Assembly: GCA_015680685.1 (NCBI GenBank)
Contig: MNCI01002478.1
Location: 12,945 to 76,944 of the forward strand
Reading direction: 5' to 3'
Source: Gnetum montanum
Lineage: Eukaryota; Plantae; Gnetophyta
DNA length: 64,000 nt
Shown piece by piece: positions 1-64,000 of this stretch (position 1 is its first letter; each line of letters opens with the position of its first letter). The notes under the pieces were generated by a model that was not told where the DNA came from, ran no database searches, and saw only the letters and a program-made list of their open reading frames with translations. The translations under genes were made by a program, and so were the position numbers.

Positions 1-493
1 AAGGTGAAATGTGCTTTTATACCCTCTAAGACCACTTAATGATTTATTGACCTCAAGACTACACTCAACCTTGTTTGCATAGTGTAGAGAGTAGTTTGGT
101 GGGAGCATATTCTAGTGAGAGTGTAGTTACTAGACTTAGAAATTTTTTTGATTTTTTTGGTTGCTCTAGATTTAGAAAAATTTTAAATTATTCTTGTTTC
201 CCAATGAATGTACAATTCAACATTGTGTCCTAAGCATTCTTGGCCTTTCCCAAAACAATGCATCTAGCAGATACCACGGTCTGCTAAGAGCTTAAACTAG
301 CATCCCACAATCCACTAAGACCTTAAACTAGCACTCATGGTCTGATAAGGCCTAAAATTAGTATAAAGATGCTTACCTTATTTAACATTGTATCTACATA
401 CGTAGGTGAAATTTTTATTGCATTACTTTCCTTCATTTTGTGCATATGACTTGATTAAGATATGTGTAGCTTGATATTGTTTTAGTTGTTTTT

Positions 494-3400
494 GTGGGAT
501 TATCATGGGAATATGACATGGCTTTGTACAAGAATCTTCACTCACCTCTAGTCCTCACTACGTCCCATGATGATCTCACATGGTGTATTGATCCACAATG
601 CTTAGACCTTGAGCCCATAGCCTACAATGAATACATAATGTTCATAGAGGCACCACTAGATTGGCTAGACCATCTAGTTAAGGCTCTAGATCTAGAGGTA
701 GGTGACATCACCAAGGATCCCCTCATTGAAATCTCTATAGCAACACCTAGTGGTGATGCAAAAGCATTGAAACTTAGTTCCTTGCTAGAGCCTCAACATG
801 CCCAGAACATTGCAAAAGTACTTAACAATAACATCAAGGCATTCACATGGTCTTATAAAGACATGCTAGGACTAGATCCTCATGTAGTGCAACATAACAT
901 TTTCCTGAATCCTTGCATAACAAAAATTAAGCAAAAAGTGTGTACGGGCGTTGGTAGTCTATGATGAAATCACTAAGCTCTACAAAGTTGGTTTCATCTA
1001 AGCCATTGACTACATAGACTAGGTCTCCAACATTGTGGTTGTACTCAAGAAAAATAGAAGTATACTTATTTGCATAGACTTTTGAGACCTAAACTAGGTA
1101 ACCATTAAAAATAATTTCTCATTTCCTAGTATTGATCAATTGATCGATACCACATTTGTTCATGCATTGTTATCCTTCATGGATGGGTTCTTAGGTTACA
1201 ACCAGATTTAGATCAACCTAGAGCATCAACTCTATATTACCTTTATGACCCCTTAGGGTACACTCTATTACATCATGATGCCCTTTGGACTTAAGAATGT
1301 AGGAGTGACTTATCAATGAGTCATGACATACATTTTTAGCAATTACATGTTAGGTCTACTCAATGATTACATTGATGACATAGTAATTAAGTTCAAAGTG
1401 GCACACAACCACATAGATGACTTGGACCTTGTATTCAAATGTTGTCTGAAACATGAACTTAAGTTAAATCCTAAGAAATGTGTCTTTGGCATCAAGATGG
1501 GATGCATGGTTGGTTTCGTAGTGTCTGAAGTAGGCATATGCGTAGACGTTGATAAGGTTAAGGCAATTATCAACTTAGCAACACTAGCTAGCCTTAAGGA
1601 ACTATGAGGGTTACAAGGTAGATTGCAATTTATATGAAGGCTTATCGCATGGTTGACCAATAAGTTGTAGCCAATGCAACACTTGCTCAAAAAAGGAGTT
1701 CACTTTGAGTGGATGGCTCAATGCCAAGAGTCATTGGACAACCTTAAATAGGAGTTGGATCAACTTTCAATGGTGTACCCTCCACAAGGAGATAAATCAT
1801 TTTACATCTACCTTGCTATCTTTGATACATCGATCACTTCTCTACTTTTTCAAAAGTGAGACGATGGCATAGAGGTCTCAATATACTACCTAAGCCATGC
1901 ATTGGTTACCTATGAAGCAAAGTATAACAATGTCAAAAAGAATTTTCTTGCCTTTGTCTTTGCACTCAAGAAGTGGAGGCACTATCTTTTCCATAGTAAT
2001 GTACTCCAAGCCATTACAATGAATATCTATGAGAATAGCTGCATTACACATTGGAAAGAAATAACTATGAAGTTTGACCTACATTACATGGTACAAGCAT
2101 CAACCAAAGGTCAAGCAATAGCTGCACAACTTATGACTTCCCCAATCGATGATCAAGTAGTAATAGATCCAAAATTTTTGGATGAGCATATCATTAGGAT
2201 AAGTCAAGTGCTTGATAACTTTAAGACACTCTTGCACTTTGATGGTGCTTCAACCTCTCAAGCAAGTAGCACCACTATCATCATCACATTTCCCTCTAAG
2301 TAGATCCAACCCTTCATTTATCATTTTGCATTTCCATGTACTAACAATGTGACAAAGTATGAAGGTCTCCTCTAGGGCATCCTAGTGGCTTGCAACCTAG
2401 GAATACAAAACCTAGTAATCTAAGGCAACTTTCAATTGGTTGTTAACTAGGTAACTAAGGTTTACACTTGTAAAGGCTAGCATTTACAACCTTATTGTGA
2501 CTTGGTGAAGCACTTGCTCAAACAATTTGCAACTGCTAATGTTCAACATATCGCTTAAAATGAAAATGGCATTGCCAATGCATTAGCAACATTAGCCTTA
2601 AGCATTACACTTGATATGTTTCACACCTTGCCTACCTCAATTGTGTATTTCACTATGCCTATCACACAAACTACTGATATTGCATCCATAGCCATAGTAA
2701 GCATGAACCACATAGTAGAGTGGTACAATGACATTATGGTGTGCCTTCTATAAGGTGAACATTTGCAACATCTAACCACTACCCAAAAGGATGTAGTGAA
2801 AAAATGATTATGGTAATACATCATCATAAGTGATAGAACATTGTGTCACAAATCCTACAATGGCATACTATTGGCCTACATTAGTGACAACGAAGTAGAG
2901 AAGATCATTGAACAAGTCCACAAGGGACAATGTGGAGGCCACATAGCACCTAGGACAATGGTGTTGAAACTTAAATACTTAGGCTACTATTAGCCTTACA
3001 TGGACAATGATTTCATCTCCAAGGTCAAAGCATGTGACATATGTCAACAACATGGCAAATTAATGCATGTGCCACCAACTAAATTGCACACAATGCAAAT
3101 CACATGGTCATTCCACTGTTGGGGATTGGACATCATATGGCCTATCACACCTAAGTCCTTCATAGGATATAGCTTCATTATAATCACAACTAAGTATTCT
3201 ATAAAGTGGGTTGAGGCTATTCCCCTTAGGAAGACAACTTTGTAGTAGGTTTGCAAGTTTGTGCTTGACAACATAGTGACTTGTTTTGGTTTACCCATGA
3301 TCGTAGTCACAGAAAATGGGCCATAATTTAGTAGTGCTAAGACCAAAGCCTTTTGTGAGTGCTTCAAAATCAAAAATTCCTTTTTTTCATTGTACTACCC

Positions 3401-3961
3401 ACAGGTGAATGGCCAAGTGAAGGCCACAAACAAAGTCATTGTCAGCCTTCTAAAGAAGATGCTTAGTAGCAGCAAATGGTAATGGCATGAGCAATTAATT
3501 TACAAACTTTGGGCCTACTAAACAACACGCAGGACAATAATAGGTAAGATGCCATATAGTTTGGTTTATGGGTCTAAAGCTATTTTGCCTCTTGAACTAT
3601 AGCTTCCACTACTTTGAGTGATCCTCTCAAGCTTCATCAATGAAGTTCAAATGATGAATTGAGAACCATGGACCTTGAGTAGATAAAGGAGGAGCACATG
3701 AAAATGTTTGATTGCATCGAGTGTTACCAAGAAAAGAAATAGTAGAAACACCATCATAATCAACATTAACAATTGAACAAAAAAGGGGATCTAGTCCTCA
3801 TGGCCATTTGTGAACCTATAGAAAAATTCTCAACCAACTAGGAAGGGCCTTTCTTGGTTGTCAAGGCCTATGATAATGGAACGTTGAAGCTTACCGACCA
3901 TGATGATAATGAATTCATCAATCTAGTGAATCATTTGTATTTGAAGCCTTACTATACCTAG
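494..3961 (+). pseudogene. pol: Degenerate Ty3/gypsy (Tat-like) pol: RT - RNase H - additional RNase H - integrase
   Basis: Motifs read through many stops: AFTWSYKDMLGLD (~838), FMDGFLGYNQI (~1177), YIDDIV (~1368), LKLNPKKCVFG, RNase H FALKKWRHY (~1960), integrase H..CGGH / CDICQQH (~2920-3050), WGLDII (~3120), WEGPF-like (~3840), and LKPYYT* with TAG at 3959-3961. Confidence 0.93.
2227..2598 (+). pseudogene. Additional (archaeal-type) RNase H domain between RH and INT
   Basis: Translation gives LHFDGAS...FPCTNNVTKYEGLL...LVI*GNFQLVVN...VQHIA*NENGIANALA, the typical aRH motif set of Tat-clade gypsy elements. Confidence 0.88.
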
Positions 3962-3994
3962 TACGTAATGCTACATCTTAATAAAGCAAGGTAA

Positions 3995-4250
3995 GCAAAT
4001 AGTTTTCTATGACTATAAACTGGCACAAATAGTTTTCTATCATTATAAATTGGTATAACTAATTTGCTATGACATTAAACTAGCATAGACCATTTGCCAT
4101 AACACTAAACTAGCATAGCTTGTCCTTGGGTCATGATGTTGAACTAGCATAGCAACATGTCTGCTATGATGTTAAACTAGCATGTAGTAGTCTGCTAGGA
4201 GTATAAACTAGAATGCATCATGGTCTACCAAGACCTTAAATTGGGTCTAC
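3995..4250 (+). repeat. Degenerate ~30-40 bp tandem repeat with core (C/T)TAAACTAGCA
   Basis: Units such as ttctatgactataaactggcac, gctatgacattaaactagcat, ctgctatgatgttaaactagcat. The same core occurs at ~270-360. Confidence 0.75.
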
Positions 4251-4980
4251 AATTCAACACACAAATTTCTATGGACAAGCAAGTAAGAATACTTTCGAAA
4301 TCCCCTTCTTATCTATTTACCTTTCATGGGTGGGGTGAGAACACTGTAGTTACATTTCATGCATGAGGTCGAGACACTATAGCTCTACAATGGATTTCTT
4401 ATCATCTGGAGAGGCCTTTGAAACATTTGTAGCATTACCACCCCCAACATTTTGTTGATCTTTTGGAGTATCCCTAAGGAATTTTGCTAATCTTTTGAAG
4501 CTCTTTTCATTAGTGCTAGCACTACTAGCTCTAGGAAACACTTGTAGCACTACTAGCTTTTAGAATTTTGTTGGTGATTCGAGCTCTTGTTGTTAGCATC
4601 ACCCTTTAGACTAGTTGCAATGTCATGGCCCCAAACATCTTTATTGGCTTTTCAAACACTTGCAACTAGTTCATCTATTGTAGCATTTTTAGTATCCTCA
4701 CATCTAGTAGTTTACTCACATCTTATGATATGTGTTTGTTTTCTTGTTTTCTCTAAGTTGTGTTTGTGGGACAAAGCCCTGGAGGTGGTCATGTAGAGAC
4801 ACATCTCATAGTAGCAGCAAGTCACCACATTACTTTGATGTGCATGATTGGACTAGCCAAGCTACTCAAGTGTGTACATCCCTATTTACCCCACTATAGC
4901 CTACATGCATTTACCCCTTTTACCTTGAATTTCCTTGCCTTCCCCTACATCATCAAGTTTGCAACCTCTCTGATGCACAT

Positions 4981-7108
4981 TTTAGTGTCTGAAATCGTCG
5001 GTGCCGTGCTGGAATGTTACGGGCATCAAAAGATTCACAGACAAGCACAATAGACCCTACCTCCGCTTGAGGGCAAGCTGGAAATGGATGAAGGCAGAGT
5101 GCCTTGGATGGTCTGCACATGGATCAAACAAGGACTTCCCCAACGTTTGCCACTACAACATGTTGGGTTATACGTAAACTACAACTAAATGTAAACTAGT
5201 ATGAAACGTACAGAAAATGTAAACTTGCGTAAACATAGAAAACGAAGTAAATTGTAACCAAAGTTGGGAAAATGTATCAAATGTATTGAAAAAGAGTGTG
5301 TACAAAGCACTGGTCTATACGTAGTTGTGGATCTACACAAGGCGGACGTATAGCCCCGGTTGATGAGGATGGGTGATGGCAACTACTAGGAATTTTTGCA
5401 GGCACAACGTGAATGTTGTATGCTTAGCATGTAGGATGTATGCCCAGCATGTGAGATTTGTGCTCCCATGCTCTCTGTGTGAAAATGACCAAGTTTTTGA
5501 ACCTGGCCCAAACTAAACCTTGAACCCCTATTTCATCAAAAATTGGGGTTTTTATATGATCTTAGAACGTGGAATTTGGATCTGGAGTGGGATGATTGGC
5601 TATGGGAGGTGAAATTTATGGATCTGGTGAAAGGTGGGGCATTGACCAATATAAAAGAATAAAATTTTAATTGTGTATTGCATGAAAACTATCCAGTTCA
5701 CACGCTGGGCGTGTAGACCCTCAGCATGTGAACTTTCATGCCCACAAAAAATGAATGAATAATAGTTGTACAACTGATTTCATGGTTCTAGCTTGTAGAT
5801 TTTAGCTCTGGCATCCTTTTTCTAGCTTTAATGTGTCATTCTAAGCTTTGGGGTGTCCTGGCATGTCCATAGAGCTTCCAGCGTGTGAGTTTGGGCGTCC
5901 GGCGTGTTTCTGTATCCTCATACGTTGGGTGTATACCCTTCATACGCTAGATAGTAGGTGGTCAAGCGTGAAACATTTTGACGTATATGTTGATTTTTGA
6001 AGTTAGTTTTGACCATGGATCCAGATGCCTGATGTCCTGATAATACTGCCTATCAAATTTGGGCTCATTTGGCCTTGATTTGGCAAAGTTTTGAGAGGCC
6101 TGAAGTTGAGCATGTTGGCCACATGTTGGGCGTATAGGCCAGTGTGTGAGCATGAAAACTGCAATTTAGGAATTAGATCTGGTACAATGGGGTATGTACA
6201 CTAATCCTTGAGTCTTGGTGGTCCTCTAAGTATTCCAAGAGCTAATTTTGACTTGTTTCAATGGAGTTTTGGGCTCATCTCTGAGGTGCATACTGGCTGT
6301 ACGCTGGGCTTATAGGCCAGTGTGTGAGGCCAAGAATGATATTATTCATGCCGAAAATGGAATTTTTGAAAGCCTGTGATGATGTAGACTAGATGCCCAC
6401 ATCCTGAGGGTTAACCCCATGCCAAAAACTTGCCTAAAAGTGCCTGTTTGACCTTGTCCTTGGTGCCACACGTTGGGCATACATGCTGGGCATGCAGTAC
6501 GTAGATGCTCAGCGTGTGAACTCAAAAGTGCATGATTTCAATGTTAAAACTTGATTTTCCTAAGCCCATGATGATTCCTAACAATTTCCCTATCTCTGAG
6601 AGTCAATTCCTTGTGAAAATATTACTCTAAAGTGCCTGTTTTGGGTCACCTTTGAAGTAATACGCTGGGCGTACATGCTGGGCGTGTGAGCCAGCGTGTA
6701 GGCAGGAAATGACTGATTTCATGTCCAAAATTTTATTATTAGGATCTTGAGACCTACTTGGGACCTTAGGGAAGGTCATGGGGAGTCTAGACCTTCGATT
6801 CTAGCCTATTTTGATGAGTTTTTGAGGCTCAAAAGTTGTTGCATGCTGGGCCATACGCTGGGCATGTATAGGCCAGCGTACAGGATGCATACTTAATGAA
6901 AACCAAGTATTTTGAGCCAAAATTTGCTAGGTTTAATGCCAAATGTCACTGTAGTGTTATATGGGCACTAAGAAACCATTTGTTGCTTAGTTTGACTTTG
7001 TTTGAAGTTATCTATGAGGTCCTCAAGCTTCAGTCATGCTGGGGAGCATCATGACTTAGCTCGATTCTTGTCGAAGAAGTGCTAAGCTCAGAATTTTGTG
7101 GTGTTTCA
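4981..7108 (-). repeat. 3' LTR of nested element (2128 bp)
   Basis: Colinear with 13561-15715. Begins TGAAACAC on the - strand, terminal CA mutated. Many internal TACGCTGGGCGT-like motifs. Confidence 0.93.
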
Positions 7109-7124
7109 TTGGTCCCTCTTTGTT
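7109..7124 (-). promoter_or_regulatory. Polypurine tract
   Basis: The - strand reads AACAAAGAGGGACCAA directly before the LTR start, nearly identical to the PPTs at 16458-16473 and 56749-56764. Confidence 0.85.
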
Positions 7125-8264
7125 GAAGCTTGGAGGAATTAACTCGAGAAGTGTCAGAAAAGAAGTACAAAACACCAAAAGCAACTTGGTAGGAATATTA
7201 TCCTTTGGCACTTGGCCAGATGTCATCACACCGTGTTCTGTAGTACATGGGATTGGGGAAATGAAGTTTGTAGCTAGATAGGGAAATGGAAATTATATGG
7301 ATTGGGAACTAATCAAGGGATTGTGCATGGTAAATAGGATGCTCTGGTGTGTATATGGGTCATGTTGATCCCTGTCAATAGCCATTGTCTAGCAGACTTG
7401 GAACCAAGACACGAGGTGTACGTCCTTGGGTGGAACAAGACTCTGGTTTAGTGTTTAAGAGGACTTGTTGGCACAACCAAAGCCACGTGATGATGTGTTG
7501 TATTCTTTGGAGGAACAGGGCCTCTATTTAGTGTTAGAGGAAACCTATTGGTAGAGAGCCAAAGCTATGCAATGAGATGCTACTTGAGCGTTTGAGACAT
7601 GAGTATTTACTTCCAAGACAACTGCCTTTTCGCCTAGGGCTTGTATGGGAAGTGTCAAGGGTCTTGTGTTTCTTTTTGGATTTTTTGCTCTTTGCTCTTT
7701 GCTCTTTTATTCTTTTTTTTGTTTTTTCTTTTTCTTTTTCTTTACTTTTTATTTCTTTTCTTTTTTTTATTTTTTTTGTAAAGAGCTTTGTTTTGATCCT
7801 GTACTCATGCTCAAGTGCCATGTTGTGTGTTGCAACTGCTTAAAAGTGTTGCAGTGTGCAATGGTGTGCTCAATGTTTTGAGATGCACTAGGTGTGTCAG
7901 GGGTGTAATTAAGTAGAGTATGCTGAGGAATAGATGGGAAATATAATGGGAAATATACTAGTTAATGGCTTGATTAACCTTGTTACGTGTGTTGGGAATA
8001 ATGTGGTACCTTGCTACTGTGACAAAGTGCATTCTCGTACGAACACCTCTGAGTGTCATCCTACAAACACAACTCCAAGAAGACAAGAAAACCACGAGTG
8101 AGTGAGTAATCTTAGACTTGAATAGCAACTTATGAAACAAAGGCACCAGATAATATTTCAGGCACTGAATATGAATGGTAGCAATGTTGTTAGGATCAAC
8201 TGATGATGAGTGAGGCAACAGCTCTGATGAAGTTTAAATGCAGCTACAGATCGGGAGGCTAGAG

Positions 8265-8625
8265 ATGAAGCTACTAGTTTATAGTCTTAGCGGACTATCG
8301 TGGGTTAGTTTTATTTCATAACACATTGGATGTTGCTAGTTTAGCATCGTAGCAGATAGTACATTGCTGGTTTATAGTCTTGGTGAACTATGAGAGGAAA
8401 ACTAGTTTATAGTCTTAGCGGACTCTGGCGAACAAAACTGTGGCAATTTAATGTTGTACCGGATGGGTGCTATTTTATTGTCATTGTGGACAAACTGTGA
8501 TGTCAGTTTATCGTCATAACACCAGGACGAGTGGTGGTGCCAGTTTTAGGTCATGATTCCAAGTTCATGGATTAGATGTGTTAGTTGTGGTGCCAGTTTA
8601 TCATCATAAAGCCAGGACGAATGGT
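8265..8625 (-). repeat. Degenerate tandem repeat with core TAAACTAGCA
   Basis: + strand units tagtttatagtcttagcggac, tgctagtttagcatcgtagcag, tgctggtttatagtcttggtg, tgccagtttatcatcata. Confidence 0.75.
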
Positions 8626-8746
8626 GGATGCATCTATATGATCCTGTAAACAAAAGAAACTAGAGAAAATGATGTTAAATAGCAACTACAGAAAACATGA
8701 ACTAAAATGCACCAATAAGTAGACAATAATGTGAAACAGTGGTAGT

Positions 8747-11700
8747 TTAAGGCCTTTTCGGGCCATGAGAGAATGCGTAAGCTAGCACAATACAAACGAA
8801 TGTCACATATGCACTGCAAAAGAATTTGAAGAGTGTGTGGAGATTTGGCTTGTTTATGGCCTCAAGGGTGCTTTGATCATGTGGTTGTCTCCTACCCGGA
8901 TGTGGTTTTGGAGGTGTTTGAGGCTTAGTCTCCACTGGGAGGCTTATGGTTTTTGCCACTCGTTTGGGCATTTTAGCTCTAAATACTGTGTTGGTTTCCA
9001 CTTGTTTGGACATTTTAGCTATAGGTGTTGCATTTATTGCCATGTGTGTTGCATCAAGAGGCTCCCCTTTCAAGACCTGTGACATGTCTATGTTGTGGTC
9101 AGCTTGAAAGGGTGTGTTGTCGCCATGTATAATGACTTGTCCACCTTCGTATGGAAGGTGGATTTCTTGACGTATCAGTGAGGAAATGGCCCGTTGTTGA
9201 GCTAGCCAAGGTTTGCCAAGAATCATGTTGAAACTAGGCATCTCTTCTATGAAAGTGAACTCTATGCTAGTGGGGAATTGTTCACCTACCACGAAGGCTA
9301 AGTTGATTGTGCTCTTAACTATGACATGTGATCCGTTGAAGGATTTTAAACATGTAGTTTTTGCTGGCATGATCTTGTCTGCCATGCCTAGTTTATCGAT
9401 GACAGAGTATAGAACTACATTTGTTGTTGTGCCATCATCAATGTGCACTCTGTGAATGGTACATTATCCAACACATATATTAATTAACAATGGAGCTATT
9501 ATGACCTCCCCTTGTTTGGGGTTACATTTAACTACATCATCGTGGAAGGCTAAGGTGTTTGAACCCGATCCTTGTGGTGTGTGTTGTGAAATCATTGCAT
9601 GAATGGATTCCATGTTAGCAGGGATGCCCTATATAATAGGAATGGATGTTAACGTTTGTGCTAAGGCTTCTCAATAAGCTGATGATGTCATGACCAGGTC
9701 GTACAAGCTCATGGTTTTATTCTTTTGTTTTAGCATTTGTTTCACCAGGGCCAGTGTAGCTACAAAGTCCATGTTGTTTGCCATTGTGTTGGTTGCCTCT
9801 ACATGGGTCAAGGGCTTGGGCCTGGTTTGTTTGGGATTAGGGGTAGGGCCCCTAGCATTTGGTTGTTGTATACTAGGTGTGGCTTTTATTTCGGCTATGA
9901 ATGTTGTTCATTGTTCATTTGTCCTCTTCTGTTGCCATTTGGTAGTCTTACCCATGTTGTTGGAAGGGTTGGCTCTTGAGGGAGAAGAGGTTGAGACATT
10001 GCCTATGATTGGGCTCTAGGTAGGTGAGGGGCCATCACATGGTGGCACCTTTATGACAAATGGTAGTTTAGGAGGTGTCGTTGTTGTTTGACTAGCTTGT
10101 TATGGCACCTTGATAATGAAAGGTCTCTTTGCTATTGTGGTCAGTGCATCATGCCAGTTTAATGTCTTAGCATATGGCTATGGTGGTACTTTGACCACAA
10201 AGGGTGTTTTCTGTGCTTGGGATTTCATTGAATCTTGCTAGTTTAACATATTAGCGGATGTGTGAGGTGGTGGTACTTTGACCACAAAAGGTGTTGTTGG
10301 TGCTCTAGGTGGCACCTTGATGATGATGGGAGGCCCCTTGCTCATGGAGGCAGAGGGGATTGTTGCCTTGCTGGGAGGCACATGGGTCACAAAAGATTGG
10401 CGCACAAGTTTAGGCTTACTATCTATGCCAATGGAGTTCATGACATAAGAGGCATTGTTTGTACTAGGTTGATTTATGGTGTTGACGTTCAATTGGCCCC
10501 ATTCTATCATTGTCTGAAGATCATCCTGCAAGGCACAACAATTATTGGTATTATGACCGGACATCTGGTGGTAGTGACAAAATTGATCTAACTTGAAATG
10601 TCATGGAACCGGGGGCTCATTTGGTGCTACTAAGGTGGGGTTCCTTAGTAGCTCGTAGTACCTATCATGTCTTCGATGGGAATTCTCTGCTACTTGTTTG
10701 TATTAGATTTTCCTAGTTCTAAGGAGATGCTCTAGTAGTTTAGAAGGTCACGCAGCTAGCAACATGTACTTAGAGCGATCCTTGCTCTGATAGTTGGGCC
10801 TTGGGGTGGCCCCTGTTGTTGCAGGTAGGTTAGTATTGGTGTTTGTTGTTTTTGTGCTTGTGGCTACAATTTCCATTGTTATCTATTGTTTGGCAACGTG
10901 TTGGTTCTTATAAGCCACATAGGTGGGGTCATTGCTGGTTTGTGCAGCTTGTTCTATGTTCTTGATCTGTGTGAACACTTGGCTCAATGTTTGAGTGCTT
11001 AGGTAGTACAGTTTTAACTTAATGAAGTCATTTACAGGTCCCTTTAGAATCGTAAGAAAATACTTTTTAGGGATGGGCTCATGAAGTTCGTTAAGGACTG
11101 CACTCCATCATTGGATGAACTTTTGCACTGGCTCAAGTGGCGCTTGTTTGACCTGTATCAGAGTGTCTAGTGTGGCTTCAGGCTTCAGGTTGTACTTAAA
11201 CCTAGTAATGAACTAGTGTAACAGATCCTCCAAAGAGGATATGGAGTTATGAGGTAAGGCTCAATACCGGTCTAAGGCTAAACTTGTTAAGGACATAGCA
11301 AACACATGCAAGATTGCGTGGGGCCAAGCTTGAAGAAATAGAGTTTCTGATCGAAACATGACTAAGTGAGCATTTGGGTCTCCCTTCCCATTGTACTTAG
11401 TTAACTGTGGGAGTGTGATTCCATTGGGTAAAGCTAATGGTGGCACTGAAGAGCTAATTGGATCATCTTGTAGCAGTCCAGTACTTTAACTACTTCAGTG
11501 TTGGTAGTTTTGAGGTGCTTTACCTCGTCAACTAACGCTTGCATCCATTGTTTTACTTCTGCCCACTCTTGAGTAGTAGGTAGATTAGTTGGTTGGAGAG
11601 ATTGTTGGGTTTTCATTTGTTGCTGTGGAGTAATGTTCAGAGTTTTGATTATAGGGTGGAGCACACCGAAGTAACTGGGTTGTTGAACAAGGGATGTTAT

Positions 11701-12000
11701 TCCTTATCTAGCCACTAACTGTGGGGTGACACCCTGAATGTGTGGGGCCGATGTAAGAAAAGTGGCTCCATGCATTTGCACTGGCGGCATGTACTTGGTG
11801 GACGTGGGCATGGGTAGTCCATGTTGGGACACCAGTGCTTGTGTGCTTGTTGACACTTGGTGAGGGGCCGTCTATCCCACGTGAGGATGGAATGATGGGT
11901 TCACGTAGGCATGGGGACTAAGGGTGTGATATGAATCCTCAGGTTCAGATTATGCCTCGAAGTCATCTACATCATGTTGGTTTTAGGGCTTCTCAGTGGG
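8747..12000 (-). pseudogene. gag: Degenerate gag-protease of nested element (start approximate)
   Basis: LPQLTKYNGKGDPNAHLVMF (capsid, ~11410), HQMSGHNTNNC knuckle-like motif (~10570-10540), protease HRVHIDDGTTTNV (~9455) and FNMILGKPWL (~9220). Confidence 0.85.
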
Positions 12001-12319
12001 TCATCGTGTGTTTTGGCTCCTTGCCAGAAGGAGCTAGGAGATGAGTCTGTGTTGAGGTTCAGAAAGGAGGATGATGTCATATACAGAGGGGATGAATTCA
12101 TGACCTCCCATGTATATGCACTCAAAGTTTCATTTTGCTTCCTGTAATGTGGTGTCAAGAGGAAGGTTGGCCTAAATCTTTACACAGATAAAGTTTTATT
12201 GTTCCTGTGTGAGGATTACGAAGGTGCGTGCATTAGAGTTCTGAGATGACTCCATGGTGACGTGTGATGGGGTAGTGTACGGGCAGGCTAACAAGTGTCG
12301 AGTGCATTTTGGTCTAAGT

Positions 12320-12520
12320 CTGTAGTGTGTGAACACTAAAAATTTTTCTAAGTGTCTAGCATGTGAACACAAAAAAATTTTCTAAGTGTTGTTAGTGTGT
12401 ACAACGTAAATAGGAGAAAAATTTTCTGTGTTGTCAGCGTACACAATGTAAATGGGAGAAAAATTTTCTGTGTTGTCAACATGTACGGTGTAAACGGGTA
12501 AAAATTTGGCTAAGTGTGAA
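12320..12520. repeat. ~38 bp tandem repeat in 5' UTR of nested element
   Basis: aaaattttctgtgttgtcagcgtacacaatgtaaatgggag-like units, about 4-5 degenerate copies. Confidence 0.7.
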
Positions 12521-12739
12521 ATTATGAACAACGTACTCAGTGTATAACCCTGTATGCTCAATGTGTGAGGGTTATACACAGTGTGTGAACACTAGCCACA
12601 ATGTATAGACCACTCTCACAGCATATAGGTACTGTTGCCAGTGTACACGAACTGGTCACAGCGTGTGAACTGGGTTCACAGCGTATAGACTGCAACTGTC
12701 AGTGTATAGCCAGAGTGGTTAGCATGCTGAAAATGGTGG

Positions 12740-12895
12740 CAGCATATAGACAAGGTCTACAACATGCAAGAAAACTAAGCAACATATAGACAAGGTCTAC
12801 AACATGCAAGAAAAGAAAGGCAGCGTGTAGACAGGGTCTACAACATGCAGGAAAATAGGGCAGCGGGTACACAGGGTCTACAATGTGCAGAGTAA
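12740..12895. repeat. ~39 bp tandem repeat
   Basis: agcatatagacaaggtctacaacatgcaagaaaa-like unit, four copies. Confidence 0.8.
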
Positions 12896-13054
12896 GTGGT
12901 CAGCATGTACCAAAGGTGTAGTACAACGTGAAACCTTATAGGTAAGAAAAACTAAGTATTTTAAGATGAAAATGAAAGAATAAGGTAGCGTATATTCCAG
13001 AAAAATAAAAATTTTGCAAAGGGAAAGGCTAAGTCACAGCGTGTACTTGGTACA

Positions 13055-13538
13055 ACGTGCAGATCTGGCTGAAGAATGTGTAGATTTGGATGAGGAAAAT
13101 TCATATCTAGAGCTGATGAAGGTAGATCTAATGAAACCGAGAGTAGATCTGGGACCATGAGGAGTAGATCTACAAGGTGGTGTAGCAGATCTAAAGAGAT
13201 CGAGCCTGGATCGAAGTAGATCTGAGAAATGATGAAGAAGGGGAAAAATTAGATCTAGAGCTGATGAAGGCTGATATGATGGAATTGAGAGTAGATCCGA
13301 GAGTGTGAGTAGTAGATCCAAAAGGTGGTATAGTAGATCTGAAGAGATCAGGCCTGGATCGAAGTAGATCTGAGAAATGATGAAGAAGGGGAAAACTTAG
13401 ATCTAGAGCTGATGAAGGTAGATCTGATGGAACCAAGAGTAGATCCAGGAGTGTGACGAGTAGATCTACAAGGTGGTGCAGCAAATTTGAAGAGATCGAG
13501 CTTGGATTGAAGTAGATCTGAGAAATGATGAAGAAGGG
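13055..13538. repeat. ~148 bp tandem repeat (about 3 copies), AGATCT-rich, adjacent to PBS
   Basis: gatgaagaagg recurs at ~13231, ~13380 and ~13527. atctagagctgatgaagg recurs at ~13104, ~13253 and ~13401. Confidence 0.85.
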
Positions 13539-13555
13539 CCCTCCTTCTAGCACCA
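13539..13555 (-). promoter_or_regulatory. Primer binding site, tRNA-Asn
   Basis: The - strand reads TGGTGCTAGAAGGAGGG, 5 nt after the 5' LTR. It matches the plant tRNA-Asn(GUU) 3' end as I recall it (CCCTCCTTCTAGCGCCA) with one CpG-type mismatch. Confidence 0.8.
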
Positions 13556-13560
13556 GAAAC

Positions 13561-15715
13561 TGTACCTTCTAAAATTGTCAATGCCAGGCTGGAACGTTAC
13601 GGGCACCGAAAGATTCATAGAAAAGCATAGTAGACCCTACGACCACTTGAGGGAAAGTTGGAAATGGATGAAGGCAGAGTACCTTGGATGGTCTACATGT
13701 GGATCAAACAAGGTCTTCCCCAATGTTTGCCGCTACAACACACTGGGTTATACGTAAACTGCAACTAAATGTAAATTAGTATGAAACATACAGAAAATGT
13801 AAACATGTGTAAACATAGAAAACGATGTAAAATGTAATGAAATTTGGTCAAATTTATCAAATGTATTGAAAAAGAGTGTGTACAAAGCACTGGTCTATAC
13901 GTAGTTGTGGATCTACACAAGGTGGACGTATAGCCCCAGTTGATGAGGATGGGTGGTGGCAACTACTGGGAATTTCTGTAGGCACAATGTGAATGTTGTA
14001 TGCTCAGCGTGCAGGATGTATGCCTAGCATGTGAGATCTGTGCTCTCTTGATCTTTGTGTGAAAATGATCAAATTTTTGAACCTGCCCGAACTGAACCTC
14101 GAACCCCTATTTAGTCAAAAATTGGGGTTTTTATATGATCTTAGAGCATGGAATTTGGATCTGAAGTGGGATGATTGGCTATGGGAGGTGAAATTTACGG
14201 ATCTAGCAATAGGTGGGGAATTTATTGATGTGAAAGAATAAAATTTTACAAGTGTACAGCATGAACACTATCTAGTTCACACACTAGGCATGCAAACCCT
14301 TAGCGTGTGAACTTTCATGCCCACAAAAAATGAATGAATAATAGTTGTACAATTGATTTCATTGTTCTAGCCAGTAGATCTAAGCTCTGGCATCCTTTTT
14401 CTAGCTTTAGTGTGTTATTCTAAGCTCTAGGGTGTCCTGGCATGTCCATAGAGCTTCCAGCGTGTGAGTTTGGGTGTCTGGCGTGTTTCTGTATCCTCAT
14501 ACGCTGGGCGTATACGCTCCATACGCTAGACAATAGGTGGCCAAGAGTGAAAGATTTTGACCTATATTTTGATGCCTGAAGCTACTTTTGACCATGGATC
14601 TAGATGAATGATATCCTGAGGATGTTGGATATTGAATTTGGGCTTATTTGGCCTTGCTTTTGCAAGGTTTTGGGAGGCCTAAATTTGAGCATGCTGGCCA
14701 CATGTTGGGCGTGTACACTGGGCGTATAGGTTAGAGTGTGAGCCTCAAAACTGTAATTTAGGAATCAAATTTGTTATTCTGGGGTATTTACACTAATCCC
14801 TAAGTCTTGTTGGTCCTATAGGTCATCCAAGAGCTGATTTTGACTTCGTTTTAATGGAGTTTTGGGCTCATCTCTGAGGTGCATATTGGCTGTACGCTGG
14901 GCATATACGCTGGGCGTAGAGGCCAATGTGTGAGGCCAAAAATGATACTTTTGATTCCAAAAATGAAAGTTTTCAAAGCCTGTGATGATGTAGACTAGAT
15001 TCCCACATCCTGAGGGTCAAATACATGCAAAAAACTTGCCTAAAAGTGCCTATTTGACCTTGTCCTTGGTGCCACACGCTAGGCATACATGCTGGGCGTG
15101 CAGGATGTACATGCTTAGTATGTGAACTTAAAAGTGCATGATTTCAAGGTTAAAAATTGATTTACATGAGCCCATGATGATTCCTAACAATTACCCTATC
15201 TCTGAGAGTTGATGCCTTGTGAAAATATTTCTCTGAAGTGTCTGTTTTGGGTCACCTTTGAAGTGATACGCTGGGCGTACATGCTGGGCGTGTGAGCCAG
15301 CGTGTAGGCAGGAAATGACCCATTTAGTGTCTAAAATTTGATTTTTAGGATCCTGATACCTACCTAGGACCTTAGGGAAGGTCATGGGGAGTCTAGACCT
15401 TCGATTCTAGCCTATTTTGATGAGTTTTTGAGGCTCAAAATTTTCTGCATGCTAGGCCATACGCTGGGCATGTGTAGGCCAGCGTATAGGATGCATACTT
15501 AGTGAAAAACAAGTATTTTGAGATCAAAATTTACTAGGTTTGATGCTAGATGTCACTGTAGTCTTCTGTGGACCCCAGGGAACCATTTCTTGCTTATTTC
15601 GACTTCGTTTGAAGCTGTCTATGAGGTCCTCAAGCTTTAGTCATGCTGGGGAGCATCATGACTTAGCTCAATTCTTGTCAGAGAAGTGCTAAGCTCAGAA
15701 TTTTGTGGTGTTTCA
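13561..15715 (-). repeat. 5' LTR of nested element (2155 bp)
   Basis: TG...CA termini (tgtacc...gtgtttca), colinear with 4981-7108. Confidence 0.93.
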
Positions 15716-16473
15716 CACATGAAAAATTCTCTACATCAATCACAAAACCCATGGTAGATGTAATGAAACTCATCCCATTAGAAGCCTCTATGGGTTGGTC
15801 AAAACCCAAGCAGATGTAACACAACTCATCCTCGGGAGAAAACAACTATCCTACAAGAATGACATAGCTGTGCTAAATCAAAGCCCATTAGGTGGCATGT
15901 AGTTCACCTAATGGAAAGCATCCCATAGCTATCATTTTTCAATGTGCTAAGCCCAAAGCAGGTTTGCCTCGTAGAAAAAGCAAAAAAGTAAAAAAGAGAG
16001 AGAGAGAAAATAGGACAAAACATGTCCCCAAGCAAAAATTAGTACAACTACAATTTCACAATGGGTCCAACCCTAAATCCACATTGACCTTGTCATAAGC
16101 ACTCCAATGAGAGGTCACAATTTTATGGGTAAGCCATTATAGTACCATGGACACTAAATCTCTCATAAGCATTCCAATGAGAGGTCACTATTTTGGTAAC
16201 AAGCCACCTTGATGCTATGTTCACCATCATCTGTGCTAACTTAGCATCTTGTAGTATCATACTATCTGCATTTCCTTTCCCTGTTATCTCTTAGTACATT
16301 ACCTATACCATTTCCCTCCAACATATCATTACCCTTGGCATTCTTGAGCATGGTGTAACAACATCTGATTAGGTGCTCATGAGTGATGTTGGTGCCTCGC
16401 TTGCTATGCTGTTTTGTAGTCTTTGTTGATGTCTCTTAGCCAACTTCTCTAGATGTCAACAAAGAGGGGCCAA

Positions 16474-18133
16474 TGAAACACCACCAAATTTGGGCCACTA
16501 GGTCTTGACTATGAATTTTTCTAAGTGTCAACTCAAAGTAAACTTTTCTAAGTGTTGGGCCTATGCTCCCCACTGTTGGGACTATGCTCGAGAGCATAGT
16601 CAGTGTAGTTTGCAACATAAGTCAAAATTTGCAAGATTTTTCTAAGTGTTGACAACAACCTCAAATTTTACTAAGTGTCAAACTACGCTCTCACTACCAA
16701 GAGTATGCTCTAGATCATAGTCAACATACAAATGCCTAGTTTTTGCAAATTTTCCTAAGTGTCAAGCCAAAAGCTATCAAGCTTGCTTGCCATGGAAGAA
16801 ACAGTTTGACAAATTTTCTTTCTAAGACTACACTCCCTACTATGCTCCACAATGTAGTTAGCATAGTCTACACAAAGACATTAGTTTGTGCCAAATTTTT
16901 CTAAGTGTTTGGGCTACACTCTCACTACTGGGACTATGCTCTAAAGTGTAGTTAGCAGTAGAACAAATTTTTTACAAAATTTGTCAAACTATTGGGACTA
17001 CTCTTCAGAGCGTAGTTAGTGTAGTCATGTAGAATTACCTCTAGAATTCTTTAGAATGTAGCATCATCCTTCATCTTAACTCTAATACACGTTTGGTGGG
17101 TAGGATTAGAAATTTGCATTTCTTTTACATTCTCCATGTGTTCCAAAATTGTACCTATGCTTAACACCACTTGAGAGAGTGAATAGCATAGTCCTGGGGC
17201 ATAGTCTCCAAAATTGCACTATTTTGCATGTTTTTTCTAGTACTTTTTAGTCTATTTAGCACTTGCATAGGTAGTTTGGCAATGTAGTCATAGTTTGATC
17301 ATCTCATAGGGTCCATTGGAGCACACCATCAGAACACCATTTGCTTCATTTGGAGCATATTTGGGTGCATTGTAGTCCCAACTACCCCTCTACCACATGG
17401 TGTGTGATCTATAATTGATAGTAATCCTAACCCTATAAATACCCCAACATTTCATGTTTTCATGGTTGGAAACTCTTGCATTCAAGTGGAAATTTTCATT
17501 TTGAGCATTCTTGCATCCAAGCACACTTGACATTTTAGCAGACTCTGAGATAGCATTTAGCACTGTTGCACACCATCCAAGACATCATAGATCACTATAG
17601 CCCATAGGAGATTGCGGAAGCCAACCTAGCAGGCACAGACTTTATCTCAAACATCATGCTTCATAGCCCAGATACCCTAAGATTATGGTTACACTAACTA
17701 CTACGCTTGTTTGTACACCACGTACCTCCTCATCTTTCTTATAGTTAACTACGCTCGCCACATTTGGGGTTGTAATGCTTTCTCTCTTGCTTAGTTCTTG
17801 TGAAGTTTTTACCATTTTCTCTCACATTTTAGCATTTTACTTGCATTTTCCTTGCTATTCTCTACACATAATCATGTTTTTGCACCTTCATCTTGCACTA
17901 GAAACTTTGACTACATTCACCTTTCTTGACATCATGGACATTGTAAACACCATGCAAACCCCCTAGCATTCATTCTAGCATTACACTATGTAAGTCCCAA
18001 TTTTATTTCCAAGATTATTCTAGGCATTCCATCTCCATTTCTGGTAGGCCCTCATGTGGACACAAGGTCAAACTATGGGCACCGTGAACCTCTCAGTCTA
18101 CCATTGCAGCCTCCAACATTTCTGGTTGCTACA
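16474..18133 (+). repeat. 3' LTR of host Tat-like element (1660 bp)
   Basis: Starts TGAAACACCACC right after the PPT and ends GGTTGCTACA, where composition switches to AT-rich. TATAAATA at 17434-17441. Internal ttttctaagtgt / ctacgctc repeats. The right end is inferred without a paired 5' LTR. Confidence 0.78.
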
Positions 18134-20599
18134 CAGCTTTTCATTTTAAAAAATCATTAATGATCCACTTAGGTACTTTTATTACTTCCCTTTCATAAGT
18201 ATTCTTTTTATATTAATCTAGTGTCTTATTTGTAGCTATCTTCAATATCCTATTCTATTGCTTTGTTCTCAAGTAGCTTTTGTTGTATCTTTTAGTATCC
18301 CTAGGACTTCTTCCTACTTACAAGAAGTTTTTAATCTACTCTTTTAACAAAATCCCATTAACACTAACTTTATATATATAGAGTGCTTTATAAATATAAA
18401 TTAACATTGGAAACCAAACTTCATGGTCCACAGGCCTATTCTTTTTAATTATATTTAGTATTTTAAAAAAGTATTTAAAATTAAGTTTTTTCTTACTAGG
18501 ATTTTTAACCCATTAACTTTCCTATTTACCCAAGCTTATTTTTATAAAAGAAATGTATCCATCTAATTGTATTTCTATTTCAACTATTTTCCTTAAGACC
18601 ATATGTAGATCTATAGATATAATGCTTTTCATCTCATCAACATGAGATAGAATTTGATAGCAAAGGATCATGATCAAGAGCCACAATGCTGATCTTATCT
18701 CAAGAGGGTTGGTAGATGAGTGAAAGCCTAAGCTCTTTGAGTGGCTACACCCAAGCTCAAACCTAGGTCTTCAACTTAAGAAATAAACACCTTACTATTA
18801 GTCAAAATTAAGGTCTAGGTAGAATTTGATAGTGATTATAAAATTTAAGAAAAATTTTGTAAAAGGACTCATCTTATAGATTCCAAGGGACCTTAAGGAA
18901 TGTACAAAAAATTTCTAGCTCATTATTATTATGAGCATAAAAAACATGTATTAATATTTACATCAACCATGAAAGGAACATGGATCTATACAATGACATA
19001 ATGACATTTTCAACTCTCTAGCAAATTTCTACTTCTAAGGCATGCATGTAAGCCTCAGCCAAATTCAAAAAGAAACACGTTACCTTGTAGTGCAAGAACC
19101 TCTACATTCATCCTTTGTTAACATATGGACCTCTACATTTTCCCTTAGTTAACATATAGATAATATGTTATGATTTGATTTGTGATTTGAAAAGTTATTA
19201 TATACATGTTTCCTTAAGTAAACGATCAACACGGAAAGGCTCAATATTCATCCTACCAATTCATTAATTGAGTCTAAGAGTGAAAGTCTAACCTCTTTTA
19301 CAATGGCTATGGACAAACTCAATTCTTAAGACATGAGAAGTAAGAACTTTATCATCACTCTAAATGATGAACATTGTACATTTTTCTCAACTACTAAATA
19401 ACTACCAAACATTTATTTCAACCATCAAATTTCAAAGCATAAGTTGTCATGAACTATATAAAATAGAGGCTTTTACAATGTTTATGATTCATCCATTTTA
19501 GAATATACCTTAGCTCATCTTATGCATTCCCATGAATTGCATTCAAAGTTACTAAAATAAGCTTCAAAATATATCATACTTTACATCTTGACTTCCCATC
19601 AATTACTTTTAAAATATTTGAATGAGCTCTATAGAAATGCAAATGAGATGCATTTAGCTCATATACTTCACTTTGAAACATGAATAATAAATAGTAAACA
19701 AAAGTATAAGGACATTTAATAAATTATTTTACTAATACTTACAAGAATTTTGGTAAACATTCATATTTTCCCCTTTCCAAGATGATTGTAATACCCTTTA
19801 AACCTTAGGTTGAAAAGCATTACATTAGGTAGAACCCCTAAAGAATAATTGGTCATGGTAAGAAGCAAGTTAATGAATGAAGTACGTAGCTAAAGGAGGA
19901 AAAAGGAACCTAGAATGAAGTCATGACCCTTGAAATGAGGTGACACTAAACAATGGAAGAAAAGAATATGTAACTATAAAATTATGTTAAACATATATCT
20001 TGGAAATTTAATCTAATTAGATAAAGAATAATGTAAATTTTCTACCAAAAAGTATGTAATAATGAAAGAAAATAAATAAATTAAAATCCTAAATACCTTC
20101 ATAAATATATAATTAACATAATATCAAAGGTCTAGCTAATAAAAATCCATGAATAATAAAGCTAAAAAATGAATATAGTATCTAACACAGAGCTAAATTG
20201 TCTAATATATTAATAGTCATTAAATATGGAAATATGACATCATTAATCAAATCAATGCACCATCCAAGATTTGCAATCTCTAACCAATCTAATCAACTTG
20301 TAATAAAAAGGAGATATTAATATAAAATTGAGAAAGGAACCTTAGCACCATCTCCAATCAAAGAATAGATAGATCTCATGGAAGCTAGGTCTAGCATGGC
20401 TATCCTACAAAACATGTTAGCAAAGGCACATAAACAACAAAAAAGATTATAGAATCATATCAATCCCACCTCCATCTCACCTATGACGAATGGGGTCCAC
20501 CCTAATTTCTAATTTTAGAAGTTGGGACGCTATTTATACATGTACTGGCATGCTTATTCCCTTGCCTTTCTAGCTTCAGCTTCCTGGCCACATTGCCTA

Positions 20600-20643
20600 A
20601 ACACACTGATGAGGGATGCAAGTCCCCAAAAACGTTTTGTGTT
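20600..20643 (+). ncRNA. Minimal type I hammerhead ribozyme motif, copy 1 (GAAA mutated to AAAA)
   Basis: AACACA CTGATGA GGGA-TGCAAGT-CCCC AAAA ACGT TT TGTGTT. Helix I is a perfect 6 bp. Confidence 0.68.
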
Positions 20644-20870
20644 ACAATAGATGTTGTGCAATGCTTTGATCTTTCTATTACTTTCTGTCTAATAGTTTTT
20701 CTATTTTATAGTTTCTACAGTATTTCTCTTAGCCTCCCCATCCTTTTCCTTGATGCACGAGATCTATTTCTCAAATTTCTAAAATTTCTAATTTTAGAAG
20801 TTGGGACCCTATCTATACATGTACTGGCATGCTCGCCTTTGTAGCTTAGGCTACCTGGCCGCATTGCCTA

Positions 20871-20914
20871 AACACACTGATGAGGGGTGCAAGTCCCCAA
20901 AAGTGTTTTGTGTC
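20871..20914 (+). ncRNA. Hammerhead ribozyme motif, copy 2 (GAAA mutated to AAAA)
   Basis: AACACA CTGATGA GGGG-TGCAAGT-CCCC AAAA GTGT TT TGTGTC. Confidence 0.65.
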
Positions 20915-21221
20915 ACAACAAACGTTGTGCAACTCTTTGAGCTTTCTATTACTTTTTGTCTAACAATTTTTCTATTTTACAATTTTCACAGTATCTCTCT
21001 CAGCCTCCACATTCTTTTCCTTTATACACGAGATCTATTTTCTAAAATTTCTAAAATTTCTAAATTTTTAATAAGTGGGAGTTTCTAATTTTAATGAGTG
21101 AGAGTTTCTAATTTTAATGAGTAGGAGTTTCTAATTTTAGAAGTTGGGACCCTATTTATACATGTACTGGCATGCTCATTTCCTTGCCTTTTTAGCTTCG
21201 GCTACCTGCCTGCATTGCCTA

Positions 21222-21265
21222 AACACACTGATGAGGGGTGCAAGTCCCTGAAAACATTTTCTATC
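21222..21265 (+). ncRNA. Hammerhead ribozyme motif, copy 3 (core intact, helix I decayed)
   Basis: AACACA CTGATGA GGGG-TGCAAGT-CCCT GAAA ACAT TT TCTATC. Confidence 0.65.
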
Positions 21266-22082
21266 ACAATAGGGGTTACGCAATGCTTTGATCTTTCTAT
21301 TACTTTCTATCTAATATTTTTTCTATTTTACAGTTTCTATGGTATTTCTCTCAGCCTCCCTATTCTTTTCCTTGACACATGAGATCTATTTCTAAAATTT
21401 CTAATATTTTTCTCTCTATCTCGTTGCCTTGGAATTTCAGATTCTTGCTAATAGAGTCTTTCGTTGTTCTCTAGATTCTAACCATTTTCAATTTTTTTCG
21501 TTTTTGGTTAGGTTTTAATCCTTTTGCAGGTTCTCCACGAGTTTTGATCACATTGCATGAATATGTGGACCACAACATGTTTCTTTTGATCCATTTTTTG
21601 AAAAATTCCCTACTTACATTGGTCTTCTTGGTTGTGGTTTCTTCTGAAGGTGTTTTCTTCAATTTCATCACAACCTCTGGATGTTTCTTCTCTAGTGTCG
21701 TTGCAACTCGTCTATTCATTGCTATTGAAGATCTTTGTTCATTGTTGTTTTCAGCCAAACGTCTACATGCATGACATTCTTTGGTGTCAGACCCATCATG
21801 TTCACCATTCAAACATGAGGATTACCCTAAACCCTTAACATCCTTCAGCTCTACCAAAAATATTTGATTTTTTGAACGTTTCATGTTCACCTTTGAAATA
21901 CTGTTCTATAATAGTTTTGTTAGTACATCATCTGACCCCCATCTTGCCTATGATGACTGGGGCCCTATCTAATTTTAATGAGTGGAAGTTTCTAATTTTA
22001 GAAGTTGGGACCCTATTTACACATGTACTGGCATGCTTATTCCCTTGCCTTTGCAGCTTTGGCTACCTGGCTGCATTTCCTA

Positions 22083-22126
22083 AACACACTGATGAGGGGT
22101 GCAAGTCCCCGAAAATGTTTTGTTTA
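22083..22126 (+). ncRNA. Hammerhead ribozyme motif, copy 4 (core intact)
   Basis: AACACA CTGATGA GGGG-TGCAAGT-CCCC GAAA ATGT TT TGTTTA. Confidence 0.72.
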
Positions 22127-22714
22127 ACAATAGACATTGTGCAATGTTTTGAGCTTTCTATTACTTTCTGTCTAACAGTTTTTCTGTTTTACAGTTTCTA
22201 CAGTATTTCTCTCAGCCTTCTCATTCTTTTCCATGGTGCACGAGATCTATTTCTAAAATTTCTAAAATTTCAAGGCTAGGTTCATATACCCCATTGCTGA
22301 TAGTGAATGGGTTAGTCTATTATTTATTGTGCCTTAGTTATTGTGTCTACACATCTCTGAGTGCATAAATTTCTAGTATAGACACCGCATGTTCATTTAG
22401 TACTTTAGCAATCTAATCAACAACCACTTGTTCTATAATCTCTTATCCTAGGTGGTACATCACCAAGAATATTGCCTCCTCACCCTCCTCCAAGATCACT
22501 AAAAAGGTAGCGACACTTCTAAAGATTTCTAAGAATTGTTTTTGTTGTGAAGAGAGACACCATTACCTCTTGGGCTATAGGATTTAACCTTGTAGGTAGT
22601 TGGGTTCTTTAGGTTGAGAATATTGACCCACCTTCCTCCATATAATTAAATGTTTAAGCCACTTCATTAAGGTGACTCATTTTAGGATGGTACATAGATG
22701 GATCCCCACCATTN

Positions 22715-22930
22715 AACAAAACATTTTCGGGGACTTGCACCCCTCATCAGTGTGTTTAGGAAATGCAGCCAGGTAGCCAAAGCTGCAAAGGCAAGGGAAT
22801 AAGCATGCCAGTACATGTGTAAATAGGGTCCCAACTTCTAAAATTAGAAACTTCCACTCATTAAAATTAGATAGGGCCCCAGTCATCATAGGCAAGATGG
22901 GGGTCAGATGATGTACTAACAAAACTATTA
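22715..22930 (-). repeat. 216 bp inverted copy of 21909-22124 bounded by single Ns (probable assembly artefact)
   Basis: The reverse complement matches 21909-22124 with no visible mismatch, and the ORF-track peptides are identical. N at 22714 and 22931. Confidence 0.85.
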
Positions 22931-22931
22931 N

Positions 22932-23786
22932 ACCAAGGGACAAATGATCCATAGTTGGAAGGGAACAACATGAAAAAGCTTAGGAGTAGGCAACAATAAC
23001 TCATGTAATGGGATCTCTTTAAGAGGATCCAAAAGTAAAATCTATTTCACAGATTCCTAAGAAAGAGGTTGTGAATGAACAATTTTAAAGAGGAGAGGCA
23101 CCAGGGACTATAATAAGAATTAAGGTCACATTAACACAAGCTTTCCTTGACATGATCAAGCCTTGTGATGTCCAATGCTTAATTCTCCAAGAACTAAACT
23201 TTGGACCATTCTTAGAAAATACTTCACTAGGATTCAAGACACAGTTGCAAAACTCTCTTATGTAGCCAATCATCACTTCCAATGGGGAGTGATTCATGGG
23301 AGAGACATATCTCTTCTGGAACAGTAGAGAAATAGGAGCCACTATGAGAATCAAGGACATTTAGATGTCCTACTTGGCAGAAGTTATTGCACAAGCTCTT
23401 GATTTACTTGATTCTAGCACTCATTTGGCAAAGATCTCAACACATGAAAATGTAGATGAAAAAAGGGAGTGGAACTAGTAGTGTTATGGGGTTGATCACA
23501 AGGAGTTTGGTTTGCTCACACCAATGGAGTACATATACTTCAAGATAGTAGCTTATCAGCTCAATCTAAAGGTGGGGCCAAGCAAGGTAACTGCTTTCTT
23601 CACTTGAGTATGTGCTACTTTAAGCAAGAAATTTCCTATTAACCTTCCATAGTTACTATATTTAAAGATTGAAAAGTGTTTCAAAGAAAATGAACGTGGA
23701 AGTAAAACCATGTCATTTCCATGCCTTATTAGAAAAATTTGTAAGAGGGTAGGGGTAGTCTTCTATGAGAATGACACAATCAAGAA
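22932..23786 (+). pseudogene. Extra-ORF fragment homologous to ~48400-49240, inverted relative to its element
   Basis: Shared peptides QIP.(K/E)E..NEQ, VTLTQAFLD, LQELNF.PFLEN, GETYLFW, HKEF, LKIEK.F.ENE.G. Confidence 0.85.
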
Positions 23787-25929
23787 NATATGATCACAAC
23801 ATGATCAAGGGTTAGCATTTAATGTGTAACTTGAAATAATTGGGATACCTTATCTCTTAGGATAGTTACACTTGGCTAAGTTATGATCACGGTTTAGTTT
23901 ATTATTTTAATATTATTTTATTCTTATTTTAATATTAATAAATAATTTTAGATTTACTGAAGTTTCTTGCAAAGATTAAATTCTCAAAAATTGATGGTTT
24001 AATGTTGTTCTATTTATTAACCCTTTGGGAGAGTTAGAAAAATTTTGAAAATTTTTTTCTTAGAAACCTTAAGGTTTGTGGCCCCCACAACTAGGATCTT
24101 GCCTCCAATAGCTATGAGATTGAAGAATAGAGTGATTTGGACAAATAGTATGAAAGTTATCAACTTTGGAAGATTTTGGGCTATAAAAAATTGCAAAAAC
24201 TTCCCTTTTATTTTGAATCAAATTACAAAAAATTTTAAAATTTTTGATGGTATTTAAAATATTTTTGCACTACGTTGACTAGGCCTAATCAACATAGTTA
24301 TTGATCAATATTAACTTTGTCAAAAATAATAAGAAATAAGGAGTTTTTAAATGAAGTTTGAATCAAATGGAAGTCCAAAAATCCAAGAACATGATGAAAA
24401 TATTAGAAGAGGGTTTTGAAATTTAGAAAATGGAGAAATGATTAAAGAATTAGATGTTATGAAGAAAAATTCCTTAAGAGATGTGCAATTGGATGCATGA
24501 TGGAGCACATAAAAGATTTGATTGCAGCAACATCTAAGGGTAAGTGACATAAATAACCAAGCCACAAGATATGCAAGTGTTTCCTCTCCATAGTCATACA
24601 TGTCCTTTTTGCCCTTGCATAACCTCAACTAAGGAGTCCATGGGCCCCATAGTTGATTAATGATTACCTAAAGTTAAGGTTTAAAAGTTTCAACACATTA
24701 ATCTGAGACATGAAAAATACATGAAAAATGATAGTGAGGTAAGTTATGGAGAGCATTGATGGATGATATAGAGAATGGAATGGATGTCCCAATCATGGAT
24801 AGATGATGTCCCTTATGAGAATCATGGTTAATGATCTGATAAAGTCTAACCTTAGTCCAAACCAAAAACAACCACTTTCAGTGATTTTGCAACATCTCTC
24901 TAGGACTGGTCCACCTCCTTGAGATACAAGAATACTTCCATAGATAACCACCATTCCTTATTTAAGAGGAAAAGAGAAGCAGGAAATGAAAAAGGGCCTT
25001 AGTTAGAGGGGACCTTCAAGCATGGGTAACATGTCATTCAAGTCCCATAACCATTGCGTGTAGCACATTTATTTTGTTTAAGAGGCATGCTTTGAATTTC
25101 CATCATCATTTTTCTTTTTTTATGTGTTTTTTTATTTTAAAATTTTTTTGATGGGAACCACACCATGTTGAGACTTATTCAACTTCCTATTATTAGTTAA
25201 CATGGAATGATAAGAAATCCATGCAAACACACATGCACTCAAGCAAGTAGAAAGGCATAAAGAACTTTGAATCCTCTTGAATACATACATTTTTCAAACC
25301 TTTCAATCCTTTCCAAGCTTGGTAAAACTACTAAGGTTACAAGTTTGTTAAGATTTTATTTATGAAAAAGGAGCCACATATTTTTAAAATAAGAAAACTA
25401 TAGAGTTTCTGGATGGGTGGATGATGTGGACTCACTACTCATTCCATGTAAAAGAAACCAATCTTAGTTATCATTCATCAAAATTCAAAAATAGAAACTA
25501 GACACTGGCAATCAAAAAACATTAAGGACAAACTACCATTAACAATAGCTACAGCACCCCTGTGTCTTGTTGGAAATAGAGCAATTTTATTAGAAGATAA
25601 GGAAAATTCACACTAAAATAAGGAAAAATAAAAAATAAATTGTAAAATATTCAAGAAAAATGAAATGTACTAACAATGTTGTAAAACATAAATTGGAGAA
25701 ATTAATAAAAAAAATAAGGTGTAAGATAAAGAAGGATTTAAACAAAAAGTTGTAAAAATAATAAAGTGTTAAATAAAAAAGTGGAAAAAAAACATGAAAA
25801 ACTAAGAAGCCATGTAAATGTTTAGCATGGATGATCATCTTATTCATGACTAAGTTGTAAAGAGAAGATCTAAAAAATTAAGTGTGGTTGTCCATCCATT
25901 GAGGTCTTGCTTCCACTTTCTTACTTGGG

Positions 25930-28900
25930 TTCATGAAAAGGTTGGACTTATTGCATGTTAACTAGCTACTTTTTGTTCAGTCTCTTAGAGTTGTAAATTA
26001 ACATGGCCCTAGAAGAAAAAGTTTCATCAATAATATAAGGCCCTTTCCACAATGTTTGGAACTTAGTTTGTTGAGGTATGTGTGTGGGGTTCTAGTAAAG
26101 AACCTTATCTCTATGTTGAAACTTGATTTTCCTTATTCTTAGGTCATGTCATTACTTGTTGAATGCCTTGTGCACTTCATTCAAAGATAGGGCTAGTAAT
26201 CATTTTTCATCTAGCATGTTAAGGTTGATCAATGGTTCTCTTTGTGCTAGACTTAGACCAAGGTCTAGGTCACATGCTATCAACTACACATTATGAGATC
26301 AAACTTTTGCAAGATCACCAACCACCATATGATATAGAGACTCATCCTTAGCTTATTCATCAAGAAGGAAATTGCACTATGATTAGTGTGCACAAACACT
26401 TTGTATCCAAGCACATAGTGCCTGAACTTTTGTCGAGCATACACCCCTACCATTAGTTCTTTCTTCATTGTGGTGTAATTTAATTGTGCATCCACAATGC
26501 TTTGACTTATATAGTTGATGTAATATGGATGTTTCTTGTCATCTAATTGCACAAGCATAGCCCTCACAACATAATTTGATGCATCTATCATTATATGAAA
26601 TGGTCTAGACCAATTAGGTGCTCGTAGAATTGCCTGTACAAGCTTCTGCTTGGGGCTTTTTAATGTATTTTCACATTCCTTGGTCTAGATGAATGGAGCA
26701 TATGTATTTGTAAGCTTGACCAATGTTTTTGCAATCTTAGATAAATTCTCGATAAAATGCTAGTAGTAGCCAAAGTATCCAAGGAATGACTGAACATATT
26801 TAATAGTTTCTGGTTGGTGAGTTATTCTTTGGATGACCCTTAACTTATCAAGGTCCACCTCAATCCCTACTTGAGAAATTTTGTGCCTTGGTATAATGCC
26901 CTCCTAGACCATTAGATGGCTATTTTACTAATTAAGCTAAATATTTTTCTTCACACACCTTTGAAGCACTTGCTCAAGGTGGTTCAAGGCTTGTTCAAAT
27001 GTGGTATCATAGGTGGAGAAGTCATCCATGAAGACTTTTAGCCTACAAGCAATTTGTTGCTAAAAAATGCTCAAGACCAAGTGTTGGAATATTGTGGGAG
27101 AATTACATAGACCAAAAGGCATCTTTTGATATGCAAAAGTTCCCCAAGGACTCATGAATGTTACTTTGGCTTGATCCTCTAGCATGATTTAGATTTGGTT
27201 ATAGCCATTATAATCATCCATAAAGCTATAATAGTAATGCCTAGAAATACTACCCAACACTTGGTCCATAAATTGTAATGGAAAGTGAGCTTTGAATGTT
27301 GTCATATTCAATAGTTAGAAGTCAATGTACCCCTACCACTTGCCACCTTTCTTTGGCACAATCACAAGTGGACTAACCCACTCACTATTTCCAATGGGAT
27401 GGATAAACCCCACCTTCAAGAGTTGCTTGATTTTCTCTTTGATGATCTACTTCAATTTCAGGTTCAATTGCCGCTACAACTACCTTTTTTGCCTAATGGT
27501 TGGATTAGTGTAGATATGATGCTAGCATATCCTAGGATCAATCCTTATGAGTTTAGGATATGACAAAGAAAAGATTATTGGCCATTTTTTAACCACCATC
27601 AATAGCATCTATTTCTGTTCAAGTGTAAGACTAACATTGATGATTACTGGCTTGCCATTTTTGAAAAATGCATACTCCATACCAGTAGGTAGAGTTTTCA
27701 ACTCTAAGAGATCTTGTCTAATATTTTCAAGGATTTATAACTCTTCCCAATCAGTATCATCATTTGCATTATCAAAGAGTTGGTGATGAACTTGATCTAG
27801 TTCATCCATGATTTCAATATAGGCACTGGGTGTACTCCTATTTTATGGTTATTGCAAAGTAGGTTCAATGCAAAGTGTACTACTTCCAAGATCAATGCAA
27901 AGTGTACTACTTCCAAGATCAATGATTAGCCACTGGGTGTACTCCTATTTTATGGTTATTGCATACAGGAACCTTTGAATATCTGCCTCATTTGCACACT
28001 ACCTACATGTAGAAATGGATACTCTTTTCATAGACTAGAGTTTCTGTACATAGTTGCATGCTATATTGTTATAAGTGATGCATGGAACTTTCTTCTTCTG
28101 GATCTTTCAAAATGCATTTTTCTTGAATATTTCCAAGGAAAGATCTTTAATACCCATTTTTCATCAATAGTGCTCAACCAAGTCCTTCACATAATGATTG
28201 GGAAGTCCCCCTACAATTATCAACTTTAATTACTAGGAAATCAATAGGATAATACCACCCATAAACAATGGTTAAAATATCTTCTACTAGTTGCAATGAA
28301 ACAATGATGGATTAATCTATTAGTTCTAAATGGATGTTGCCCCTCTTGAGAGGAGGCAAGTTCTAAGCATTGTATTTTGTAAGAAATTAGATTAAATTCA
28401 ATACTTGAGTCAATAAGAGCCTTGCATGGCTCATTCTTAGGAATCTGAAAATAGATGAGAGAACTTCAAAGATCAACTCTTTTCCTATGAAGGTTGCTAG
28501 CCTTGATTCAATCAGATATAGTATGGGTTAATATAACTATGCAAATCTTGAAAGGCATTTGGTTTGGAGGGTTCTTGAAAGAATGGATGCTGAAGATGAA
28601 AGAGATATAGGAAAACTAGTTGCATAAGTAGATGAGGGTTTAGTAGGGCTATTTCTTAAAAAGAATGATCTTTGATGGGTTCTTGATTCCAAACCACTTA
28701 TTTGAGGAGCCAACTATAAGTTAATAGCCCTGGTAGCATTACATTATTACAATTGGACTAGAAGCTCATCCTACATGGATGAAGCATGTCGTAATTGGGT
28801 TAAGGATGGAGGAGCATGTGTTGAAGGATGAGCAAGATAGGGATGTGGGGATTTTCCTCTAGTAGATGGAGAATGAGCTCTATAATACTTTGGGGGGTAG

Positions 28901-30970
28901 TAGTGATGTTGAAAAGAAGCATGACTAGAACAGTCATGCAAAGATATTAACTATTGAACATAGTACTTATATGGATTTGGCTGCTTGTAAGGTACTACTA
29001 CCTTGGTGGTGGCATCCCCAATGACTATGGACATTTCCACTATTGGTATTACTCATATGGATATGGTGGAGCTTTACTTGGATAATAAGCTTGTTTCTGC
29101 TAGTGGAACTACCTTGGATTTCCTTGAGGATAAGGTAATATTATAGGTGCTTTTCTTCTTACCATTCTAGGATTCAATGCCTACACCTTAGACTTTTGCA
29201 AGTGTGACATGATAGGGAAACATCTTTTAGGATGTTTGTATTGGTAGATGTCACATCCACCACCATCATCTAATTCTAACTCTAAAACCTCTTCTATTTT
29301 TTCAACCTTACTCTTTTACCCCTTTGGTAGGCACATTCAACTTCTTTCCTTCTCCTGTAATCATGATCACTACTCTACTCTCTTAATTCTTCTATAATTT
29401 TAAGATTAGTTTGAAATTTTATGTTTAAATAATATTTTAATTTATCAACCTTAGACAATATGTTGAAAATATATTTTTGTATTAGCAAGGTTTTTTGCTA
29501 CACCACCTCATCAAGTGGTGACTCCTCATTGTTACAAAATCAGACCTCTCATTTTCCAATGAGAGAATCCTTGTTATATTCCTTTGCACCTTCTCATTTT
29601 CTTAGCTCTCCTTCATTTTTTGCTACTTGCTTAATTAGACTTTTGTTCTAATGGGCTCTAAGTTCTTATAGTCTTCCATAGGCATCAACCCAAAGACTTT
29701 TTCTCATTTTCTATCTAAGTCCATCTATGATGTGGCAAAGTTGTTCCTGCTGAGAATAACCATGGCCACATCATCAGTGTATGAGAGAATAGTATCTACC
29801 CATTGTAGAATCCAATAATTCTTTTTTTTTCTTTCATCCTTGGATTTTCCTTCTCAGATTAGACACTTAGGAGTATATTGGGTATTTATCATTGAACAAC
29901 TTTAGCATTGTACTCCACCTGCAGATGGATTCTGGCTCTAAGGACTGATGCTAGCTTTCTGCTTCCTTAATGAGTATACTAGAAAATAGTTTTAATTTAT
30001 TCCAGTCATTCTCAATATTCTATAAAACATATGTATTGTGAAAGGCTTGAATATGTGTTTGTAGATTAAAGTTATATCCCCCTTCAAATCTGAGGATATT
30101 GTTTATGTCAAGTCACTTGATCCAACTATTTTTCACATGCCTAGTTAGAAGTTTTATTTCCTCTATAATATTCAACATTCTTCTAGTGGAAAGAAAAGGA
30201 TCATCATCATTATTTTGATTATGCCTATTATGTCCTTTGCTACTACTTTGTTCATGATGGGCCCAGTGGTCATTATTGTCCCATTGTTCACCTTCATCAT
30301 AGTTCTTCTTTTTGTGGCATGTATCAAAACTATAGGAGGGAGAAGAAGATTCAGATGAAGAGGGTGAATTTGGAGGAGGACTATCACCACCATGGTGTTT
30401 TCCACCTCCTCTATGCTTGTAATGGTCACATTCATTATCTTTCATGTCATCTTGATGCTTGGCTAAGCCCCTGCTTTGAATTACACTTTTTCCTTAACCT
30501 TGATTGTTAATAGTGGACTGCAACTTCAAGTTCAAGCCCCCATCACCAATATCAAGTGGTGGATAATCTTCATATTGATAACCCCTAGAGGGAGGATCCT
30601 CATTGTCATTTTGGTTGAGCAAGAATAAGGAATTGGTGAACTATCTCCCATTGAAGGCCTAATTATGCTTTTGTTGGTGTCAATCTCTCCTATGTTGTGT
30701 TTCAGTGGTATGGTAGTCCCAGTAGTCATGGTTATGCACAATGTACTCTTATTAACAATTCTAGATGCCTAACCTCCTAAGCATTTGGATTAGCATCCTA
30801 GGCACAAATTGATTGGAAGGCATTGCAATGTTGCCCTCAATATCTGGCCACCATAGTTGTTCATCTTGATACACGATGAAGGTGAAGTCAAGCACATACT
30901 CATCTAGATGAGTATATACCACCATGAATTCTTGAGGCACTAGAAATTTGGTATCATCATGCCTATGAGA
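25930..30970 (-). pseudogene. Degenerate gag-pol with integrase core deleted
   Basis: ALIDS protease (~28415), MDDYNGYNQI (~27220), FMDDFSTY (~27030), IDASNYVVRAML / KFRHYVLG (26280-26591), then directly the integrase C-terminus WKGPYI (~26040). Confidence 0.88.
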
Positions 30971-31116
30971 AGGACAAATTTTTCAATTAGAATAAGATAT
31001 TAGTGTGCTTAAATGATTATATTTATTTTTAGAATGATTTTGACATTAAGGTTCATCCAATGATGTTAACAATTTTTACTATGCCTAGATAACACATGTT
31101 TCAAAAAAGAAAAAGA

Positions 31117-31135
31117 GTCCTAGGAAATGATGCCA
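31117..31135 (-). promoter_or_regulatory. Decayed tRNA-Asp-type PBS
   Basis: The - strand reads TGGCATCATTTCCTAGGAC one base after the LTR end CACTCATCA, the same context as 39996-40013. Confidence 0.7.
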
Positions 31136-31136
31136 A

Positions 31137-32085
31137 TGATGAGTGAAAAATAGCCCTACACTCAACCATACAAATCACTAAACATTAACATGTGATCCAA
31201 TCAAATTTCGTGGACTCTATGTGTTCTAGTACACTAGCCTCTAGGAAGTGAACTTTCCCTAACAATCATTTATTGTCTTCCCAATTACACTTGTAATATG
31301 AAGAGGTATGGTTATGTGTAATTGAGGCATATGATTTTTCTTATTTTTATCTTTTATATTTTGGGTGCTTAAAATAAAGGATGAAATGAATAAAGTAATT
31401 TAATTGCTAAGTTAACATAACTAATTAACCAATGTCTAACTAATTCTAACATAAAACTCCTATCCCACTTTCCATACACAACTTGAACATGTATAATGTA
31501 GTTAGATTATCAAATGTTAACTGTTACTATGATTACCAAGTAACATGTGCATGCTCAAAGTAGTCGTACTTATGTGCTTAATCAATCACTACTTAATCTA
31601 GCTTAATCACTTAAAGCATTAAAGGAAATTGCATAAAAAATTAAATGTATAAATAAATAATTATTCTATTTCAAAGTGCTAAAATTTTTATTAAAAAGCT
31701 TATCTTTATTGCCACACAGACTACTATACTCAACTACAACTGTTCTTGAATAAAGATCTATACACTCTTAAATCCTACTATGGGAACTTAGAAAAATATT
31801 CTAACTTCCAAATGATAAAACTACAAAAGCTCCACTACAACTATGAGAACACATGCCATAAATAGGGAGGGTGACCATGTATTTATAGGAAAAAATAGAC
31901 ACTATGTCAATGGGGTCATGCCAATGCATCAAATCATGCACTAACAGGGCCTTGTCGGTCAGGCCTTGTCAATGCATCAAACCATGCATTAATAGGGTCT
32001 AATCAATGAGACCTAGTTGATGGGGCCTAGTCGATGTAGCCCATTTATGATTCTTCATCTATAGAAAAACAATGTTATACTATCA
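31137..32085 (-). repeat. 5' LTR of - strand Athila-like element (outer end approximate)
   Basis: The U5 end matches the 39094 family (gtgatt.gtatggttg.g.tagggc...cactcatca). CCTATAAATAC on the - strand at ~31880-31890. GGGCC/GTCGAT-type U3 repeats at 31905-32045. Confidence 0.7.
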
Positions 32086-32394
32086 TTAAGGATCTAAAGA
32101 AATTTCTCTACTATTTGTTAAATGCAAAGGTTTTTGTCATTGTTCTTGGTTTAGCCATCATTGCATTAGCCAAGTTACAAGATCCTAGTGAAACAAAATG
32201 CTAAATAGATTATAAAATTACAAGAGTTTAATATGCAATGAAAAGTAGCTAAGTTAGTTAGAAGAACTAGACTTGCCAAGGTCATAGCTAAAGCCTCAAC
32301 TTTGGAAAGACATGACACACTTAAAGATCAAGAATCAATATGACTTTACATACTATCTGTTGATATGAAGAATGACCTATTTGGTCTTAATTAA

Positions 32395-33666
32395 TTACAT
32401 GATTCATGATATGGATATATCAAGTTTTATTTAACCTTTCATCATTGTCCTTTAGACTTACCTAGTTATAAAAGAAATCTTTTATTATGTAAATGTTCTA
32501 ATTTTACTTTAATCAATGGTGAGTTTTTTAGGAAAAATCTAGAAGGAATATACCTTTAATGTTTAGACCAAGAATAAGCTAATGATGCTTTAAAGCAACT
32601 ACATGAGGAAGAACATATAGGACATTGCTTGTTAGTATATAAAATTACTAGAGTAGGTTACTATTAGCCTACTATGATTGATGATGATTAAAACCTAGTT
32701 AAAACTTATGTACAATGTCAAATGTTTAAAAGAAAAAATTCCAAATGTTTAGCTCCTTTACAACCTATAATATAAATAGACCATTCACACAATTGAATTT
32801 AGATTTTCTAGGAGTAATTAATTATTTATTAACAACTCAACATAAGTTTATCTTAATGGCTATTTATTATTGCACATGTTGGTTAGAAGTGAAAGTAACT
32901 AAAATTGCAACATCTCATGTAGTTATTTGGTTTTTAGAAAATGATATAGTTTCCTAATATGGATATCCTTATGCCTTAATAGTAACTAATGGGCAAGATT
33001 TCATTTCTATAGAATTCACAAATTGGGCTAGGGAACATAACATTGTTACTAAAGCTATAATTAAGTATTATTTCCACGGTCATGGTTTAGTAGATTCATC
33101 TAATAAAATTATATTAAATGGAATTAAGAAGATGATAAATCAAAATTCATGAACATTGCATGAACAATTAAAATGGATAGCATGGGCTAAAAGAATTTTT
33201 TATAAAGATTCAATCAAAACTACACCATATGATTTAGTATAGGGACAAGAAACAATTTTACCAATAAATTTGCAAATTCCAATACATCATTTTTTCTTAG
33301 ATTATTTACCAACTGATGAACATTAAATTTCATTCACATATGATATTTGGATTTAGAATTTAAAAGATTCAAAGAAACTGAAAGCCTATTTAATCATCAA
33401 CACATTGTTAAAAGATGGTTTGATATGAAATATGTAGTTATGTTTTTAAAGTAGGTGATCTATTCATAAAGAGAGAGTGTGTGCTTGGTGAAAAAGATTT
33501 TCAAAATAAGTTTTCTTCTATTTGGTTAGGTCCATACCAAGTCAGAGATGTCGTTGGCCCCAATGTTTACAAAGTTGCTGATTTACAAGGATATAAATTA
33601 AATAGAAATTTTAATGTATTTTATTTAAAGAATTTCTATGTAGGTTCTCATCATGGGTATTGGTAG
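32395..33666 (+). pseudogene. Orphan AT-rich gypsy integrase fragment
   Basis: KQLHEE..GH, RVGYY*PTM, VQCQ, PFTQLNLDFLG, IYYCTCWLE, TPYDLV*GQE, KFSSIWLGPYQV. Confidence 0.85.
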
Positions 33667-36198
33667 ATCCTTAGTTACATGCTTTCTTCTCAATATTCAT
33701 GCATTTTATTTGTATATAGCTACATTTAGAATTTTTTTTTACATTTATATCTCATTTTCACACATGTTTAGTCTATCATTATTTTTGCATTAGCCTGATG
33801 GTTTGTTCTACATATGCACATCATCTCCACTTTTAATAGACACTATGATCATTTGAGTCACTAGGCATTGGGTCATCATAACATTATTCAATGATAATAT
33901 AAGTAAAAAATTTTATATATTATTTATGTTATATCATATTACTATTATATAAAATCTCCTTTATATGATAAATTTCAATAATTCTATGATTTCTCTGAAT
34001 CTTTTTCAAGGTTTTAGTTTTATTAGTCATGTTGGATTATAGAGAATGAGATTTATACTAACTTATCATGTTATTATCATGGTCATATGAATGCAAGACA
34101 TGTGAGGTTGAAATATGATTAGCCACAATTACTATGTGACTTGAAAAAATTCCTTTTCCTTTTGATAAGCCCTAACCCTCAAGTGTGATGATCCATGGAT
34201 ATCCTGTCAGCAATAAGGTAAAGTATATTCTTCTATACTTGAGAACACTTGGCCATCCAAGAGACCTACTATGATTTCATCTAACTTATAATTAAAGGCA
34301 CATGCACGAGGATTGAACTACACCATGAGAAATATTACCAAAAGAACCTTGTTCATTGCTAGTGCAGTTAATTGGCCAAACCCATGTTGGAATTATTACC
34401 TTAAAAATGAAGTGCACCATGAGAAAAGTTACATAAAAAACATAAAAGAAAAAAATAGGGTCATGTTGATTAGTACTATAATGAATTCTTAAGTGTAATG
34501 GGATCCAACAGCAATCCTTAACCTAGCCTTCCATCTCCTTTGATCGATTTTCCAAAAACAACATATAAGAGAAAAAGGAAAGAGAAAGTATCCTCTCATA
34601 TCTTTTGCTATCTTTTCCTCTATTTATCATGTTTTCCCTTACACATTTTGATTATTTCTTTCTATTTTCTCTATCTAGAATAAAATACAAAAAAAAAACC
34701 CTAAGAAAAAATCCAAAAGTTGTGACTAGCCATGATCAAAAGAAGCATGTCCTCTTCATAAAGTGTAGTACAAGTCCTATTCTCAAAGGTGTCTCTATAC
34801 TAATGAATTTCACTTGTGAGATGATTGGGAATGAAGTCTAAATTATAAATTATAATATTTATATAGTTTAAATTATAATTTATAAATTTTATGTTTTAAA
34901 TATTAATTAAAACATGATGGTGTTCAAGGTTGGCCCATGACTAGTTACTCTTCTTATTTATGTGATTATTTTAGTTGTGATTAAAACATTATAGTTTACT
35001 TGAAAGTTTCATTGTATGTCACAATTTTATGATTTTTTGTCCTTTATATTTTATAGATTTTTATACTTTTAAAATTTCTATTTATTTTGGTATCCTTGTG
35101 CTTGCATGCAACTCCAAGCTTAAGGGTTAAATGTTGAATATGAAATTTCCCATGAATCAAATGGAGCTTTAACATCTCTCTTTATTATTCTCTTAAGGTA
35201 TTTTTCAAAAAGATTATGAGGCTTTTATCGATCTTTCCTCTTCACCTCTTTACATTGTTTTCTCATGGTTTGATGACCATGTCTTATGGGTTTTTGGTCA
35301 TGTCATTGGTCTTAATTATTGATAAAAAATTTAATAATAATAATAAAATAAAATTTCAAATTAACTAGACAATTATTTTATCCAATGCCAAACTTAGGCT
35401 AGTTTCCAATTTAAGTCGGGCCTTACCCATAAGCACTAGCAAAGAGCTTTGCTCTTGCCATTTCTGTGTTCCATGATTTATTAAAAAAATAAAAATTTTG
35501 ATTATTCTTATATGTAGATAACTTAGAATTACTATTTTATTCTTTGAGTGAAAAATGTAATTACTAACAATGCAGAATGGAAAGAGTGAGAGAATAGATA
35601 AGGCACAGCTGGGCAAGTTTCTTAATTTCCCTTGCAGTTCTTCCTATAATGCTACTCTACACTTATGTGGAAACCATGGGCAAGTTGTTGCTGCAACACC
35701 CCACAACATTACTAAACATATATTTTCCTACTGTAGTATGTTATTGGTAACTGGAGATGTTCACTCTACTTGTAGCAACTCACGTTGTATTTTGGTAATG
35801 GCTTGACTCTTGTGCATAAGCTTTAAAAGTTTTATTCATGAATACACTCATAGCACCATTCATATATTATTCACAATCATCAAAAGACAATGGCACCTAC
35901 TCGGTGCTTCCCACAAACATAAGATTCATGATATTCTATCACACATGGTTTCAACCACCTACTTCTTGCATAATTTCCACATTCGAAATGTCAAGTTGAT
36001 GTCCAATGTTAAGGAAATGGTGGATAACACTTTCCCAGATACCATTAAAAGAAATGATCCTATTGAGAACATCTAGGATGAGCTTGCATTACAAATTAGT
36101 ATGGTTGTTTGGCTTTCATTTTTTTAATGGGTTTTTGCAAACTTGAAGGATTCTTATGAGTAAAATATTAGAATGGTAGAATTTTTTCTAATGGTTCT

Positions 36199-36544
36199 TA
36201 TGGAATATGGTGATTAGATGTTCCACAAAAGAATTAGATAGATATCATCTATAAATATATATTAAATAAGATGAGATCCTATTCATATAATTTCTATCTA
36301 ATCCCATGACTAGTTTATCCTTTATTAAGAAGATCCTTAAATGAGATGATAAGGATCATCCCCATGATTTTTGGATTCATGCTTATCTCTCCAATTCTAT
36401 TCTTAGAAGATCAAAGGTTATATAACAACATATGTTTATTAGTAAGAGAATTTAAGAGAGTTTCATAAGAATATGTTTGTTCTAAATAAGTTCTTTATTT
36501 TCTTTTAGCTCAGATCATAGATACATGTCCCTTTAGATTCTTCA
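36199..36544 (+). repeat. Copia 5' LTR
   Basis: Colinear with 53927-54276. Ends TTCA, first TG mutated to TA. Confidence 0.88.
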
Positions 36545-36546
36545 TT

Positions 36547-36558
36547 TGGTATAAGAGC
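36547..36558 (+). promoter_or_regulatory. PBS, initiator tRNA-Met
   Basis: TGGTATAAGAGC versus canonical TGGTATCAGAGC, 2 nt after the LTR. Confidence 0.88.
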
Positions 36559-36608
36559 TAGTTAGTTTAGGTCCTTGAAAATAGATCTCTCTAGTATGAT
36601 CCAAAATC

Positions 36609-39093
36609 ATGAATCCATATCTCTTCAAGTTTTCATCTTCAATGGAGAAAATTATGAGTATTGGACAATCAATATGTAAACATTCTTAATCTTACAATAT
36701 CTATGAGATTTTGTTAAGAATGGATTCAAAGATGTTAATTAAGAAACATTTCAAGCTTTGAAGGAAGAACAAAAGAATGAAGCCAAAGAGCTTCGTATGA
36801 AAGATGAAAAAGCATTATTCATCATTCAATGTAGGTTATATGTAACAATCTTTCTCAAAAGTATTATATATCAGCCTACCAAAGCTACATGAGATACACT
36901 AGAGATTGCATACAAGGTATCATCAAAAGTTGATGTTGTTTAGCCACAAGTATTAAGATAAGAACTTGATGCTAGATTTAGAGAATATTAATCAACACAT
37001 CAACCAATTTCAAAAATTTTGAAATGAACTTGAATCTTGTCAAGAAACACTTGAGGAAAGTTGTATTGTTGAAAAGATCCTTTAAAGTGTAACTAGATGT
37101 TATGATCCCATCATTGTGGCTATTGAAGAATCAAGAGATCTCAATAAGATGACCACAGTTGAGCTCATAGGAGGCTTAAGGACATACAAGTAAAGGATTG
37201 TTGATCATGAGGAGTGAATAACAAATGCATTTCAAGGCCAATTTCAGAGGACATCAAATCAAAATCAAAATCAATGATCCTCATGCATATCCTCATTTAG
37301 AGGACATGCATGTGGTCATAGTAGATCTAGAGGATATGGAAGATCAAATCAAACAAAAGAAGGTAAGCATTATAATACTCCTAAATGTTATTCTAAAAAG
37401 AATTATTAAAAAAAGGGCAAAGAAAAAATTGTAGAAAATGAAGATCAAGAAAAGGATCAACAAAAAGGTGAATAATTTTTTTATATTGAAAATAAGTAAG
37501 ATCAATTCTTGGTCAAATGTTGGCAACAACATCAATATTTGATATGTTGATAGTAGGTGCAACAATCACATGATAGGGAATAAGAAATTATTCTCAAGTT
37601 CAGAAAAATATGATGGAAAGGTAACTATAGGTAATGGGAAGAAGTTAACCATTACAAAGATTGGGTCACATGGCTTCACAACAACTCAAGGTAACAGATA
37701 TATTATTTCTAAAATTTACTTTGTTCCAAATCTTTCAAAGAATTTATTAAGTGTGAAACAATTATGTCACATTGGGTATCATGTTGAATTTGAGAAAGAT
37801 GTTTGTAAAATCTCTAAGGTTGATGATGAGAAAGGTATTTTTATTATTCCTATTAGAAAAAATAATATTTATAAGCTACAAGCTCAAAAGGATGTTCATT
37901 ACCTCACTATCATAGAAGAAATAATATGGCTATGGCATGCTCAATTAGGACATGTCAACTTTGGCTCAATGGACCACATGAAAAAAGGAGAAAGTGGTAA
38001 AACAATTAAAAAAATGTAGATAGATCATGATAATGAATTTTTATCCAATAGGTTTGATGAATTTTGCAAGAAAAATGGGATTATTTGTTGAAGCACCACA
38101 TTATTTGCACCCCAAAAAAATAGAATAACTGGGAGAATAACATGACTGTGGTTGAAATGACAAGGTGTTTGCTTTAAATGTTTAGATTAGAAAATCTTGT
38201 TTAGATGGAAGCATCTTCAAAATCAATTTATATTTTGAATAGAATGCCATCAAAATTCATTCAACATCAAACACCATACGCATTATGGTTCACCTTGCTA
38301 TGTTCAAATTCCAATACAAAACAAATAAAAAATTAGATTAAAAGGTAAGGCAATGCATTTCTATTGGGTACTGTGCCCACACCAAATGTTATAGATGCTA
38401 TGATTCTAAAAATAAAAAGGTATTAGAGTCTCATGATATGTCTTTTAAAGAAAATAGTAGCATTGTTACTCCTATGACAAATGAGGACATTACAACTAAA
38501 GGTAACTTTACAACAAATACTAAAAAAATAGTGAATCCCGTTTGCAACTATTACCACCCATTGAAGGTTTTAACAATATTTCTACATTAATAGTTGCACC
38601 CATCAATCAAAACCATGTAACATAACAAAGAGAGATACCACATGTGCTACCACTAAATGATTATGCCAACCAATATTTTATGTCATTGCATTCTAGTACC
38701 AATATTCCATTTCCAATGCATGATCCTATTTCAACTAGAACATTTGAATCTCCTCCTCACCTTATGGAGCCAATGCCAACCACTTCTTTTTCTACCACTA
38801 CTCCATGTTGAAGTGTAACTTCTACTAGCTCTCTACACAATATTCTATCTATTACTCACCCTCATAACCATTCCTCATCCATCCTTCCCTCTAGTTTAGT
38901 TTCTCCCTCCATGATGTCTTCCTTCTTTTCTTCAGTATAAATTCCACCATCTTCTAGTTGGCTACCTATCACCCAACCTTCCAAAAGGTGGATTCTAATT
39001 TCATAGGTGCATGATCCATAGTCACTTTTAGGAAGATAATGCTTGGCCAACTAGGACATGGAACTTGCTACAAATGCTCTCTTCATTGCCATG
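36609..39093 (+). pseudogene. Copia gag-protease-integrase (degenerate, internal integrase deletion near 37990)
   Basis: FNGENYEYW, IVEKIL..V...YDPIIVAIEESRDL, YVDSRCNNHM, YFVPNLSKNLLSV, WLWHAQLGHVN, DHDNEF, KLD*KVRQCISIGY. Confidence 0.9.
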
Positions 39094-39994
39094 TGATGAA
39101 GTGTCATTAAGTCAATATGTTGATGGGCCCGCATATATGGGCCCACGTATACGCGGCCGTGTCGACGTAGCCTTCCTACATCAACGTGGCCCCGTTTATG
39201 TAGGCACCTATCTCAGCCTATAAATAAGAGGGCCTTCTGCCTCATTTAGGCAACTTTCAGTTAGTTGTAGCGAAGCTCTTGTAGTTTGTTCTCACAAGAG
39301 ATAGAATATTTTCCAGGTGCTCGTAGTAGGTGTAAGAAAAGTAATCAACTCTTTATTTAAGCATTGATGTATCTGAGCCCATTGACATGATGGTAATAAA
39401 GATGAACTATTCAAGCATTCCTTGCAGCATTTGGACTTAGCTATTTTATGCATTCAATAGTTTAATATGTTTATGCTTTGTTAGTTACTTGTTAATTACT
39501 TAAGTTTCTATTATTGATATTTTAATCACTATCGCTTATTCATAGTTCATAAAGGCCATAAGTATGACCATCTCGAACGTAAATCAAACACTTGGTAAGC
39601 CTAGTGACGCTTAATGTCTGGTAACCCAGAAGTGTCAGGAGATGCTCAGAACGTGCTTGGAAGATGGGATTGGATAATTTTGCTAGGGATAGTTAGAGTA
39701 TAAGCTAGGATAATCATAGATTAGATAATAGTTTATTCCTTACTTTTCATACCTTAATTAGCCACCAAAAGATATGCAAAAAATATATAAAAATAATTAG
39801 CCCTAATCTCACTTAACCATTGTAATTAGAACATCACAAGTGAGATTAGGAGAAAAACAACTATTCTAACCCAAGGTTTCACTGGTTAGAGTCTGGTGTA
39901 TGTTAAGTGCTTACAACCTACGAATTTCGACCAAGTTGTGTATGAACGCCTGTGATTCGTATGGTTGGGCATAGGGGTACCTAGCCGCTAATCA
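39094..39994 (+). repeat. Athila-like 5' LTR (901 bp)
   Basis: Colinear with 51459-52373. TATAAATA at 39219-39226 preceded by GGGCCC motifs. Confidence 0.95.
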
Positions 39995-39995
39995 T

Positions 39996-40013
39996 TGGCA
40001 CCATTGCTGGGGA
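39996..40013 (+). promoter_or_regulatory. PBS, tRNA-Asp
   Basis: TGGCACCATTGCTGGGGA versus Athila-type TGGCGCCGTTGCCGGGGA. All three mismatches are at CpG sites. Confidence 0.9.
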
Positions 40014-40169
40014 CTATTAAGTATTACATGTGTCATCTAACCTTAGTGAAATTATCATTCAAGTCATTGGAAAGGACCCAGGATAGAAATATTTATGCAT
40101 GCTAGGCAGATTAAAGTTAGTAGTAAGGTACATTGATTACATGGACCATCTAACATCCAATATGTCTTC

Positions 40170-43100
40170 TTGCAGGAGGGAGATATCCACCCCACTGGTG
40201 CCATAGGAGTGTTGGGTGGTGTACAAGAATCCCGATGAGTATGTCCATGATTTCATGTTCATCCTACATCAAGATGAGCATCTATGATGGAGGGACATGG
40301 AAGAAAATATTCTGCACCCTCCTGACCGATCGGCTCCTGCGATGCTATTTCACAATCTTGGTAGATTAGGCATCCAAGACCTTAGAGTAGAGTACGTCAT
40401 GGAGGACCATGACTACCGGGACTACCATCCCACTAAGGCTTAATGAGTAAGAGATTAGTAGAAGGTGACAAATATGAATAGCTGAAGAGGAAACAATTCA
40501 GTAATCCCTTATTTTCGCAAGGGTTGCTAGATGATGGGGATCCCATCTTTCATGACACCCATTCAACCGAACTTCCCCTGGGATAGTAGGTCCTCCAATC
40601 CATGATTCATTTCAAGCATCTAGGCAGCCAATATACCCAAGGGGATGGAGGGCTACATAGCAAAGATGAATGGGATGATCTAGACCATCATCACGGTAGA
40701 GGGAGAGATCCCTCTCCTTCTTCTCCATCCTCTCACTCTCCTTCTCCTTCATCCAGCTCAGGCTCTTATCATAATTGAGGTAGGAGGAAGCAAAAGGACA
40801 AGGGAAAATAGGTTCGAAAGGATCAGAAGGAGCAACGTGAGGAAACATGTGAACAATCGCGTGATGCTCATCACCAGAAAAGGAGGGATGGCTGAAATCA
40901 TCATAGACATCAAGGTCCCTAGCAAGACTATGATTCAGATGAGCCATTATTGGCTACCCAGAGTATGCTCTAGATCTCTGAGACTACTCAAATCCCTAGT
41001 ATGCACATGAAGGACAACTGGATCAAGCACGTTGATATGAACAACATCCCCATATTTGAAGGGGGATATAACTGTGATATGCAAACTCACCTGTAGGAAT
41101 TCCATGATGCTTGAACCCTTCAAAACATTGACAATGATTAGAAGAGGCTGAAGCTATTCCCTTGCATGCTCATTAAAGAAGTTGAAAGTTGGTACCAGTC
41201 CTTGGAGACAAAATCAATCAGAAGATGGAGTACGATGCTTGAAATTTTCAATGATAAGTATCAAAGGTACTCCAAAGTGGTGAATCTGAGATGACAAATC
41301 CAAGGATGGAGAAAAGGAAATCATGAACCCTTGGATGCTGCCATGAGCAAGTACTACTCATTGTTGCATCGGTGCCCTAGTCATAGTTACTCTCAGTGGG
41401 CACAGCTTCGCTACATCATTGATGGGCTCTGTTTTGAAATGCGAAAGACCCTAGCGTGTATGCCTAGGGGTGACTATTAGAGCTAAGGGCCCATCAATTG
41501 CAACACATCTATGAATAGGTGGTCAAGGAGGAAGGAGAACTTAGAAAAAAGGAGAGTGCAGAAGAATTCAACTGGGATCCTTCCCTCAGAAAAAGGGAAG
41601 TCCATTTTTGTGATGAGGAGGAAGAATCATCACTATAAGTAGTGGAAACTAAAAGAACTTGGCATTACAAAAGTTCACATCTGAAATTTCGGCAAAGGTG
41701 GATAAGATGTGGGACTCTTTGGATAAAAGAGTCCAAAGCATGTTGAAAATCATAGAGGAGTCCAGAGAATGAGGTAATGACCGCGATTGGCCAAGGAAAA
41801 AGGAAGCTAAACAGGGAAAGGACAAGGTTGTTGTAGCAGAGCAGGTTGCAGACTCTGACACTGAGGAGGAAGATGAATGTGACATATGTCAATATGGACA
41901 TCCTAAGGGATGTTGTCCTATGGTTTCACAGCTTTAAGAGTCTGGGATATACGCATTGAACCCTCACTTGACACGATGGCAAACACCCCGAAGGTTGCCT
42001 TATTCACAAGGCAATTCTAGGTAGTTCCACCAGCAGCAGCAAGGATACTATCCAAGTGGAGCACCACCGCAATCATATGAATACTTCCAATAGTGGTAGC
42101 ACCCACAAATATGGGGGATTCCACCTCCAAGGTAGTAGTACCCTTACAAATAGCCAGATCCCTATGGGTACTATGTTTAGCAACTGATCTCTCCAAGGGA
42201 CTCTTCCAGCCATGCGGCCTTTCAAAGTCATTACCACCCCCTAGAGTATTTTTTCCCTCAATCTCCATCGCCTTGGGGGGAAAACCAACATCTCTTTTAT
42301 CCTTCATCTTCTTCTCCTATCACTTCTCCACCACATCCCACTCAGCTGTCGCCTGCACCTCCGATGTAGGGAGAGATACCTCCACAGCTGCAACAACAAA
42401 ACTCTACGAGGACTATTAACATGCAACTGGCACCTTAGCCAAGTGGACCAGAATCCAAGCCATGAAAATGCCCTTTTTTTCATCCCAACAATCTGAACAT
42501 ACCGTGGCATACACATGTGGCCAGTGCCTTTGAACCTACAAGTGCCTCCACTACTCCACCACCTGAACAACCTCAAAGCTAACAACAGCCACACTCCAAC
42601 ATCTAGATGATCATGCTCACACATGTCATGATTGACTGGATCAAAGCTAGTAATCTTCCCTAAAAATTGACTAATTTAGGAAGCCCCCTCATCTATCTTC
42701 AGGTGGCAGGGAATGAGCCATCCAAAGCTCTTCTAGATTCGGGGTTAGGGATCAATTTGATTTCTCATGATATGTACAAGAACTAGAACCTACCCCCACT
42801 AAAGAAGATCAACATCCAACTCGAGTTAGTAGACTAGTCCATCACTGTTCCCTTGGGATTGGTGGATGACATTGTGACCATTGTCTATGGGTAGTCCTAT
42901 CTTGTTGACTTCCTGGTCATCCATGTAGAGAACTGCAAACTGAACTTCCCAACCATTATGGGAAGGACCTAGCTAAGAACAGTGGTGCACGATTAGGCCT
43001 CTGTGATCTATCCCTTGAAATTTTAAAGGAAAATCCTTTCAGGAAGGTTGAGAAGAAACATGTTTAATGCATCATGTATAGTGAATCAGGGTGCAACTGT

Positions 43101-46100
43101 GTGCAGCAATTATGGTCTGCTAAGTAGATATCTCTTCAAGCATGTAGTCGGTGTACTGAGGAATCACCTGTTCAACAAAGCCTATACATAGTAGCCACTA
43201 ACCAAGAAGGCACCTAGTGGTTGATAGCTGATCCTACTAGCAGCAACTTGTGCATGGAACCATCAGAGGGGCTTGTACAAGCCTACATCGATAGTAGAGA
43301 TGAAATGGAGGAGATTCATCAATAGGTCTCCACTATTAATGACCAATATGACTAGGGGAAGCTAGAAATCCCTAAGAGCTTCAAATAAGAGCCCCTTGAG
43401 TCAAAGTATTTACCAGCTCAGTTAGAGTATGCATTTTTGCAAAATGAAAAGTCGGTAATCATTAATGCCACCCTTGCTCTAGAATAGAATAAGAAGTTGC
43501 TGGAGGTGGTAAACAAATGGGTTGCTACATTCGCATGGTTATATCCTAAGTTGACTAGAGTTGATCCCAGGGTCTGCTAGCATCAGATCTATCTTGACCC
43601 TTCCATGAAGCCACGACGATAGCCATCAAGACAGTTGAATCCCAAACTAAAGAAAATCCTAAAAGATGAAATTGAACAATTGCTAAAGGTGGGATTCATC
43701 TATTCTGTCATCGATAGCGAATGGGTTAGCCCACTCATTATTGTACCAAAGAAAGGTGGCAACTGGAGGGTCTGTATTGATTTTTGATTGCTCAATATGG
43801 TGACCTTCAAGGACCACTTCCTACTCCCATTTGTGGACCAGGTGTTGGACATCATAGTAGGGCACTGCTACTATAGCTTTTTGGATGGTTATAGTGGTTA
43901 TAATAAAATCCAAATAGCACCAAAGGACCAGGCCAAAACTACTTTCAGGAGTCCATGGGGGACTTCGCATACAAGAAGATGCCCTTTGGCCTGTGCAATG
44001 CACCCGCTACATTCCAATGTCTTGTCCTAAGCATCTTCCAACAACAAATCGACAATGGTGTGGAAGTATTCATGGATGAATTCTCCACCTATGGGGCCAC
44101 GTTTGAGCAACCCTTGGACCATCTAGAGTAGGTTCTGAAGAGGTGTGTAGACACCAATCTGTAGCTCAATTGGCAGAAGAGCCATTTTATGGTACAAGAG
44201 GGCATGGTGCTAGGGCATTGCATCTCACAAACAAGGATTAGCATAAATCCTAAAAAGATCAGAGTTATCCAAGGAATCACTTGCCAACCAAGTACCATCA
44301 AAGATGTTCAGTGATTCCTTGTACACACTGGTTACTATCGGCGATTCATTGAAAACTTCTCGAAGATTGCCAAGCCATTGGTAGAGATGAGAAAGAAGGA
44401 TGCTTTGTTCATTTGGACCAAGGAATACGAGTCTAAATTCCAAGTGCTAAAATAGAAACTCGTAGGAACTGCAGTTGTACAAGCCCTTGATTGATCCAGA
44501 TCCTTTCACATTATGATAGATGCATCCAACTATGCTTTGGGGGCCATGCTTACATAGTGTGATGATCAAAAAAATCTCTATTATATTCACTATGCAAGTC
44601 ATAGCATTGTAAGTGCTCAGTTGAACTAAACCACCATCGAAAAGGAGTTGATGGCAGTAGTGTTCGTCTTGGACAAATTTCAGCACTATGTGCTTAGATA
44701 CATGGTGTTTGTGCATACTAACCATAGTGTTATCTAGTTCTTGATGAACAAACCAACAGTGAGCCCTCGCATAATCCAGTGGCTTGTGATTCTTTAAGAG
44801 TTTGATCTTACCATGGTAGACAAGAAGGGGACTAAGAATGTGGTTGCTAACCACTTGTCTCGATTACAATGCGATGACACAGAAGAGGATAAGCCTTTAT
44901 CCAAGAAATTTCTAGATGAAATCCTCTTCATAGGTGTAGTTGATCCGCAAATAACCAAGGAATCCCTTTGGTTTAGTTGCATCATCACCTATGTCACCAC
45001 TCAAGAGTTTCCAAAGGAGTGAAACCATCGGTAGAAACAACAGTTTCTCCATAAGGGCAAGCATTTCATGGAAATCAATGGCCACCTATACAAGGTGTGC
45101 ATAGATGGCTTGATTCGATGGTGTATCCCTGATGATGATACGTTGCGCATCCTCCAGGATGCTCATAAGGGCCCTTGTGGGGGCCACTATGCTAGACACC
45201 GCACTGCCATTAAGATTCTAGTTGTAGGGTATTAATGGCCCATCATCTTCAGGGATGCACAATGGTTCACCCACTTCTACAAATGATGCCAGAGGGATGG
45301 TGGGATGATGGCATGGTTGGTGGAACCTCAGTAGTGGATCTAGCCACTAGAGCCCTTTGACATTTGGGGCATTGACTTCATGGGATCCATCACACCCCTG
45401 TCAAATGGAAAGGCATATATCATCATCGCTATGGACTACTGTACAAAGTGGGTAGAAGTGGTAGTGGTTGTCAATTGTTCTTCCAACATCGCCGCACGAT
45501 TTGTCGAACAACAAATCATTAACAAGTTTGTAGTACCATGTGCACTCATTTTAAATAATGGAACTCATTTTACAGGTGTCACTTTTCAGAAACTTATGCA
45601 ACACTTAGGGGTAATGCATAAACTCACAACTACCTATCACCCCCAAGCCAACGGGCAGGCCGAAGTCACCAATAGGGAGATCACCAAGATCCTTACCTGA
45701 ACCATCAGCAAATATAGGAAGGATTGGAGCACTAAGCTTAAAGATGCCCTATGGGCCTATCGCTCCACTTGGAAACTTCCTGTAGGGTACTCTTCCTATG
45801 AGTTATTGTACAGAAAGTTGCCAACACTTCTAGTTCAAACCGAACTCCGCACACTATCCACCACTAGTGACTTTGGCCTTGACCTACGACTAGCACAATG
45901 TGAACAACTGATCAATTTAAGTGTGCTAGATGAGAACTGATTAGTGGCCCTATCCTCCAATGAGATCCGCAAGGCCTACAATAAAAAACAACATGATCTT
46001 AGGATTCAGAAGATCACATTTAGATGTGGAGACAAGGTGTTGTACTAGAACCCCTCACACGTATCCCAATCAACCAAGTTTCAAACATTGTGGGAGGGAC

Positions 46101-46220
46101 CTTACATTATCTTTGAAACCTTTCCATCTAGGGCCTTGCTCATCCACAAACCTATGGACCCTACTAGAACACAGTTAGTCAACTGCCAACAACTAAAACC
46201 TTTCCATGAACTCCACTCAA
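40170..46220 (+). pseudogene. Degenerate gag-pol (gag, protease, RT, RNase H, integrase)
   Basis: IPIFEGD..KRLKLFP (gag ~41050-41160), ALLDSG (~42726), YSFLDGYSGYN (~43870), VFMDEF (~44066), IDASNYALGAML (~44517), CGGHYA (~45177), WGIDFMG, YHPQANGQAE, WEGPY (~46090). Confidence 0.93.
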
Positions 46221-47869
46221 CCAGTGCAACCATCTCATCATTACTAAGTCAGCCATGCTCCATTTTTCATGTCTCCTCCTTTCCACCCAATCATGGTGGA
46301 GACCGTCCTCCCTGCTGATCTATTCCTCTACACCCCTCGCCATTTTGTTATTTTTATTGTTGTTTTACACTTTTTTGTTTTTCACCATCATTTATACATT
46401 TTGAAATTCTTCGTACATTTTTTCCTTTCTTTACTTATTTTTTCATTTCTTTCTGAATTTTTTACTGTTCTTTTTCTTTTTATTGCGTAATTGCTAATCT
46501 AGCATCTTGTCATCTTCAGATGCTTGGTGCGGATGGTTTTCATTCCAAAGGGTAATGTGCACTTGTCCACCTAGTTGTCTAGTTTCTATCCTCACATGGT
46601 TCTTTTTGGACTTTACATCTACTTTCCACTCATAAAATTAGTAGTAAGTCCATGTCATCCATCCATTCACCCACTCCATGGTTTTCCTTTTGTTGTGAAC
46701 ATGAAACCCCTTCACTTAACAACATTTTAACAAGTGTGTGACATGTGTAGTTCCAAAACTTAGGGATGACCCACTAGTTTGAATCGGGTGTGACTTCAAG
46801 GGGATTGCAATATTCATTCTTCTGTTCTATCCCTTGGGTTGTTGGTATGTACTTATGGATTTCCTACTGCTCCACGTCCCTCTCTCCATAGAAGCTTCTG
46901 GGCAATTTGACATTGCATGGTGTGGTCCTCACTAAAAAAGAAATTCAAAAACACACAACAAAAACAACAAAAACACAAAAAGAGAATGAAATAAAAGAAA
47001 TAAATATGAGGATTCAAAGCACACCCCTTGGTTGGATGCATGCAAACATGCATGGGTGTTTGCATGGTATGGTTCCCCTGAAATAGAAAAAAAAATCCCT
47101 GTGGAGGAATTCAAAGCACACCCCTTAGACCACCTCTCACAGGACGCCGCAGTTGTTATGGAACTTCCTTAGTCCCCTCTAACTTTATCTCGTTTCACTT
47201 CCTTCCTCTCACGTTTGCTGGAGTGGTGGTTCTCTATGGGGTCATTCTTGCCTCCTTGGGGGATGATCAAGCTTCATCTATTGCTGTGATGTCACTGCAT
47301 GCGGATGGTTTTGGGTCTGAACTTAAGAATGATTTTACTGGGTCACTTAACCACATCTTCACATGGGGTTTCATGTGACCGATGATCAAAATCCCATTCT
47401 CTCGTCTCTCTCTTCACCTAGTTCTCTCCAAAAATCACCTCACTACTTGTTTTATGTTGTGAGGGTTTGTCATGATTTCCATGGGTTTCCATGCCTAGGC
47501 AGGCTCTCTTGGGTCGGAGTCTTACCTCACGAACACCATTTCTTGGCCGTAGGGCCCATGGACCCTGGTGTTGACGGCTATGCAAAGGCTACTAAGGCTA
47601 TGGCCTGCTATGGGGAGGATCCACCTGCATCTCCTTGGTCCCACTTCTTAAGTCTCCCATCCTTTGGATTTCATGGTTGACTCATTTTCGGATCCCATCG
47701 CTTGATTTATTGCCCGCAGAGTTCTTTTTGAGTTCTGTTCTCCTATTTTTGTCTCCTTTCCATGCTTAATTACCTTCCTCATGTCCTAAGCCATGTCTAG
47801 GCCTCTCACGCACTTCAACTAGTCCAATTTTCCATTTTCAATTCATCATTTCGGGCTTGTTTAGGGTTC

Positions 47870-47990
47870 ATCAATGCTAGTCAACGAGTGCACACCCCTG
47901 CGTTGATGAGGCCCCATCGATGCAGTGACTGTGTATATGAAACCATGTATACATGGTCCCATTGACACAGGACCTAATCCCTATATATAC
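47870..47990 (+). promoter_or_regulatory. Putative internal promoter for the extra ORF
   Basis: LTR-U3-like GC motifs (gttgatgaggccccatcgatg, catgtatacatggtccc) followed by CCCTATATATA (TATA 47982-47989). Confidence 0.5.
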
Positions 47991-48355
47991 CCTCTGCACT
48001 TTGTCATTTTTCATCATTTTGAGTTCAAATTGGGGGGATTTTTTTCCATTTGTTTTGCCTAACCTTTCCCAACTCACCTACATTCCATCGTAAGTCCACA
48101 TCAACCGATCCTTGTCCTTTTAAGCAACCGGAGGTATGCTCTCAGTCATGGAGGCAGTGGTGCCTTTGTGAAATTAACTATAATTAATTGATTAGTTAAT
48201 TACAAAAAATTTTGGCCCTAACCCATAAATTAATGCTTCAGAAGACTTAACGGTGTGCTTGTGCCAACAACATAACTTGGTTAAACTAAGATGGTATATA
48301 CTGACCATCTTAAGCTACTTATGAATGGTCTAACATGTGGTTATGTTGATTGCAG

Positions 48356-51265
48356 GTGGCACCCAAATCGAGGAACCCAAGGGATGAAGGACCATCACAA
48401 CCAGGGGACAAGTGCCCACACATGAGAAGGGGACAAGGTGTGAAATCACCAAAGCATGTGGAGGGCTCTCATGCAATAGGGCCCTTCTGTAAAAGACCTA
48501 ATATGGAATCTATTCATCAGATTCCTGAAGAGGAGATTCCCAATGAGCAATCGCTTGGGGATGAGACTCCTTGGATGGCACCATTGCTTGAGGTCACCCT
48601 AACCTAAGCCTTCCTTGATGCTATCACGCTACGCGAGATGCAGTGAATGGTCCTTCAAGAGCTAAATTTTGTACCATTCCTTGAGAACGTGCTAAAAGAT
48701 GTGAGGCTCCAACTGCAGAACTCTCCAATGTGGCCAATCATCACAACCAGTGGTGAATGGTACCTAGGAGAAACTTATCTCTTCTGGATGAACTAGCAAC
48801 TAGGGTCTAGAGTAAGAATCAAAAACATTTATGTCTCTTACTCTTCAGAAGCAATAGTGTAGGCTATGGGGTTGCCCAAAACTACGGTAGATGTGGTGGA
48901 AATTCCAAAATAAGCTGATCTAGAGGTAAAGGTGTAATGGACCAAAAGGTGCTATGGGGTAGAGCACAAGGAGTTCAGCTCCCTAACCATGGAAAAAAGA
49001 GTGTATGCAAAGATCACGTCTTACCATCTTAACCCAACGGTAAGACCTAGTAAAATCACAGCCTTCTTCGCTCATGCATGTGCCACCTTGAATGGGAAAT
49101 TTCCCATGAGTCTTCCATAGCTGCTATTTCTGAAGATTGAAAAGAGGTTTGCTGAGAATGAATGTGGAAGATGAGCTCTCCCCCTCTTCTTTCCTAATCT
49201 AAAAGTTGTGAAAATGGGCAAGGATAGCACAGTATTCCAATGATGTAATCTAGTACACCCCAATTACCTCGTGGTGAGAGATGATGAAAGATAAAACTTC
49301 TACCACCACACCGATAGAGGAGGAGCAACAACCACCTTTACCACCTACATAAAAAACATAGCCAAGCTCATAAGGCATCGTAGAATACATCCACGAGATT
49401 TGGAAAATGCTCTTGGGCTAGCAAGAGCAATCTAGAAGGATTGGTGGAGGAGAAGACCCTTCGGTCTATCGCCCTACCATAAGCCACCTGGAGTGGCTTA
49501 ATCAGTTAGGTTGTTTGAAAGGGCAGGGTTGATATTCTTCGCTGCCCAAGCACAAGTTCCAACTAGAATAGATCCAAGCATCCGAGATGTATAAACATCA
49601 ACCCAACAGTTGTTCCTTGAAATTTCAGGGAATGCTACTACCTTCTTGGTCCACTTTGAAGATGGTGAAGGTGCGACGGTCCTGGTGATGCAGCACTAGG
49701 GATAGGAAGTTATGGCTGAAGTGGTTGTTGAGACAATTACTACATCTCTCAATACACTGGCAACACCTATACCAAACATTCATTGACTACAAGATGTATA
49801 GGTATCTGCTAGAACTTCACATAGCCAGATTGACGCAGCCCAACATGAAGAGCTGTTGGATCAATTTGTGCGAACCAGCCAACCGCTTCTAGATGTTTTT
49901 AACCTTTTAGACAACATTACTACAACCCAACCAGAGCTTCTCTCAACAAGGGGCAAGACCATTGTTTTAGAAGGACAACTTGAAGTTGCTCAAGATACTT
50001 GTCAATGCTTGGCAATGGAGGTAACCCAATTATGAGTCCAACTTGCGAATCCAGCCATCCTCAACTGTGAAATCACGAGGGATGAAGCTTTTCAATAGCT
50101 TCAACTTAGACTTCAGATTATTGAGGATGTGTGGGATACAACGATCTTCGACAATTCCATAGCAAACACTCGAGCGTATCACTTAGAGAAGGACTTGGCA
50201 GAGGTTCGCTAGGACAACATGCCACTGACTACAAAGGTTCATCGCTTGCGCAATGTTGGTGCAGAAAACAAATAGATGAAAATGTTCATCCACCGATAGC
50301 AGGAAGAGCTAGCAAGGGAGAACACTGACATAAGGAGGTTGGCTACTAAAAATTAGAATTTATCAATGGAGGAGGTCCAGGCATTTTGATAGAAGTCTGC
50401 AATTGAAATTACCGCTAGGAAGAATGAGGCCCTAAAATTCGAAAAAGTCAAGAATCATTATAGGGACCAAGTGGGATTGTAGAAGGAAGTGAACAAAAAA
50501 CATATTCAAGTCGCAAAGGCCAAGATGAGCCAAGCATCTAGCAGCTTCGAGAGAGAGGCGATGCATGACAATCTATCTTTGATGGGTTGAATGACTACAA
50601 TAAAGCTGAAATCTGACTGAAGAAGCTACAGATTGAGGAGATGATAGAATATATGAAGTTGGCCAACCTCTGATATGCAAACCTGGCTATGCTCATAGCC
50701 AGGAGACCATGGTCAGGATTGGAGAAATAAGTGGCCACCTCGTATTCTCTATACGAGGGAGAGTTCCAGGCACACAAATCAATAAAGTAGAAGCTGCAAA
50801 TAACAAACATGGAACTCGTGGTACTCCACACAAGCTTTGAAGGACAACATGCAGTTACGGAGGACCTGGCCCAAAGAATGAATGACTACCAGCAACTGTA
50901 GGCATAAATCTAAGCGTTTGACATCGAACGCAAGTAGTTCGCAACCTGGTTTGTCAACTTAAAGGAACTCCTTCCAGCGTTGCCATGCCCTTGGGAGGTT
51001 CTAGCTCCAACACACATTGGAGAGGTTTCCTAGAATATGAACGATCCCCAAAGCAAGGAAGAAAATATGAGGGCTCTATTGGAGGCTTTTCGACTGCCTC
51101 TAGATGTTGCAGCTGCTACGGGGCAACAACCAGCTATGTCTCCACCAGTGCATGGGCCAGAGGCTGGAGAAGGTCTATCAAAACTACCGCCCCTAGGGAC
51201 TGTATGATCTTCTCCCACAATTTTATGCATCATCCTACATAGAAGAGGTTCTAGGACCAATGAGA
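48356..51265 (+). pseudogene. Extra ORF: Athila ORF-like / plant transposon protein domain plus long coiled-coil-like region (degenerate)
   Basis: A frame from (M/V)APKSRNPRDEGPSQ continues through LFWMN..VRIKNIYVSYSSEAI..MGLP..YAKI..HLNP..LLFLKI..LFFP, then an E/Q/K/L-rich region at ~49850-50960. Stops are mostly TAG/TGA/TAA explicable by C>T. Family assignment is from motif memory only. Confidence 0.75.
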
Positions 51266-51458
51266 TGTTCAGTTTTGTCTCTGAACACTATCATTTTTGT
51301 AATTTTTTCTCCTCTGTAACTCAGGCACTTGGTCAAGTTCATGTTGTGTCATGTGTGTGTCATGTATGTGTTTAAATTATGTGTGCTGTAAATAAGAATC
51401 CATACCTTCCAAATTATAAAGTAACTCAAGGATGAGTTTTTGCTCAGTTGTGGGGGTA

Positions 51459-52373
51459 TGATGAAGTATCATTAAGTCAATACATCAATGGACCCATGTA
51501 TACAAGGCCACATATATGCAGCTGGGTTGACACGGGCCCATCGACGTAGCCTTCCTATGTCGACATGGCCCCATTTACACAACCATCTATCTCGGCCTAT
51601 AAATAAGAGGGCCTTCTACGTCATTTAGGCATCTTTCAGTTAGTTGTAGTGAAGCTCTTGTAGTTTTTTCATGAAAGAGATATAATATTTTCCAAGTGCC
51701 CCCAGCAAGTGTAAGAAAAGTAATTGACTCTTTATTCAAGCATTGATGTATCTGAGCCCATTGGCGTGAAGGCGATAAAGACAAACTATTCAAGCATTCC
51801 TTGTAGAATTTGGACTTAGCTATTTTATGCATTCAGTAGTTTAATATGTTTATGCTTTGTTGGTTACTTGTTAATTACTTAAGTTTCTATTATTGATATT
51901 TTAGTCACGATCGCTTGTTCATAGTTCGTAAAGGCCATAAGTATGACCATCTCGAATGTAAATCAAACACTTGGTAATCTTAGTGACTCTTAACGTCTGG
52001 TAACCCAGAAGTATCAGGAGATGCTTAGAACATGCTCAAAAGATGGGATCAAATACTTATGCTAGGGATAGTTAGAGTATAAGCTAGGATAATCATAGAT
52101 TAGATAATAGTTTATTCCTTACTTTTCATACCTTAATTAGCTGCCAAAAGATATGTAAAAAAGATATAAAAATAATTAGCCTTAATCTTACTTAACCATT
52201 GTAATTAGAACATCACAAGTGAGATTAGGAGGAGAACGACCATTCTAACCCAAGGTTTCACTGGTTAGAGTCTGGTGTATGTTAGGTGCTTACAATCTAC
52301 GGATTTCGACCGAGTTGCATGTGAACGTTCATGATTCGTATGGTTGGGCATAGGGGTACCTAGCCACTCATCA
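51459..52373 (+). repeat. Athila-like 3' LTR (915 bp)
   Basis: Colinear with 39094-39994 and followed by TSD CCATG. Confidence 0.95.
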
Positions 52374-52378
52374 CCATG

Positions 52379-53915
52379 GATGATGCATTTTTTGCATTTC
52401 TTACATTGATGGGAGGAACTGATGATGGTTTGGTGGAACCCTCTACTATCATCAAAGCTACACTAGATGAATTCTAGATTGATACCATGGAAAAAGAGCT
52501 ATAACAAATTCACAAAACAACACTCAAGGTGAAATGGGTGTTTAAAGCTTGTACCAAGGTGAAATGGGTGTTTAAAATTAAAAGAAATTAGTATGGTGAA
52601 TTCAAGAAATTCAATGCTCATCTCATTACCAAAGGATATCTTTAGCAAGAAGGTAGGGATTTTGATGATAGTTTTCTCCTCTTTTACAAGTGGAATCTAT
52701 GCAATGTTTTCTTGCTCTTACTTCTTAGGATGGTCATTCACTTATCAACTAGACTTGACATCTACATTTCTTAATAGTTTCATTAATGAAGAAGTTTATG
52801 TGGAGCAACCACCAAGTTTCATTGATGAAAAAAAGAGAAATAATTTTTACAAGCATCATAAATCATTATATGGGTTCAAGAAAGCTTCACATTCTTGGTA
52901 CACCTAAATTCATGCATTCTTCATGTGAGAAAGCATCACTAATCTTCAATCATAAAATATTATTTATAAAAATATATCTAGTGCTGATTATATTTTATTT
53001 TTTTTATACATAGATAATTTAATCTATTTTTCATTTACAATTGCATTAGGAAATAATATTTTAAATGCCATGAAAAATGAATTTAAAATGTCTAATCTAG
53101 GGAAGATGTTATATTTTTGGGCTTTCAAGTTATCCAAAGATCAAAATTAGTTTCCATATGCCAAATGAATTTTCCTAATTCTTAATTGAGTAATTTGGCA
53201 TGATTATGAAACTTATCAAGGATGATACATCCTTGGAATTTAATCCTTCATTATACCATTCCCTTGTTGGTAGTCTTATGTATCTTTCCAATACCAATCT
53301 AAACATCTAATTTTCTATAAATTATCTCTCCTGGTTCATGTAAGATCTGCATGAATTACATTGGTAAGTTGTGAAGAGGGTTCTACAATATCTAAAAACT
53401 ACAATAGATTATGGAATCACATTCCATCAGCATGAGAATTTTAAGATATGGGGATACACTATTGTAGACTGGTAGGGTGATCTTGAATATCATAAATCAA
53501 CTTCAAGGTTTTACTTTTTCTTTGGTCCATCACTTATCTCTTGGGAATCAAAGAAGCAAACTATAATCACCCTCTCAATAGCAAAAGCACAATACATAGC
53601 CACATCAAATGCTACTACTTAGGCCATATGGATCCACTCCATTTTTACTCAACTAGAATATACTATGAAACCTTCCATTTGTTTATACTACGATAGCATA
53701 AGCACTATTATGATGGTACACAATCTTGTCCATCATGAATGTTCGAAATGCATAGATATCAAATAGCATTATCTTATATTCTTAATCCAAGACAACATGC
53801 TCAGGATGGAGCATTGTAAAACTAAAGCACAAATGAAAAATATTTTTACCAAGATTCTAAGCTGTGAGAAGTTTGAATCTTTCAGAGAATTCCTTGGAGT
53901 GGAACCTCTTACTAT
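52379..53915 (+). pseudogene. Copia RT and RNase H (degenerate)
   Basis: VEP.TIIKAT..WIDTMEKEL, VKWVFK, QLDLTSTFLN..EEVYVEQP, KSLYGFKKAS, YHSLVGSLMYL, ISWESKKQ, IFTKIL. Confidence 0.9.
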
Positions 53916-53926
53916 CATGGGGGGAT

Positions 53927-54276
53927 TGTGGAATATGATAACAAGATGTTCTACAAAAGAATTAGATAGATTTCATTCATAAATCTATATTAAATACAAT
54001 AAGATCCTATTCATATAATTCTTAACTAATCCCATGATTAATTCATCCCTTATTAAGAAGATCCATAAATGAAATAAGGATCATCCCCATAATTTCGTAG
54101 ATTCATGCATATCTCCCCAAATCGTTTCTTGGGAGATTAAAGCCTATATAATTGTAGCAACATATGGTCATTAGTAAGAGAATTTAAGAGATTTTAACAA
54201 GGGTATGTTTGTTCTAACTAAGTTCTTTCTTTTCTTTTAGCTTAGATCATAGATCCATGGCCCTTTAGATTTTTCA
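53927..54276 (+). repeat. Copia 3' LTR
   Basis: TGTGG...TTCA after PPT GGGGGGAT (53919-53926). Confidence 0.88.
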
Positions 54277-55750
54277 ATTTTGTTCTATGCCTCCTTCATA
54301 TTTGGTGATGAATGTGGTGCCTTTTCTGCTGGGCTTTTCGTTTTAAATGAATGATAAGATTTCTCTGCTCTATGTTTATAATCATTTTTGGCCTCCAATT
54401 TTGTAGCAAAGGAGGCAACTAAAAACTTTAGTTATATGTTGTTCTAATGGGACAACATTTGTTGGTTTTCCCTTTTTACACTAGTGTCAATCTTGATCGA
54501 ATCTTTTTTTAACTTCGATGAGTGTAGATTCTATGCAAATATTTGCTTTTTAGGATTTCTTTGCCTACTTTTTTAATTTTTTAGGGTTGGATAACATTCC
54601 TTTTAATAATGTAAACCTTATCTATCAACCAAATGTCTATGACCACTAATATTAATGCTCTTTGTATCTATTTGCCTAGTGGTCACTCTTGATGTTTTAT
54701 TTAGGAAGATTTGTTGTGCTTATAACTAAAGTATACAATAATCATTTTCAACATCTTAAAAAAAATTTTGTATTACTTATTTATGTCTAAGATACTTAAA
54801 TGATAGTTATCTAATGGTATTAAGTAATGATATGTGTTCCCCTTCTTTTTTAATGAATAGGTAATGCTTTTAAATGTTTGGTTTATTTGTGTGTGTCTGT
54901 GCAAGATGAAGGGAGCTAAGTAGCCAAGGGAGATGGATAGTTTGAAGGAGCCAACCTCTAAAAAGCAAAAAGTCCCAAGGATGAAAGGAAAGTAAGAGGG
55001 AGGCAAAAAGCCCTTAGGCAGGATTTCATATGATTGTAATTTTCCATCTCTATCTAATTTATATTCTATGTCCCTTGATTTTCTTCAAAAGTCAAAACCT
55101 TTCATTCCCTTGAATATAGTTCCTTTTCCCCCAAGTTTTAGATCAACAATTGTTAGAGGAACAAAGGGCTAAATACAGAGACTTGCTGAAAAAGGTTTAC
55201 CTCCTTGGGGTATAGGAAAGCTCATGCAAGAAGCTTTCAATTTGGGTGAAAGCATTAGAAGCTTCTTACAAAGCTATTTCAATTACTCTTTTTAAACTTT
55301 GATAATAACTATTTTAACAAAAGGTTTTCTTCATGTTTTTGGCTTTGTAATATTTTATCAACTATTTCAGAATATATGTGTAGCATTTATGCTTCACTGG
55401 ATTGTCATTTAATCTCATATGATTTACTTTATCAATAATGTAATTTCCAACTAGTTTTGCTACTAGCTTAGTTATATATATTTATAATATATATCTATAA
55501 ATTGGCCGATAGAATCTTATAAGATTACAAGTAAGAAGTTATTTGAGTAAAAAATTTCACGACTTCTGGAATAAGAACAAGATTTAAAAACCCAAATTTT
55601 CATGCCTTCTAGATGAAGAACAAGAGTTTTGTACCTTATTTTTCCTAAGGATGGGTTTTCTAAAAAAAAAATTCCATGAATTAGTGTATGCTCTCACCCT
55701 CAGCCGAATTTATTCTCTGACCCTTGGCCGAATTTATGCTCTCACTCTCA

Positions 55751-58700
55751 ACATCTTATGGTATGTGTTTATTTTCTTGTTTTCTCTAAGTTTTTTTTGT
55801 AGCAAAAAGCCCTAGAGGTGGTCATGTAGAGACACATCTCAGAGTAGTAGCAAGTCATCGCATTACTTTGATGTGCATGATTGGACTAGCCAAGCCACTC
55901 AAGTGTGTACATACCTATTTACCCCACTATAGCCTACCTGCATTTACCCCTTTTACCTTGTATCTTCTTGCCTTCCCCTGCATCACCGAGCTTGCAAACT
56001 CTCTGATGCACATGACACCTTCTCTACATCAATAACAAAACCCATGGTAGATGTAATGAAACTCATCCCATGGGAAGCCTCTGTGGGTTGGTCAAAACCC
56101 AAGAAGATGTAACACAACTTATCCTAGGGAGAAAACAACTATCCTACAAGCATGACATAGTTATGCTAAAGTAAAGCCCATTAGGTGGCATGTAGTTCAC
56201 CTAATGGAAAGTATCCCATAGCTAGGATTTTTGCAATGTGAAAAACCCAAAGTAGGTTTGCCTCACAAAAAATGTAAAAAAGTAAAGAAAAAGAGAGAGA
56301 ATAGGAAAAAACATGTCCCCAAGAAAAAATTAGTATAGCTACAATTTCACAATGGGTCCAACCTTGAATCCACATTGACCTTCTCATAACCACTCCAACA
56401 AGAGGTTACAATTTTAGGGGTGAGCCATTCTGGTGCCATGGACATTGAATCTCTCATAAGCATTCCAATGAGAGGTCACTATTTTGGTAACAATCCACCT
56501 TGATGATATGTTCACCATTAGTTGTGCTGACCTAGCATCTTGTAGTATCATATTATTTTCATTTCCTTGCCCTATTATCTCTTAGCACATTAGCTACATC
56601 CTTTACCTCTAATATATCATTACCCTTGGCATTCTTGAGCATGGTGTAACAACATTTGATTAGGTTCTAACGAGTGATGTTGGTTCCTGGCTTGCTATGT
56701 TGTTTTGTAGTCTTTTTTGATGTCTCTTAGCCCACTTCTCCAGATGTCAACAAAGAGGGACCAATGAAACACCACCAAATTTGGGCCACTGGGTCTTGAC
56801 TATGAATTTTTCTAAGTGTCAACTCAAAGTAAATTTTTCTAAGTGTTGGACCTATGCTCCCCACTGTTGGGACTATGCTCGAGAGCATAGTCAATGTAGT
56901 CAGCAACATAAGTCCAAATTTACAAGATTTTTCTAAGTGTTGATAGTAGTTGCAAATTTTATTGAGTGTCAAACTACGCTCTCACTACCAAAACTATGCT
57001 CTAGAGTATTGTCAACACAAAAATGCCTAGTGTTTGAAAATTTTTCTAAGTGTCAAGCCAAAAGCTATCAAGCTTGCTTGGCATGGAAGAAACAGTTTGA
57101 AAAACTTTATAACTTCTAAGACTACACTCCCTACTATGCTCCAAAATGTAGTTAGTGTAGTCTACATGAAGACATTAGTGTGTGCCAAATTTTTCTAAGT
57201 GTTACGGATATACTCTCACTACTGGGACTATGCTCTAAAGTGTAGTTAGCACTAGAACAAATTTTTTACAAAATTTGCCAAATTATTGGGACTACGCTCT
57301 AGAGCATAGTTAGTGTAGTCATGCAGAATTAACTCTAGAATTCTTTAGATTGTAGCATCATCCTTCATGTTAACTCTGACACACTTTCGGTGGGAAGGAT
57401 TAGCAATTTTCATTTCTTTTGCATTCTCCATGTCTTCCAAAATTTTACCTATGCTTGACACCACTTGAGAGAGTGAATAGCATAGTCCTGGGGCATAGTC
57501 TCCAAAACTACACTATTTTGCAACTTTTTTCTAGTACTTTGTAGTCTATTCGACACTTGCATAGGTAGTTTGGTAGTCTATTCATAGTTTGATAATCTCA
57601 TAGGGTCCATTGGAGCACATCATCAAAACACCATTTGCTTCAGTGGGAGCATAGTTGGGTGCAGTGTAGTCCCAACTATCCCTCTGCCACATGGTGTCTG
57701 ATCTACAATTGATAGTAATCCTAACCCTATAAATACCCCAACAGTTCATGTTTTTAGGGTTGGAAACTCTTGCATTTAGTTGGAAATTTGCATTTTGAGC
57801 ATTCTTACATCCAAGAACACTTGACATTTTAGCAGACTCTGAGATAGCATTTAGCACTGTTGCACACCATCCAAGATATCATAAATCATTACAGCCCATA
57901 GGAGACTATGGAAACCAACCTAGCAGGCATATACTTTATGGTAGACATCATTATTCATAGCCCAGATACCCTAAGATTGTGGTTACACTAACTACTATGC
58001 TTGTTTGTACACCACATACCTCCTCACCTTTCTTATAGTTAACTACGCTCCCCCAATTTGGAGTGGTAATACTTTCTCTCTTGCTTAGTTCTTGTGTAGT
58101 TTTTAGCATTTTCTCTCACATTTTAGCATTTTACTTGCATTCTCCTTCTATTCTTTGCACATACTCATGTGTTTGCACCTTCATCTTGCATCGGAAACTT
58201 TGGCTACATTAATCTTTCTTGACATTGTGGACACTGTAAACACCATGCAAACCCCCTAGCATTCATTCTGGCATTGCACTCTATGAGTCCCAATTTGATT
58301 GACAAGATTATTCTAGGCATTCCATCTTCATTTCTAGTAGGCCCTCATGTGGACATAGGGTCAAACTGTGGGCACCATGAACTTGTCAGTCTACCATTGT
58401 AGCCTCCAACATTTTTGGTTGCTACATAGCTTTTCATTTTAAAAAATCGTTAATGTTCCACTTAGGTACTTTTATTACTTCACTTTCATAAGTATTATTT
58501 GTATATTAATCTAGTTTCTTATTTGTAGCTATCTTCAATATCCTATTCTATTGCTTTGTTCTCAAGTAGCTTTTGTTGTATCTTTTAGTATGCCTAGAAC
58601 TTCTTCCTACTTACAATAAGTTTTTAATCTATTCTATTAACATTGAACAGAATCCCATTAACACTAACTTTATATATATAGAGTGCTTTATAAATTTAAA

Positions 58701-60771
58701 TTAACATTTGAAACCAAACCTCATGGTCCATAGGCCTATTCTTTTTAATTATATTTAGTATTTTAAAAAAGTATTTAAAATTAAGTTTTTTCTTACTAGG
58801 GTTTTTAACCCATTCACTTTCCTATTTACCCAAGCTTATTTTTATAAAATAAATGTATCCATATCATTGTATTTCTATTTCAACTATTTACCTTAATCCC
58901 ATATGTAGATATATAGATATAATGCTTTTCATCTCATTAACATGAGATAGTATTTGATAGCAAAGGATCATGATCAAGAGCCACAATGCTCATCTCATCT
59001 CAATAGGATTGGTAGATGAGTGAAAGCCTAAGCTCTTTGAGTGGATACACCCAAGCTCAAACCTAGGTCTTCAACTTAAGAAATAAACACCTTACTATTA
59101 GTCAAAACGAAGGTCTAGGTAGAATTTGATAGTGATTATAAAATTTAAGAACAAAGGTGAAAAAGGACTCATCTTATAGATTCCAAGGGACCTTAAGGGA
59201 TGCACACAAAAATTCTAGCTCATTATTATTATGAGCATAAAAAACATGTATTAATATTTACATCAACCATGAAAGGAACATGGATCTATACCATGACATA
59301 ATCACATTTTCAACTCTCTAGTAAATTTCTACTTCCAAGGCATGAAGTAAGCCTCATAGCCAAATTCTAAAAGAAACACATTACCTTGTAGTGCAAGAAC
59401 CTTTGTTGACATATTGACCTCCACATTTACCCTCAGTTAACATATAGATAATACGTTATTATTTCATTTTTGATTTGAAAGGTTATTATATACATTTTTC
59501 CTTAAGTAAAGGATCAACATTGAAAGGCTCAATATTCATCCTACCAATTGGTCAATTGAGTCTAAGAGTGAAAGTTTAACCTCTTTTACAATGACTATGG
59601 ACAAACTCAATTCTTAAGACATGAGAAGTATGCAATTTATCATCACTTTAAATGATGAACATCATAAATTTTTTTCAACTACTAAATAACTACCAAAAAT
59701 TTATTTCAACCATCAAATTTCAAAGCATAAGTTGTCATGAACTATATTAAATAGAGGCTTTTTCAATGTTTATGATTCATCCATTTTAGAATATACCATA
59801 GCTCATCTTATGCCTTCATAAGAATTGCATTCAAAGTTACTAAAATAATCTTCAAAATATATCATACTTTACATCTTGACTTCCCATCAATTACTTTTAA
59901 AAATATTTGAATGAGCTCTATAGAAATGCAAATGAGATGCATTTAGCTCGTATACTTCGCTTTGAAACATGAATAATAAATATTAAACAAAAGTTTAATG
60001 GCATTTAAGTAAATTATTTTACTAACACTTACAAGAATTTTGGTAAACATTCATATTTTCCCCTTTCTAATATGATTGTAATACCCTTTAAACCTTAGGT
60101 TGAAAAGCATTACATTAGGTATAACCCCTAATGAACAATTGGTCATGGTAAGAAGCAAGATAATGAATGAAGTTTGTAGCTAAAGGAGGAAAAAGGAACC
60201 TAGAATGAAGTCATGACCCTTGAAATGAGGTGAAACTAAACAATGGAAGAAAAGAATATGTAACTATAAAATTATGTTAAACATATATGTTGGAAATTGA
60301 ATCTAATTAGATAGAGAATAATGTAAATTTTCTACCAAAAAGTATGTAATAGTGAAGGAAAATAAATAAATTAAAATCCTAAATACCTTCAAAAATATAT
60401 AATTAACATAATATTAGAGGTATAGCTAATACAAATCCATGAATACTAGAGCTAAAAAAAGAAAATATTATCTAACACAGAGCTAAATTATCTAATATAT
60501 TAATAGTCAAAGATTAAATATGGAAATATGACATCATTTATCACTGTATAATCAAATTAATGCACCATCCAAGATTTCCAATCTCCAACCAATCTAATCA
60601 ACTTGTAATAAAAAGGAGATATTAATATAAAATTGAGAAAGGAACCTTAGCACCATCTCCAATCAAAGAATAGATAGATCTCATGGAAGCTAGGTCTAGC
60701 ATGGCTATCCTACAAAACATGTTAGCAAAGGCACATAACCAACAAAAAGGATTATAGAATGGTATCAATCC
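55751..60771 (+). repeat. ~5 kb direct duplicate of 4718-4980 plus 15721-20466 (Tat 3' UTR + LTR + AT-rich flank)
   Basis: Continuous colinearity, including the identical LTR/flank junction gctaca|(c/t)agcttttcattttaaaaaatc and a single CACAT at ~56009-56013. Confidence 0.93.
56765..58426 (+). repeat. Duplicated Tat-like 3' LTR
   Basis: Colinear with 16474-18133 and preceded by the PPT. Confidence 0.8.
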
Positions 60772-61664
60772 AAACTAGACAGTACTAACTCAAACAAATT
60801 GTCAATCCATCCATTAACTCAATAACAAATATGTATCAAAGTTGTCTTGTGTAATCTTTTAAATTCAAATCCAAAATGTATCCAAACCAAATATCAAACT
60901 ACCATGCACATGGATTTATTATTAGTCTCAAACTAAATGAGAATCATCTCCATTGCTTCATACATTTCCAAAGTATCGATACTAGAGACATCTACCAAGA
61001 CTCACCTTTAACATTCTTGAGGTATCAACAATAAAAGATTAATGAGCCATGGAATAAGAATTTCATGTAGGATGGGGTCTACAATGAAAGCCATACTAAT
61101 GCATCCCAATGGAGATCAATCACCAAACATCTCCAAAGAGCCCATCTTCAACTACCCACACAACTCAGTGCTAGCTCCATCATCCAAACACAACAATATA
61201 CCAAACATGGTAAAGCAAACATTCATGGTAGAGGGACAAAAAATTATCATTTTACATGAACAAGAAACCAAGAGATCCAACAATTGGATATGTCATAAAA
61301 CAACCTAAAGATCCAACAATTGATTGTAAACCAAAGTTGACATGGAAAGAGATCCAATTTCACAAATTTAGTAGGATGAAGTCAAAATGAAATTCAACAA
61401 AGTAGCAACAATAAAAGAGGAAAAAAATAATAATACCAAGATATCATATTTGAACCATAAGCACACATAAGGAAACTTTTGATTTTAACATAGCGTGTCA
61501 AGGCTTATATTAATCAAAATTGAGTCTACAATCAAATCATAATCTAAATGTGTAACAATTGATAAGACTATTGTATCTCTAGAATTACTTTAAATTTTAT
61601 AATGATTTCAAATTTTTCAAAAAGATAATATGCATACCTAGTCTTTATGAAACGTTTAGAAACA

Positions 61665-64000
61665 TATCTATCATACAAAGAGAGATATTGAGTTATGAAT
61701 CTATGCTTTCTAAATGAACCTAAAAGATGAATAGAAAAAGTGACTGATAGTAAATGGATCATAACTCATAGATAACATAACCTTTCTAGCTAATTCCAAA
61801 ATAATTTAAAAGTGAAAATAGTTTTAAATGTTTAGATCAAGATCTACTATAGGCAATGAAATACAAATTTTTAAATCTATGCTACTTAAATTGATGAGAT
61901 TTCAAATAGCATAAAGAAATAAAATCATAAATTATTTCTTACATTACATTTTTAATTGATTCTACTTAAATATGAAATCTATTACATAAAATTTTTAATT
62001 ATACTATTAATTTGAAAATGTTTTTTTTATAAATTGTATAAAATTTCATGAGGATTCTAGAAAGCTATAGATCAGATCCTAAATCAAACATATATGAATG
62101 TTTTACTAAAGGACATTTAATTTGCCAACATAATTTTCTATGTTTTAAAATACTAGATCAAGTAAAAGAAATTATAGCCTAAAAAATAGTACATTAATAA
62201 AACTCATAGATCTACAAAAAAAGTCTACACAATTCCTAATCTAAATTAGAATTATAAAAAAGTAACATTTTCACATTATTAAATACAATTTCTAGATTTC
62301 GTATAAACACACAAAAAGTCTTAAATATCAATTTGCAAAACCCATCCCATGCAGTGTGCACAAAACTTGAAATACAAAATTGTAAATAGGGCCAAGATTA
62401 CTCACCTATAAATTACATGAAGAAAATATGCACAAGAAGATTGAACATAACAAAAATCTAATTGAAAGAGTAATTGATCCAAAATCTACTAGTACGTCCA
62501 CAAGCTTCAATCTCCAACAACACCTCTAAATCATATTCTCAAAATTGTCAAGCTATTTGGAATTAAAGAGCCAAGGAAGTTTTAATGAAATATTACCAAA
62601 AAAACATGACAAAGAAAAATCAACCAATTACCTAAAACAAGAGTTAAATTAAAATAATACTTCCTTTAATATCTCTTATCATATATGTAACTTTCTCTAC
62701 TTTTATGTAACATCTAATAACAACAAAAATAATTAATAAAACATATGCTAATAAACCAGTATTCCAAGCTATCCTAATAAATCTTTTTAAAAAAATTTTA
62801 AAAATAACATAAAATAAAATACTTAATATGAATAAAGTAGCTAGCAAAACAATATGTCAAACAAGGATATAAAATATTTAATAAGGAATAACAAACAAAT
62901 CATAGATCATCAACCATGCCATGCTCCTAACAAAATCTTTAATGAACTCCTATCACACTTAACCAAGATATCATACAGATAGAGATATTGAGCCATGAAT
63001 CTATGCTTTCTAAATCAACCTAAAACAAGAATTGAAAAAGTAACTAATAGAAAATAGAACATAACTCAAAGATAACATAACCTTTCTATCTAATTTCAAA
63101 ATAATTTAAAATAAAAATTCATTTAAAATTCACAACTAAATTTTTTGATCAAGATCTAGTACAAGCTACGAGATATGAATTTCTAAATCTATGGTACTTA
63201 AGTTGATGTGATTTAAAATAGTAGAGAGAAGTAAAATCATAAATTAGTCATAAGATAACATTTTTAATTGATTCTACTATGAATTTTGAGATGTTGTTTT
63301 TATAGATGGTATAGAATTTCATGAAGATTCTAGAAAGCTATAGATCATATCCTAAATCAAATGTGTAAAACTAACATAGATGTTTTAGTAAGTGATATAT
63401 GATTTTCCAACATTATTCTCTACACATTGAAACTCTAAAACAAGGAAAAGAAATTACAAAATAAAAAAGAACAAATCAAGAAAACCCATAGATCTATACA
63501 AGAATTTTGCATAATTCCTAATCTAAATGAGAATTACAAAATAAAAAAGAGAAAATAAAGAAAATCCATATATCTATACAAGAATTCTACATAATTCCTA
63601 CTCTAAATGAGAATTACAAGAAAATCAACATTCTTACATACTTAAAAATAATACTTGGATTTCCCATAAATACAAACAAAATCTAAAAAATTAATTTTCA
63701 AAAGACATCCATGCAATGTGCATAAAACCTAAAATGCAAAAATAAAAAGGGATCCAAGATTACTCATCTCTAAATTACATGTAGAAAATCTACACAAAAG
63801 GAATGAACATAATAAATATCCAATTGAAAGCACAACTAATCCAAAATCTATTAGCACCTCCACAAATTTCAATCTCTAATAACACCTCTCCATCATATTC
63901 TTAAAATTATCAAGGTGTATGTAATTAAAGAGCCAAGGAATATTTAATAAAAGACTACCAAAAATCTTGAAAAGGGAAAAATTAGGAAGTTACCCAAAAG
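61665..64000. repeat. AT-rich direct repeat with ~1.3 kb period (~61665-62640 versus ~62968-64000)
   Basis: Shared blocks gagatattgag..atgaatctatgctttctaaat, gattctagaaagctatagatca, ccaagattactca, aattaaagagccaaggaa. The second copy has an internal ~78 bp duplication (~63450-63610). Confidence 0.85.

Follow-up and report, generated by a model that had tools for sequence, protein, structure and literature searches.

A probable fossil of a retrozyme-like type I hammerhead repeat family inside a Ty3/gypsy element of Gnetum montanum

A 1.8-kb array of direct repeats in the genome of the gnetophyte Gnetum montanum is probably a dead fragment of a high-copy, non-coding family, whose ancestor would have contained a complete type I hammerhead ribozyme and which would be carried passively at this locus. 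The array lies in a window of 64,000 nucleotides, the whole stretch of DNA that was analysed and to which all positions below refer. Judged from its sequence, it would represent a fossil retrozyme-like hammerhead repeat that is new for plants within the literature searched.

The array consists of four direct units of 271-283 bp on the plus strand, 83.7-89.8% identical to each other in pairs, which bears out the four motif-bearing units of ~280 bp of the original prediction. Unit 1 spans 20506-20783 (hammerhead-like motif at 20600-20643), unit 2 spans 20784-21060 (motif at 20871-20914), unit 3 spans 21128-21409 (motif at 21222-21265) and unit 4 spans 21989-22271 (motif at 22083-22126). Between units 2 and 3 there are 3.5 copies of a 23-bp minisatellite (21057-21139, plus strand), of which an extra copy precedes unit 4 (21968-22000). 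Units 3 and 4 are separated by a spacer of ~500 bp (21410-21908, plus strand), a member of the same high-copy family that has no Pfam or Rfam match and no similarity to the unit, followed by a 59-bp “head” (21909-21967, plus strand). The head is homologous to 20469-20505 before unit 1, and on the minus strand it is purine-rich, resembling a polypurine tract. With these interruptions by the minisatellite and by the spacer plus head, the array is not a clean tandem.

The distances from motif to motif are 271, 351 and 861 nt, the last being that from unit 3 to unit 4. The period of the family is 861 bp, i.e., a unit of ~280-300 bp and a spacer of ~560 bp (the spacer proper plus the head), so that the array first described as a ~280-bp tandem is one only in its local units, the longer period having been overlooked. 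On the preferred reading, the unit of an 861-bp-period family would have been re-duplicated locally at 271-351 bp. Two other origins of the spacer were tried and rejected. If it is taken as two diverged units (861 = 3 x 287), the alignment scores do not exceed those of shuffles; if it is taken as the start of the host LTR, they are no higher than those of shuffles outside the head, and the head itself aligns with the polypurine-tract region of the host and with ~10 nt of the host LTR start. As for coding capacity, neither Pfam nor a database search gives a match to the ORFs inside the units, the 135-codon ORF running through unit 4 has no match in a protein search, and Pfam finds nothing in the ORFs of the array, the spacer and 22.3-25.9 kb. 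A 233-codon ORF elsewhere in the window likewise had no match in a protein search, and pattern scans of metagenomes, run with the core and with the unit's conserved 5' block, gave none either.

The motif starts with a 6-bp helix I and the CUGAUGA box; a 4-bp helix II closed by G10.1-C11.1 comes next, and then GAAA, a self-complementary helix III that has no loop, and U-H. By its sequence this order, together with the sizes, is that of a type I hammerhead. The sizes agree with the description of the “canonical metazoan type I”: a helix I of 6 bp, a helix II of 4 bp, a short palindromic helix III, activity as a dimer, and tandem repeats of 150-300 bp (PMC4209133, PMC7761336). The type I order and palindromic helix III originally proposed are in line with these published sizes, and the same architecture is described for dimer-acting ribozymes of metazoans and of Penelope-like elements (PMC4209133, PMC7761336).

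The core box C3-U4-G5-A6-N7-G8-A9 reads CTGATGA in all four units and in an inverted copy that is described at the end. The other elements vary from unit to unit. Unit 1 has all six helix I pairs, an A at G12 and an A.C mismatch in helix II; it is the only one to keep the palindrome AAAACGTTTT unbroken, so that the perfect palindrome first reported holds for this unit and fails in units 2-4. Unit 2 also has an A at G12, with 5/6 helix I pairs, the full 4 bp of helix II and an altered helix III. In unit 3 GAAA is intact, C11.1 is changed to U (giving G.U at 10.1-11.1) and helix I is reduced to 3/6 pairs, while unit 4 has intact core boxes, all 4 bp of helix II, 4/6 pairs in helix I, and two G.U wobbles in its dimer helix III. 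G12-A13-A14, the A15.1-U16.1 pair and H17 are intact in units 3 and 4.

Much of this variation follows a recognizable pattern. Across units 1-4, two core dinucleotides read CA/CA/TG/CG and CG/TG/CA/TG, which is the pattern expected of the CpG decay already proposed for the core. Because the copies differ in their CG/TG/CA pattern at these two CpG sites, a complete motif can be placed in their common ancestor, and parsimony reconstruction from the four copies indicates an ancestral unit that carried it. The consensus hammerhead of the original prediction therefore stands as an inferred ancestor and not as a real copy, since none of the four units has all of it. The local copies themselves are old, mutated and dead. 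Letters of the family majority differ from the local ones inside the motifs at 20903 (G>A, unit 2) and 22124 (T>G, unit 4); both differences shift the local copy toward the hammerhead consensus, and the G at 22124 restores one helix I pair of unit 4. Two signs of selection that the prediction had led one to look for did not appear. Variable columns number 9 of 44 in the motif and 60 of 241 in the rest of the unit, i.e., there is no conservation above that of the flanks among the four local copies, and no compensatory change was found in the helices of these four related copies. The predicted cleavage triplet, UUU, is a weak site, as had been cautioned.

With regard to folding, the plus-strand 271-nt monomer from cut to cut is more structured than its shuffles (z -3.9, a value reached by 0 of 200 shuffles); z is -1.9 for the minus strand, and no excess of structure was found in the 861-nt monomer (z -0.6). 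Helices I and II form in the minimum-energy folds of the unit 1 and unit 4 monomers, and no double hammerhead was reproduced when the natural 53-nt motifs were folded as minimum-energy dimers. The Infernal search suggested with the original prediction came out negative: with the Rfam models Hammerhead_1, _3, _II, HH9 and HH10, no hammerhead match was obtained in the window at the gathering score, nor at E<=10 on 3 kb or on the 71 nt around unit 4. The sole matches of the Rfam scans (MS2, PYLIS, mir-924, sR55 and JPX) are chance ones. Presumably, the hammerhead models expect a helix III hairpin, which is absent from the motif found here.

How easily would such a motif arise by chance? In 3.74 Gb of random sequence with the base composition of the window, there were 17 matches to the core plus helix II, the palindromic helix III, H17 and the first helix I pair, and none of them had at least 5/6 helix I pairs. 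Extrapolation from this sample gives a rate of ~4e-11 per base for the full motif, and 60 Mb of Markov-model sequence had no match. The expected number of full chance motifs is ~0.005 in ~62 Mb of genome and ~1e-7 per 861-bp family consensus; a chance origin is therefore unlikely, though possible.

The abundance of the family is directly visible in sequencing data. In the DNA contigs of two species labels, summed word depth is 2,000-50,000 on the units and spacer and 50-380 on the adjacent LTR. The unit plus spacer is thus a high-copy family, and a depth 10-100 times that of the neighbouring LTR means that it is not merely part of the host element. Parts of the stretch are present in runs under at least five species labels, and the head occurs in other copies of the family (as a loose end in read contigs). 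RNA reads amount to 121 and 113 in ~1.9 Gb from each of two runs; their coverage is ~1-10x, on both strands, and they are mostly <95% alike. Among these few reads there are no joints, common starts or common ends at the predicted cut site of the local copies, which are mutated. The linear or circular RNAs of ~280 nt that the prediction called for did not emerge from these sparse data, and no abundant unit-length circular RNA was seen, in a test that is weak because poly(A) selection had been applied to one run and a 2% sample was taken of the other.

The array is located in a Ty3/gypsy element on the minus strand. The LTRs of this host form a 5-kb direct repeat pair of 91.5% identity, with the 5' LTR at 55751-60771 and the 3' LTR at 15716-20468 (main part) and 4718-4980 (remainder), the two parts being separated by a nested LTR element at 4988-15715. 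Directly upstream of the 3' LTR, on the minus strand, is the polypurine-tract-like sequence AGGTGAGATGGAGG (20469-20490), which doubles as the head of unit 1. Together with the LTR pair, a minus-strand RNase H and collinearity with the nested Athila-like element, it forms the basis of the host assignment. The accessory-ORF homologue of the element ends near 22347, and the array occupies, in antisense, the interval that separates this ORF from the polypurine tract with the 3' LTR, a position on which the original prediction was silent. In Ty3/gypsy elements, ordinary tandem repeats are classically found in the interval from the last ORF to the polypurine tract. The units diverge from each other more than the two LTRs of the host do. 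Unit 4 is directly followed, in its own orientation, by a fragment of 21 codons from the N-terminus of a gypsy reverse transcriptase (KARFIYPIADSEWVS...; 22272-22340, plus strand), which coincides with a depth peak and with loose ends in read contigs. The ORFs checked around the array contain gypsy and copia domains or nothing, with no Penelope-type reverse transcriptase or GIY-YIG domain among them. No convincing primer-binding site was found on either strand, and both a TGGTATCAGAGC-like site after the unit and a target-site duplication are absent.

If the array is a relic of a ribozyme family, its mode of propagation can be sketched from known elements. In the ancestral ribozyme, the self-complementary AACGUU would replace the helix III hairpin and pair only between two ribozymes. 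In a multimeric plus-strand transcript, neighbouring motifs would fold as a double hammerhead, on the model of newt satellite 2, of the ribozymes of Penelope-like elements and of the non-LTR retrozymes of animals, and the cut is predicted after the third U of GAAAACGUUU. On the same model, a host RNA ligase would circularise the resulting RNAs, and a borrowed reverse transcriptase would make tandem DNA from them. Here, the array would be passive cargo, antisense in the gypsy 3' untranslated region, with a motif decaying mostly at its two methylatable CpGs. One may go further and suppose that the very-high-copy family, as a type I hammerhead retrozyme-like one, has intact and possibly active members elsewhere in the genome, with unit-length circular RNAs and mobilisation by Penelope-like elements or a gypsy reverse transcriptase. 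Such a family would be the first equivalent in plants of the non-LTR retrozymes of animals; this is a tentative proposal, and we regard it as doubtful.

Alternatively, the hypervariable 3' untranslated region of an Athila/Tat-like Ty3/gypsy element may have given rise to the array as one of its ordinary tandem repeats, in which one ancestral unit came to contain a hammerhead by coincidence and was then copied, with no self-cleavage at any time. The placement exactly between the accessory-ORF homologue and the polypurine tract with the 3' LTR (20468) is what this would give. A motif on the strand that the host element does not transcribe, and a repeat head that serves as its polypurine tract, also agree with it, as does the absence of an Rfam match, of extra motif conservation and of RNA cleavage ends; moreover, a genome of 10-20 Gb, if so large, would contain ~1 full chance motif. 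However, the chance rates given above for the ~62 Mb and for the family consensus speak against a coincidence, as does the read depth of the family relative to the LTR beside it. The unit size, the tandem layout and the single motif per unit also fit retrozyme anatomy, and none of these had been selected for in the search. On balance, an ordinary repeat seems unlikely.

A real ribozyme might instead have belonged to an LTR-type (TRIM-like) retrozyme mobilised by a gypsy reverse transcriptase, with type I replacing the type III plan. The ~300-bp unit would then be the LTR-like repeat, the 560-bp spacer would be the internal region, holding the primer-binding and polypurine sites, and the circular RNA would measure 861 nt. 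Plant LTR retrozymes have 600-1000 nt between ribozymes and LTRs of ~350 bp, which the 861-nt spacing and the ~300-bp repeat fit (PMC7761336, PMC11722881). Purine-rich tracts occur just before the unit on both strands, a gypsy element encloses the array, and the coding fragment fused to the end of unit 4 could result from template switching in a gypsy particle. Against this, there is no tRNA-Met primer-binding site after the unit (the closest sequence, TGGAATTTCAGA, can be aligned only with two indels and two mismatches), the unit ends lack TG...CA and a target-site duplication, units 1 to 3 are consecutive with no spacer between them, the 861-nt RNA has no excess structure, and the ribozyme and the clearest polypurine tract are on opposite strands. 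An LTR-type origin thus appears quite improbable.

Among known systems, the likeness to the metazoan non-LTR retrozymes and hammerhead satellites (newt satellite 2, axolotl, mussel, coral; PMC7229834, PMC7761336) extends to non-coding units, 150-400 bp long and arranged in tandem, that have a single type I hammerhead each, a 6-bp helix I, a 4-bp helix II, a weak or absent helix III (so that cleavage needs a dimer), low G+C and high copy number. The array differs from them in its plant host, its 861-bp period with a ~280-bp unit that is tandem only locally, its UUU triplet, the lack of any abundant or circular RNA seen, and its dead copies antisense within a gypsy element. The minimal hammerheads of Penelope-like elements (PMC4209133), which also figure in Lunse et al. 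2017 as cited in PMC6765202, are likewise of type I, with no helix III hairpin, a palindromic 15.x-16.x and G10.1-C11.1, and their tandem and inverted arrangements also trouble assemblies (PMC8557442). Their motifs usually have a helix II of 6-8 bp, a helix I of 4-5 bp and an extra base after A9, whereas the array motif has 4 bp, 6 bp and no extra base, and no Penelope-type reverse transcriptase or GIY-YIG gene was found beside it. Plant LTR retrozymes (PMC4918200), the angiosperm elements against which the original prediction had set its contrast, resemble the array in being non-coding and plant-borne, with 600-1000 nt between ribozymes, ribozyme-bearing repeats of ~300 bp and a Ty3/gypsy association; their type III hammerheads, stable helices, tRNA-Met primer-binding site and target-site duplications were not found in it.

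Tandem repeats in the 3' untranslated regions of plant Ty3/gypsy elements (Ogre/Tat/Athila) were reportedly described by Macas et al. in 2009. Like the array, they are situated after the last ORF and ahead of the polypurine tract, have units of a few hundred bp and vary in copy number, while the family of the array is far more abundant than the LTR beside it. To our knowledge, no ribozyme motif has been reported from repeats of this kind.

In the reviews consulted, non-LTR retrozymes, the tandem repeats with type I hammerheads, are placed in animals and type III hammerheads in plants, with a canonical type I motif in Selaginella Penelope-like elements as the single plant exception (PMC4209133, PMC7761336, PMC11722881). 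A high-copy, dimer-type type I hammerhead repeat in a large plant genome, if true, would blur this split. It would be relevant, too, to the idea that retrozymes are reduced forms of Penelope-like elements (bioRxiv 10.64898/2026.07.22.740005), and to the idea that plant viroid-like RNAs derive from genomic ribozyme repeats. The locus alone is a fossil, and its value is that of a family marker and of evidence for carriage inside LTR retrotransposons.

A last point concerns the number of motifs. The pattern CTGATGA-GGGG..CCCC-GAAA, with at most two mismatches, has five occurrences, versus 0 in 100 shuffles; the fifth, at 22725-22750 on the minus strand, is a match that the original prediction did not include. 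It belongs to an inverted copy of the head and the 5' half of unit 4 (22715-22930, minus strand). This copy of 219 nt equals 21909-22127 except for one N in its arm, and there are single Ns on both sides of it. Because it is identical at every determined base and bounded by Ns, it was rejected as independent evidence, and it probably reflects either an assembly artefact or a fold-back that happened very recently.

Tandem Repeats Finder, a repeat finder, and self-BLAST consistently identify four direct plus-strand units, u1 (20506-20783), u2 (20784-21060), u3 (21128-21409), and u4 (21989-22271), with pairwise identities of 83.7-89.8%. The four-unit tandem array of the original prediction thus holds, although it is not uniform, because different inserts occur at two junctions: u2 and u3 are separated by a 23-bp minisatellite (21057-21139), u3 and u4 by a 500-bp spacer with no relation to the unit (21410-21908), followed by a 59-bp head (21909-21967). 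The head occurs a second time directly before u1 (20469-20505), and the distance from the start of u3 to that of u4 is 861 bp. The unit borders (21039-21139 and unit ends) are built of TTTCTAAAA and TTTCTAATTTTA motifs, which give a strong hairpin in plus-strand RNA, and of the minisatellite, whose copy number varies between unit junctions. Each unit also contains a perfect minus-strand TATA-box sequence, TATAAATAG (20530-20545 in u1, and the same place elsewhere), and a plus-strand TATTTATA that precedes the hammerhead motif by ∼65 nt.

As predicted, the elements of this motif follow one another in type I order in every unit: AACACA, the 5′ strand of helix I, precedes CTGATGA, then comes GGGG-TGCAAGT-CCCC, i.e., a 4-bp helix II with the closing pair G10.1-C11.1, and finally GAAA, a loop-less self-complementary stretch, U-U, and TGTGTY, the 3′ strand of helix I. 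The topology is type I. The motif is complete in none of the four units: u1 and u2 have A at G12, u1 with an additional A·C mismatch in helix II; u3 has U at C11.1 and forms three of the six helix I pairs; u4 retains intact boxes and helix II, with four of the six helix I pairs and G·U wobbles in the dimer helix III, and is the only one of the four to pass a relaxed descriptor. Two mutated core dinucleotides, reading CA/CA/TG/CG and CG/TG/CA/TG across u1-u4, display the CpG decay that had been proposed, and therefore the common ancestor of the units had the full consensus. The proposed hammerhead motif is confirmed for this ancestor, and not for any single copy.

How does this motif compare with known hammerhead repeats? 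According to Cervera & de la Pena (2014, PMC4209133), metazoan type I hammerheads combine 6 bp in helix I and 4 bp in helix II with a short, palindromic helix III and act as dimers in tandem repeats; the repeats that flank Penelope-like elements carry minimal variants. The helix sizes of the Gnetum motif match those of animal retrozymes, and its helix III lacks a loop, as in the minimal type. A 2020 review assigns non-LTR retrozymes, with tandem type I units of 150-300 bp, to animals and type III LTR retrozymes to flowering plants (PMC7761336), a split maintained in a 2024 review (PMC11722881); according to a 2026 preprint, Penelope-like elements gave rise to the retrozymes of animals (10.64898/2026.07.22.740005). 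As for plants, canonical type I hammerheads have been reported from Penelope-like elements of Selaginella (PMC4209133), and conifers hold Penelope-like elements after horizontal transfer (PMC8557442). Among the matches listed, there was no prior report of a retrozyme in a gymnosperm, conifer, Ginkgo, fern, or lycophyte.

The array lies in the 3′ untranslated region of a minus-strand Ty3/gypsy element, as deduced from several features. Self-comparison of the window yields a 5.0-kb direct repeat pair of 91.5% identity, with one copy at 55751-60771 and the other interrupted by a nested LTR element (4988-15715) and therefore in two parts, 15716-20466 and 4718-4980; a gypsy RNase H (26280-26591, minus strand) is located between the two; the minus strand of 22347-25917 is collinear with the post-pol region of a related Athila-like element, which lies nested on the plus strand at 39094-52373; and, on the minus strand, a purine-rich AGGTGAGATGGAGG stands directly upstream of the repeat starting at 20468 (TGGGATTGAT...). 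Consequently, the hammerhead strand is antisense to the host element RNA. Since the units diverge by 10-16% from one another and the LTRs by 8.5%, molecular-clock reasoning makes the unit duplications older than the last integration of the host element, which, on the same usual reasoning, would have carried the motifs passively.

The region 4718-60771 as a whole is a retrotransposon nest, whose outer member is the minus-strand gypsy element with its 5-kb LTRs, 91.5% alike. The element splitting its 3′ LTR has LTRs of 2.1 kb (87% alike); the interior of the gypsy element harbors a plus-strand copia element (∼36198-54279), itself split by the Athila-like element, with LTRs of 0.9 kb (87% alike). 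The post-pol accessory regions of the host (22933-23700) and Athila-like (48401-49168) elements are 47% identical at the amino-acid level (256 codons), which points to an extra ORF conserved in their gypsy lineage; its minus-strand pieces at 23088-23360 and 23559-23762 have no Pfam match. A 21-codon fragment of the gypsy RT N-terminus (KARFIYPIADSEWVS..., 22272-22340), in the orientation of u4 and antisense to the host element, abuts the right end of u4, and this fusion may be a template-switch scar. Read depth peaks here because the RT motif is common to very many elements.

Part of the stretch is present in 14 DNA runs from 7 studies, with at least 5 species labels. With contigs of two DNA runs of different species labels placed on 19900-22700 at 85% likeness, the summed word depth, which is not a copy number, is 2,000-50,000 over the units, and likewise over the spacer, versus 50-380 over the adjacent LTR. 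This 10-100-fold contrast indicates that unit and spacer form a family of their own, not private to the host element. In other family copies, too, loose ends of the contigs place the head before the unit, and joints reveal further tandem and inverted arrangements. Of the 386 differences, 40 were listed, and two of these fall inside the motifs, one at position 15.2 of u2 (20903 G>A), the other in helix I of u4 (22124 T>G). Both move the local copy toward the hammerhead consensus, and at both sites the other letter takes >90% of the depth in runs of both species.

The Rfam 15 hammerhead families, a search suggested with the original prediction, gave no match to the window at gathering score, and none at E ≤ 10 to a 3-kb stretch or to the 71 nt surrounding u4. 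The curated models presumably expect a helix III hairpin; even granting this, the array did not qualify as a family member. Among u1-u4, 9 of 44 columns vary in the motif versus 60 of 241 outside, so that nothing in the local copies indicates selection on it, and none of the four copies carries a compensatory change in the motif helices. Two RNA runs (∼1.9 Gb read from each) gave 121 and 113 matching reads, lying on both strands and mostly <95% alike, with no common start or end of RNA molecules; this is weak evidence against expression, because one run was oligo-dT-selected and the other sampled at 2%. Folding, performed on natural copies throughout, gave z = -3.9 on the plus strand versus -1.9 on the minus strand for the 271-nt cut-to-cut monomer, and z = -0.6 for the 861-nt monomer. 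The ORFs checked in and around the array displayed neither a Pfam match nor a Penelope-type gene.

Could the motif be a chance occurrence in an ordinary repeat of a gypsy 3′ untranslated region? The descriptor used comprised a 6-nt helix I, CUGANGA with an optional extra base, a helix II (4-8 bp, loop of 3-10 nt) that includes G10.1-C11.1, GAAA, a Watson-Crick palindrome of 2-10 nt ending in U as helix III, and H17. Random sequence of window composition (3.74 Gb) held 17 sites that passed all but the helix I pairs after the first; of these, four had four of six helix I pairs and none had five or six. In 60 Mb of first-order Markov sequence there was no match. The extrapolated rate for the full motif, ∼4 × 10⁻¹¹ per base, predicts ∼0.005 occurrences in ∼62 Mb of genome (963 windows) and roughly one in an assumed genome of 10-20 Gb. 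A genome of this size could hold such a motif by chance; that a chance motif should also recur once in every unit of a tandem, high-copy repeat with the size of a retrozyme is far less likely, and we regard this explanation as improbable. An LTR/TRIM-type retrozyme mobilized by gypsy RT would suit the gypsy surroundings, but the defining features of plant LTR retrozymes are absent from the array motif, and we give this alternative even less credence. On balance, we favor a retrozyme-like, high-copy family of which the array is a fossil piece and whose ancestor possessed a genuine type I hammerhead of the dimer type; RNA of such a family would have self-cleaved and become circular, and the family would have relied on a mobilizing enzyme.

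A fifth match to the core pattern (minus strand, 22725-22750) was rejected as an independent copy: it belongs to a 216-219-nt inverted copy of 21909-22127, identical bar one N in the arm and with a single N on either side (22714 and 22931); the only other N of the window is at 23787. We take this inverted copy for either an artefact of assembly or a fold-back of very recent origin. Two N-bounded pieces lie within 22714-23787, both inverted relative to their surroundings, which probably reflects wrong orientation of a scaffold block or a fold-back artefact; the second, of 855 bp, has coding similarity to the nested element in the wrong direction.
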